Assembly: GCA_002269645.1 (NCBI GenBank)
Contig: NIVC01002832.1
Coordinates: 1-50,979, forward strand
Length of the DNA stretch: 50,979 nt
Source: Macrostomum lignano
Lineage: Eukaryota
Reading direction: 5' to 3'
The notes below the pieces were generated by a model. The model saw nothing but the letters and a program-made list of their open reading frames with translations. It had not been told where the DNA came from and ran no database searches. Every line of letters starts with the position of its first letter. Within the stretch, counting starts at the first letter, position 1. The translations under genes and the position numbers were made by a program. Below, one piece after another: positions 1 to 50,979 of this stretch.

Positions 1-1156
1 TATTGGCCGGAAAAGCCAAGCTAAGAAGAGACTACGCAGCACTGTAAAGTCGGCGTGGTCCAGGACAGATTCGGCTGTACGCCAGCCAGATCAGTAGCGT
101 TTGTGTAGTACCAGCGACCCTGTTCTGGCTGCTCCGAATCAACTCGCCGCCAATACTGTGCGAGCCGCCAAAAGGATAACGCTGACTGGCAATTGGTACT
201 AGGCCGTCGTTGTGGCACCAATCTAAGTCGAGGTCTGGACGGTAAAACTCCTGATGTAACCGATGATCAGCATCTGTAGAATGGTTCCGATGTTTAATAC
301 GCACTCTGCGCGAGCACATATAGCGACAAGAGGGCAGAAAAAATGAGCGACAGTCTCGACTTGGAGTCGCACAGTTCGAACAAGAAGTTCCTGGCGCTGT
401 GCACTTTGAAACGCAGGACAGATAGTATGTGGATGGAAAGTCATCAAGAAATCCCGAATAATTGATGCGAGAGCAGCCTTGAATGGACAAATCGTAAGCC
501 AGGTTATCAGTTCCAGCGAAAATTCCGCTGGAGCGCAGTCGAGATGGATAAGCAACATCAGTGTCGGATAGGCCCCAATGTTCCAGAATCCAGTTGCGCG
601 GCAATAGACGACTAAAAACGTTCAGCATGCGCGGCCAACGAAATAAGCCGGTAGCTTCGTCGCAGCCGAACATATAGACAGCGGGCGAGCCGTTGAGCGG
701 ACTGGCCAGGCAAGTTACGGATGTGACCCAATTGGACTCGGTGCCCTCCGACCAGAAATCATCAGCCAACAGGCGCTGGAGAGTTCTAGAAGTGTTTCCA
801 CCGGCCGAGTGTCCAACTAGATGAATTGGCTGCTCAGCGCACCAGTCTGGGTGGAGGCCTCGGCCAGTAAAGTCCGGGCCCCATCGCTCGTGGCCATGCA
901 AAGCTGAGTGCTCTTCGCCATAGTCTGTCCGGCATCCGCGAAGCTGCGCGTATAGCTCGCATGCTCGGTCATGCTGCGAACTGATTGGGCCAACACCGGC
1001 CTCCAAGACTGTCAGGCCGCTGGTGTCCGTGCGAGAATCCACAGCCGTCTCCCAGTAGGAGACGGCGCCGCTAGGCAGAACCAGCTGGCCTGGGCCCCAG
1101 CCTAGCAGGCCGTGCACCAGAGCCACGTGACGCGTCTTGGCCAGGTGAGTGCGCAT
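1..1156 (-). CDS. Lipase, alpha/beta hydrolase of bacterial family I.5/I.6-like type, copy 1; 3' end runs off the window and appears frameshifted
   Basis: Motifs LVHGLLGWG, SQHDRACELYAQLRG, DYGEEHSALHGHERWG, GHSAGG, NDGLV. Matches 15655-16813 except for three 1-bp deletions in short runs within nt 1-140. Confidence 0.85.
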
Positions 1157-1941
1157 GCTCCCCCAGCTGATGGACGCCGCCCGATTCTGCCGCAGGCATG
1201 CAAATTAATTATAAGCGTTATTTAGCAAGTAGCTTTGATTTCCTTTCAAAAAAGGCCAACCAAAATAAACTGTTTAAGCATTAAGAGTCTGTATAACTCG
1301 AATGAGGATCTGCAAGATGGCGAATTGAATAGAGCTTTTAAGCCTTGCTATAAAAAATAAAAATACTAGTTAATGACATTTTAAAGACATACAAACACAA
1401 GAAACGCTATATACGTAACCAAAAGGTGGTAAAATCAAACGTATATTTTTGTTTAATACGCAAATCAGCGCCACTAGAGAAGTACAGGAACAAACGGTCA
1501 CAAAGATAAGCGGACCCTATTGCATAGCATTGCGCTGCTTTAATATATAAACTATCAGCTCAAATTTGCATAATAAAATGCTTTAAAACACAGAAAAAAT
1601 CAACCAATACCAGAGCAGTCAGATGCAAAGTAGATTTGTTGGCGAATTGCCGTTAGAAGAGAGCTTCATAAAGTGCTTATTTAGTTGTGTGCCAAATATT
1701 CCAGTGAAAGATGTGTAGGGGATGATTTTGTTTTGCAATAGATATAAGCTTCATCGAAAAAAACTAGTGGATATATGTATATAAAAATATGATTTATTTT
1801 GAAAATGATTACATTCTGCAGTGTGCTGCCTTTAATAATTTTATTAGTTAAACTGATTTTTCACCCATAAACAAGTGATGTTTATGAAGGATAAAAACGA
1901 AAAAATGCAACTAAACAATCCAATTGGAAGCTTTAAACCAG

Positions 1942-3069
1942 TCAAGGCAAGTGGCACCAATCGATGGTCGATTTTCCAACCGACTTCAAATAGTCGTTGG
2001 CTTCCTTAAAGTACATTTTGCCAAAGAAGCCGCCCCGATTAACGGCCAGAGGCGACGGATGAGCGCCGCAAATGACCTTGTGCTTGCGCTTATCAATTTT
2101 GGCGCCCTTTTTCTGGGCATAGTTGCCCCACAGTATGAATACTAGGCCTGCGGAGCGAGAGTTGAGCGTAGCGACCACGGCGTCAGTGAACGTCTCCCAG
2201 CCGCGGCCCTGATGCGAATTCGCCTCACCGCGGCGAACAGTGAGCACAGCGTTGAGCAGTAGCACACCTTGCTCAGCCCAGCCAGTCAGATCGCCATGTC
2301 CTGGATGCTGAAACTTGTCCGGAAAATTGTTCGACACCTCTTTGTAAATGTTGAGCAGGCTGGGAGGCGGCACGGTCGGCCGGCGGACCGAGAAGCAGAG
2401 CCCGTGGGCCTGGTTAGGGCCGTGATAGGGGTCCTGGCCCAGGATGACCACCTTCACCTCCTGCAGGCGGCAGGCGCGAGTCCAGGAGAAGACCTCCCCA
2501 GGCGGAGGGTAGATTGTCTTGCTGGAGCGCTCGGCCCGAACAAATTCAGCTAGCTGGACAAAGTAAGTCTTAGTGAGCTCAGGCTTCAGGGCCTGCATCC
2601 AGCTGATACCGAAGTCAACCATCAGCGACTGAACAGCGGCTGGCTGGGCGCTCAGAAACTGGCTCTGGTTCTCCTTTCCGAAGCTGGACGGCGAAGCCAG
2701 AAACGCGTTAAGATTCTGCTGCGGCCGCGGCGGTGTCTCAGTTGATAGGCAGGGACGCTTCGGCTCGGAATTTTTCATCTCCCCGGAGCAGTCTTTGTCC
2801 TCGTCTTTGTCGGCGCTCAAAGGTCGCTTATCCATGGACTTGCGGCTTTCCTGCTGATTCTGTAGCCAATTGGACCTTGACTCAACTTTTTCATCCTTTC
2901 TTTCTTGATCGGGCGTCGAAGTTTGGTCAGCGTCCTGCTTGGACGAGGAAGATTTCTCGCCATCTTTTGGCATTGTTTTAAAGAACTTAGAAATTTGAGT
3001 CTGAGCCATTGCCTGTCTAGTCTGTCTGCTAGTGCGCTGGATGGCGAAGTGCGCGATTTGAGCTAGCAT
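1942..3069 (-). CDS. UNG: Uracil-DNA glycosylase family 1, intronless, copy 1
   Basis: Catalytic motifs GQDPYH, GLCFS, PPPSL, GVLLLNAVLTV and HPSPL. N-terminal PIP-box-like QTQISKFF. Confidence 0.97.
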   Translation of the reverse strand: MLAQIAHFAIQRTSRQTRQAMAQTQISKFFKTMPKDGEKSSSSKQDADQTSTPDQERKDEKVESRSNWLQNQQESRKSMDKRPLSADKDEDKDCSGEMKNSEPKRPCLSTETPPRPQQNLNAFLASPSSFGKENQSQFLSAQPAAVQSLMVDFGISWMQALKPELTKTYFVQLAEFVRAERSSKTIYPPPGEVFSWTRACRLQEVKVVILGQDPYHGPNQAHGLCFSVRRPTVPPPSLLNIYKEVSNNFPDKFQHPGHGDLTGWAEQGVLLLNAVLTVRRGEANSHQGRGWETFTDAVVATLNSRSAGLVFILWGNYAQKKGAKIDKRKHKVICGAHPSPLAVNRGGFFGKMYFKEANDYLKSVGKSTIDWCHLP

Positions 3070-5294
3070 GAATGCGAGAGGATATTCATAATGCTTAGTA
3101 CACGAATCATTACGCTAAATTACTCACACTAATGACTTAAAATACGACGAAAGCCTTCACTGGCCATTCTCCGCCAATGGGCTCCCCTAAAAGGGGATAA
3201 ATAAGGATTTTTGGGGCTTAGCCTTAAGTCTATGCCCAAAACTAAGCGTGACTCAACGTTTTATGGCCTAGAAGTAAAATTCTCTATGCCTGAAATTCTA
3301 GGTTAGGGTGTTTGCCACGACGCTTGTGTTTCAGAGTCGGAAATCTGTATGGTCTATGGCCCAACCCAATTTTTATATGCTATCGGGCGCTTTTATTCAT
3401 TTCCAATTCTAGTCGTATATGTCTATCAGCTGTGTTTCACAGTCGGAAATTTGCGTAGTCTAAGGTCCAACCTGTCTTTAATCTGTATGCTTTCAACTGG
3501 GCCACAATACTTGCTTTGAAATTCTCTACTTGATTGTCATTTAACCAGAGAGAACAGCTTTAAACAGCTGGCTTGGCTTGCTGTCTGTGGGAGAGAGCAG
3601 CTTGGAATTGCGAGCTGTCCACTTAATTGGCTGTACTGTCTATGGCCGAGTGTGCTGTTTCATGGCATTTACTTGATCGGCCTTATTATCAACTTGACTG
3701 ACGAAATCAATACAGCTTTTTGCAGCCCATTTGGGCTTACTCGCATTGAATTTAATCCAAGATATGCTTGCTAAGTAATGGTAGCAATGGTAGCGGCTAT
3801 GAAACCCAATCATTAGTTACAGCTGCGCAAAGCAATCTATTCACTGTACTAACACAAGGTGACGTAAAAAATTCAATCTGCTTAACTATAACAAAAAGAG
3901 CATTTTTAGTATGGTCAAAACTCCGCTTCGAGCAGAAGTCTTTGGTCTCTGTTTGACAGTCTAGCATATGGTCCACGATTCTGGGGCTGATCTTGCTCCG
4001 CCGCAGCAGTTGCAAATGAAGCATTGCTCTCGTCTTCACTGCTTGTGACAGTCATGTCTAAATGAACATCTAGGGTTAAAACTACAGAGCGGATAGGCCC
4101 AAATGGGCCGCAAAAGGCTATGCTATAATCTAAACTATGAAATCTATTAAAAATGAAAACGAAAAATGTGCAGTTGTCATCAAGGTTATATTTGTCAAAA
4201 CGATGACGGATATATAAATAATCAAAAAAGGTGAGGGAAAATACCATCAAGTTTTAAAAAAAAACGGACTAGGATTACATTCTGGTACGAACAGTGCAAT
4301 ACGATAAAGATCGAACAGTGGGTCAAGATGGACTTTGTTCACAGATAAATGTTTAGGAATGCACATATTTACATAACGTATGAGGAAAGTAGAGTATAAG
4401 ACTGTAAAAAAGTTTTTGCTATTTTCGTCCACTACATATGGTTAAGCAGGGTAAAGTATACATAAGTAAAGTATAACATAATCAAGTCAGCTGAAGACAA
4501 TGATATTCATTCAAACACAAACAGAAATTGAAGTGTCAGAGAGGCTTGCTTGAAAAAGTCTACTATAGAAACACACAGCAACACACAAAGTTAATGCTTG
4601 CCAAACAAGTACTTGAAAAATTCACTAAAATGAAAAAAAATAAACAGAGAACTGACCTAATTAGGCTATTACGGTGTAAATTTATTGATAACAGGAGGAT
4701 GTGCAAGTCAGCTAAAAGGAAATAATTTTCATTACCTGGCCACTCTATTAGCATAATAGAAGTATCAATATAATGTAGGAATCATTGCAACGTTAAGAAC
4801 ACAATTTGCGTTCAATGCAGGGTAAAATACTGTTAGTTCATCAGCAGCAAACTAAAATATTCAGAACAATTATTACACATAAGTATTATAACTAACAATG
4901 CAAACATCGGTGAAGAAGATAAATATATTTGTTGTGCGAATTGATATCGAATTGAAATTTGATTGTTGGCTAGCGATAAATAAATATGCGAAAATACATC
5001 TGATATGCACACAGAGATGAGCTCAGCAACAGTTAAAATGACATGCATCTCTGAAAATAAATAAATAAATAGATTAGCAATATGCCTAATTCGCTGCATG
5101 GTTGCTATGCTATCACAGCTGGGTGAAATAGAGCTCATTAGAAGCTCATTAGAATCTGCTTAAATTAGAAGCCCAACTCAAAAAGAAAGATTAAAATAAA
5201 TCAATACCAAGACAATACACCGAATGTCAAATGTGTACAACAAACGATTGAGGTAATCATAAGTAGCAAAAACCAAGTAGACAGAAGCGCCCAG

Positions 5295-5440
5295 TCACAA
5301 CCGGCTATCCTCTCTGGAGCCCGAGGCCCCGGTCGATTCGTACAGCTCGAAATTGTCGTCCTCGTCTGGATCGTCCTCGTTGGCCGAGATTGTGACAACT
5401 GCTGTTGTCCGAGCGTTGCTAATGACCGAGTGCGGACCAG
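5295..5440 (-). CDS. Candidate terminal coding exon Z', duplicated copy (xGPHSVISNARTTAVVTISANEDDPDEDDNFELYESTGASGSREDSRL*)
   Basis: Acceptor ctcccgttAG, 146 nt open to TGA. The substitution between copies is synonymous in this frame (ATT/ATC). The 2-nt indel between copies lies just upstream of the acceptor. Confidence 0.55.
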
Positions 5441-5582
5441 CTAACGGGAGTTATAATGATTGATATCAACCAGAGCGAGTTAATCACTTGGGGACTTACA
5501 GCCTTAGCCACAGATTTCATATTACCCAGATGTGTCCCTCCAGCATTCGCTAATGTATTTAGTGGCAGTCTAGGAGGCTCCA

Positions 5583-5885
5583 GGGGGTTGTAGCCTAGTG
5601 TTTAGAGCGTCGTACTCACGACTTAAAGGTGGGGGGTTCGATTTCAGATCCCACTGGAACAATTTGTGTCCTTGAGCAAGACACTTAACTCTGCATTGCT
5701 TCAGTTCAACCAGCTGTAAAATGGGTGCCAGCATTAGCTGGGGTAATTGAGGGTGTGCGTGGCGACCCCCAGTCCTTGGACTGAACAGCCGTACGCAGCC
5801 TTCAGATGCGACGCGCAATAGCTGCGGCTGAGCTGTCGGTTGCACATCTGCCCATTGGGACAGGTGTAATCAATTATTATTATTA
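5583..5885 (+). mobile_element. tRNA-derived CORE-SINE with 12-bp target site duplication
   Basis: A-box TAGCCTAGTG and B-box GGTTCGATTTC. MIR-CORE-like tgtccttgagcaagacacttaac...ctgtaaaatggg. (TTA)n tail. TSD taggaggctcca at 5571-5582 and 5886-5897. Confidence 0.9.
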
Positions 5886-6237
5886 TAGGAGGCTCCAAAA
5901 ACTCCAGGGGGTTAGGGCCACAGACACTAGCTGCCGCTGCTAATGCTACAGTCTATGGTCTAATGCGGCTGGAGTGGCCCATCTAGGGGCATATAGCATC
6001 TGTGATATTAGCTAAAGATAGGCCATGAAAACTTTAAGCTGCTGGCCATAGACCCACAGCCTTAACAGTCTATGGTAAAATAGCACAGTGGCGCATTAAA
6101 ATTCTAGCCATAGTTTATGGTCAGCCCAGCAGGAGCGGAGTTTTTCTATTTCTAGCTCCGGCGTAGAGAGTAAACCCTATCGAAGTCGAGTACATTAAGT
6201 AGTATATGCAGTTTTCTTTAATTCAAAGCGGACAAAC

Positions 6238-6301
6238 CTTGGTATCGGGAGTTAGGTCTCCTGTTGAGCTCTTCGCCTTCCTCTGCGCGGCCCCGGCCGG
6301 G
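6238..6301 (-). CDS. Candidate 64-nt internal exon Y', duplicated copy (PGRGRAEEGEELNRRPNSRYQ)
   Basis: Strong acceptor tctctttccattgcAG and donor AAG|GTTTGT. GC-rich island in AT-rich DNA. Its phase-1 end fits exon Z'. The inter-copy change CGA/AGA is synonymous. Confidence 0.55.
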
Positions 6302-6690
6302 CTGCAATGGAAAGAGATTGACAGCAACAATTGGCAACTTTGAACACAATAATAAATATAAGTTAGTTACGCACGTTATTTAATAGTTACTTAAGGCCTA
6401 ATGCTACACATGGTTAGTAGAACCTTATCAGTATATTAGTACTTAGTTAATTAAAGAAAACGAGTTCGGAAAAAATTGAAGTGCTCACTTATGCATGTAA
6501 ATAGCGTAGAATAAAGAATAAAAAGAATGACTCGAACAGTTAAGAAAGACAACAGATTACAGAACTTGGGGTTTGAATACGAAAATTTGCAGAAAAATGA
6601 GAATATCGCATCACTTCTCACCCGGAACCGGCGAAGCTGCGTAAGAGTTATAATGCAATAATAATTATGCATAATAATAGTTCGAATATA

Positions 6691-8930
6691 ACTGGCATGA
6701 GGCTGAGCACAATAACAGCTCCATCATATTCCATAGCGAGCACTCTGACTGGCATGGGGCTGAGCACAATAACAGCTCCATCATATTCCATAGCGAGCAC
6801 TCTGACTGGCATGAGGCTGAGCACAATAACAGCTCCATCATATTCCATAGCGAGCACTCTGACTGGCATGTGGCTGAGCACAATAACAGCTCCATCATAT
6901 TCCATAGCGAGCACTCTGACTGGCATGAGGCTGAGCACAATAACAGCTCCATCATATTCCATAGCGAGCACTCTGACTGGCATGGGACTGAGCGCAATAA
7001 CAGCTCCATCATATTCCATAGCGAGCACTCTGACTGGCATGAGGCTGAGCACAATAACAGCTCCATCATATTCCATAGCGAGCACTCTGACTGGCATGAG
7101 GCTGAGCACAATAACAGCTCCATCATATTCCATAGCGAGCACTCTGACTGGCATGTGGCTGAGCACAATAACAGCTCCATCATATTCCATAGCGAGCACT
7201 CTGACTGGCATGGGGCTGAGCACAATAACAGCTCCATCATATTCCATAGCGAGCACTCTGACTGGCATGAGGCTGAGCACAATAACAGCTCCATCATATT
7301 CCATAGCGAGCACTCTGACTGGCATGGGGCTGAGCACAATAACAGCTCCATCATATTCCATAGCGAGCACTCTGACTGGCATGGGGCTGAGCACAATAAC
7401 AGCTCCATCATATTCCATAGCGAGCACTCTGACTGGCATGAGGCTGAGCACAATAACAGCTCCATCATATTCCATAGCGAGCACTCTGACTGGCATGGGG
7501 CTGAGCGCAATAACAGCTCCATCATATTCCATAGCGAGCACTCTGACTGGCATGGGGCTGAGCACAATAACAGCTCCATCATATTCCATAGCGAGCACTC
7601 TGACTGGCATGGGGCTGAGCACAATAACAGCTCCATCATATTCCATAGCGAGCACTCTGACTGGCATGGGGCTGAGCACAATAACAGCTCCATCATATTC
7701 CATAGCGAGCACTCTGACTGGCATGAGGCTGAGCACAATAACAGCTCCATCATATTCCATAGCGAGCACTCTGACTGGCATGGGGCTGAGCACAATAACA
7801 GCTCCATCATATTCCATAGCGAGCACTCTGACTGGCATGGGACTGAGCGCAATAACAGCTCCATCATATTCCATAGCGAGCACTCTGACTGGCATGAGGC
7901 TGAGCACAATAACAGCTCCATCATATTCCATAGCGAGCACTCTGACTGGCATGAGGCTGAGCACAATAACAGCTCCATCATATTCCATAGCGAGCACTCT
8001 GACTGGCATGTGGCTGAGCACAATAACAGCTCCATCATATTCCATAGCGAGCACTCTGACTGGCATGGGCTGAGCACAATAACAGCTCCATCATATTCCA
8101 TAGCGAGCACTCTGACTGGCATGGGCTGAGCACAATAACAGCTCCATCATATTCCATAGCGAGCACTCTGACTGGCATGAGGCTGAGCACAATAACAGCT
8201 CCATCATATTCCATAGCGAGCACTCTGACTGGCATGGGGCTGAGCACAATAACAGCTCCATCATATTCCATAGCGAGCACTCTGACTGGCATGGGACTGA
8301 GCGCAATAACAGCTCCATCATATTCCATAGCGAGCACTCTGACTGGCATGAGGCTGAGCACAATAACAGCTCCATCATATTCCATAGCGAGCACTCTGAC
8401 TGGCATGGGGCTGAGCACAATAACAGCTCCATCATATTCCATAGCGAGCACTCTGACTGGCATGGGGCTGAGCGCAATAACAGCTCCATCATATTCCATA
8501 GCGAGCACTCTGACTGGCATGGGGCTGAGCACAATAACAGCTCCATCATATTCCATAGCGAGCACTCTGACTGGCATGGGGCTGAGCACAATAACAGCTC
8601 CATCATATTCCATAGCGAGCACTCTGACTGGCATGAGGCTGAGCACAATAACAGCTCCATCATATTCCATAGCGAGCACTCTGACTGGCATGGGGCTGAG
8701 CACAATAACAGCTCCATCATATTCCATAGCGAGCACTCTGACTGGCATGGGGCTGAGCACAATAACAGCTCCATCATATTCCATAGCGAGCACTCTGACT
8801 GGCATGAGGCTGAGCACAATAACAGCTCCATCATATTCCATAGCGAGCACTCTGACTGGCATGGGGCTGAGCACAATAACAGCTCCATCATATTCCATAG
8901 CGAGCACTCTGACTGGCACTCTGACTGGCA
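6691..8930 (+). repeat. 57-bp minisatellite array 1, 39 full units
   Basis: Unit actggcatgNggctgagcacaataacagctccatcatattccatagcgagcactctg. 6691-8911 = 39 x 57 - 2 (two 56-bp units). Confidence 0.98.
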
Positions 8931-10151
8931 CTGATATATACTTGGCAACATTGAAGAGTCGACACCCTTTTTCCCCAGTGAGCAGTGTCGATCAGCTTCT
9001 ATCACCTGGCCAACCATTTTGATAATGAAAAATGCTTGAAAAACAATGAAAACCGGGCGGAAGCTTCAATCCATCCAATCTTCGCCCTCCGCTCTTCCCA
9101 ATCCCTCCTCACCCAACCCAACTCTGCGTCGCGTGGCGCAAGTTGCGTCACTCAAAAGTCAAAAGTGGCGACTTTTTAATGTTGTTGCGTATATATGAAC
9201 TAAAATATTCTATTGGCGGGTGCATTTTGTGAGCTCATAAGTGGTGCTCCTTGATTAGTGTAAGAACTTTGTGAGAAATTCAATTTAGACTACTATTGAG
9301 AAAAGTAGACAAATAAAGGTTTGAATCATAAAAATATCGATCTCACCATAGCCTGAAAAATGTCGCCATATAAGCAAAAAATATGCGTTTGTGCACACAA
9401 AGTGGTGGGAGAGGATGGTGTGTGGCTATGGCTCACTGACGAAGGCAGATATATACAAGGCAAAAACCGGTCTCGGTCTGCCTGCGCGAGAGTCATAGAC
9501 TCTCGGATTGAAACGGTCACTTAAAAACTCCTCTGAGTCCTGAGTGAGTCTGCTCAAAAGAATCATGGATGAGGGAGCTTCACGAAATTGTTTGCCAGCT
9601 TCAAGGCCAGGGTTCATTTGGGCAATGGGCACAGTAAACACCCGAGGTACCAGGAGGGCCTCCCCCAGAGAGCGGCCAGTTGAGTTCCTTTGTGCTCTTT
9701 CTGATCTATGTGAACAACTGGGATGGTCTGAAGGTTGAGTTGAATATGGCGGTTTTGCCGACAATATAGACGAGCGGCGACACAGTTAATAAAATCAGGG
9801 ACAGCATGCAGGCGTTGGACAACATCGGCTGCTAGGCCACTGGATTAAGGATTGACCTCAACTACGTGAGTGCGAGACCTGCTTTTTAGCCGCTCGCCCA
9901 GGGACAAGTCCACCATCCCCAACATAGTGCAGTGATAAATGGCAATTGGCAATACCATAGAATGCAAAAGCTCGCTTACGTGTAAGTACCTCAGAGTGCG
10001 CACTCGGCTTGAAATTTCAAAGCAGACTGACTGACTACGCCGTGGAGAAAAAGAGGAAGAGAAGTTGTATGATCAGAGTGCTGGCTAATACTGATCAAGG
10101 GTGGCGGATGGAGTGTTTGATAAAAAATATACATTCACAAGGCAGTGGTTA

Positions 10152-10514
10152 GGGGGGCCATAGCCCAGCGGTCTAGCGCAGGCTCTGGTGTGCCAGCGAC
10201 CCAGGCTCGATTCCAAGTGCAGTCACATTAATTTGGGGCTGAATTGGAATCTCGGCTTGGCTCTGCTCGTGCAATTAACGGCCTTGAGAGCCAACCCCCC
10301 CCCAGGCGCAGTGAAGTGTACATGCCTAACGATAATATAAAGTTAGGGCCGCGCTGTGCACTCCTGTGTGAGTGTGTGCCTGCGTACGTATCCGCGCGCT
10401 TGTATGCCTGCTCAGGGGAGTCGGCGGAATGGGAAGTAATGCCTCTCGCCGGTTGTGTGCCTATGTCGCTTAAAGTGCGCCAGGGTGCACACAACCCCCC
10501 TGCCTCTAATAAAA
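10152..10514 (+). mobile_element. Second tRNA-derived SINE family, full length with 13-bp TSD
   Basis: A-box TAGCCCAGCGG and B-box GGCTCGATTCC, short A tail. TSD aaggcagtggtta at 10139-10151 and 10515-10527. Related copy at 28455-28773. Confidence 0.85.
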
Positions 10515-10559
10515 AAGGCAGTGGTTAAAAGCTGCGTTTTTGGTACTGCGCATCTGCTT

Positions 10560-11450
10560 GGTTACCTTGGATCTCTAAAACGAATATGGAAAAAAAGAGT
10601 TCAAAGAGTGGCTGCGGATAACGGCTGGTCTCGTTCGATCCACCCTGACAGAGGCCGTCTATCTGGAGACAATAGTCTATCTGGAGGCACCTCCTCCACC
10701 ATCTACAGGGCGCGCTATACGTGCGTTATGGAATGGGAGAAAGCGATTATTAAACCACACTCAACATCCTGAGGCATCTCTGCGAGCCCACCGTCCCTCA
10801 ATGCCTCAAAGCCAACAAGGGCTGGCGCGAGCGGGTTCGGTCAGTGACTCAGTCGATCAGTCACGCTCCCAGGGAGCTGTCTGCGACCATCAGACACCTC
10901 AATGGCTACGGTTGATAAAACGGCACTATTATCTACCCCGAGCTCCAGTTTCGGGGTTCCAAGAAAGGAGACATCAATCGCTTCAGACGTATCGGGGCCA
11001 CTATAGGTGAGTCGATCCTCTTCAGCGACGTTTCTGTTGATGATGATGTCAATAATCAGCCTGCATATGACGGTTAAAGTACGACGCGGCCTTGCACCTC
11101 GCCCTCGAACTGCTGGAGGAAAAGGGACCGCGAAGCGCGCTCATCTTATCCGATAGCAGGTCACTGCTGCTCGCCATCAAAAGTGAGAGACTGAACAGAT
11201 ATAGCAGCATGCACAGCCTCATTTGGTCGGCTTAGATCCTTCAGCGGATGGTGCAGAGTAGGCCAACGCCGAGACAGCAACCGCAATGGACCAAGTGACG
11301 CAACTTCGAGATTTAGGGCGATGAAGTGCTATATCAGACGATTGAAACACCAGCAGATGCAAGATCAAATGACGATGCACGGCAAAATGTGTCAAGAAGG
11401 ACGCACCAGGCAGAAAAAGTGAGACATTACTCGTGCAGCCTAAGGTCCCC
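10560..11450 (+). mobile_element. Degenerate non-LTR retrotransposon fragment (RT thumb to RNase H)
   Basis: Broken frames IYRARYTCVMEW, ILFSDVSV and AALHLALELLEEKGPRSALILSDSRSLLLAIKS resemble RT C-terminal and RNase H motifs. Boundaries approximate. Confidence 0.6.
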
Positions 11451-12466
11451 GTCTAGCGGTTTAGTATCTGCATAGAAGCTTTAATTCTAGAGCGGGATAG
11501 ACGCAAATCTTAAAGATTTAGACAAGCAATTTTATTGGATATGATGAAAGAAATATGCAGTGATGTAAATTTTTTGTATAGAGGGATTCAGTTGTTTTGG
11601 CTGACAGAACGTAGATAAAAACCAAAGCAATCACTTCTAGAGCATCACTTCTAGCTACAATGAAGTGCACAATGAACTAGACTAGAATCTAAAATAGGAT
11701 TTCTATCAATAATATTTCATAACCCAGTCTACTTCATCAACTAGAGTTCAGTCCTTTAAAAAATTTGACAGAAAAGACAAGACAACAAAGGATATGCCTC
11801 CAATGGCACAGTTTTTTTAATTCCAATAGCACTGTCGCGCGTTGCCACAGTAAAACACGGCGTTTGCTCTTCTGCGATAGGCACAATAAATGTCAAATTT
11901 ATTACCCCGACTATCCATTGAGAATTATTAAAACGAACAATGCTTAGATAGACAGGGACTGGTAATGGTGCAAATGCAAAATGCCGCCTCGTGAAAAAGA
12001 TGTTTTTTAGGCTTAAAACGCTCTAAGCGACCGGCCTTTTTAGCCGTCTCACAACAAACCGAAAAATTTTTAGTCACGACAGAAAATGTTTGCAGTATGA
12101 AATAGGAGAATAATTGTACCAAACTGCAATAAGTACAGCATTAATAATTTGCCGATTTTGTTGAAAATTTGTTGAACAATACAATTTAAAAAGTTTTAGT
12201 TTAAAAAATTGGTCTGTTAGCAAATTTTCAACTGCAAGGATGACTAAACAAAATCGCGACCAATGAGCGACGATGTAAGAGGAAAACACCCAAAAATACG
12301 AATTAATCAAATTTAGCAAACCACAAATACAGTAACAAAGATAGTATTTGAAGCATTAAACTGTTTTGCTTTTATTAATAATGTGCTGAAATTCAGCAGA
12401 CACAAAAAGATGGAAAATAAAGCTTCAAAAAGCGTCGCAGCTTAGGAAAGTTAGATGAAACATCAA

Positions 12467-14890
12467 TTAATCCGAGTCAGAATCCAACTTGCGGCTCTGC
12501 TTGGCTGTATCGATCTCTATGCGAGGCTTGGGAGCGCCAAAGCCTCCACGTCCACCGCGGCCTCCACCACGACCGCCACGACCACCGCCAAAGCCGCCAC
12601 CTCGGCCACCGCCACGCCCACTGTCAAAGTCACCACGGCCACCGCCAAATCCACCGCGGCCGCCGCCACGGCCACCGCCACGTCCGCCTCCACTGCGATC
12701 TTCGCGATACTCGATCCGGGTCTGCCGACCGTCCAGAGTCAGTCCAGCGTTGACAGCCTCGCTGGCGCTATCAATCGAGTCAAACGTGACGAAAGCAAAT
12801 CCGCGGCTGCGGCCATCATCGCCCTTAGGAATAAACAGATCTTGTGCTTTAGGGAAATACTCCCACAACTGTTCGACAGTGGCACTGTACGGAAGATTAA
12901 ACACGCCAACAGTTTTTGACGGAGGGTTATCTGAACCAGGACCGCCCCCGCCACCGCCACCAAATGACTTCCTTTCCGGCCTTGGCGCAACGAAGGCGAC
13001 AGCAACCTCGCGACCGCCGAATTGTCCAACGCCGCGGAATTCGTCAAAACCGGCAGAGCAGTCAGCCTCTGAATCAAAATCCACAAAGCAGACGCCTGTG
13101 TCAGAACCGGGACGAGTCTTAACATTGTAGCGAGAACCCCCTGGAAAAGCAGCGCGCACATCTGATTCCTCTGCATCGGCAGGCACATTTAGCAAAATAA
13201 CAGAGCGAGCCTGTCCGCGCAGTTCTTCGCGAGATTTGTCTTTCTGAGAAAAGTCATTCGTCATTGGAGCTGAAACCTTCGGTGCACCGTCTCCAAGTAG
13301 TGCTTGGAGATGATCCACCGGTCCGGACAAAGTGTTAATGCTGAACTGTCGATTCTTTAGAGACGCATTTTGGCACTTAGAGGCCGCAGCATCTGCATCA
13401 GATTTACTTTCAAAGCAGATCATTGCAATCGGAGCACTGACTAAACCTGCGTCAAGACGAGCAATGTCTTTGTCGTCCAAAAAGTTGGACAGGTCCTTTC
13501 GAGTGATGGAAGGATCCAGATTGCTTAGCAGAAGGCAATGCGTCGCTTTTGGCACATTATGCTTTCCATTTGGCAGCTTTTCAGACACGGGCGACTTTTT
13601 ATTGGCGTTGTTAGTAAGGGCGATCTTTTTTGGTGGCGGCTGTTCATCATCCGAAGAATCACTGGATGAAGAATCTTGCTTCTTTACTGGTGTCTTTTTG
13701 GGTGTCTTGGCTGCAGGAGTGGCAGCAGCAGGAGCTACTTTCTTAGCTGTTGGCTTCTCATCCTCAGAAGAAGAGTCGCTTGATGACGACTCCTTTTTCT
13801 TTACCGGTGTCTTTGTGGCTTGCTTGGCTGGAGGAGTGGCAGCAGCTGGCTTCTTGGCTGGTGGCTTCTCGTCCTCAGAAGACGAGTCGCTTGATGACGA
13901 CTCCTGCTTCTTTGCCGGTGTTTTTGTGACTGGCTTGGCTGCAGCTGCAGGAGTAGCAGCAGCTGGCTTCTTGGCTGGTGGCTTCTCGTCCTCAGAACAC
14001 GAGTCGCTTGATGACGACTCCTGCTTTTTTACCGGTGTCTTTTTGGGTGTCTTGGCTGCAGGAGCGGCAGCAGCTGGCTTGGCTGCAGGAGTAGCAGCAG
14101 CTGGCTTCTTGGCTGGTGGCTTCTCGTCCTCAGAAGACGAGTCGCTTGATGACGACTCCTGCTTCTTTGCCGGTGTTTTTGTGACTGGCTTGGCTGCAGC
14201 TGCAGGAGTAGCAGCAGCTGGCTTCTTGGCTGGTGGCTTCTCGTCCTCAGAAGACGAGTCGCTTGATGACGACTCCTGCTTTTTTACCGGTGTCTTTTTG
14301 GGTGTCTTGGCTGGAGGAGTTGCAGCAGCTGGCTTCTTGGCTGGTGGCTTCTCGTCCTCAGAAGACGAGTCGCTTGATGACGACTCCTGCTTTTTTACCG
14401 GTGTTTTTTTGGGTGTCTTGGCTGGAGGAGTGGCAGCAGCTGGCTTCTTGGCTGGTGGCTTCTCGTCCTCAGAAGACGAGTCGCTTGACGACGACTCCTG
14501 CTTTTTTACCGGTGTCTTTTTGGGTGTCTTGGCTGCAGGAGTGGCAGCAGCTGGCTTGGCTGCAGGAGTGGCAGCAGCTGGCTTCTTGGCTGGTGGCTTC
14601 TCGTTCTCAGAAGACGAGTCGGTTGATGAGTCCTCAGCCACTACCTTCTTACCAACGGGCTTGACAGGCGCAGCCTTTTTGACTGGCGGCTTAGCGTCAG
14701 ACGAGTCAGAATCAGAATCGCTTGATGATTCGGTAGGCACAGGACGTTTCTGTGGTTTTTTTGCAGCTGATCCAGTCTTGCTGGGACTCGGGATCACTTT
14801 GCCTCCAGGGGTTGTTGGCTTTTTCACTTTCTCATCTTCGGATGATGAGTCCTCAGAGGACGACGATTGCTGACGCGGCATTTTAGGCAT
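12467..14890 (-). CDS. NCL: Nucleolin-like protein, intronless, 807 aa
   Basis: Ser/acidic and Lys/Pro/Ala repeats with TPxK motifs, three RRMs (for example RGFAFVTF) and a C-terminal RGG/GAR domain. Confidence 0.9.
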   Translation of the reverse strand: MPKMPRQQSSSSEDSSSEDEKVKKPTTPGGKVIPSPSKTGSAAKKPQKRPVPTESSSDSDSDSSDAKPPVKKAAPVKPVGKKVVAEDSSTDSSSENEKPPAKKPAAATPAAKPAAATPAAKTPKKTPVKKQESSSSDSSSEDEKPPAKKPAAATPPAKTPKKTPVKKQESSSSDSSSEDEKPPAKKPAAATPPAKTPKKTPVKKQESSSSDSSSEDEKPPAKKPAAATPAAAAKPVTKTPAKKQESSSSDSSSEDEKPPAKKPAAATPAAKPAAAAPAAKTPKKTPVKKQESSSSDSCSEDEKPPAKKPAAATPAAAAKPVTKTPAKKQESSSSDSSSEDEKPPAKKPAAATPPAKQATKTPVKKKESSSSDSSSEDEKPTAKKVAPAAATPAAKTPKKTPVKKQDSSSSDSSDDEQPPPKKIALTNNANKKSPVSEKLPNGKHNVPKATHCLLLSNLDPSITRKDLSNFLDDKDIARLDAGLVSAPIAMICFESKSDADAAASKCQNASLKNRQFSINTLSGPVDHLQALLGDGAPKVSAPMTNDFSQKDKSREELRGQARSVILLNVPADAEESDVRAAFPGGSRYNVKTRPGSDTGVCFVDFDSEADCSAGFDEFRGVGQFGGREVAVAFVAPRPERKSFGGGGGGGPGSDNPPSKTVGVFNLPYSATVEQLWEYFPKAQDLFIPKGDDGRSRGFAFVTFDSIDSASEAVNAGLTLDGRQTRIEYREDRSGGGRGGGRGGGRGGFGGGRGDFDSGRGGGRGGGFGGGRGGRGGGRGGRGGFGAPKPRIEIDTAKQSRKLDSDSD

Positions 14891-15457
14891 GAAGGCATAA
14901 GAAACGGAAACGAAAATATATTTAAATTCACTTTATTGTCGCCACCTTGAAAACATTTCACTAACTTCGTTTGAAAACTAAATGTAAATCGACAAATTAC
15001 GACTATAAATAACTGCCAAACGCAATGACGAGTAGATAGAGCTAAGATTCTTAGATTCTGATTCTGAAACAAAAGCATACATCTACGAGCAACGATACTA
15101 CGCTCGTAAGTACCTTCACTAGCAATTTTTAAGGTACAATAATCGCAAAATAAAGATTAACTCGAAACCGCATGCTTCTGATGGAAGCAAAATAGTCAAT
15201 GGTAGCTCGTATATTTCAGGTCAAGAGAGCGTAAAGCATCATAATAATTAAGTTTGAACAATAAATTATTGGGCGCCTCGGCGTATTCCAGGAAAAGTTT
15301 CATTGGAGTACAAAAAATCTGGTATTTTAAAAAGCAATATGGCTGAGCATAAACTGAAAAATAATGAAAGAAACAAAATATTTTCCAAGTTTCAAATTCA
15401 ACTTATCTGTAACAAAATGTTTCTTCGGCAAAAGGGTTTGCGTTAAACCAATGTAAC

Positions 15458-16813
15458 CTAAGACAGGCCGCTCAGATGGCGGTACAGCCGCTCATAGAAG
15501 GAGCGCTGCATGCAACGTGTCACTGTCCCGCCAGATTCAGCATCAGCATCGGGGTCAGACTTTTCGTTTGTATTAAGCTCCACATCTTTCAATGGAGCAC
15601 GTGTTGGCGCTAGACTGCCCTTACGGCCGCATCGCAGAAATCGGCAAATACTGCTATTGGCCGGAAAAGCCAAGCTAAGAAGAGGACTACGCAGCACTGT
15701 AAAGTCGGCGTGGTCCCAGGACAGATTCGGCTGTACGCCAGCCAGATCAGTAGCGTTTGTGTAGTACCAGCGACCCTGTTCTGGCTGCTCCGAATTCAAC
15801 TCGCCGCCAATACTGTGCGAGCCGCCAAAAGGATAACGCTGACTGGCAATTGGTACTAGGCCGTCGTTGTGGCACCAATCTAAGTCGAGGTCTGGACGGT
15901 AAAACTCCTGATGTAACCGATGATCAGCATCTGTAGAATGGTTCCGATGTTTAATACGCACTCTGCGCGAGCACATATAGCGACAAGAGGGCAGAAAAAA
16001 TGAGCGACAGTCTCGACTTGGAGTCGCACAGTTCGAACAAGAAGTTCCTGGCGCTGTGCACTTTGAAACGCAGGACAGATAGTATGTGGATGGAAAGTCA
16101 TCAAGAAATCCCGAATAATTGATGCGAGAGCAGCCTTGAATGGACAAATCGTAAGCCAGGTTATCAGTTCCAGCGAAAATTCCGCTGGAGCGCAGTCGAG
16201 ATGGATAAGCAACATCAGTGTCGGATAGGCCCCAATGTTCCAGAATCCAGTTGCGCGGCAATAGACGACTAAAAACGTTCAGCATGCGCGGCCAACGAAA
16301 TAAGCCGGTAGCTTCGTCGCAGCCGAACATATAGACAGCGGGCGAGCCGTTGAGCGGACTGGCCAGGCAAGTTACGGATGTGACCCAATTGGACTCGGTG
16401 CCCTCCGACCAGAAATCATCAGCCAACAGGCGCTGGAGAGTTCTAGAAGTGTTTCCACCGGCCGAGTGTCCAACTAGATGAATTGGCTGCTCAGCGCACC
16501 AGTCTGGGTGGAGGCCTCGGCCAGTAAAGTCCGGGCCCCATCGCTCGTGGCCATGCAAAGCTGAGTGCTCTTCGCCATAGTCTGTCCGGCATCCGCGAAG
16601 CTGCGCGTATAGCTCGCATGCTCGGTCATGCTGCGAACTGATTGGGCCAACACCGGCCTCCAAGACTGTCAGGCCGCTGGTGTCCGTGCGAGAATCCACA
16701 GCCGTCTCCCAGTAGGAGACGGCGCCGCTAGGCAGAACCAGCTGGCCTGGGCCCCAGCCTAGCAGGCCGTGCACCAGAGCCACGTGACGCGTCTTGGCCA
16801 GGTGAGTGCGCAT
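15458..16813 (-). CDS. Lipase, bacterial family I.5/I.6-like alpha/beta hydrolase, intact copy 2, 451 aa, intronless
   Basis: Putative triad Ser (GHSAGG), Asp (NDGLV), His (WDHADF). Family motifs HDRACELYAQLRG and DYGEEHS. Confidence 0.9.
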   Translation of the reverse strand: MRTHLAKTRHVALVHGLLGWGPGQLVLPSGAVSYWETAVDSRTDTSGLTVLEAGVGPISSQHDRACELYAQLRGCRTDYGEEHSALHGHERWGPDFTGRGLHPDWCAEQPIHLVGHSAGGNTSRTLQRLLADDFWSEGTESNWVTSVTCLASPLNGSPAVYMFGCDEATGLFRWPRMLNVFSRLLPRNWILEHWGLSDTDVAYPSRLRSSGIFAGTDNLAYDLSIQGCSRINYSGFLDDFPSTYYLSCVSKCTAPGTSCSNCATPSRDCRSFFLPSCRYMCSRRVRIKHRNHSTDADHRLHQEFYRPDLDLDWCHNDGLVPIASQRYPFGGSHSIGGELNSEQPEQGRWYYTNATDLAGVQPNLSWDHADFTVLRSPLLSLAFPANSSICRFLRCGRKGSLAPTRAPLKDVELNTNEKSDPDADAESGGTVTRCMQRSFYERLYRHLSGLS

Positions 16814-17607
16814 GCTCCCCAGCTGATGGACGCCGCCCGATTCTGCCGCAGGCTGGAAAATTAATTATAAGCGTTATTTAGCAAGTAGCTTTGATTTCCT
16901 TTCAAAAAAGGCCAACCAAAATAAACTGTTTAAGCATTAAGAGTCTGTATAACTCGAATGAGGATCTGCAAGATGGCGAATTGAATAGAGCTTTTAAGCC
17001 TTGCTATAAAAAATAAAAATACTAGTTAATGTTTTTTTAAAGACATACAAACACAAGAAACGCTATATACGTAACCAAAAGGTGGTAAAATCAAACGTAT
17101 ATTTTTGTTTAATACGCAAATCAGCGCCACTAGAGAAGTACAGGAACAAACGGTCACAAAGATAAGCGGACCCTATTGCATAGCATTGCGCTGCTTTAAT
17201 ATATAAACTATCAGCTCAAATTTGCATAATAAAATGCTTTAAAACACAGAAAAAATCAACCAATACCAGAGCAGTCAGATGCAAAGTAGATTCGTTGGCG
17301 AATTGCCGTTAGAAGAGAGCTTCATAAAGTGCTTATTTAGTTGTGTGCCAAATATTCCAGTGAAAGATAAAAAATCGTGTAGGGGATGATTTTGTTTTGC
17401 AATAGATATAAGCTTCATCGAAAAAAACTAGTGGATATATGTATATAAAAATATGATTTATTTTGAAAATGATTACATTCTGCATAGTGTGTTACCTTTA
17501 ATAATTTTATTATTTAAACTGATTTTTCACCCATAAACAAGTGATGTTTACGAAGAATAAAAACGAAAAAATGCAACTAAACAATCCAATTGGAAGCTTT
17601 AAACCAG

Positions 17608-18735
17608 TCAAGGCAAGTGGCACCAATCGATGGTCGATTTTCCAACCGACTTCAAATAGTCGTTGGCTTCCTTAAAGTACATTTTGCCAAAGAAGCCGCC
17701 CCGATTAACGGCCAGAGGCGACGGATGAGCGCCGCAAATGACCTTGTGCTTGCGCTTATCAATTTTGGCGCCCTTTTTCTGGGCATAGTTGCCCCACAGT
17801 ATGAATACTAGGCCTGCGCAGCGAGAGTTGAGCGTAGCGACCACGGCGTCAGTGAACGTCTCCCAGCCGCGGCCCTGATGCGAATTCGCCTCACCGCGGC
17901 GAACAGTGAGCACAGCGTTGAGCAGTAGCACACCTTGCTCAGCCCAGCCAGTCAGATCGCCATGTCCTGGATGCTGAAACTTGTCCGGAAAATTGTTCGA
18001 CACCTCTTTGTAAATGTTGAGCAGGCTGGGAGGCGGCACGGTCGGCCGGCGGACCGAGAAGCAGAGCCCGTGGGCCTGGTTAGGGCCGTGATAGGGGTCC
18101 TGGCCCAGGATGACCACCTTCACCTCCTGCAGGCGGCAGGCGCGAGTCCAGGAGAAGACCTCCCCAGGCGGAGGGTAGATTGTCTTGCTGGAGCGCTCGG
18201 CCCGAACAAATTCAGCCAGCTGGACAAAGTAAGTCTTAGTGAGCTCAGGCTTCAGGGCCTGCATCCAGCTGATACCGAAGTCAACCACCAGCGACTGAAC
18301 AGCGGCTGGCTGGGCGCTCAGAAACTGGCTCTGGTTCTCCTTTCCGAAGCTGGACGGCGAAGCCAGAAACGCGTTGAGATTCTGCTGCGGCCGCGGCGGT
18401 GTCTCAGTTGATAGGCAGGGACGCTTCGGCTCGGAATTTTTCATCTCCCCGGAGCAGTCTTTGTCCTCGTCTTTGTCGGCGCTCAAAGGTCGCTTATCCA
18501 TGGACTTGCGGCTTTCCTGCTGATTCTGTAGCCAATTGGACCTTGACTCAACTTTTTCATCCTTTCTTTCTTGATCGGGCGTCGAAGTTTGGTCAGCGTC
18601 CTGCTTGGACGAGGAAGATTTCTCGCCATCTTTTGGCATTGTTTTAAAGAACTTAGAAATTTGAGTCTGAGCCATTGCCTGTCTAGTCTGTCTGCTAGTG
18701 CGCTGGATGGCGAAGTGCGCGATTTGAGCTAGCAT
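17608..18735 (-). CDS. UNG: Uracil-DNA glycosylase, copy 2
   Basis: Same motifs as copy 1. Two amino-acid differences (QSLM/VVDF, NSRS/CAG). Confidence 0.97.
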   Translation of the reverse strand: MLAQIAHFAIQRTSRQTRQAMAQTQISKFFKTMPKDGEKSSSSKQDADQTSTPDQERKDEKVESRSNWLQNQQESRKSMDKRPLSADKDEDKDCSGEMKNSEPKRPCLSTETPPRPQQNLNAFLASPSSFGKENQSQFLSAQPAAVQSLVVDFGISWMQALKPELTKTYFVQLAEFVRAERSSKTIYPPPGEVFSWTRACRLQEVKVVILGQDPYHGPNQAHGLCFSVRRPTVPPPSLLNIYKEVSNNFPDKFQHPGHGDLTGWAEQGVLLLNAVLTVRRGEANSHQGRGWETFTDAVVATLNSRCAGLVFILWGNYAQKKGAKIDKRKHKVICGAHPSPLAVNRGGFFGKMYFKEANDYLKSVGKSTIDWCHLP

Positions 18736-20922
18736 GAATGCGAGAGGATATTCATAATGCTTAGTACACGAATCATTACGCTAAATTACTCACACTAATG
18801 ACTTAAAATACGACGAAAGCCTTCACTGGCCATTCTCCGCCAATGGGCTCCCTAAAAGGGGATAAATAAGGATTTTTGGGGCTTAGCCTTAAGTCTATGC
18901 CCAAAACTAAGCGTGACTCAACGTTTTATGGCCTAGAAGTAAAATTCTCTATGCCTGAAATTCTAGGTTAGGGTGTTTGCCACGACGCTTGTGTTTCAGA
19001 GTCGGAAATCTGTATGGTCTATGGCCCAACCCAATTTTTATATGCTATCGGGCGCTTTTATTCATTTCCAATTCTAGTCGTATATGTCTATCAGCTGTGT
19101 TTCACAGTCGGAAATTTGCGTAGTCTAAGGTCCAACCTGTCTTTAATCTGTATGCTTTCAACTGGGCCACAATACTTGCTTTGAAATTCTCTACTTGATT
19201 GTCATTTAACCAGAGAGAACAGCTTTAAACAGCTGGCTTGGCTTGCTGTCTGTGGGAGAGAGCAGCTTGGAATTGCGAGCTGTCCACTTGATTGGCTGTA
19301 CTGTCTATGGCCGAGTGTGCTGTTTCATGGCATTTACTTGATCGGCCTTATTATCAACTTGACTAACGAAATCAATACAGCTTTTTGCAGCCCATTTGGG
19401 CTTACTCGCATTGAATTTAATCCAAGATACGTTTGCATAAAACCCAATCATTAGTTACAGCTGCGCAAAGCAATTTATTCACAGTACCAACACAAGGTGA
19501 CGTAAAAGTTAAATCTGCTAAAATATAACAAAAAAAGCATTTTTAGTATGGTCAAAACTCCGCAGAAGTCTTTGTTCTCTGTTTGACAGTCTAGCATATG
19601 GTCCACGATTCTGGAGCTGATCTTGCTCCGCCGCAGCAGTTGCAAATGAAGCATTGCTCTCATCTTCACTGCTTGTGACAGTCATGTCTAAATGAACATC
19701 TAGGGTTAAAACTACAGAGCGGATAGGCCCAAATGGGCCGCAAAAGGCTATGCTATAATCTAAACTATGAAATCTATTAAAAATGAAAACGAAAAATGTG
19801 CAGTTGTCATCAAGGTTATATTTGTCAAAACGATGACGGATATATAAATAATCAAAAAAGGTGAGGGAAAATACCATCAAGTTTTAAAAAAAACGGACTA
19901 GGATTACATTCTGGTACGAACAGTGCAATACGATAAAGATCGAACAGTGGGTCAAGATGGACTTTGTTCACAGATAAATGTTTAGGAATGCACATATTTA
20001 CATAACGTATGAGGAAAGTAGAGTATAAGACTGTAAAAAAGTTTTTGCTATTTTCGTCCACTACATATGGTTAAGCAGGGTAAAGTATACATAAGTAAAG
20101 TATAACATAATCAAGTCAACTGAAGACAATGATATTCATTCAAACACAAACAGAAATTGAAGTGTCAGAGAGGCTTGCTTGAAAAAGTCTACTATAGAAA
20201 CACACAGCAACACACAAAGTTAATGCTTGCCAAACAAGTACTTGAAAAATTCACTAAAATGAAAAAAAATAAACAGAGAACTGACCTAATTAGGCTATTA
20301 CGGTGTAAATTTATTGATAACAGGAGGATGTGCAAGTCAGCTAAAAGGAAATAATTTTCATTACCTGGCCACTCTATTAGCATAATAGAAGTATCAATAT
20401 AATGTAGAAATCATTGCAACGTTAAGAACACAATTTGCGTTCAATGCAGGGTAAAATACTGTTAGTTCATCAGCAGCAAACTAAAATATTCAGAACAATT
20501 ATTACACATAAGTATTATAACTAACAATGCAAACATCGGTGAAGAAGATAAATATATTTGTTGTGCGAATTGATATCGAATTGAAATTTGATTGTTGGCT
20601 AGCGATAAATAAATATGCGAAAATACATCTGATATGCACACAGAGATGAGCTCAGCAACAGTTAAAATGACATGCATCTCTGAAAATAAATAAATAAATA
20701 GATTAGCAATATGCCTAATTCGCTGCATGGTTGCTATGCTATCACAGCTGGGTGAAATAGAGCTCATTAGAAGCTCATTAGAATCTGCTTAAATTAGAAG
20801 CCCAACTCAAAAAGAAAGATTAAAATAAATCAATACCAAGACAATACACCGAATGTCAATGTGTACAACAAACGATTGAGGTAATCATAAGTAGCAAAAA
20901 CCAAGTAGACAGAAGCGCCCAG

Positions 20923-21068
20923 TCACAACCGGCTATCCTCTCTGGAGCCCGAGGCCCCGGTCGATTCGTACAGCTCGAAATTGTCGTCCTCGTCTGGATC
21001 GTCCTCGTTGGCCGAGATTGTGACAACTGCTGTTGTCCGAGCGTTGCTGATGACCGAGTGCGGACCAG
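20923..21068 (-). CDS. Candidate terminal exon Z, possibly the Shal/Kv4 C-terminus
   Basis: As for Z'. TTAVVTI loosely recalls the TTAIISI segment of vertebrate Kv4 C-termini (weak similarity). Confidence 0.5.
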
Positions 21069-21212
21069 CTAACGGGAGTTATATAATGATTGATATCAAC
21101 CAGAGCGAGTTAATCACTTGGGGACTTACAGCCTTAGCCACAGATTTCATATTACCCAGATGTGTCCCTCCAGCATTCGCTAATGTATTTAGTGGCAGTC
21201 TAGGAGGCTCCA

Positions 21213-21515
21213 GGGGGTTGTAGCCTAGTGTTTAGAGCGTCGTACTCACGACTTAAAGGGGGGTTCGATTTCAGATCCCACTGGAACAATTTGTGTCCTT
21301 GAGCAAGACACTTAACTCTGCATTGTTTCAGTTCAACCAGCTGTAAAATGGGTGCCAGCATTAGCTGGGGTAATTGAGGGTGTGCGTGGCGACCCCCAGT
21401 TCTTGGATTGAACAGCCGTAAGCAGCCTTCAGATGCGACGCGCAATAGCTGCGGCTGAGCTGTCGGTTGCACATCTGCCCATTGGGACAGGTGTAATCAA
21501 TTATTATTATTATTA
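21213..21515 (+). mobile_element. CORE-SINE, duplicated copy of 5583-5885
   Basis: Same TSD taggaggctcca at 21201-21212 and 21516-21527. The tail has one more TTA unit. Confidence 0.9.
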
Positions 21516-21868
21516 TAGGAGGCTCCAAAAACTCCAGGGGGTTAGGGCCACAGACACTAGCTGCCGCTGCTAATGCTACAGTCTATGGTCTAATGCGGCT
21601 GGAGTGGCCCATCTAGGGGGCATATAGAATCTGTGATATTAGCTAAAGATAGGCCATGAAAACTTTAAGCTGCTGGCCATAGACCCACAGCCTTAACAGT
21701 CTATGGTAAAATAGCACAGTGGCGCATTAAAATTCTAGCTATAGTTTATGGTCAGCCCAGCAGGAGCGGAGTTTTTTTATTTCTAGCTCCGGCGTAGAGA
21801 GTAAACCCTATCGAAGTCTAGTACATTAAGTAGTACATGCAGTTTTCTTTAATTCAAAGCGAACAAAC

Positions 21869-21932
21869 CTTGGTATCTGGAGTTAGGTCTCCTGTTGAGC
21901 TCTTCGCCTTCCTCTGCGCGGCCCCGGCCGGG
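21869..21932 (-). CDS. Candidate 64-nt exon Y
   Basis: As for Y'. Confidence 0.55.
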
Positions 21933-22329
21933 CTGCAATGGAAAGAGATTGACAGCAACAATTGGAAACTTTGTGAACACAATAATAAATATAAGTTAGT
22001 TACGCACGCTATTTAATAGTTACTTAAGGCCTGATGCTACACATGGTTAGTAGAACCTTATCAGTATATTAGTAATTTTACTTAGTTAATTAAAGAAAAC
22101 GAGTTCGGAAAAAAATGAAGTGCTCACTTATGCATAGAAATAGCGTAGAATAAAGAATAAAGAGAATGACTCGAACAGTTAAGAAAGACAACAGATTACA
22201 GAACTTGGGGTTTGAATACGAAAATTTGCAGAAAAATGAGAATATCGCATCACTTCTCACCCGGAACCGGCGAAGCTGCGTAAGAGTTATAATGCAATAA
22301 TAATTATGCATAATAATAGTTCGAATATA

Positions 22330-24562
22330 ACTGGCATGAGGCTGAGCACAATAACAGCTCCATCATATTCCATAGCGAGCACTCTGACTGGCATGGGCTG
22401 AGCACAATAACAGCTCCATCATATTCCATAGCGAGCACTCTGACTGGCATGAGGCTGAGCACAATAACAGCTCCATCATATTCCATAGCGAGCACTCTGA
22501 CTGGCATGGGCTGAGCACAATAACAGCTCCATCATATTCCATAGCGAGCACTCTGACTGGCATGAGGCTGAGCACAATAACAGCTCCATCATATTCCATA
22601 GCGAGCACTCTGACTGGCATGAGGCTGAGCACAATAACAGCTCCATCATATTCCATAGCGAGCACTCTGACTGGCATGAGGCTGAGCACAATAACAGCTC
22701 CATCATATTCCATAGCGAGCACTCTGACTGGCATGAGGCTGAGCACAATAACAGCTCCATCATATTCCATAGCGAGCACTCTGACTGGCATGAGGCTGAG
22801 CACAATAACAGCTCCATCATATTCCATAGCGAGCACTCTGACTGGCATGGGCTGAGCACAATAACAGCTCCATCATATTCCATAGCGAGCACTCTGACTG
22901 GCATGAGGCTGAGCACAATAACAGCTCCATCATATTCCATAGCGAGCACTCTGACTGGCATGAGGCTGAGCACAATAACAGCTCCATCATATTCCATAGC
23001 GAGCACTCTGACTGGCATGAGGCTGAGCACAATAACAGCTCCATCATATTCCATAGCGAGCACTCTGACTGGCATGGGCTGAGCACAATAACAGCTCCAT
23101 CATATTCCATAGCGAGCACTCTGACTGGCATGAGGCTGAGCACAATAACAGCTCCATCATATTCCATAGCGAGCACTCTGACTGGCATGAGGCTGAGCAC
23201 AATAACAGCTCCATCATATTCCATAGCGAGCACTCTGACTGGCATGGGCTGAGCACAATAACAGCTCCATCATATTCCATAGCGAGCACTCTGACTGGCA
23301 TGAGGCTGAGCACAATAACAGCTCCATCATATTCCATAGCGAGCACTCTGACTGGCATGGGGCTGAGCACAATAACAGCTCCATCATATTCCATAGCGAG
23401 CACTCTGACTGGCATGGGCTGAGCACAATAACAGCTCCATCATATTCCATAGCGAGCACTCTGACTGGCATGGGGCTGAGCACAATAACAGCTCCATCAT
23501 ATTCCATAGCGAGCACTCTGACTGGCATGAGGCTGAGCACAATAACAGCTCCATCATATTCCATAGCGAGCACTCTGACTGGCATGAGGCTGAGCACAAT
23601 AACAGCTCCATCATATTCCATAGCGAGCACTCTGACTGGCATGAGGCTGAGCACAATAACAGCTCCATCATATTCCATAGCGAGCACTCTGACTGGCATG
23701 AGGCTGAGCACAATAACAGCTCCATCATATTCCATAGCGAGCACTCTGACTGGCATGGGCTGAGCACAATAACAGCTCCATCATATTCCATAGCGAGCAC
23801 TCTGACTGGCATGAGGCTGAGCACAATAACAGCTCCATCATATTCCATAGCGAGCACTCTGACTGGCATGAGGCTGAGCACAATAACAGCTCCATCATAT
23901 TCCATAGCGAGCACTCTGACTGGCATGGGCTGAGCACAATAACAGCTCCATCATATTCCATAGCGAGCACTCTGACTGGCATGAGGCTGAGCACAATAAC
24001 AGCTCCATCATATTCCATAGCGAGCACTCTGACTGGCATGGGGCTGAGCACAATAACAGCTCCATCATATTCCATAGCGAGCACTCTGACTGGCATGAGG
24101 CTGAGCACAATAACAGCTCCATCATATTCCATAGCGAGCACTCTGACTGGCATGAGGCTGAGCACAATAACAGCTCCATCATATTCCATAGCGAGCACTC
24201 TGACTGGCATGGGCTGAGCACAATAACAGCTCCATCATATTCCATAGCGAGCACTCTGACTGGCATGAGGCTGAGCACAATAACAGCTCCATCATATTCC
24301 ATAGCGAGCACTCTGACTGGCATGAGGCTGAGCACAATAACAGCTCCATCATATTCCATAGCGAGCACTCTGACTGGCATGGGGCTGAGCACAATAACAG
24401 CTCCATCATATTCCATAGCGAGCACTCTGACTGGCATGGGGCTGAGCACAATAACAGCTCCATCATATTCCATAGCGAGCACTCTGACTGGCATGGGGCT
24501 GAGCACAATAACAGCTCCATCATATTCCATAGCGAGCACTCTGACTGGCATGGGGCTGAGCA
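22330..24562 (+). repeat. 57-bp minisatellite array 2, 39 full units plus a partial unit
   Basis: 22330-24543 = 39 x 57 - 9 (nine 56-bp units), then partial actggcatggggctgagca. Confidence 0.98.
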
Positions 24563-24832
24563 TATTGCTACTCATTTTAAACGTCACTCAGGTAAATGCA
24601 ATTGCAAACAACAAGAAAAGGTTTTAACGTTCGAATGCTAAATAGTTAAATTATTTTATCTCGAAATTACTTGACAAAAACTTGTTGCGCCAGTCAACTA
24701 AAAAGTCTACGAAAATTAATAATCTATCAAAAATAGTTAAATAATATACTAATAATAGTAGTGGAAGTGTATATCTAAACTAAGCATTACAGCAAATGTA
24801 GCTATCATTATAATCAATGGAAAAATTCTCAC

Positions 24833-24944
24833 CAAATATGTCCGCGCCTCCCGGGAGCCCCGGCGCCAGCGGCCCTTGAAGCAGCCGGCCGGACCGCCCG
24901 GGCTCAGCGTATCGGCGTCGGCGCCCGCGACTCGACAGCGTCGA
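24833..24944 (-). CDS. Candidate 112-nt GC-rich exon X
   Basis: ccggcAG acceptor after a CT/GT-rich tract, TTG|GTGAGA donor, two open frames. No family motif. Confidence 0.35.
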
Positions 24945-24957
24945 CTGCCGGACGCGG

Positions 24958-25185
24958 GACAGACAGACAGACAGAGACAGACTGCAGACAGACTAGAAAC
25001 TAAGACAGACAGACAGACAAACAGAGACAGACTGACTAGCTGCAACACGGAACAGACTGTGTCAGCTGATGCTAACTCGACGAATTCTCGCTCCTGCGTA
25101 TAGGCGAGTAGACAGACAGACACTAAAACAGACAGAGACAGACTGCCAGACAGACTGCCAGACAGACACTAAGACAGACTGACTT
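24958..25185 (+). repeat. Degenerate (GACA)n microsatellite
   Basis: Repeated agacagacag tracts. Confidence 0.85.
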
Positions 25186-25987
25186 GCTAACCGTCAGGCA
25201 TCGTGATGCCTTGGGGGTTGGCCCTCATGGCTGTGAATGGCACGCCAACCTCTTGGCCAATTAATTCGTTTACAAGCCCCAAATCAATGTGTTTAGCGCA
25301 GGGGTGGTGGCGCGAGACTCAAGACGCGCTTACCACCGAGCTGCTCTGCCACAAAGCACACTGATGGGTAAAATTTTATAATTATGATTTGATACGAGTA
25401 TGTACTCAATTTGAGAATTTAAAGCGCCGCAAAAACAAAGTAAATACTAGAAAGCTGCTTCCAGTTCGCAAAATTTGCATTTGTTGAGAGATGTCAAATA
25501 ATTAAGTCTAGCTAAAAAATAGAAATCTTTGAGGAATAAAATCACCTGAATATAATAATCGATTTTGAGATTAGAAATGCATTCGTATTTTTCTCTCTAA
25601 TTTCTCTGCAGGAAAAGTTAAATGCGAAAGGAAATGAGAGCAGCAGCATGTCCTTATGCCTTCGAAATCAGCTCTGGGAGAGTGATAAAAGTGAAAATCA
25701 ATCAGGCTCGGTGCAGACTAAATTTACTGCCATTTTGGTACTTTGGACAGAGGTTAAACAATACTGATGATGAAATGACTATTATTTGCAAACATCGATT
25801 ACCTTTGAGCACAATCGCATAATTTGGGAGGCCCTTATGCACCAACTGGCATTTCTTAGCATTTACCATTCAACTATGGTGCCACTTGGCATAGATGGAT
25901 CAATGAAGAGACCGTGAACACTGAGAAGGTGATGTGCAGCTGCTGGACTTGCATATAGTTTAAGTAAAATAATAATAAATGACGTAC

Positions 25988-26150
25988 CTTTTGCGCTTTT
26001 CGCTTGTCCGCCCGCTGATTCTGATGGTAGATGCGGGAAAAATTCGACACAATGACTGGCACGGGCAGGGCGATAACAAGGACGCCGGATAAAGAGCAGA
26101 CACCGCCAACTATTTTGCCGATAATGGTGGACGGCACAATGTCGCCATAG
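25988..26150 (-). CDS. Shal: Shal/Kv4 coding exon 2 (pore YGD to S6 and KRKAQK), 163 nt
   Basis: [54 protein letters not shown]. Acceptor ttgcAG, donor AAG|GTACGT. Phase matches exon 1 (TLG/YGD). Confidence 0.97.
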
Positions 26151-28454
26151 CTGCAAGTTTGTAGTGAAAAACGGGGGGCAAAGTCAGATTATTATCGGAG
26201 ATAGGGAACATAGATCAGATCGCATGGCCCGTAGCATTCAGTCCTGACATTATTAGCATAAAATCACGGCAGCCGCCACTGGGGATTGCGGACGGGAAAA
26301 GGGAATAAAATGAAATACAAAAATAAAAAGACAAGAGCACCGAGTCAAAAGGAAATATTAAAATAAGACTAGAGACGGCGGCAATCCCAAAGGAACGCGA
26401 GATACATACATGGTTCGTGTATAATGCACCGAGAGGGCAGAAGAAAATTCATTTTTTCAAGCGGCAAACAAGAGGCCAGCCGGTAGCTAGAAGGGAGGCA
26501 AGGCAAACAGGACGAAAAGTAGAAAGCGAGACGAATGGCGACACACCGCAATGTCCCATGAGGAGATGCTCGCGAAATATAATCTGAATGGAGCGCCCAG
26601 GGGCCGCATACCGTAAGAAAAGAGTAAGCATAAATACTACTTATTTAGTATTATTATATAGAGACTGCACGAGTCCATTATCAGCCTTATCTGTTTCAAG
26701 AGCACAAACTTTAGCAGGAACTTGGGAATGATAAGCTTAACACTTAGTACATTTGGCATTGCACTTACAATAATGTCAGTATGTCTAGTGCCTATGCGCT
26801 AAGCAGATCATCTTCAGCAAAACGAATTCTGATGGCTTCAAATCCTATCTATAGTCAGTTATACTGAGTCGCAATGTGTTGTCTAGCAAATGTCTACAAA
26901 GCTTTAAAGCCTTACGAAGCTACGAAGTGATCACTATCCAATTTTACTATGTTGGCTGTCACAGACATGCGTTAGGTTTCATCACTAGCAACCTAGCATA
27001 TGCGCCAGCAGATCTATGCATCTGCAGCAGAGCAGCTGAGAGAGGAAACCAAAGAAATGGTTGATAGGGGGAAGAGAGTGAAAGAAAGCAGACTGTAGAA
27101 GCTTGCAGTAGCCAGGGCCAAGATTGGGGACGCGGGGTGTGCTGTTGTGGGATATCGGATGGCTAGGAGAGGGGGGTGGAACGGCTATCTGAGCTGGGGA
27201 GCCATAGAGACAAACAGCTCGCAGGCAGGGGATAGATGGGAACGGGAATAGAGAGGGATAGAGACCCCACATCCAACTGATTTATCATTTCAAACGCGAG
27301 GCCCTCCAGGCGTTGGAAAGCGCCGAGTGGTAGCAGGCGAGAATAGAAAAAGATAGAGAAGCCTATAGAACTGAGAGAGGGTTGGCAGGGATGAGAAAAA
27401 CAGAGAAAGCCGGGTAGAGTCAGCTAAGTGTGGCCGGCAGCAACGGGAGGGAGAAATAAATAAGAGAGATTAGGGAAGCGTTTGATTCCCGATAAATCGA
27501 TGCGGCGCAAGGCCAGACCCATGCCAGTGTTGGCAGGGTCAATCTAAAAGCAGATTTTCAGCTGCTGAAACACTGTCATGCAATATTCATTTTCGGATGG
27601 ACAGGCGCATTAAAACCCGCACAGACACCGCTGTCTACCAACAGGCACCGGACTCGGTCCATTGTTTTATAAAGACGGCAACATTTGATTCCGTCAGGCT
27701 AACAATAGAAGTTTGCAGAAGCGCTCGTCTGCTTTGGAATGACCGAAGACCAAAAAAACCGACGAGCGTCGAGAGATGGCAAGACCACAGCTGAGCAAAA
27801 AATGGGCGAGAAGAGGACAGCTACAAAATTGGCGACAGCACTAAATCGAATTTGCCGACCGTGCTGAGCCGCCAGTTCGCATCAGCATAGGCACTAAGGC
27901 GAACGCGCCACAAGCACCGTAGTGTCGCATAGAAGCTGTGTCGAATTATTCCTAACCGACAAATTCTCTCACCCCAATCCAGCATCCAAATGTGCGATTC
28001 TACATTTTTTCTCCATCATCGCACGGGCTGAACATATTAAATTTTCTATCATATGTCAAAAGCCTAATGGCGAATGCAAAGCCCTAGACGCAGTGACGAA
28101 AGACCACGAGAGGAGAGATCGAACTAAATATTGCTGCAGTGTCGGCGATGCGGCGCCTCCGTGGAAGTGCAGACATGCAAATTACGGCCTTGTAGACGGC
28201 ACCCAGAGCCAGTCTTACCCGGACTATTAGATTTCGTAGAAAGTGGAGAGCCTGTTCAACAAGATGCCAGCAGGAGACACTTCCTGCAATTCACAGTCCC
28301 ATCTTTGTAGTTGTGAGTCATTTTCGTTAGCGAAATTTTGTGCTGTAAAAGTAGTGTACGGGCTATAACCTATACTTGAAGAGCAAAAACTAAACACTAT
28401 TGAATTATCCGAAGACTCGGATTGTTCGCCAGACCTATGCAACCCTATGCAAGC

Positions 28455-28773
28455 AGGGGACTGTGTACGACCTGGCGCACTTTAAGCGACATGGTCACAC
28501 AATCGGCAAGAGGCATTGCTACCCATTCCACAGACTCGTCTGAGCAGGCACACAAGCGCGCGGATACGTACGCAGTCATACGCACAGGTAAGGCACACAC
28601 TCACACAGGAGTGTACAGCGGCTCTAACTTTAATTATCGTTAGCCATGTACACTTCCCTGTACCTTGGGGGTTGGGACTCAAGGGCGTTAATTGCAGGAG
28701 CAGAGGTAAGCCGAGATTCCAGTCTAGTCCCAAATTAATGTGACTGCACTTGAAATCCAGCCTGGGTCGCTGC
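28455..28773 (-). mobile_element. 5'-truncated copy of the second SINE family
   Basis: Reverse complement aligns with ~10195-10490. The A-box region is absent. Confidence 0.85.
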
Positions 28774-29057
28774 CCTCCTGTCTGCTGCCTAACAAAAGCA
28801 CTAGACTGTTCTAGTACCAGCCCATCAGGGGATCCTTATTTGTTATGAACTGTCTTAATTAACTGAAAAGTGATACACTAGCAGTGCAGCTGTTTGTAGA
28901 GTAATTACGAGTAATTTAGCAAAGCTGACGGCTAATCACTGTTGAAGAGCATAATACATTAAAAATTAAATCGAAACTGATTTTAAAAGGTATTTCAATA
29001 AAGTAGCAAAACTAATCATAGCCATGGTTGTGTCAAAGCCTGTTCCTTGTGCCAAGA

Positions 29058-29338
29058 GGGGGTTGTAGCCTAGAGGTTAGAGGCTTAGAGCGTCGGACTC
29101 ACGACTTGAAGGTCGGGGGTTCCATTCTCGACCCACTTAGAACAATCTGTGTCCTTGAGCAAGACACTTAACACTGCATTGCTTCAGTTCAAACAGCTGT
29201 AAAATGGGTGCCAGCATTAACTGGGGTAATTGAGGGTGTGTGTGGCGACCCCCAGTCCTTGGACTGAACAGCCGTACGCAGCCTTCAGATGCGCCGCGCA
29301 ATAGCTGCGGCTGAGCTGTCGGTTGCACATCTGGTCTA
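29058..29338 (+). mobile_element. CORE-SINE, third copy, lacking the tail, 10-bp TSD
   Basis: Homologous to 5583-5850. tgtgccaaga at 29048-29057 and 29339-29348. Confidence 0.88.
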
Positions 29339-29413
29339 TGTGCCAAGAAGAACACGGAAATAGGCCGAAGAAACATAAATATTGTTTTCGATTATTTTAA
29401 AACCTTAGAATGA

Positions 29414-30160
29414 GCGGCTGAAGCCATTGAAGGCCGGTCAAACAACTCTGATTCTACGCAGAAACTGGAGAGATGAATTCAATTGAAGCTGGGCTAGCGG
29501 CTGAAGCCATTGAAGGCCGGTCAAACAACTCTGATTCGACGCAGAAACTGGAGAGATGAATTCAATTGAAGCTGGGCTAGCGGCTGAAGCCATTGAAGGC
29601 CGGTCAAACAACTCTGATTCGACGCAGAAACTGGAGAGATGAATTCAATTGAAGCTGGGCTAGCGGCTGAAGCCATTGAAGGCCGGTCAAACAACTCTGA
29701 TTCTACGCAGAAACTGGAGAGATGAATTCAATTGAAGCTGGGCTAGCGGCTGAAGCCATTGAAGGCCGGTCAAACAACTCTGATTCGACGCAGAAACTGG
29801 AGAGATGAATTCAATTGAAGCTGGGCTAGCGGCTGAAGCCATTGAAGGCCGGTCAAACAACTCTGATTCGACGCAGAAACTGGAGAGATGAATTCAATTG
29901 AAGCTGGGCTAGCGGCTGAAGCCATTGAAGGCCGGTCAAACAACTCTGATTCTACGCAGAAACTGGAGAGATGAATTCAATTGAAGCTGGGCTAGCGGCT
30001 GAAGCCATTGAAGGCCGGTCAAACAACTCTGATTCTACGCAGAAACTGGAGAGATGAATTCAATTGAAGCTGGGCTAGCGGCTGAAGCCATTGAAGGCCG
30101 GTCAAACAACTCTGATTCTACGCAGAAACTGGAGAGATGAATTCAATTGAAGCTGGGCTA
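29414..30160 (+). repeat. 83-bp minisatellite, exactly 9 units, in Shal intron 1
   Basis: Unit starts at 29414, 29497, 29580 and so on; 747 bp = 9 x 83. Confidence 0.97.
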
Positions 30161-31335
30161 ACTGCACCATACTTGACAAGTGCATCATAAAATTCTTCAC
30201 CACACCTATACTAGACAAGAGCAGTATTCCATCATGCATGCGTGTCGGTCAGGGCAGCTGGAAAAATCCTGGACAGACAGGAGGCGTCTTGTAAATAATT
30301 CGCACTGACCAAATCAGACGGTGTGGAGAGGCCAGGCTTAGCCTATTTTACTAGAAGCTCACCTCGCGCCCGCATGTAATGGAAAAATCTAGACCTGGAT
30401 TTCTAGCGGCTGTCAGGCGCCTAAGGTTTGTTTGTTTGTTTGATCAGTAACTATTTCACACCAGTAGAGCAGTGACAAGTGCACAAGCTTTACTATTTAA
30501 TATACATAGTAATATTGAACCTGATTTATCATACTCTTGTGTATGATTTCAAAACTGCACTCGCCGTAAGTTCTGCGCCTGCTCAACCTATCGATTAAAT
30601 TGATGACCAACAAGGTTAATTAATCTGTTTGACACGATAAATAAGTGACCAGGATAAGCAGGGTCGATTAACAAAAGACTCATTGCTTTTACAATGAATA
30701 ATGCAGCTTCAGCTCTAGTCTGCAAGTACACTGAACCAAATTTGTACAAATATAGGGCGGACCAAGCGCTCACTCAGCACCAGGGGAGAGGTCGAGAAAA
30801 GACTGTTTGAACGAGGGCTGGCCTAGAAAAAAAGCACACGAACCCATTAAACTATCCGGCCTTCACTGGCCGCTTGCATCAATTCATTAATCGACTGCGA
30901 GCCAAGATGAATTTGCACGGCACAAATAGCAAATCTATGCCACTGGCGCGAGGGCAGGCTTTAGTCAAGCTCAGTCAGCAGCAGGCTTCTACTAAGCATT
31001 CTTCAGACCCCAAAAAACTGCACCCTATCCCAAAAAGAGGAGCGGAGACCTAGTAAATTATGCATCTATCCACACTGTGTACGAAGTGGTTCCACTTCAA
31101 TAGGTGCTGATAAATTTATTGAGCGCAAAAATTGCAGTAGCAAAGCCAATGCATTAGCAAAATAATGGCTGAAAATTTAGAATAACATTTACGATGGTAG
31201 ACGAAGCTGAAGCTAATAGATTAGAAATGAAAGACAGAAAATAATCCCGTTTGGTACTTCACAAATTGGATATTTAGAACAAGAATTTCGCGATTTTATC
31301 TATTCATATTAAAAACAATTTTAGCACATACTCAC

Positions 31336-32439
31336 CCCAGCGTTGTCATGGTGACTATAGTGTACCAGAAGGCCGCTGGTATTGATACAAAGCCTGTTTT
31401 AGGTTGATTCTTCTCTGCATAATACATCACGGTAGCGAAGATGATGACTGCCATTGTCATGGAGAACAATAGAAAACCAAGTTCAGAAGCGCACGACTTC
31501 AAAGTGTAGCCCAGAATTCGAAGTCCCATGGAGTGCCTGGAAAACTTGAAGATGCGAAACACTCGAAAAACCCTTAGCGTGACGAAAGCTCCGCTCAGGT
31601 CCTTATTATCCGGCATGAACAGTCCGATATAATAAGGCAGGATAGCCACGATATCGATGACGCTCATCACTGCGCGCAGATGCTTCAGCCGCTGGGGGCC
31701 GCGTACAGCCTGGCCAGGTATTCCACAGTGAAGATGAGCACGCAGGCCGTGTCCAAGCAGAAGAATGCCACTGAGAAGCGGTCTCCGCATGCCGGACTCA
31801 AATTAGTGCCGGGCTCAACTCCGCACGGGATGGTCTCAAACACGTTAGCGAGAACGGATACGGCAATGAAGAAGCCCGTCACGTAGTAAACAACCAATGC
31901 TACCGTCGAAGACTGGGGATTCTCGAACGCGCGCCAGAGCTTCTCCCTAGGCGTGCTGTGCGGCATGGCGTTCTCGGCATCGGAGTCCTTGTCGTCAAAC
32001 AGGCGCTCGTTATTCTCCCGCTTGCGATCCCTGTAGTCCTCGTAGCAACAGTCGCCCATGATGTCCGGCATGATGCCGAAGAAGGCCAGCTCCTCATCGT
32101 AGGCCATGATGCACTCATTCTTGGATAGTGCAGCCTGCCGGTGCGGTAGTAGGCCAGGATGTGGCGGAACAGGTCCGGGTCTCGGTCGAAGAAGTACTGC
32201 TTGCTGTCCTCATCGTAGAAGTACTCCTTCTCATCGCTGCCGAGCAGAGTGTCCGGAAACTTCTCCAGCGTGTTGCGCCAAGTGACAAACTTGCGCCCGG
32301 AGACGCTGATGACCAGCTTCTCGTCCGATTTGTGATCCTCATCTCGCAGCGGGGGCGGCGGCATCGGGCCCTGGGCCACCGGCACCCAGCCTATGGCCGC
32401 CGCCCTGGCAAAGGGAAGCCACGCAGCCACGGCGGCCAT
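31336..32439 (-). CDS. Shal: Shal/Kv4 potassium channel exon 1 (N-terminus, T1, S1-S5, pore), with two apparent 1-bp frameshifts
   Basis: [22 protein letters not shown] (KChIP-binding N-terminus), [40 protein letters not shown] then GTGAG. Frame changes near 32123 and 31692. Confidence 0.96.
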
Positions 32440-32941
32440 ATTTCATTTAACACGCTGCTTTGAAGATTATCAAACTGTTAACTATCAAAAGGTAACCTTG
32501 ACGCAATGTGTGTATCTGGGCGGCGGCAGCGCTGAGGACTACGGGTGACGAGGCCCAGCAGGACAACAGAAGGTCCGCAGTCCGACCGTGCCAGTCGGCG
32601 TTTACCAATGACCGTTGCCGCCCGCTGAAATGATTGGTTAAAATCATTCCTAATATAGTATATACTTCAATATTCGCGCCATACTACCAATAGAAACTAT
32701 ATAATATAATTACCGTCAGAAAACAAATCCAAGAAAAGAATGCCAATTTTACACCGAGCGAGTTCAATTTAATGCTTGAACCAGACTGCCAAAGCGCGGA
32801 ATACACGCACCGTTTTTATCCCCATTCTTTATACTTTCTTCCCAACCCCCCTCAGCTAACCAACAACTCATCTCCCTTCTCTGGCACTTCTCTTGCTATG
32901 CGGGCGTCACAGACTAAGAAAGGCAAGGACAGAGAGGAATA

Positions 32942-33184
32942 AGGAAAGCAGGCAGAGGTTGGTGAGGGGATAGAAATGCAACGAGCGAGAGCGACGAGGA
33001 TGGAGCTGCAGAAGGCCACGCAGAAGGGATGGGACTGGGAGGGGGAAGAGGGTGGATAGAAGTGGAAAATGGGTAGAGTTGGGACAACACTGGCAATGCT
33101 ACTGTCGTCGAATAAGAAATTTTCCTATTGCTGTCCATCTTGCGCTTTTATATGAAATCTTTATTGACACTACAGTTTTTGCAT
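32942..33184 (-). repeat. ~240-bp purine/pyrimidine-skewed dispersed repeat, inverted partner at 41337-41577
   Basis: Near-identical reverse complement; the ORF track gives the same peptide MDSNRKISYSTT... from both. Confidence 0.9.
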
Positions 33185-33343
33185 ATGCGCATTACATTAC
33201 TGTAAAAGTGAGTAATATAAGAAAAAGTATTAACGCATTTCTTGTTTTTTCAGCGAAAAACCTGAAATAAACATTATTAAACGAAACCACCATTTGGACC
33301 TCGGATATTTACTCTCCTATGGGCCGTTAAGTAACCGAAAACA

Positions 33344-34739
33344 CCGGGTGGCGCATAAGTAACCGAAAAAGTTTAAACTTAATAACTATCGCATACATAG
33401 AGGCACGTTAATGAAACTAACAGCCTTGAAAGTTCTCAAGTTGGCAATAATCATACTGGCTAAATCGAGTTCTAAATTTGAGCGCTAATTTTTTGAGTTC
33501 TAAATCTGACATTTCGCTCATGTCAGAACAGGCGCTTGACGAAATGGCTTGTAAAAGCAGCCTGAAGTAAAGTATCTTCGATTTTTTATCGCGTCTTCGT
33601 ACGAAAGTACCCACAGCCCCGTTGTTGTGCAACGAAAATTCTGAGCCCAGTTTGTACTGAATGCCAAACTACCTACAAGATCCACTATTCTGGCTATTTA
33701 CAGCAAAGTTGTGGAAACAGGGAACCTTAATGACAAACAGTGAAGCGGATGGTCTGTGTCTACGAGAACAACGGATGCGGTCGCTGCAGTGCTGACTGCC
33801 TACGATGATAACCAAACAGTGTCAACACGCCATGCGTCTGTGGAAATCGGAATGTCACGGAGATCTGTTTAAAGAATCCTTCATGGAGAAGGCCTTCACC
33901 CCTAAAAACTACAAATGCTGCAGGAAATCAGCAAGATTGCATTGATCGCCTATGGTTTTGCGAAAAGATGCTGCAGGCCATTCGTGAGGATGAAATTCTT
34001 CTGTCACACGTCATCTGGATTGATGAGGCGCATTTTTATCTCAGCGGAGAAGTTAACAGGCACAACTGCAGATACTGGTCGTAGGATAATCCCTATCATA
34101 CAATGAGTAGCCCCATGCATTTCGCGAAGACCACAGCGGCGGCATCATCGGCCCATTCTTTGACAAGACTGTCACTGGCCAGTCTTACCTAGCAATGCTC
34201 AAGGAACAACTGCTTCCGATGCTACAGAGAATGCCCCAGTTCAGAGCTAGTCGACTTTGTTTCATGCAAGATGGTGCCCCGCCACACTGGGCTTCTGGTA
34301 TGCGCGACTGGCTGAAAAACATCTTTGGCAAGCAGTGTATTGACCGAGGAGGACCCATGCGCTGGCCTGCTCGAAGCACTGATCTCACACCATGTGACTT
34401 CTACTGGTGGGGTGATCTGAAACGACGAGTATAAGTTCGCCAGATGGTCTCCATTCAGGAGCCAAAGCAGCAGGTTGTCTCTGCTATCGGTACTGCACCA
34501 CACCTTCAGACTGCTGTTACAAGCCATTTCGTTCGTCAAGTGCCTGGAGTTCTGCAGTGAGCGAAATGGTGCTCATATTGAGAACTCGATTTAGTCTGGT
34601 TATTGACAACTTAGAAAACTTTTATACTGCAAAAAGTTCTTACTATGTGTTCTTTAAGACTGTTGAGTTTCGTTAAGATGGCTCTATATATGTGATAGTT
34701 TTTTATTTTTAGTTTTTTACTTACTTATGTGCTATCTGG
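33344..34739 (+). mobile_element. Degenerate rosa-type (DD41D) Tc1/mariner transposon with ~110-bp imperfect TIRs
   Basis: Broken frames VQRKF*, WIDEAHF, QDGAPPH...RSTDLTPCD (41 residues between the 2nd and 3rd Asp). Left end CCGGGTGGCGCATAAGTAA; right end ttacttatgtgctatctgg followed by TA. Confidence 0.88.
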
Positions 34740-37319
34740 TAAGATTTGCTGCGCAATATTGTATCATAGGTGCCTGGGTTTTTTGCTTTGGCCCAGTTGA
34801 CAGACTACCATTGTTTGACTGAATTTTTAGCTCCCCCTCTAGCTAGGTGCCCTAGAAAGGTACCAGCTGGCGTTGTTGAGACTTGCATAAGCAGAAGGTA
34901 TTTGTGGATTGGCAAGAATGAATAGCTCATTTTAAGCTTGAAAATATTCCTTTTTAACAATAAAAATAATTATTAATATTTAATAATTGTTTCACATTGG
35001 TACAAAACCAAGTTCCAACCACAGATGCTAGAATAACTAGATGGGACACTTAGCACATTTGCATTTAAAATACTCTCAGTTCAGTAGTAAGTTAAGCATA
35101 ATCATTACAATGCATTTTTAGGCCAATGCTCATTTATTGGCTCTTAATCCCCCTAGCTTAAACACTCCAACTGTGCCTTTCCACAATACCTCCACATCTT
35201 AATTTTTATTGCCTTCTTGGAATTCTAATCTAAAGCTATTATGCACATTTTATTGGACTGGCTAATGTACATTATTGCTGAATCAATTAGCTAGTTGTTT
35301 AAATGCCTACAAGCTTAGGCTTCTAAACTTATCAAAGTAGTTTCAGCTGTCTTTTTTCTTATAAAATAGCTTATGCATTCTTTTTTTGCTACTAAACTGA
35401 AAGTATAAAGCTGTTTTACTAAGTATACTATATATGCCTGATTGGCTAATCTATTTGTAGTCCAAACTAACTACTAAATATTAAATATTGGATATAAATG
35501 CTTAGAAACAGCTGAAATATAGCAACAACTGAAAGCTACAATATGCAATATAGTGTCAGAGCATATTGTATGTGTGCACCTTAATATATCATTACTTAGA
35601 ATATGAAATATATCATTTATTAAATTGTAAAATTAATCTTAAACAATGCCTAGCATTATAAATGCAATGCAAATACAAATAAGTACAATACAAAAAGTAG
35701 GCATTTTAAAATGTTCTAAACATCTTATATATGCTTCATGCTGAGTATTAAAAGCATTAATCATTAAGAAAAATTCTTCTAATAGGATAACGTGCATTGT
35801 TATTTATTAGAAAAATATACAGATTTCATAATTGAATAGTCTAAAATTTTATTGGCCAAAACTCATTTATAACCATTGGCATTTTTGCAAACAAAAAATT
35901 AAAACAAAATTAGACAGCATATTAAATAATTTTCACCTATCTAGACAAGTCTCAAAACTGAATTGCATTTTCAGTCAAAACTAAATTAGTAATTTCTACA
36001 TTTCAAAGGTTGAATTTATAGTATAGTCAAATAAATACTCAACTTGAGCCCAAATGAGTCAATCAAATAACTGAAGTTTTTTTATTTGACTGGAGTAAAC
36101 TTTTTGGACTAAAAATTCTTGTCAATTAGCTTTTTGAATACTTATATAATATGCATATAAAACTGAAAAAGTCTCAAGTTTAAAGAAAGAAACAATCTAT
36201 GTACTTAGAAGCTTAGAACTTTGAATTTTTTTTATAGTTTGTATCTATTAACTTATATTATTTGTTAAGCATTATAAAAACAATGACAGAGACAAAACTA
36301 TGAAAACATGCATGCAGTATAAAGTATGAGCTATGAAATTAATTATTTAAAAATAATCACAATTCTTATATATTGATTAAAAAACTTGATATTGAACTTT
36401 ACTCAAACTACTCAACTTATCAAAAACTCAACCAAGTAGTCAACTTATCCAACATGTAAGCTTGGTTAGACTCTAATATATAGTATGGACTATTTGAATA
36501 AATAGGCTACTTTATTTGAATAATAATAACTAAATATCTAAAGTTTAAAATGCTATTTAAAAGACTAATAGCTAAAATCCCTATTAGAATAAATGTTGAA
36601 AACCTGCGGATGCACACTTTAAAACAGTCAAATTATTTTACTATGCTTTAGCATTATTAGAGATATTCCAAAATAGCACTTTCTGTTGAAATTGAAATTT
36701 CTTCCAAAATCAAGTCCATTAACTTTGGACATTAACTGCCAAAATCTAAATTCAGAAAAACAAAGTTAAATATGACCAACACTCACTTTTTACTTTTGAT
36801 TTACTGCTTATGCAAAACAAAATACATGTATATGCAGTAGAGATTGGTTTTTTAGCCACTTTTGGAAAATTGAAATTGAAATTTTATAATATCTCTAAAG
36901 CATTATAAATTATGAGTGTATAGGCCCTTCCACAGAGGTATTAGGCCCCCTTCCATGTATATTTATTTGCTAGAGTAGCAGCCAACAGAAAATAGCAGCA
37001 CACACATAAGCACCTGGGCATGCACTATGCTTTAGAAAAATTTCAAAAGTGTGCCAGCTGCCATTCACAATTTTACAACTTTTTCCTATAGGGACCAAAA
37101 TGACTATAAAAATAAGGGCTCAACTAGTTTGCTAGAGAAAAAAGAGATAGAACTCTTATTGCTAGAATTCTATTCAATCAAATCTATCAGCTAAATCTCA
37201 TGACCTAAATCCTATCTTCTAAATCATTTCCAAATCTTCTATAAAACTTCCCAAATAGCAAATACAATATCTTATTTGCCCTATTTGCAAAATTTTCATT
37301 GCCATGCTCCATAACAAAC

Positions 37320-38100
37320 TGAGACTCTCTTGTCTCCTCTTTGCTTTTCTATCTCTGCTTTTTTCCTTTGTTATCTCGTTTCTCCTTTTTCTTCTTTCCT
37401 CTACTCTTTATCTTTTCTCATCTCACTCCTTTCTGCTTTCTCATAACTGCTTTTTACTCTTTACTTAACTGATCTTTTTACTCTCCTCTGTCCTCTTTTC
37501 TCTTTTACCACTACTCTTTCATCTCTCTCTTTTTTCATTTTCCTCTTTTTTCCTTCTCTCTTGTCTCTTTCCACACTCTCTTATCTTTTATCTTTACTCT
37601 CTTATCTATCATCTCTATTCTTTTCTCTATCATCTCTATTCTTTTCTTTATCCTCTCTTATCTCTATTTTCGTCTCTCCTTATTTTTCTCTTTCCTTTTA
37701 ATTTCTCATTTCTTCTCTTGTCTTTATCTCTTTAATACAAATTAGAATAAATTTATCTATGTTAAATGTTAAGATTTGAGACAAGCATTGATCTGATTAG
37801 TTTACCATGCAGAATATTAGGAAATGTTTTTTTAAAGCATAAGATTGGCAAACTTTGGCTTCTGGCTCTGCCTTTCTCTATGTCCCTTAGGTCTTTCAAG
37901 ACTAATTTGCTCTCTCCTTATTCTTCCTATTCCTATTCTCTTTTTTCTCTCACCCTCTCTTTTCTCTAATCTCTAATCTCTTATCTTTCCTTTTTTCTCT
38001 ATTGTCTCTGGTCTTTTATCTTTTTGTCTACTTTTTTCTCTCCAATTTTTTTCTTTTTTTCTTCTTTGAAATCTACTTTCTTCTATCATCCTATATACTA
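37320..38100 (+). repeat. CT-rich low-complexity tract
   Basis: Long pyrimidine-dominated stretch (ctct/tttc). Confidence 0.85.
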
Positions 38101-39584
38101 AAAATTTTTCTTCTAGATTTAAGTTTGGCTAGATTCCTTTGAATGTTCCAATTTTTTGGTATATGGGCATACCCTGGGTATATACCATAGTCTTGAATAT
38201 GCATAGTACATACAAGATTTTTTGCCTTGCATAGTATATGAGGTTTGGATCGAATCTACTAAGACCAAGGAATATTACAACAATTGCTCTAGCAGTAGTG
38301 TATTATGGGATTTCTTGAGTTTTTTCTATTCTAAAGTAGGCATGTGCACTTTAAAATTTTTAATTAAACCTTGAAATTGAAGAAGTGGATTAGTGATAGA
38401 TCCAAATATTTAGATTTGAATCCAAATCCAAAAAGTCTCACTTTTTTTAGAAGTCTAAATGTTTCAGATTTCTTAAATTATATTTTCCAAATTTCCAATT
38501 GTGCTTCCGAATATGAAAAAATCAAAAAACCAAAACAACATTATGCTAATGTAAAAGAAATATAACTTTAAAAAAGAAAGTCAATTAAAAAACAAGAATG
38601 CAAAATTTTATGTAATATTGTTTGTTTTGACAATTGTCTATTTTTTCAATAACTTATTATTAAAAAGTGTTAATAAGTAAAATTACTTAACTTTGGGACC
38701 TTTGAAGCATTTTCAACTTAAAGTTGCAGAAACTTACTCTAGATCATGTAATACATGCCTAAAAATTTAAGCATGCATTGGACTTGGATGTCAAAAATAG
38801 GCATGCACAATTGGTATATATCACTCCTAAAAATGTCTGTGCACACCTAATATATACTTTATAAAATCATGCAAGAGAGTTATTGTAAAGTACAAAAAAT
38901 ATTTAAAAGTTCATTTTAACTATAAATTTCAAGCCTTCTGGTTTTTTTAAAGCTTGTAATAAAGCATTTAAAGTAATAAAGCATATAAAAAGGTCATTTA
39001 TTGACATTGTCACAATATCAGTATAGCTTTAAGAATAGGTATGCACTTAATTTTTTTGGCATGCATTTGAAGTTATTCAACTTCTGTTTAGGCTTAGCTG
39101 CAGGGTGGTCCGTAGACACAGCGGGGAGGCGAGGGTCGCCCATTCCGCTAAATCTGTTTAGGCATATATATGCACCTAGCATAATCCAGACTATGGCCTA
39201 AGCCTTAAAATTACACTTTTAAATTAGGCATACGTAAGGTAAAATTTGGCAAATTGTCTCTGGCATAAAGATGAAACCTAGATAAGCATATTAAACATTA
39301 GGCCCCTATTTTTAGGCTTTTGTAGTAATGCCAATAGGCCTATGCCTTAATTGCCATTTTTGACTTAAAAATTGGCTTAAACCAAAGTGGACAAGGGCCT
39401 ATATGGTCTATCTTTAGGCCTACTTTGATAATATACCCTAGGCCTAGGACAGGAGGCATAGGCTTAGTCAAACTTTTTTTAATTAGTAGTTAGGGGGCCT
39501 GCCTAGCATTAGATTTCAGATCATTTTTTAGATCAAATGGCAAAATGATTCAAGAATTTGATAAAGTTTATCAACTATATAGAC

Positions 39585-40250
39585 ACCATAGTCAGGAAGG
39601 TGGCAGAGTGTGCGCCGGAACAAATTTTGGCCTCTCCCAAAATTGTGCGCCGTGCGCCGACACAAAAACCCTCGTGTGCGCCGTTGTGCGCCCGCCACTA
39701 CCTGCCTTGCGACAATAAAAGACCTTTTTTTACAACATAGCAACAATTTTTGTGCGCCAATATACGGGACGGTTACGGGCTATCTATATTATATTATGAG
39801 AAATTGAGATCGTTAAACCGAAAATAGAAATTTAAAAAATTTTTAATTTAATTTCTAATTTTTAAAACAAAACAAACATAAAAAGTAAGCAAATGGCAAA
39901 AACAAAGGTAAAAAGGAAAAGGAAAATATTTTATTTTATTTTTTATTTTTTGGTAGAATGCAGTGTTACATTAGATAGAACAGTGAATAGTGTACTGTAA
40001 CAAGTAACGACTTACATCGTTACATGGGATCGCCACAAGGGTAACGCTGCATGTGGCGCGGCGCCCGCCGCGCCGCGCCGCCATGCGCCGGTGTCCTCTG
40101 GTGTGCGCCGTTGTGCGCCGCTGTGCGCCAGTGCGCCGCTGTGCGCTGTTGTGGCGCGCCGCTGTGCGCCGTTGTGCGCCGTTGTGTGCCCAAAAAGGGC
40201 TTGTGTGCGCCGGAATTTTCCGACCAAACTGCTACCTTCCTGACTATGGT
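39585..40250. mobile_element. 666-bp non-autonomous TIR element (MITE-like) with 22-bp TIRs and 6-bp TSD
   Basis: accatagtcaggaaggtggcag / ctgctaccttcctgactatggt (1 mismatch). atagac at 39579-39584 and 40251-40256. Confidence 0.8.
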
Positions 40251-41336
40251 ATAGACATAGGCCTAGGCCTAGTGAGTAGTGATTAATTAGGGAGTCTAAT
40301 CATAGGGCCTAAGTTCAGGGGCATAGGCATAGGAAGGGGGATAGGGGGGTGTATCCCCCATAGGAAATTCCTGGCTATGCCCCTGTCTAGGTTCTATAGG
40401 CTACTTTCACATTCCTAATTCCAGAACCAGAATCAGTTCGGATCTTACAAGAAAAAAGCAGTATAACTAGGGCCTATTCAACTTTGTTGAACGTTTGACT
40501 GCTTTAAGAGCCTCACAATTTGCACAATTTTCGACTTTCTTCTTGGCTATTGCCATTCTGGCATTCAATAATTACAACTTTATAGCACGTAGGCCCTATA
40601 TCCCTCTAGTTTAGGAGACAAAAGTTACTTTACAAATTGGATCTGGTTCTAGAACCAGAACAAGCAATAAGAAAATGTGGTGTACGAATAATGTAGTAAT
40701 AGTAGAAAGTTTGGCTCAAGCAAGAAGCCTGTTTGGCCAATATATTTCAGTGCATTTAAAAATAATTCAAGAGTAGAAGGCAATATTTATAACGCAGCAA
40801 GTACGACAGGCACTGCAGCAGCAGGTTAAAATACTTTTAAACTATAAACGTTTTAAACAAAAATTCGACTACTTATTAAGGAAAAGTTATATAATTCTAA
40901 CTTTCATTCCTAAAATCGTCTTTCTGCTTAAATTATACATTCTGGCAGTTATGCATGCGTGTAGGCTTATGCGTCCTCATATCTGATCGTCCCAGACAAG
41001 ACCGAAAATTCGAAACCGATTTTTGAGCTTCCAATTTTAACAGGGTCCCTCCGGCCAAAATTCCTGTCCAGAGGAAATTTTTATATGCCAAACAATTCCA
41101 GCAGGTAACTTAAGGGCCTGTCAACTTAAGATCATAAAGCTGAGCCCGAAAAAGTTAAAACCTATCTATCTACATAAATCATTATTACGTGTCATTCTGC
41201 TCACGTGACACCAGAAAGCTGGATTTGGCAAAAAAATACAAAATTGGACCTGGGATAGGAGAGAACAAGCAAAGGGGACAATTTGGTACGTCACCTTATG
41301 AGCTTAAGTTTACATAAGATCGAGTAAGATTGGCGA

Positions 41337-41577
41337 TGCAAAAACTGTAGTGTCAATAAAGACTTCATTAAAAGCGCAAGATGGACAGCAATAGGAAAAT
41401 TTCTTATTCGACGACAGTAGCATTGCCAGTGTTGTCCCAACTCTACCCATTTTCCACTTCTATCCATCCTCTTCCCCCTCCCAGTCCCATCCCTTCTGCG
41501 TGGCCTTCTGCAGCTCCATCCTCGTCGCTCTCGCTCGTTGCATTTCTATCCCCTCACCAACCTCTCTCCCTGCTTTC
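41337..41577 (+). repeat. Inverted partner of 32942-33184
   Basis: See partner. Confidence 0.9.
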
Positions 41578-41849
41578 TTTTTTCAATGGCTGTTGAAACT
41601 TTCCATGTCAATTTTCAGCCTCTTGACAAGAATGTGCGACGCAGTGGCCGAACGAGTGATACAACCCCAGACCTTGTACCGTGTAATTGACTGAGTGTGA
41701 CAGACGAGTCGCAATTCTTTTCCAGTTTCGACTTTGCTAATCTGCCTCCGCGAGTGCTTGCAGAGTGATGAAGCCCCATCCCATACGATGGTGACAAGTA
41801 ATTTGGAAGGTTTCTTTCTGGCTGCCTGGAGCTGGACGATGTGAACGGG

Positions 41850-42721
41850 AAGATCGTCCGAATTCAGCCATTACAAATGCGATTTCTGTTCATCGATCTG
41901 GGCATGGAGCTGGATCGAAGGTGTCTGTGCGCTGGGTACCCCATTATTTGAACACGACCCAGATGCAAGCTCGTGTTGAGTTCGCGAACTTTATACTAAA
42001 CAAATTCGACGCAGGGACTTTGAAATTGGGTAGACAACATCCTAATAGGGGATGAAACTTGGGTGTACTTATGACCCAGAGACAAGATCCCACAGCAGGC
42101 AGTGAATTGCCTTCGAAGAGGATGCCCCTTATTATATTTCTACTCAATAGGAGTATCCGCAAGGTCATGACTGCAGTCTTCTTTTGGCAGTGTGGCATCC
42201 TGCCGCCCATTCTACTCGAGGAAGGTGCTAAAAAGTGACTGGCTGCTGGTAGTCAGGTGTCTGCTTGCCGCAGGTGATGGAGTTCCTCCGTAAGGAGCGA
42301 CCAAAGACCAGAGACCGTACCATTTTCCTGCACCATTACAATTCGCACCAGCTCACCGCCAGGGTGACGCAGGAGTTTCTGACATCGACTCAGCTGACTC
42401 TGCTGTCACATCCAACCTACTCGACCGACCTCGCTCCTGTTGACTTCTTCCACCTTACAAAAATCAAGATGAATCTCAAAGGAAGGCGCTTTGACTCAGA
42501 GGCGCTGAGAGTAGAGCTGGAAGTTTCATAGCTGGAAGCTGTCACTCTACTGTACTGTTTTAATTATAGCATCGTTTCATCGGATGAAGAAATGTGTCAA
42601 ATCTGTCTGGAAACAATACGTATGTTGGGAAGTCTCATTAGGTGGGGGGTAGATGCAGATAAAATTTTGAAGTGACAGCACTTTAAAATGTCTTTTTCCG
42701 CGAATTTATTAGCAGCCCTCG
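41850..42721 (+). mobile_element. Degenerate mariner (DD34D-type) transposon, right part
   Basis: Frameshifted WVPH, DETWVY-YDPET, KVMTAVFFW, HPTYSTDLAPVDF, LKGRRF. Ends ...ttagcagccctcg followed by TA, a mariner-like terminus. Left end not found. Confidence 0.85.
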
Positions 42722-42779
42722 TACTCCGTGAAAAGAATTGGAAATCTGAACACGGCTTTTCTTAATTCTAACCCAAAAA

Positions 42780-43926
42780 CTATATTATATATTCCTCACT
42801 TGCCCACAGTCCACAGTCTATGGTTAAAAGTGGACCCGTTTATACGCCCCAGACAAGGAGTTCATATAAGTAGCTCATGGATGAATGGACAAACATTTTT
42901 CTCCAGACTCATACTCGCTGTTATCTCAAAGGTCTTTCGCAATGGAAAAAAAAACTTAAACCTGGCGCAATACCAATGCAATACCCAGCTACGCTGCAGC
43001 TTCCAGCTTCAATCCCACCCCAAGTGTCACCGCAACCATCACCAGCTTCAATCCCGCCCCAAGTGTCACCGCAACCATCGCCATGCAGCTTCAGTCCCAC
43101 CCCAAGTGTCACCGCAACCATCACCAGCTTCAATCCCACCCCAAGTGTCACCGCAACCATCACCAGCTTCAATCCCACCCCAAGTGTCACCGCAACCATC
43201 ACCAGCTTCAATCCCACCCCAAGTGTCACCGCAACCATCACCAGCTTCAATCCCACCCCAAGTGTCACCGCAACCATCACCAGCTTCAATCCCACCCCAA
43301 GTGTCACCGCAACCATGGCCAGCTTCAATCCCGCCTCAAGTTGCACCGCAACCTTCGCCAGCTTCAATCCCATCTCAAGTTGCACCGCACTCACCAGCTT
43401 TCATGCAAAATCCAAATTCAACAAAGAAGAATTTGCGGCCTAAAATAAAGAAAATGGAGACAAAGTAAGAAAAGAAGGATACCTGACGCATTTAGAAGGA
43501 ATTTGCAGCACTATAAGATGCGCTCAAAGCGGCTAACCAAAATTCTAAATGCAACCGTGAAAAGAGTTAAGCGGCTGGAAAATGAATCAGCAAATATGAG
43601 CAAAAATCTGAAGATGTTTTTTAACGAAAGAAGGACGAAGAATGATGCTAAACTCGAGCAGAGGGAAGAGTGGCAGATTTTTGGCGGAAATTGGCATCTT
43701 TGCCGCACAGGTGCACTTCTGTTCTCCAAAGGCGTATTCTGTAATCAGACGAGTTGTAAAGTTACCGGCTGTGTCTACCATCAGAAGATGGAAGCTCGCT
43801 GTTGACGGGGATCCTGGTGTGTCCTCTACGGTAGTTTCAAAGATAAAGGAGCTATGTAATCAATCGATATGGAACAAAAATTGGGTAATCGTGATTGATG
43901 CGATGAAGCTGCGAAAGGAGTTATGA
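42780..43926 (+). pseudogene. P-element/THAP9-like transposase remnant (THAP C-half, repeat linker, coiled coil, start of catalytic domain)
   Basis: KHFSPDSY...LKPGAIP (THAP signature). QVHFCSPKAYSVIRRVVKLPAVSTIRRW and VIVIDAMKLRK match the P-element transposase N-terminal region. Multiple frameshifts, truncated. Confidence 0.8.
43004..43400 (+). repeat. 39-bp tandem repeat, about 10 units, inside the THAP transposase remnant
   Basis: Unit cagcttcaatcccaccccaagtgtcaccgcaaccatcac. Confidence 0.92.
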
Positions 43927-44968
43927 AGTGATACATTTTGGCTCTAGAAAGCTCCCATCCAGATTGAATGTATTTTAACCAATGAATGCGCTCCAAATAG
44001 CAAAAGCTGAGGACACGACCCCAACCTCAACCAATGAAAAACAGTTATGTACCATCCAATGCGATTAAGACTGAAAAGTACTATAAAAGCTCATGTTAAC
44101 CAAGAAAGAAGCTCCGCCCTTCTCTCGCTCCGCCTCTCCTCGCCCTTGCCTCTCCTTCGCCATTCTCCTAGCTTACCTCGCCTGACTATTTTGATTGACA
44201 TAGTTAGGGTCTCAACCCAAACACCAAAACTGATAGATTGACTTACCATAGCTAAACCAACACCCAATCCACGTTTTACAATAGACTGAACCTTTGGTTC
44301 ACCCGAACAACTAGAAACACCTTGTGACTTAAATCGAACGAGCTTCTTATTTGGAATTCACCCCTTAGACATTAAATTTTGTGAGACAACATCTCGAGAT
44401 TGTGACCATCAAATACAACGGTCTGTAAGTTACAATCAAGTGTTTGCATCATCAGAAAAAGTCAGTTGAATCCGCCGCCTCAGTTATTTGGCTCTCACAT
44501 TGATATTTGAAGTAGAACAAGAGCCATAGAAGTGAGAGACCAGAAGAAGAACAATAACGTATATTTTAAAATATTTCAGTTATGTTGGAGTAGAGCAAAG
44601 GGTGAATTCGTTGGCTACGAAGACTTGGGGAAGGCTGTTGAGCATACCAGAAGCTTTTTCGACATAAAAGCATGGGCGTCAAAAATACAAACTAACTGCT
44701 GGTCTATCAAGGGGCAAAATTCGTTTACCACGCAAAAGAGCGCAAATGTAATGTCTGGCCATGTTACTTGTATGTCTTTAAAATAGTGCATTCTTTTCCT
44801 ATGCGCGTTAATCCGTGACTTTGGAATTAAGAACTTAGGGGGGGACTATTATTACATTCCAGCAGCCAATAAAATTCATGGGGGGAATATCCCAATTTTT
44901 TAGGAGTCTTGGCTTAAGGACTCGCTTTTAGATGAGCGATCCTTTCTATTCCTTCATCCATGAAGTAG

Positions 44969-45140
44969 CTCGTAGCAACCTGGAGTGGAAACGAATTTTT
45001 CTGTTTTACCTCATGAGGCCAAACTAGCATAGACAGAGTCAGACAGAGCCATCTAGAAATTCAGTGCTGGCTCCTTATTCTTTAAAATTGGCACGGCCTC
45101 ATGAGGTAAAATCGCTTCTGCTTCAGATTGCTAATTGTAG
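44969..45140. mobile_element. Small fold-back/MITE-like element
   Basis: Perfect 17-bp inverted repeat ttttacctcatgaggcc (45004-45020 / 45095-45111), extending outward imperfectly (tagcaacctggagtggaaacga vs reverse complement tagcaatctgaagcagaagcga). Confidence 0.6.
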
Positions 45141-46722
45141 AGCTCCTTGCCCCAGGCGAGCGGGAAATAAATCAATTATTGCCCGGGGCAAATAAATGAA
45201 GTACTTTAAGACATAGACTGCGTTGGCGGGCGAACGGAGAATACATACATAATTCCCCACTTGTTTGACTTATCTTTGGCCGTAATCGTCTTCACACGCG
45301 TCTATTTGGCCTCGGCTACGACCAAAATAAATAAAACAAGTGGGGAATAACATATACTTAATCCAAACTGTTTCCTGGTAACCTGCTGCAGTGCGTTACA
45401 GTACACGTCCCGTCGCTACGAGCGTATTGTTAATTTTTCGAGCCTCTGATGAGATGTCGTAAAATCGATTGATTTCTTCAGTATCGCAGATTTGAAATTG
45501 AGGAAATATACCGCCCGGTATTTTACGCTCGTAATTTTATTAGAAATCGATACAACAGTTGTAAGCCGAGCTACTTTGCTAACACGTCCGCAAGGTTGCA
45601 TAGCAAGTCTCCGTACGGGACAAGTTGGTTTACTAAGAAACCGGCAATTTACAAACAAAATAGTAGAATTCTATAATGAAAACTGAACTTTTCACTATAA
45701 CAATCTCTCATCTTTGACGCTTGGACAAACAAAGCCAAAAGAGGTCTCACAATACGAGCCTATCACAGAAACACCTCTTCCTAATATTACCATTTGCACA
45801 GCGTAGTATACATACGATACAGTGAAACCCCTGGTCTTCTACGGACAGGGGGGATGCCCCCCAGTAAACGCTGTGGGGAAGGAACATGCCAATCCTTGAC
45901 CCGCCAAATTTTGATCGAGCGGTCTTGGAGTTTCAAGCTTTAATTACTACAAAAAAATTATGCGTACATGCTGCAAAGCTGAATATAAATAAAAAAATTG
46001 TTTAGGCTTACTCTGCGTGTTGCCATTTGGCGTAAAGCAGTGAGCTGCGTTTTTCACCAAAGCCACAACTAGCTGAGCGCTCGTTGTCAATGGACGGCAA
46101 AGATACGCTAACTCGTTTTTTAGATATCATGACAAACTAGCATTCTTAGATTGCTTAGCTGCATTTGCGAAATTGATTCAAGTCTAACAAAAAACTTCAT
46201 TGAATATTAACTACGAGTATTTACAAAAAATTCTCACCTGCAGGGTTTAAAATAGATTATGGATAGCTATAGCTCTCTTCAAACTTAATCTACAAAAAAC
46301 TAAAAAACACGGAACACAAAACTAATCTACAATAGAAGCAACAATCAGAAACAACATTTAATATTGAAACTTCATTCCTTGTCAACTTTATTTTCAAAAA
46401 CTATTCTCATCCACTTAAAGTATAAAAAATTGGTTTGTCATCACGATAAAAAATCAACACTGTTTTAAAAATCAAAGCTCATTGAATCGGCAGTCAAATA
46501 TACTCATAAAAATATTGCGTTTACAGTATTTATGATAGAAGCTATATCCTAAATTCCTAAACTAAAGTTGCAATAAAATCGTGAAGTCCTACATGGTTTG
46601 TTATCAAAGTCTATTGAAAAAGTACTAAGATATTCTACACACAGATAGACTACGGGATGTTGAGGCGGGCTTAATAATTATTAATTAACTTGTACTAAAA
46701 CATTGAAAAGAATTAATTCCTG

Positions 46723-47288
46723 CTACATAAGGTAGATTACCAGCCGATCAGCGTAGCCGCTGCCCACTCTGCTAGGAGCATCCTGGATGTAGTTGTAAAC
46801 CAGAACTGGCAGAGATCCCTTGAAGCCCTCACTAATCCAGGGACAGGAGTCTTCCTTGTCCGAAACGACAAAGAAGCTGCGCTCGGTGTCACAGCCCCCG
46901 CCCGTACTGCTGATTGAGAAATGCCGCTTTCTGGATGAGTCGCCATTCAGCGAAAACTGGCTGAATTCAGTCCGGCCGATCCAAAATGGGTACGACGACT
47001 CGATCCGCTCCTTCGAGAACCAGTTTTCGCGAGTCAACTTGTCTGTATCCTTGGCAACGTTGAAAATCACCTGCGACACGATGCTCTTGCCTTCGCGCAT
47101 CTCGACAACCATCCTTGACTTGCCCGACTGCTTTACAGTCAAGGCCAGCTGGTCCAAGAGATCGGAGCGGTACACTGGTGGCAGCGAACCGTCTGCCAGC
47201 ATTTTGAAGTCCTGCCTATGCGAAAACACGTTAAGCGCCTCTCGGTCGACATTTGCCTTGATTGTGAACAGAAGCTGCTTGTATTCTT
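46723..47288 (-). CDS. Terminal exon of an uncharacterised gene; second copy of a ~190-aa domain
   Basis: Acceptor tttacAG|AAGAATAC (phase 1), open to TAG. Paralogous to the upstream exon (YRSDL, ENWFS, SSYP, GGC, C-W, GYADRL.IYL). Confidence 0.85.
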
Positions 47289-47417
47289 CTGTAAATAGAG
47301 GGAAATTAAAGAGTGAAACATGAAATAAAACTTTCATTAGCTTTAATAATAAACTATGTCAGTAGTAGCTTTAAAGGGTCCGGCAAACCCGTTTAATATA
47401 AAGCAAATACGACTCAC

Positions 47418-48023
47418 CGAAAATAATAATTTTTTTGTATTCGGCACGTGGGTCAAGGAACTCGTTTGACAGATAAATGATCAATCTGTCCGCGTACCCA
47501 ACGCTTTCGTGGAACGATCGACCCTGCTCTCGGTTGTAGGCCAGACTCGGAGGAGAGCCTCGCCAGCCTCGAGTTACCCAGTCGCAGCTGCCGCGCGAGT
47601 CAGACACCATGATGAAGCCTGAATCTCTGGTGCAACCTCCATAGTGGTTGCTGATGTAGAATTTTCGGCTAGCATCCCCTTCCAAAGAAAAGTAGTTGAA
47701 CTCTTTCCGACTAATTGGATAAGGGTAAGATGAGTACAGTCTTAACAGCGAAAACCAGTTCTCTTTGTCGAGCTTGTCAGTGTCGGTGGAAACATCGAAT
47801 GCCACTTGAGAGACGACTTTATTGTCTTTGCGCATCTCGACGACCATCTTGGTCATTCCCGACTGCCTCACAGCTCGAGGAAGCTCGTCGATGAGATCGG
47901 ATCTGTAGACCGGAGGCAGAGATCCATCGGCAGGCATTTTGTAGTTTTGTTGATGTTTGAATGTCTCCAGAGCCTTCAACTGCACGTTCGGAACAATAGT
48001 GAACAACAGCTGTTTGTCGTTTT
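47418..48023 (-). CDS. Penultimate exon (606 nt, phase 1-1); first copy of the ~190-aa domain
   Basis: Acceptor caatttAG|AAAACGAC, donor TCG|GTGAGT, 129-bp intron to the next exon in matching phase. Confidence 0.85.
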
Positions 48024-48248
48024 CTAAATTGGAAAGTGATGCAGGTTTGAATATTTTTTACAGTACTTATTTCTGGTGAATAAGTTTTGTTCACCTTAGT
48101 AAGTAATATTCGAGAATTTAATGGCTTTACATGCACCGATTCAATTTATTCGTAACCTCACACACAAATCTTTCCATTCGAGTAGAAATCAAGTTAAATA
48201 CAGTAAAATCCGATACAATTCATACATAGTATTTGCAGACAGTTAGCT

Positions 48249-49060
48249 TTGGAAGGTCAAACAACATGGATCGGCACGACCGGCTGGTTACCAATGCTCT
48301 CGCTCCAAGCCGAGCTCAGAGCAATTGAAAGAGCTCCGAACCTCCTAGAGCACCACAGGGAGGAGCGGTGGAGAGTCTGGGTAATCACTGACAGCAAAAG
48401 CGGCCTGCAGTCACTGCGCGGGCTCTCAAGGAACCCGATCGCCGTGGAAACCCAAGTCCTGGTTGCCATGAAGTACATAAGAGTCACCATCGAGTGGAGA
48501 TGGATACCCGCACATTGTGGCCTCTGGAACGAGAAGGCAGACCGTCTGGCTGGAGCAGCCGTCCATACTCAGCAGGAGGACACCCCGGTCCTCGCCAGTG
48601 TTGTAGTGAAGCAACTTGCCCGGCTGAGACGCGCACGCACCAGCGGTCCCGAAAAAAATACGGAACCTGAGGACCGGCCAAGGACCCCTGTTACGGCAGC
48701 AGAGATAAGGCGAACAGCTTCATGAGAATGAAAACGGGCTACTCACTTGAACTCGGAGTCTACTGCAAAAGAATAAGGAGGGTGCAGAACGGCCACTGCA
48801 AGATGTGCAGCGGTGAGGAGGAAACCGTGACTCACATAGTCCAATGCCCAGCAACTTTCTGTCAGAGAAGTGAGTGAGACGTGATGGCGCTGAAAGACCC
48901 AAACCACTTCAGAAAAGGCGTCCCCAAATTCTGGAAGTGGTAGAGAAGCAAACCACTAGAACAGCAAACACCAGGCAATACGGTAGCGTGAGTAGCAAAA
49001 AAAAACACAACAACAAAAACAACAACACCAACAACAACAACAGCGGCAGCAGCAGCAGCC
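48249..49060 (+). mobile_element. 3' fragment of an RNase H-bearing non-LTR retrotransposon (I group/ingi-like)
   Basis: AELRAI, ITDSKS, WIPAHCGLWNEKADRLA (RNase H); CKMCSGEEETVTHIVQCP (CCHC knuckle); (CAA)n tail at ~48997-49045. Confidence 0.88.
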
Positions 49061-50979
49061 CGCCGGCCCCAACAGGGACCGCGTGCCCCAGTCCATCGGG
49101 GGCACGGTCATGGACGCTGCCTTGTCGTGGCGACCCGGCTTAATCCTGTCGTCGGCTCCTGCCGGTTGCCGGCGGCAGGAGAACCAAAGTGTCTACCCTT
49201 CGGCTATCGACAGGGACACAGCGGCTGCCTGCGTCCCTGCCGCCCTGCTATCAGGCAGGCGCTCCGACTCGGCCGGGAGTGCGACAGACCAGGCGCCGAA
49301 GCCAGGGTCGGCCGGTCCACCACTCGCCCCAGGCGAGGCTGCGTCTGGTCCCCTGGCTGACTCGTCTGGGATGACGTTGGCGCTGACTGGCTCCGGTGGG
49401 AGGATAACATGCCATGCTCCCACGCTGGCAGCAACCACCCTTCCGGAGTCCAGGATGATGCGTGGCTTGTCCCCTCCCTGCCGGAGTTCGGAGGCGCTTC
49501 CTGGAAGGCTAGCCCTTTACAACAACAGCAGTAGCAAAGCCCGTCGTATCAACAGGTACGGAAAGCCGTGTTATTAAAAATGAAGTGGCTATGGTCATAG
49601 GCATCGCCTCTCCGAGATGACTCGGATGGCCTAGGGCTTGCCATACCACGATACCTGCTACCAGGCAACCACCTAACCCGGTGGGCACACACTACTTGGC
49701 CGCGGATTACGGAGGTGATTATTTCTCTGAGCTCCAGCTCGTCCGATGCCCCAAGTTCTGGCACTTCTTATTTTGCCACTGCTGCAACCCAAGCCCCAAC
49801 GACTGCAAACGCTCCGGCCAGACTCTCAGAAAAGGTCTCCCATTCCTACACTGCCAAAGCACACCATGAAGAAAACTTGCCAAAAAATTTATTACAGCTG
49901 GGTCTAACGCTATCTACGGAACCAGGTATGGACGTATAGCGCCCATCACACTCTTGGTCCTGATGAGCGACACTCTGAGACTCGGCAGCCACGCCACCGC
50001 TCCGCAGTCACTCCAGACCCTGTGCCTTTCCTACGACGCCAGTATTCACACCGGGACCATCCCGCTCAAATGCGCCGGCCAAGACTGCACCTCGTTTTGC
50101 CATCGCACGACAGCATGCAGAGAGAATCCCAGGTACAAGGGGTGCACTCTCGGAATTTGTCCGAGCCACTCGGCGATACCGGACCCCGTCAAGTCGATCG
50201 CCGGCCTTCGCGCTGGCGCCCTTTGTGAAAACTGCTGCGACCCGGGATCCGAACATGGCCTGTTGCGGGGGCTGAAGCCACAAAGTCCGCGCCGTCATCC
50301 GCTGATCCCTTGCAACCGCTGGGTCGACTATTGCCACAAAGTGTACACCGGCCTCAAAAGAACCGTTGCAACACAGAATGCCTTTAGCAGCATGCATTGC
50401 ATCACCCCCGTGCCACCCGGAGGTGACCCCGGAGCACGCCAACTGCTCCGCCTGCTTCCGCACCATCGAGCGCCAGGAGTCAATTCGGTTTCTCCAATGG
50501 AACGCCGGTGAGGTCTCCCTCAAGATTGCCGAACTTCAAGACCACACCAAACAACAGGAACAACCAATCAGCATAAAGGCAACAAATACTAACTTTGCTT
50601 TAAATAACACACTTACCAAACATGACTGTCCGATTGAACTCCTCTCGCAGTTCCGTCACCGAGTCCGTCAGGTAGATTGTGAACGATCAGCATAGTCCAC
50701 TCCGCTCCTTAAGTGGCAGTTCGGTATCTGTTGTACGCCAGCACTGGAGCCGAGCCCTTCCAGCCTTCTTGGCCCAGGTGCACCCATCGCGTTTGTCGGA
50801 CACCATCCAGAAACCTCGATCATTGACACAATACCTAAGAAAATGAGGCCAAAAAGCGACGTTTCAAAGGGGCGTCCCCGTTAATACTAAAGTAGTTCAT
50901 GCTTTGTTTCGGATCGATATTGAATGGATACGACGAGACGAGTCGAGAGCGCGAGAACCAGTTCATCAGTGTGATCTCG
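49060..50979 (+). mobile_element. 5' part of a degenerate ingi-like non-LTR retrotransposon (GC-rich leader, PHD-like fingers, start of APE endonuclease)
   Basis: Three broken Cys/His clusters (for example PLKCAGQDCTSFCH and IPCNRWVDYCHKVYTGL), followed by IRFLQWNAGEVSLKIAELQD, the typical APE N-terminus. Confidence 0.7.

Follow-up and report, generated by a model that had tools for sequence, protein, structure and literature searches.

The window analysed here, a 50,979-nucleotide stretch of the genome of the flatworm Macrostomum lignano (contig NIVC01002832.1), carries a lipase gene at positions 15458..16813 of the reverse strand. In the reading that we consider likely, it encodes a functional cytosolic enzyme of the Lip_C family, whose ancestor reached an early flatworm by ancient transfer from a non-animal donor and has been inherited vertically ever since. 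A preliminary description of the sequence had put the gene forward as a candidate for horizontal transfer. A horizontal origin is the most economical reading of the sequence comparisons when it is taken as an ancient event; the gene is neither private to Macrostomum nor recently gained, but belongs to a flatworm gene family with orthologues in schistosomes. Because the flatworm sequences form a clade that includes these orthologues as well as deeply diverged paralogues, the horizontal reading can be held only in its ancient form.

Gene structure and conserved residues

The gene, the second of two lipase copies in the window and a member of paralogue group A (Mlig020078 type), is an intact, intronless coding sequence for 451 amino acids, supported by its open reading frame (ORF) and by Pfam, PDB and fold matches. 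Its product clusters with the M. lignano proteins PAA54961.1 and PAA56203.1, to which it is at least 90% identical. All the motifs that had been quoted for this ORF are present, namely HGLLGWG (aa 15-21), HDRACELYAQL (aa 62-72), DYGEEHSALHGHERWG (aa 78-93), PIHLVGHSAGG (aa 110-120) and NWVTSVT (aa 142-148). The absence of introns was also correctly noted, as one single ORF is homologous from the N-terminus through the C-terminal helix FYERLYRHLSGLS, a helix found in bacterial relatives as well. Intronlessness is nevertheless weak evidence here, because both flanking animal genes are single ORFs and two lipase paralogues do contain introns. The protein lacks a signal peptide, in agreement with the earlier description, since residue 10 is already the start of its first core strand (beta-1) and its N-terminus aligns with those of bacterial proteins that have none.

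The predicted catalytic triad S117/D317/H368 stands in register in alignments A1 and A4. The codon of the nucleophile Ser117 lies at 16463..16465 (reverse strand, as for all lipase features below) within GHSAGG (aa 115-120; 16454-16471) and is conserved in A1 and A4, while the catalytic acid Asp317 of an NDG motif (15863..15865) and the catalytic base His368 of a WDH motif (15710..15712) are invariant in A1, A3 and A4. Four putative zinc ligands are invariant in A4, three of them clustered at 16547..16627 (Asp63, 16625-16627; His83, 16565-16567; His89, 16547-16549) and the fourth being Asp217 (16163-16165). They align with the WDRA.E, AAH, HGH and D..YDL positions of solved I.5-like lipases, and we take them to be the counterparts of Asp61, His81, His87 and Asp238 in the numbering of the Geobacillus zinc site.

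The protein had also been credited with a Cys-rich insert. The cysteines are there, seven of them within aa 248-281, yet the segment (aa 246-283; 15965..16078) is for the most part no insert: its counterpart in bacteria is a homologous stretch without Cys, and the model places the segment in the core with confidence. Paralogues B and C have five and one cysteines in the same segment, respectively (A4). The true inserts lie elsewhere, and both have low pLDDT. The His-rich insert RVRIKHRNHSTDADHRLHQEF (aa 284-304; 15902..15964; pLDDT 57-67) is found in paralogue A only and faces a gap in all other aligned sequences. The other is an extension after the catalytic His (aa 372-432; 15518..15700; A4), with pLDDT below 50 at aa 395-419 of the AlphaFold2 (AF2) model. 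All flatworm sequences have a post-His extension, which the bacterial relatives in A4 lack; its start, with an R..LL motif, is common to all flatworm members, and the remainder is Macrostomum-specific and predicted to be disordered. The lid region (aa ~165-200, pLDDT 66-82) is shorter than in bacterial relatives. In strict-sense I.5/I.6 lipases, which hydrolyse triacylglycerols, a long two-helix lid confers interfacial activation.

Family assignment and predicted function

The protein matches Pfam Lip_C (PF24708) with E=2.7e-32 and 112.4 bits against a cut-off of 27, the match spanning aa 11-237 only and the C-terminal half having diverged. Its top solved relatives by sequence are lipases of Caldibacillus, Staphylococcus aureus, Geobacillus and Clostridium (E 1e-32 to 1e-25). 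The AlphaFold2 model (pLDDT 83.7, pTM 0.87) gave the same picture: the top 43 Foldseek matches in the PDB are all family I.5/I.6 lipases (E 1e-27 to 1e-22, TM 0.58-0.72), and the next fold family follows at E 1e-8, a gap of 14 orders of magnitude. Judged by sequence and model together, the resemblance is far beyond chance, and the window protein is assigned to the alpha/beta-hydrolases of the Lip_C superfamily, with a predicted fold that includes the extra domain typical of I.5/I.6 lipases. The Pfam, PDB sequence and Foldseek matches thus bear out the earlier view that the enzyme is I.5/I.6-like and not a pancreatic or acid lipase. Membership in the strict sense is another matter: the I.5 pentapeptide AHSQG is replaced by GHSAG, the secretion signal of both families and the pro-region of I.6 are absent, and the supergroup to which the flatworm genes belong (support 96.5-100%) excludes the Geobacillus and Staphylococcus lipases.

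From the conserved residues and the predicted fold we infer an enzymatic activity, zinc binding and a cytosolic location. With His368 and Asp317 activating it, Ser117 of GHSAGG would attack a carboxylic ester, most likely that of a lipid, and the putative zinc site formed by Asp63, His83, His89 and Asp217 would brace the extra domain beside the active site. Since the protein has neither signal peptide nor membrane segment, it is expected to work inside the cell, probably as a cytosolic zinc-site hydrolase of carboxylic esters. Catalysis may not be conserved across the whole family, because the lid is shortened, the schistosome proteins have CHS(T/G)A at the nucleophile elbow, and one relative carries Cys where the nucleophile Ser stands (A4).

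Duplication and genomic context

The gene had been described as duplicated, and the duplication is plain. The segment at 15655..24550, which contains the lipase, a uracil-DNA glycosylase (UNG) gene and a 57-bp minisatellite, is 98.3% identical to 1..8918 of the window, so that the duplicated segment is at least 8.9 kb long. The first lipase copy (1..1156, reverse strand) has lost its 3' end at the contig end, its assembled ORF (32..1156) encoding 374 aa. It carries three 1-bp deletions in short homopolymers, equivalent to 15795, 15715 and 15684 and all within 140 nt of the contig end, and no substitution separates the two copies over the 1,156 bp of lipase sequence, compared with 53 over the remaining ~6.6 kb of the segment. 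The frameshift of copy 1 is probably an assembly error, because single-base homopolymer deletions lie so close to the contig end without any substitution. The pair is a very recent tandem segmental duplication.

Eukaryotic flanks, on the strength of which contamination had been considered unlikely, are confirmed. Upstream lies the intronless UNG gene (17608..18735, reverse strand; 375 aa; Pfam UDG, 9e-18), with its duplicate at 1942-3069, and downstream an intronless nucleolin-like gene (12467..14890, reverse strand; 807 aa; Pfam RRM_1), whose product combines acidic/Ser repeats, RRMs and a GAR tail; a Shal-type Kv channel gene is also among the neighbours. The order of UDG followed by lipase is repeated on another M. 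lignano contig, and the full order Kv4, UNG, lipase, nucleolin-like is found on an independent contig. At another locus of the genome, lipase paralogue C is likewise followed by a nucleolin-like homologue, the window gene being 46% identical over 163 aa (tblastn) to the RRM gene beside that paralogue. The GC and GC3 of the lipase coding sequence (55.4/55.5%) are inside the range of its neighbours. No obvious canonical AATAAA was seen near the lipase stop codon in the 567-bp spacer. The gene is physically integrated in the animal genome, as is documented by its animal flanks, the repeated gene order, the intron-bearing paralogues and the location of the schistosome orthologues on chromosomes.

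Paralogues and constraint in Macrostomum lignano

Three deeply diverged lipase paralogue groups, 41-51% identical to one another, occur in M. lignano. Paralogue B is 41% identical to the window protein, and paralogue C 51-54% in the N-terminal half. Within the lipase domain there are four GT-AG introns in paralogue C and two in paralogue B, none at a shared position, and these intron-bearing paralogues sit on contigs of 0.55 and 1.46 Mb. Two UniProt entries that looked like a fourth paralogue (A0A1I8FK36, 'Lipase', and A0A1I8FBJ6, 'FGGY_N domain-containing') are both frameshift-ridden paralogue B from an older assembly. An origin of the intronless window gene as a retrocopy of an intron-bearing parent was judged unlikely, because the introns of B and C differ in position and the schistosome orthologues are intronless as well; an intronless ancestor is simpler.

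Intact copies are found in the window (copy 2) and on another contig. Two group-A copies differ by 12 synonymous and 8 non-synonymous changes, giving pN/pS = 0.21, a ratio that, together with the intact catalytic residues, indicates a gene kept under purifying selection and functional in the recipient.

Orthologues and phylogeny

Orthologues were found in Trichobilharzia szidati, Schistosoma curassoni, S. mekongi, S. mansoni (Smp_037780) and S. rodhaini; these schistosomatid genes are intronless and lie on chromosomes of 89-217 Mb. Among named flatworm taxa, the family was seen only in Macrostomum and schistosomatids, and several losses within flatworms must therefore be assumed. No non-flatworm metazoan homologue was among the named matches of the database searches. 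The literature yielded no functional study of Smp_037780 and no account of the Lip_C family as horizontally transferred genes of flatworms; lipases are mentioned in a Luticola genome paper, which proved irrelevant.

Trees were built by neighbour-joining (NJ) with a simple distance correction, on a large set of 193 taxa and on a reduced set. The three M. lignano groups form one clade (bootstrap 96%), and all flatworm sequences fall in one clade with 80-88% support in the large set and 96% in the reduced one. In this clade the schistosomes join two Logan contigs (support 100), and Macrostomum (96) branches beside them. The two contigs, P0258 and P0264 (runs DRR639055 and SRR33002330), are the sole matches of the exhaustive search that join the flatworm clade. 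They might not come from flatworms; their flanks hold no informative genes, and a literature search on their runs gave no matches. The branching reconstructed from these sequences within the clade agrees with the species phylogeny of flatworms. A vertically inherited clade of animal orthologues, which the preliminary description had named as the finding that would speak against transfer, thus exists inside Platyhelminthes and does not extend across Metazoa.

Beyond the flatworms, the short bacterial proteins and the oomycete and dinoflagellate (SAR) proteins group with the flatworm clade at 96-100% support, and this supergroup leaves out the lipases of Staphylococcus, Geobacillus, Clostridium and chytrids. 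The bacterial relatives come from Cyanobacteria, Chloroflexia, Nitrospirales, Methylocystis, Bradyrhizobium and a deltaproteobacterium, where the genes stand in bacterial contexts. In the reduced set, 44-68% of bootstrap replicates give the flatworms a bacterial sister group and 23-45% a SAR one, and the large NJ tree sets the flatworm clade beside the SAR group with support below 5%. The window protein is on average 39.6% identical to members of the bacterial short clade, compared with 29.3% for SAR and 30.9% for chytrids. A general eukaryotic clade including animals was also considered, and a query with a Cladochytrium homologue returned nothing but secreted Clostridium-type lipases and sequences from chytrids and Phytophthora; the history of the chytrid genes is a different one.

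Origin of the family and rival explanations

The proposed history starts from one ancestral intronless gene, which would predate the split of Macrostomorpha from other rhabditophoran flatworms. We infer both the direction and the donor of its transfer: the ancestor would most probably have been gained horizontally from a non-animal donor, for which a bacterium with the short, signal-peptide-less subfamily is favoured and a protist possible. Thereafter the gene would have been inherited vertically, duplicated together with its nucleolin-like neighbour and supplied with introns in paralogues B and C, while it adopted the base composition of the host and was maintained by purifying selection. A more specific version states that a bacterial zinc-site lipase gene entered flatworms once, before Macrostomorpha and the other rhabditophorans parted, and gave rise to a flatworm-specific cytosolic family with three groups in Macrostomum and Smp_037780 in human blood flukes; in our estimate, its chances of being right and wrong are evenly balanced.

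An intronless ORF without a signal peptide, whose best non-Macrostomum matches in the first search were bacterial at ~39% identity, might suggest a recent transfer of a bacterial lipase gene into Macrostomum alone, followed by duplication. This is very improbable in view of paralogue groups just 41-51% identical to one another, introns in two of the paralogues, schistosome orthologues that cluster with the Macrostomum genes, a closest bacterial protein that is only ~39-44% identical, and a base composition like that of host genes. Bacterial contamination or a chimeric assembly, for which the bacterial type of the protein family alone would speak, can practically be dismissed: the order Kv4, UNG, lipase, nucleolin-like recurs on an independent contig, spliceosomal introns interrupt the paralogues on the 0.55- and 1.46-Mb contigs, and the orthologues lie on chromosome-scale schistosome scaffolds. 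The gene could also be a decaying or non-catalytic relic, either pseudo-enzyme or pseudogene, as the frameshifts of copy 1 as assembled, the shortened lid, the large low-confidence inserts and the altered nucleophile-elbow residues of the schistosome relatives would allow. On the other hand, intact copies exist in the window (copy 2) and on another contig, the triad and zinc-ligand residues are preserved, pN/pS is 0.21, and the three 1-bp homopolymer deletions of copy 1, at most 140 nt from the contig end and unaccompanied by substitutions, fit an assembly error, so that decay is improbable.

Two further explanations dispense with a bacterial donor. An ancient eukaryotic gene may have descended vertically into animals without any transfer and been lost from all sampled animal lineages but some flatworms. 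Supergroup members in the oomycetes Aphanomyces, Achlya and Lagenidium and in the dinoflagellate Breviolum are consistent with such descent, as are the 23-45% of bootstrap replicates in which the flatworm clade is sister to SAR. It would, however, demand very many independent losses, since no other metazoan was among the named search matches; the sole fungal relatives seen, the chytrids, lie in another subclade beside Clostridium-type lipases; flatworm proteins are ~10 percentage points nearer to the bacterial short clade than to SAR and lack the hydrophobic membrane-like segment of the SAR proteins; and no intron position is common even among the Macrostomum paralogues. We regard this explanation as unlikely. 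A transfer between eukaryotes, in which an early flatworm took the gene from a protist, for instance an oomycete- or alveolate-like organism that was its prey or its parasite, draws on the same bootstrap proportions in the reduced set (23-45%) and on the placement by SAR in the large NJ tree (support below 5%). Similarity and domain architecture both favour the bacterial short clade instead, the SAR proteins being longer, with inserted hydrophobic segments or tandem domains, and a protist donor is rather unlikely. An ancient transfer from a non-animal donor, followed by vertical inheritance, accordingly stays our preferred reading.

Significance

Well-supported ancient transfers of metabolic enzymes into animals that were then kept across a phylum are uncommon, and to our knowledge little has been documented for flatworms on ancient transfers of metabolic enzymes. 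The present case has controls that are often missing in transfer claims, including physical integration, intron-bearing paralogues, orthologues in distant flatworms and purifying selection, and it illustrates that 'intronless and bacterial-like' need not mean 'recent'. If the proposed history is true, the family would be a phylum-level marker of an ancient horizontal transfer into animals. It would also include a parasite enzyme that the host may lack, no homologue having been seen in other animals, vertebrate hosts included, and the schistosome member, should it prove essential, could attract practical interest as an enzyme specific to the parasite. RNAi and in situ hybridisation, for which M. 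lignano is a tractable laboratory model, could show the role of a cytosolic I.5-like lipase in an animal; a first functional handle on the large, little-studied, signal-peptide-less bacterial subfamily would follow.

Comparison with known lipases

Within the flatworm clade, S. mansoni Smp_037780 (UniProt G4V647, named 'Lipase') and its orthologues are intronless and signal-peptide-less like the window gene. They share with the window protein the post-His extension and the Asp, His and zinc-ligand positions, but differ in their low identity (~29-33%), in CHS(T/G)A in place of GHSAG, in extra Cys-containing inserts and in their long branches.

The closest group outside flatworms consists of the bacterial 'short' Lip_C proteins (~380-395 aa, signal-peptide-less), 39-44% identical over the full length, such as a 'lipase-like domain-containing protein' of Bradyrhizobium sp. 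HKCCYLS and those of Methylocystis, Calothrix, Desmonostoc, Chloroflexia and Nitrospirales MAGs. These proteins have in common with the window protein GPISSxHDRACE, LLAxDFWG, the triad and the C-terminal helix Q..FY..LY.RLA.L, whereas they lack the post-His extension, the His-rich insert and the Cys-rich substitutions, and their lid region is longer. Their gene neighbourhoods provide no functional clue, the neighbours (SLT transglycosylase, trypsin-like peptidase, PhoD, IS1595 transposase, tyrosinase, NAD synthase) differing at every locus. The oomycete and dinoflagellate Lip_C proteins (Aphanomyces, Achlya, Lagenidium, Breviolum) belong to the same supergroup (96-100%). Identity is 39-50% in their N-terminal half and ~29% overall; they are also longer proteins, in which either a hydrophobic membrane-like segment separates the two conserved halves or the domains occur in tandem.

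The Geobacillus/Bacillus lipases of family I.5 (T1, L1, BTL2; 2dsn, 1ku0, 2w22, 5ce5) have the same fold as the model (Foldseek E ~1e-27 to 1e-24, TM ~0.6-0.7), the triad, and the zinc site that is the hallmark of that family, with which the putative ligands of the window protein align. They differ in being secreted by means of a signal peptide, in AHSQG, in a long two-helix lid, in their ~25-32% identity and in their position outside the supergroup. The staphylococcal lipases of family I.6 (S. aureus SAL2/Geh and S. hyicus; 8s9r, 6ksi, 2hih) likewise share the fold, a GHSxGG-type elbow and the zinc-ligand positions, but they are secreted pre-pro-enzymes, ~23-28% identical to the window protein, and form a separate subclade.

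Identity and anatomy of the lipase

The lipase at 15458-16813 (minus strand) is encoded by one open reading frame of 451 codons, in which all the motifs quoted in the preliminary description are found: HGLLGWG, HDRACELYAQL, DYGEEHSALHGHERWG, PIHLVGHSAGG and NWVTSVT. Its Pfam match to Lip_C (PF24708) reaches 112 bits against a cut-off of 27, and the solved structures related to it by sequence are only those of bacterial family I.5 and I.6 lipases (Caldibacillus, Staphylococcus aureus, S. hyicus, Geobacillus, Bacillus, Pelosinus and Clostridium EstA; E 1e-32 to 1e-25). Confidence is high in an AlphaFold2 model computed from 69 aligned sequences (mean pLDDT 83.7, pTM 0.87). The best 43 PDB matches of this model all belong to family I.5/I.6 (E 1e-27 to 1e-22, TM 0.58-0.72), the next family in fold matching being the Pseudomonas/Burkholderia I.1/I.2 lipases at 1e-8. 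The bacterial I.5/I.6 type is therefore real and far beyond chance by Pfam, by PDB sequence matches and by fold.

The catalytic triad, Ser117 (GHSAGG), Asp317 (NDG) and His368 (WDH), is in register with that of the bacterial enzymes. Asp63, His83, His89 and Asp217 align with the zinc ligands of Geobacillus lipases (D61/H81/H87/D238 in their numbering) and are invariant in the aligned flatworm, bacterial and Bacillus-type sequences. The reading frame is intron-free, as originally described, and homologous from end to end, and its C-terminal helix QRSFYERLYRHLSGLS is common to the bacterial relatives. The reported lack of a signal peptide also holds, since core strand 1 already begins at residue 10 and the N-terminus lines up with those of bacterial proteins starting at the same point. 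The Cys-rich insert described at the outset was correct in composition, with seven Cys within aa 248-281, but it is not an insert: this stretch matches, position by position, a bacterial segment that has no Cys, and the model places it in the core (pLDDT 83-98). What is genuinely inserted is a loop rich in His (aa 284-304, pLDDT 57-67), together with a long extension past the catalytic His (aa 372-432, pLDDT largely below 50). Relative to the related proteins, the lid region is shortened (about aa 165-200).

Genomic setting and segmental duplication

The lipase lies between an intronless uracil-DNA glycosylase (UNG) gene upstream (17608-18735, minus strand) and, downstream, an intronless gene for a nucleolin-like RRM/GAR protein of 807 aa (12467-14890, minus strand), which, besides its RRM domains and GAR tail, contains some ten acidic/Ser-rich repeats of 111-138 nt. 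Farther along the window, at 31332-32439 (minus strand), are exons of a Shal-type (Kv4) K+ channel (Pfam Shal-type, BTB_2 and Ion_trans). Another M. lignano contig keeps the gene order Kv4, UNG, lipase, nucleolin-like, with the DUF3399 part of Kv4 upstream of UNG and the lipase, and two M. lignano proteins are at least 90% identical to the window ORF (PAA54961.1 and PAA56203.1, BOX15_Mlig020078g12 and g8). The GC content of the lipase CDS (55.4%; GC3 55.5%) falls between the values of the neighbouring genes. These animal flanks, their repeated order and the host-like GC exclude contamination, which had been judged unlikely. Intronlessness, which had been offered as evidence of foreign origin, carries no weight within the window, given that both neighbours, UNG and the nucleolin-like gene, consist of single ORFs as well; it gains meaning only through comparison across flatworms. 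The three consecutive same-strand genes (12467-18735, minus strand) are separated by spacers of only 794 and 567 bp, a spacing that could indicate co-transcription, M. lignano being a trans-splicing flatworm.

The suggested duplication of the lipase is evident from the 98.3% identity of positions 1-8918 to 15655-24550, a unit comprising the lipase and UNG genes plus ~39 copies of a 57-bp minisatellite. The second lipase copy (1-1156, minus strand) shows zero substitutions over the shared 1,156 bp, against ~9 expected at the segment average (53 in about 6.6 kb). Three 1-bp deletions (GG to G, CCC to CC, TT to T) are its sole differences, all less than 140 nt from the contig end; together with truncation by that end they leave an ORF of 374 aa. 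These deletions are probably long-read assembly errors at the contig end rather than decay. Between the adjacent UNG copies (1942-3069 and 17608-18735, minus strand) there are four substitutions, two of them altering the amino acid (V/M, C/S), against none in the lipase CDS. The minisatellite arrays (6691-8918 and 22330-24562, with 98% internal identity) give rise to long but spurious ORFs, which occupy several frames of either strand.

Other features of the window were also recorded. Tandem arrays occupy 29413-30160 (83 bp x 9 copies, 99% identity) and 43003-43400 (39 bp x 10 copies, one frame of which encodes a Pro/Ser-rich repeat), and a very AT-rich block at about 35000-39000 (GC 27-32%, GC skew -0.30) is unlike the remaining window. 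A tandem pair of ORFs that resemble each other (46723-47337, 204 aa, and 47371-48006, 211 aa; minus strand), both ending in ...GYADRL(V/I)IYL, gave no match in a Pfam search. In the GC-rich end (48000-50979, 54%), an RNase H domain fragment at 48249-48725 (plus strand; Pfam E=1.2e-5) is probably a retroelement remnant.

The flatworm gene family

With a limit of E up to 1e-3, an exhaustive HMMER search yielded 1,173 homologues, of which 79 had E up to 1e-30, and its two best matches were M. lignano proteins of paralogue group C (Mlig017597g1 and Mlig033366g1). These bear a low-complexity N-terminal extension and are 51-54% identical to the window lipase, a member of group A, in the N-terminal half; group B (Mlig011019g2, Mlig023909g2) had shown 41% identity in the first search. 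The lipase domain of paralogue C is interrupted by four canonical GT-AG introns and that of paralogue B by two, none at a shared position. Directly downstream of paralogue C, on the same strand of another scaffold (locus L037, 13210-16643), lies an RRM gene homologous to the nucleolin-like gene of the window (46% identity over 163 aa), so the lipase and its neighbour were duplicated jointly long ago as an old gene pair. Two group-A copies differ by 12 synonymous and 8 non-synonymous changes (pN/pS 0.21), which shows continued purifying selection. Two further UniProt entries, A0A1I8FK36 ('Lipase') and A0A1I8FBJ6 ('FGGY_N domain-containing'), were set aside as frameshift-scrambled paralogue B from an older M. 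lignano assembly, and an annotation artefact seems to lie behind the FGGY_N name.

When the Macrostomum sequences and three further relatives were combined into a profile, it recovered orthologues in Trichobilharzia szidati, Schistosoma curassoni, S. mekongi, S. mansoni (Smp_037780, UniProt G4V647) and S. rodhaini, all intronless and on chromosomes of 89-217 Mb. Their nucleophile elbow reads Cys-His-Ser-(Thr/Gly)-Ala instead of Gly-His-Ser-x-Gly (S. mekongi, L036 8001-9470; T. szidati, L034 10001-11452; S. mansoni, P0449), and they carry extra Cys-containing inserts. P0264, one of two relatives from SRA contigs, has Cys at the position of the nucleophile Ser. To judge from these residues, the chemistry of the family may differ among flatworm lineages. 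A short extension past the catalytic His, with an R..LL motif, is common to all flatworm members and is not found in the aligned bacterial relatives.

Phylogeny and origin

Neighbour-joining trees (200-300 bootstraps) were built from trimmed MAFFT alignments. The three Macrostomum groups are monophyletic at 96% in the 193-sequence tree, and an all-flatworm clade, including two intronless contigs from SRA runs DRR639055 and SRR33002330, receives 80-88%. Its topology, ((schistosomes,(two SRA contigs))100, Macrostomum 96), agrees, for the named taxa, with the accepted view that Macrostomorpha separated from all other rhabditophorans. Flatworm, short signal-peptide-less bacterial and oomycete/dinoflagellate (SAR) proteins form a supergroup at 96.5% (100% in a reduced set), outside which fall the classical Staphylococcus, Geobacillus, Clostridium and chytrid lipases. 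Within it, the flatworm sister is bacterial in 44-68% of bootstrap replicates and SAR in 23-45%. The mean identity of the window lipase is 39.6% to the bacterial short clade (maximum 44.3%), 29.3% to SAR, 30.9% to chytrids and 31.6% to Staphylococcus/Bacillus-type lipases, a ranking repeated when paralogues B and C or the schistosome protein are compared instead.

When species-representative genomes were scanned, bacterial relatives turned up in Calothrix, Desmonostoc, Chloroflexia, Nitrospirales, Methylocystis, Bradyrhizobium, a deltaproteobacterium and Candidatus Uabimicrobium, with ordinary bacterial genes around them. A lipase-like homologue in an alphaproteobacterial MAG (L007, 263-1186) adjoins an IS1595-family transposase.

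Other animals were absent among the named matches of three word-indexed searches, and the only exhaustive-search matches to enter the flatworm clade were the two SRA-contig proteins, P0258 and P0264. We found no paper on these M. lignano and schistosome proteins or their origin. Of the horizontal transfer first suggested, only an ancient version survives, placed roughly at phylum level; the notion of a newly arrived foreign gene fails on the flatworm family and its intron-bearing paralogues. On the most economical reading, an early flatworm took up an intronless gene once, the donor being a non-animal. The same distribution might be ascribed to an ancient eukaryotic gene lost almost everywhere, which we consider improbable. 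For the single acquisition, a bacterial donor is favoured on similarity and architecture. The acquired gene would then have been inherited vertically, its base composition ameliorating to that of the host, with duplication that took adjacent genes along, introns arising independently in two of the Macrostomum paralogues, losses in several flatworm lineages and continued purifying selection.

Proposed action and comparison with known lipases

The window lipase is probably a soluble cytosolic serine hydrolase in which Ser117, His368 and Asp317 would act on a carboxylic ester, with a putative structural zinc site holding the accessory domain. With its shortened lid, the enzyme may have an active site less covered than that of interfacially activated I.5 lipases, an arrangement that would suit esterase, phospholipase or monoacylglycerol-type substrates. 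The segments rich in Cys and His, close to the active-site face, could provide extra metal binding or regulation.

In UniProt, the M. lignano and schistosome proteins are labelled 'Lipase' or 'Lipase-like C-terminal domain-containing'. The window lipase is predicted to work and fold as family I.5/I.6 enzymes do, but differs from the strict families in tree position and in lacking their secretion signal, and it does not have the AHSQG motif of strict family I.5. It is best filed in the Lip_C superfamily, within an uncharacterised signal-peptide-less subclade.

Follow-up and report, generated by a model that had tools for sequence, protein, structure and literature searches.

Almost every CpG has been lost from several kilobases of AT-rich DNA lying upstream of a potassium-channel gene of Macrostomum lignano, and the question raised by this locus is what kind of process could empty one region of CpG and spare its surroundings. 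The window, meaning the whole stretch of 50,979 nucleotides that was analysed, is one complete M. lignano contig, with an overall CpG observed/expected ratio (o/e) of 0.79.

The CpG-depleted tract and its composition

The initial annotation counted about 6 CpG in 34880-39100 and estimated a GC content of 28-30%. The count is exactly 6 (at 35791, 36607, 37377, 37671, 38251 and 38508) where base composition predicts 83.1, giving an o/e of 0.07 at a GC of 0.286. Summing the expectation over 200-bp bins gives 77.3, and shuffling within bins (n=2000) gives 77.8 +/- 7.4 CpG with a lowest value of 49; even when the expectation is scaled to the o/e of 0.7 of other AT-rich spacers, the Poisson probability of 6 or fewer is 1.2e-16. 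The window's five longest runs without a CpG (920, 816, 770, 603 and 580 bp) all fall within the block, and the longest such run beyond the CpG-poor tract is 246 bp. The limits first proposed, 34750-39100, do enclose depleted DNA, but the tract is larger: it runs from about 34595 to 39100 (with further residual CpGs near its left end at 34671, 34752 and 34871), resumes at 39151-39574 and 40261-40440 for a total span of 4.5-5.8 kb, and gives way past 40440 to sequence with an o/e of 0.72. Its parts, with strand where one applies, are:

34595..39100: core CpG-depleted AT-rich block (GC 0.29, CpG o/e 0.09), non-coding and essentially single-copy
35057..35453: old repeat fragment in the block, with a relative at L004 12884-13786, inside an intron of a different Shal paralogue
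37300..38100, + strand: pyrimidine-rich (78% C+T) low-complexity tract of degenerate 21-28-bp repeats, within the block
39101..39150: CpG-rich islet in the depleted domain (5 CpG in 36 bp)
39151..39574: continuation of the depleted domain (1 CpG vs 12.9 expected, o/e 0.08)
39575..40260: MITE-like, CpG-rich insertion in the depleted domain, bounded by 32-nt terminal inverted repeats and containing a GC-rich tandem array of 10-bp units
40261..40440: final CpG-poor remnant (1 CpG vs 10.3 expected, o/e 0.10)

The depletion is specific to CpG and restricted to this region. AT-rich spacers elsewhere in the window keep their CpGs, as had been claimed (4001-5000, GC 0.33, o/e 0.77; 11300-12400, GC 0.36, o/e 0.94), and the block's o/e of 0.09 compares with 0.68-0.94 across the control spacers. 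All other symmetrised dinucleotide ratios in the block (GpC, CpA/TpG, TpA, ApT and so on) lie in the range of those spacers. GpC, for example, is high in the block (o/e 1.6-1.9) but likewise high in the controls (1.5-1.65), and the abundance of TG and CA remarked on earlier is not an excess, TpG+CpA having an o/e of 1.08-1.19 in the block and 1.16-1.26 in the control spacers. The stretch said to lack open reading frames of at least 60 codons for 3.2 kb is really about 2.8 kb long (34960-37766); frames of 67 aa (37766-37969) and 64 aa (38371-38565) lie in the block, and such scarcity is unremarkable at 28% GC. An Rfam search of the block gave no match, and apart from the CT-rich tract its sequence is complex and non-repetitive. 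Certain motifs had also been read as "deaminated actcgactcgag", a reading that is without support.

Neighbouring elements, copies and the direction of change

The elements that flank the depleted domain are:

31332..32439, - strand: first coding exon of a Shal/Kv4 potassium-channel gene (Pfam Shal-type, BTB_2, Ion_trans)
32937..33184: 250-bp repeat, left copy, 97% identical to its inverted partner at 41336-41584
33343..34740, + strand: degenerate Tc1/mariner-like transposon with a transposase remnant, "...FMQDGAPPHW...WPARSTDLTPCDFYWWG"
41336..41584: 250-bp repeat, right inverted copy, paired with 32937-33184

The Shal exon product is a 100% match to an M. lignano Shal protein, which together with the cluster member PAA54960.1 identifies the organism; its gene is collinear with the gene model at locus L002, and the block starts 2.1 kb upstream of the Shal ATG. 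The 250-bp inverted repeat pair brackets the entire depleted domain; a search for target-site duplications around these repeats found none. Gene bodies in the window (UNG, a lipase-like gene, an RRM protein and Shal) have a CpG o/e of 0.7-1.0, and their exons 0.9-1.0. Sequences partly related to the MITE-like insertion occur in L001 and L005. The islet at 39101-39150 is probably a young small insertion, by analogy with a comparable islet in L001 that lies within a segment (L001 7228-7516) missing from L006.

The left boundary of the depleted tract is sharp and falls in a transposon, just as the initial annotation had it, and more precisely in the right terminal inverted repeat (TIR) of the mariner. 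Its two TIRs (33343-33567 and 34504-34740, about 230 bp each) provide an internal control of equal age, if one of small counts: the left, outer TIR has 11 CpG (o/e 1.16), the right TIR on the block side has 5 (o/e 0.70), and the interior has an o/e of 0.74. Changes of CpG to CpA/TpG towards the block side number 6, against 1 in reverse (one-sided binomial p = 0.06). In their alignment, about 18% of columns show a difference between the TIRs, several-fold above the 2-4% divergence of homeologs. An apparent threefold excess of CpG among the mariner differences came down to about 4 real events once indel alignment artefacts were removed.

The old repeat fragment at 35057-35453 provides the second comparison in which a direction of change is seen. 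Its relative in L004 is GC-richer and has 4 CpG where the block has 0, and changes from relative to block are S>W 31 times and W>S 10 times; C-to-T changes show no preference for CpA beyond the abundance of CpA. Unmutated relatives are thus not equally CpG-poor, as both the outer TIR (11 vs 5) and the L004 relative (4 vs 0) attest.

The depletion is also inherited. The homeologous contig NIVC01002831.1 (L002 2061-4374) carries 34727-37035 with 3.8% substitutions, at the same position and with the same mariner and Shal gene alongside, though with structural differences. Its copy is equally depleted, and only 2 CpGs are common to both copies in 2.3 kb. Among the 88 substitutions between the copies, 3 new CpGs are seen where a context-blind simulation predicts about 6, and the depletion is saturated as well as inherited. 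A 3.3-kb insertion specific to L002 consists of CpG-less tandem arrays and is uninformative on decay; in the arrays at L001 12718-14574 and L002 4961-7569 the repeat unit itself has no CpG. Locus L003, which has a scaffold gap in an 83-bp array, is without the block.

Every Shal paralogue in the sample has a comparable CpG-free, AT-rich block upstream of it, and blocks of this kind occur in five other loci (examples are L001 5150-8629 and L004 4990-8612). Over a sample of 126 kb of the M. lignano genome, centred on the Shal loci and divided into 500-bp windows, CpG o/e is bimodal: 29 of the 69 windows with GC < 0.38 have an o/e below 0.2, and a trough lies at 0.2-0.5. In this 126-kb sample the genome has two discrete CpG compartments, with depleted windows making up 17.5% of the bases and holding 0.95% of the CpGs.

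Change at CpG between duplicates was scored by a symmetric per-dinucleotide test. In CpG-normal DNA, CpG changes in 3.2% of cases and other dinucleotides in 2.2-3.8%, which indicates that CpG loss is not genome-wide. In depleted domains 7 of 19 CpGs differ between copies, a number that new gains alone could explain, and in the two differences whose direction is clear a CpG was gained by transversion. With counts this small, ongoing hypermutation is therefore not demonstrated. Where CpGs have been replaced they have mostly become CpA/TpG, by transition, as deamination predicts. The polarised spectrum of the paralogous domain gives, by arithmetic, an equilibrium GC of about 0.25, where 0.28-0.31 is observed; block DNA is near its equilibrium GC and therefore old, so that a long-term, CpG-specific excess of mutation is needed to hold the o/e at 0.07. 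These observations support a CpG loss that is CpG-specific, regional and long-standing.

Explanations for the loss of CpG

The explanation we favour, with some reserve, is that long-term germ-line 5-methylcytosine (5mC), confined to domains of this kind and followed by deamination, emptied the block of CpG. On this account the block would be old, unconstrained, AT-rich intergenic DNA in a discrete genome compartment nearly stripped of CpG. The DNMT1/DNMT3 system would methylate germ-line CpGs only in such domains, where spontaneous deamination of 5-methylcytosine would turn CpG into TpG/CpA far faster than CpG arises anew. The low GC (28%) would be a separate matter, the outcome of long exposure of neutral DNA to ordinary AT-biased mutation. 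The CpGs of the mariner, the MITE and the islet would belong to later insertions or to sequence outside the methylated domain, and the domain edges would look sharp for that reason. The CpG-rich MITE and islet, undepleted inside the domain, must on this account be young or protected. Likewise, the lack of any excess of TpG/CpA fits methylation only if the depletion is old and the decay products have since equilibrated. We infer both that 5mC brought the depletion about and that this process continues today. The initial annotation had proposed long-term regional 5mC on repeats; its CpG-specific, regional and long-lasting loss holds good, the repeats do not (the block being essentially single-copy), and 5mC itself stays a matter of interpretation.

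M. lignano, a laboratory model among flatworms, is reported to retain both DNMT1 and DNMT3, unlike planarians and parasitic flatworms, and bisulfite data for the species are reportedly those of Wasik et al. 2015. A low level of global 5mC is to be expected here, because the depleted domains hold less than 1% of CpGs, and the proportions in the sample (17.5% of bases, 0.95% of CpGs) fit such "low global methylation". Retention of DNMT1 and DNMT3 is also reported in the literature (PMC11292947, PMC9246332), and reviews describe global 5mC in M. lignano as low (PMC11292947, PMC9246332, PMC10658182). A further proposal, which we put forward only tentatively and which may well prove wrong, is that of an "inverted mosaic" methylome, in which the targets of DNMT1/DNMT3 are short AT-rich domains between genes and in introns rather than gene bodies or young transposons. 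If this were true, about 1/6 of the sampled sequence would be targeted, more than 90% of its CpGs would be gone, and the "low" global 5mC of M. lignano would be accounted for. We know of no animal for which such an inverted-mosaic landscape has been described. Sequence alone yields a prediction of where germ-line methylation acted in the past, namely in discrete AT-rich non-genic domains and not in gene bodies; should the methylation prediction fail, an unknown CpG-specific mutational process must be invoked.

Age combined with a former genome-wide methylation is an unlikely alternative, in which ancestral neutral DNA was depleted, methylation then collapsed, present CpG-bearing sequences are younger (transposons, duplications) or selected, and no old neutral DNA other than the block remains here. 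CpG-bearing patches in the domains do act as later insertions (as with the L001 islet segment missing in L006, and the mariner and MITE with their terminal repeats), the block is near compositional equilibrium, and loss still under way is not demonstrated. Against this, the mariner, for all the divergence of its TIRs (about 18%), still has an o/e of 0.74-1.16 in its interior and left TIR, exons keep theirs at 0.9-1.0, AT-rich spacers of like composition retain CpG, and the distribution of o/e is bimodal rather than the continuum that age alone would produce. Moreover, with just 2 shared CpGs in 2.3 kb, any clock of CpG regain must have begun barely before the homeologs split.

Slightly harder to credit is a CpG-directed process or selection that does without methylation, such as a context-specific deaminase, a repair bias or the avoidance of CpG-binding factors. 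The depth of the depletion (0.07, below the o/e of about 0.2 usual for vertebrate bulk DNA), the absence of a TpG/CpA excess and the low reported global 5mC all speak for it. CpG replacements, however, are chiefly transitions to CpA/TpG, low global 5mC is expected anyway of domains with so few CpGs, and we know of no domain-restricted CpG-directed process of this kind in animals. The presence of the canonical DNMT toolkit in the species (PMC11292947, PMC9246332) also counts against it.

It is improbable that the composition was inherited from a CpG-poor source (for instance an AT-rich satellite or transposon family of ancient date, or DNA gained by horizontal transfer) and that the block was never CpG-rich here. 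Several CpG-free stretches of related loci are indeed arrays of a CpG-less unit, and the tract at 37300-38100 is of low complexity. Yet beyond that tract the block is complex and non-repetitive, its dinucleotide signature is that of the host except for CpG, the only segment with a detectable relative is a CpG-less, AT-shifted form of a CpG-bearing element, and the mariner TIR lost its CpGs in place.

Repeat-induced point mutation (RIP) of the fungal type is very improbable as the agent of hypermutation. TpA/ApT in the block is 0.98, above the 0.89 threshold, and a general shift from GC to AT relative to the L004 sequence takes in non-CpG sites. But TpA/ApT is just as high in ordinary AT-rich spacers, and (CpA+TpG)/(ApC+GpT) is 1.45 where RIP requires a value below about 1.03, so that the composite RIP index is negative (0.98 - 1.45 = -0.47). 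C-to-T changes are without CpA preference, the window and the 126-kb sample hold no second copy of the block save the homeolog and one 400-bp fragment, and elsewhere in the window the two copies of an 8.9-kb tandem duplication (1-8918 / 15655-24550, 98.3% identical) are unmutated. The non-CpG changes once thought RIP-like are better described as general GC-to-AT drift near mutational equilibrium.

Foreign, contaminant or mis-assembled DNA, suggested by the sharp compositional change and by a PacBio-based assembly with evident homopolymer errors, can be set aside given worm sequence on both flanks in one contig, the analogous blocks in five other loci, the same placement in NIVC01002831.1 (3.8% diverged) and the host dinucleotide signature, and for annotation the block is neither contamination nor mis-assembly.

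Comparison with known systems

Regional germ-line methylation, our preferred reading, has its nearest counterparts in mosaically methylated invertebrates (Ciona, sea urchin, oyster) and in vertebrate non-island DNA, which like the block show a deficit of CpG only, with TpG/CpA as the replacement; their CpG o/e is likewise bimodal, and DNMT1 and DNMT3 are reported for M. lignano. In the canonical invertebrate mosaics, however, depletion falls on the bodies of broadly expressed genes, whereas the gene bodies of M. lignano keep CpG and its depleted compartment is made of short (1-5 kb) stretches of AT-rich intergenic and intronic DNA, the reverse of gene-body methylation. The depletion of the block (0.07-0.09) is also deeper than the vertebrate average. 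The AT-rich isochores produced by RIP in fungi resemble the block in being AT-rich and gene-free, with sharp borders by transposon remnants and a high TpA/ApT, but RIP targets CpA in repeats, while the block has lost CpG, is not a repeat and belongs to an animal. Vertebrate CpG islands are, like the islet at 39101-39150 and the MITE at 39575-40260, CpG-dense patches in CpG-free DNA. Those islands are conserved, protected promoters; the patches of M. lignano look instead like young insertions, because gene copies differ by an insertion/deletion at the one comparable islet open to such a check (in L001).

A CpG-depleted tract upstream of Shal

The window is an entire contig (50,979 bp) of the free-living flatworm Macrostomum lignano. 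The AT-rich block upstream of the Shal/Kv4 potassium-channel gene shows a CpG depletion that is a solid observation. The initial annotation had described a CpG desert at 34880-39100, and its count is reproduced: 6 CpG are present against 83 expected from base composition (observed/expected ratio, o/e, 0.07; GC 0.286), with an o/e of 0.79 for the entire window. Expected CpG summed in 200-bp bins, chosen to allow for a strand-skewed CT-rich tract, comes to 77.3, and 2000 within-bin shuffles give 77.8 +/- 7.4 CpG (minimum 49). With the local expectation scaled by 0.7, the o/e of comparable spacers, the Poisson probability of 6 or fewer CpG is 1.2e-16. The five longest CpG-free gaps of the 51-kb window (580-920 bp) all fall within the depleted tract; the longest elsewhere is 246 bp. 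The depleted tract is bigger than initially described, reaching 40440 with interruptions.

Depleted tract and neighbouring features
32439 (minus strand): ATG of the Shal/Kv4 gene, ending the first coding exon
32937-33184: 250-bp repeat; inverted partner at 41336-41584, 97% identical
33343-34740: mariner (a degenerate Tc1/mariner-like element), terminal inverted repeats of ~230 bp, recognisable transposase remnant
~34595-39100: depleted core
39101-39150: CpG-rich islet, 50 bp
39151-39574: second depleted stretch, o/e 0.08
39575-40260: CpG-rich MITE-like insertion with 32-nt inverted ends
40261-40440: final depleted remnant, o/e 0.10

The extent of mariner replaces one of 33460-34594 derived from short-seed repeat finding. 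The CpG edge lies inside its right terminal repeat, in agreement with the initial placement of the left boundary in a transposon. The start of the block is 2.1 kb upstream of the Shal ATG; one copy of the 250-bp repeat and mariner lie in between. Mariner, the MITE and the CpG-free domain are all enclosed by the inverted 250-bp copies, which are 8.2 kb apart. These copies could mark the ends of a large composite element; target-site duplications were looked for and not found. In mid-block, 800 bp of the plus strand (37300-38100) are 78% pyrimidine, with a GC skew of -0.52 and degenerate CT-rich repeats of 21-28 bp.

Six other M. lignano loci of GCA_002269645.1 were retrieved via Shal proteins. 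L002 (contig NIVC01002831.1) is a homeologous or allelic copy of the window locus, its positions 7714-13023 aligning to window 34725-29413 and its positions 2061-4374 to window 37035-34727, the left 2.3 kb of the block, which adjoins the same mariner and the same Shal gene. An L002 insert of 3.3 kb at window 34725/34727 consists of two CpG-less tandem arrays. Homology ends at 37035, just short of the CT-rich tract, which marks the region as structurally fluid. The block copy in L002 is equally CpG-poor (5 CpG vs 44 expected). CpG, at o/e 0.09 in the block and 0.68-0.94 in AT-rich spacers of the window, is the sole dinucleotide out of line: symmetrised GpC is 1.6-1.9 in the block and 1.5-1.65 in the spacers, TpA is 0.84-0.88 and 0.72-0.85, and no TpG/CpA excess is found in the block (1.08-1.19 vs 1.16-1.26). 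The block is host DNA that lacks a single dinucleotide; a foreign or mis-joined origin, which the initial annotation had allowed for, is rejected by the L002 copy at the same place and by the host dinucleotide profile.

Distribution and age of the depleted compartment

The block belongs to a wider compartment of the genome. At every Shal paralogue locus sampled (three groups), AT-rich CpG-poor DNA lies 1-5 kb upstream of the gene.

Depleted blocks upstream of Shal
Window 34595-40440: depleted block
L001 5150-8629: depleted block
L005 5586-8988 and L006 4480-9155: depleted blocks of the two near-copies of L001
L004 4990-6061 and 6998-8612: depleted block

Further CpG-poor stretches occur in introns, in downstream regions and, at L003 965-2223, beside an unrelated PARP-domain gene. 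Tandem arrays with a CpG-less unit account for some of these; the upstream blocks are complex sequence. Across 126 kb of non-redundant M. lignano sequence, 500-bp windows with GC below 0.38 are bimodal, 29 of 69 having an o/e below 0.2, few 0.2-0.5, and the others 0.5-1.2. Depleted windows hold 17.5% of the bases in this sample and 0.95% of the CpGs. The paralogous upstream blocks retain no alignment to one another, so that their common position may be inherited or coincidental; it may also be linked to Shal regulation. With a base rate of ~17%, coincidence would by our estimate have a probability of a few per cent.

Changes in the paralogous domain (~30% GC), polarised with L006 as outgroup, comprise 13 from G/C to A/T (S>W) and 10 the reverse (W>S), which by our arithmetic puts equilibrium GC near 0.25. 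The domain is close to mutational equilibrium and therefore old. Over their common 2.3 kb, the window and L002 differ by 88 substitutions; context-blind simulation of that number creates ~6 CpGs and destroys 0.4. Two CpGs are common to both copies and three are copy-specific, so depletion was complete by the split and few CpGs have arisen since. Both cleanly polarisable CpG differences (n = 2) are gains by transversion. An o/e of 0.07 can be maintained only by a lasting excess in rate that is specific to CpG; the process behind it may still be active or may have ended very recently. Non-CpG divergence between the copies steps up away from Shal, from ~0.3% at 30200-33460 to ~1.8% in mariner (after removal of indel artefacts) and 3.8% in the block, a pattern that points to a limit of gene conversion or of constraint near 33400. 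We take the higher value in the block to reflect a gene-conversion boundary or relaxed constraint rather than hypermutation.

Genes and repeats of the window

1-8918 and 15655-24550 (genes on minus strand): tandemly duplicated lipase-like + UNG gene unit, 98.3% identical
12467-14890 (minus strand): RRM protein ORF, 807 aa, RRM domain C-terminal

The two copies of the 8.9-kb unit lie 15.6 kb apart. Each has two genes without introns, one lipase-like and one for a 375-aa uracil-DNA glycosylase (UNG), plus a 57-bp x 39 tandem array open in several frames. One UNG protein clusters with PAA54960.1 (BOX15_Mlig020078g11); the closest relatives outside Macrostomum are only 41-64% identical. The RRM protein has a nucleolin-like layout, with long internal 111-bp (37-aa) tandem repeats at 13665-14556.

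Shal of the window matches a UniRef entry of M. lignano at 100% identity. L002 encodes an intact 659-aa Shal, and the window's reading frame is broken in the first coding exon by two 1-bp deletions relative to L002 (32125 and 31699), in C-homopolymer runs. These look like PacBio consensus errors, not a pseudogene, and probably explain the absent Shal annotation. An intron of Shal holds an 83-bp tandem array (window 29413-30160, L002 12276-14268, L003 4375-6770), with 9 copies in the window and many more in L002 and L003, the latter with a scaffold gap inside. The homeologs thus differ in copy number, and mis-scaffolding is likely to stem from this array. K_chan_RES is known from Kv1.1/Shaker-type channels as a signal for RNA editing of potassium channels. 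The Rfam match to it at 26042-26156 (minus strand; 68 bits, gathering score 51) sits in the exon coding the pore/S6 region, and may be either a genuine editing hairpin or no more than conserved coding sequence.

Regional CpG loss and candidate mechanisms

In CpG-normal DNA, each dinucleotide of one duplicate copy was taken as reference in a symmetric, unbiased count. CpG differs between copies at 3.2% and other dinucleotides at 2.2-3.8%, so CpG is not generally hypermutable in this genome. The terminal repeats of mariner, an internal control of equal age, differ at ~18% of aligned columns, making the element several-fold older than the homeolog split (1-4%); its o/e is nevertheless 0.74 in the interior and 1.16 in the left repeat. 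The left repeat has 11 CpG and the right, at the block edge, 5, with left CpG becoming right CpA/TpG at 6 positions and the reverse at 1 (one-sided p = 0.06). Block positions 35057-35453 are a diverged copy of an element in CpG-normal intron DNA (L004 12884-13786); the aligned part has 4 CpG in the L004 relative and 0 in the block. Relatives of block repeats, whose alignment the initial annotation had proposed, therefore keep CpG in both cases, in small counts. The block copy has also moved towards AT outside CpG (S>W 31, W>S 10), and these changes do not favour CpA in particular. An islet segment of L001 (7228-7516) is missing from L006, and CpG-rich patches within depleted domains look like later insertions. 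Copy rates, mariner, the L004 relative and the islet argue against two other accounts: that all old sequence is depleted and all CpG-bearing sequence young, and that the block was CpG-free from the start.

The deficit is CpG-only, has transition replacements, is domain-restricted and has lasted long; germ-line 5-methylcytosine (5mC) followed by deamination is the known process giving such a pattern. Germ-line 5mC would be limited to such domains, and its deamination would then remove CpG by transition. We lean towards region-restricted germ-line methylation as the cause. This reading, already advanced by the initial annotation, is the best available and unproven; the CpG-only deficit and the CpG-keeping relatives fit it. 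It is weakened by the lack of a TpG/CpA excess in the block, by the low numbers in the repeat comparisons and by the unusual landscape that it would imply. The AT-richness of the block needs no special process. M. lignano is reported to keep DNMT1 and DNMT3, which sets it apart from planarians and parasitic flatworms, and its adults are reported to be low in global 5mC (PMC11292947, PMC9246332, PMC10658182). Low bulk 5mC would follow from a methylated compartment that is by now stripped of at least 90% of its CpGs.

A RIP-like process, also raised initially, is not supported and is rejected as an explanation. RIP is expected to give (CpA+TpG)/(ApC+GpT) below 1.03, and the block has 1.45, with a composite RIP index of -0.47; its TpA/ApT of 0.98 is common to ordinary AT-rich spacers. 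The block is moreover no repeat, and the window's 8.9-kb duplication, 98.3% identical, bears no such mutations.

Regional methylation would liken the block, at sequence level, to the part of mosaic animal genomes that is methylated and poor in CpG, in its CpG specificity and its CpG-retaining relatives. The housekeeping-type genes of the window (UNG, RRM protein) keep an o/e of 0.7-0.9, so the landscape would be the reverse of canonical invertebrate gene-body methylation: the depleted units here are short AT-rich non-genic domains instead of gene bodies, and the depth of depletion in the block (0.07-0.09) differs from the canonical mosaic as well.
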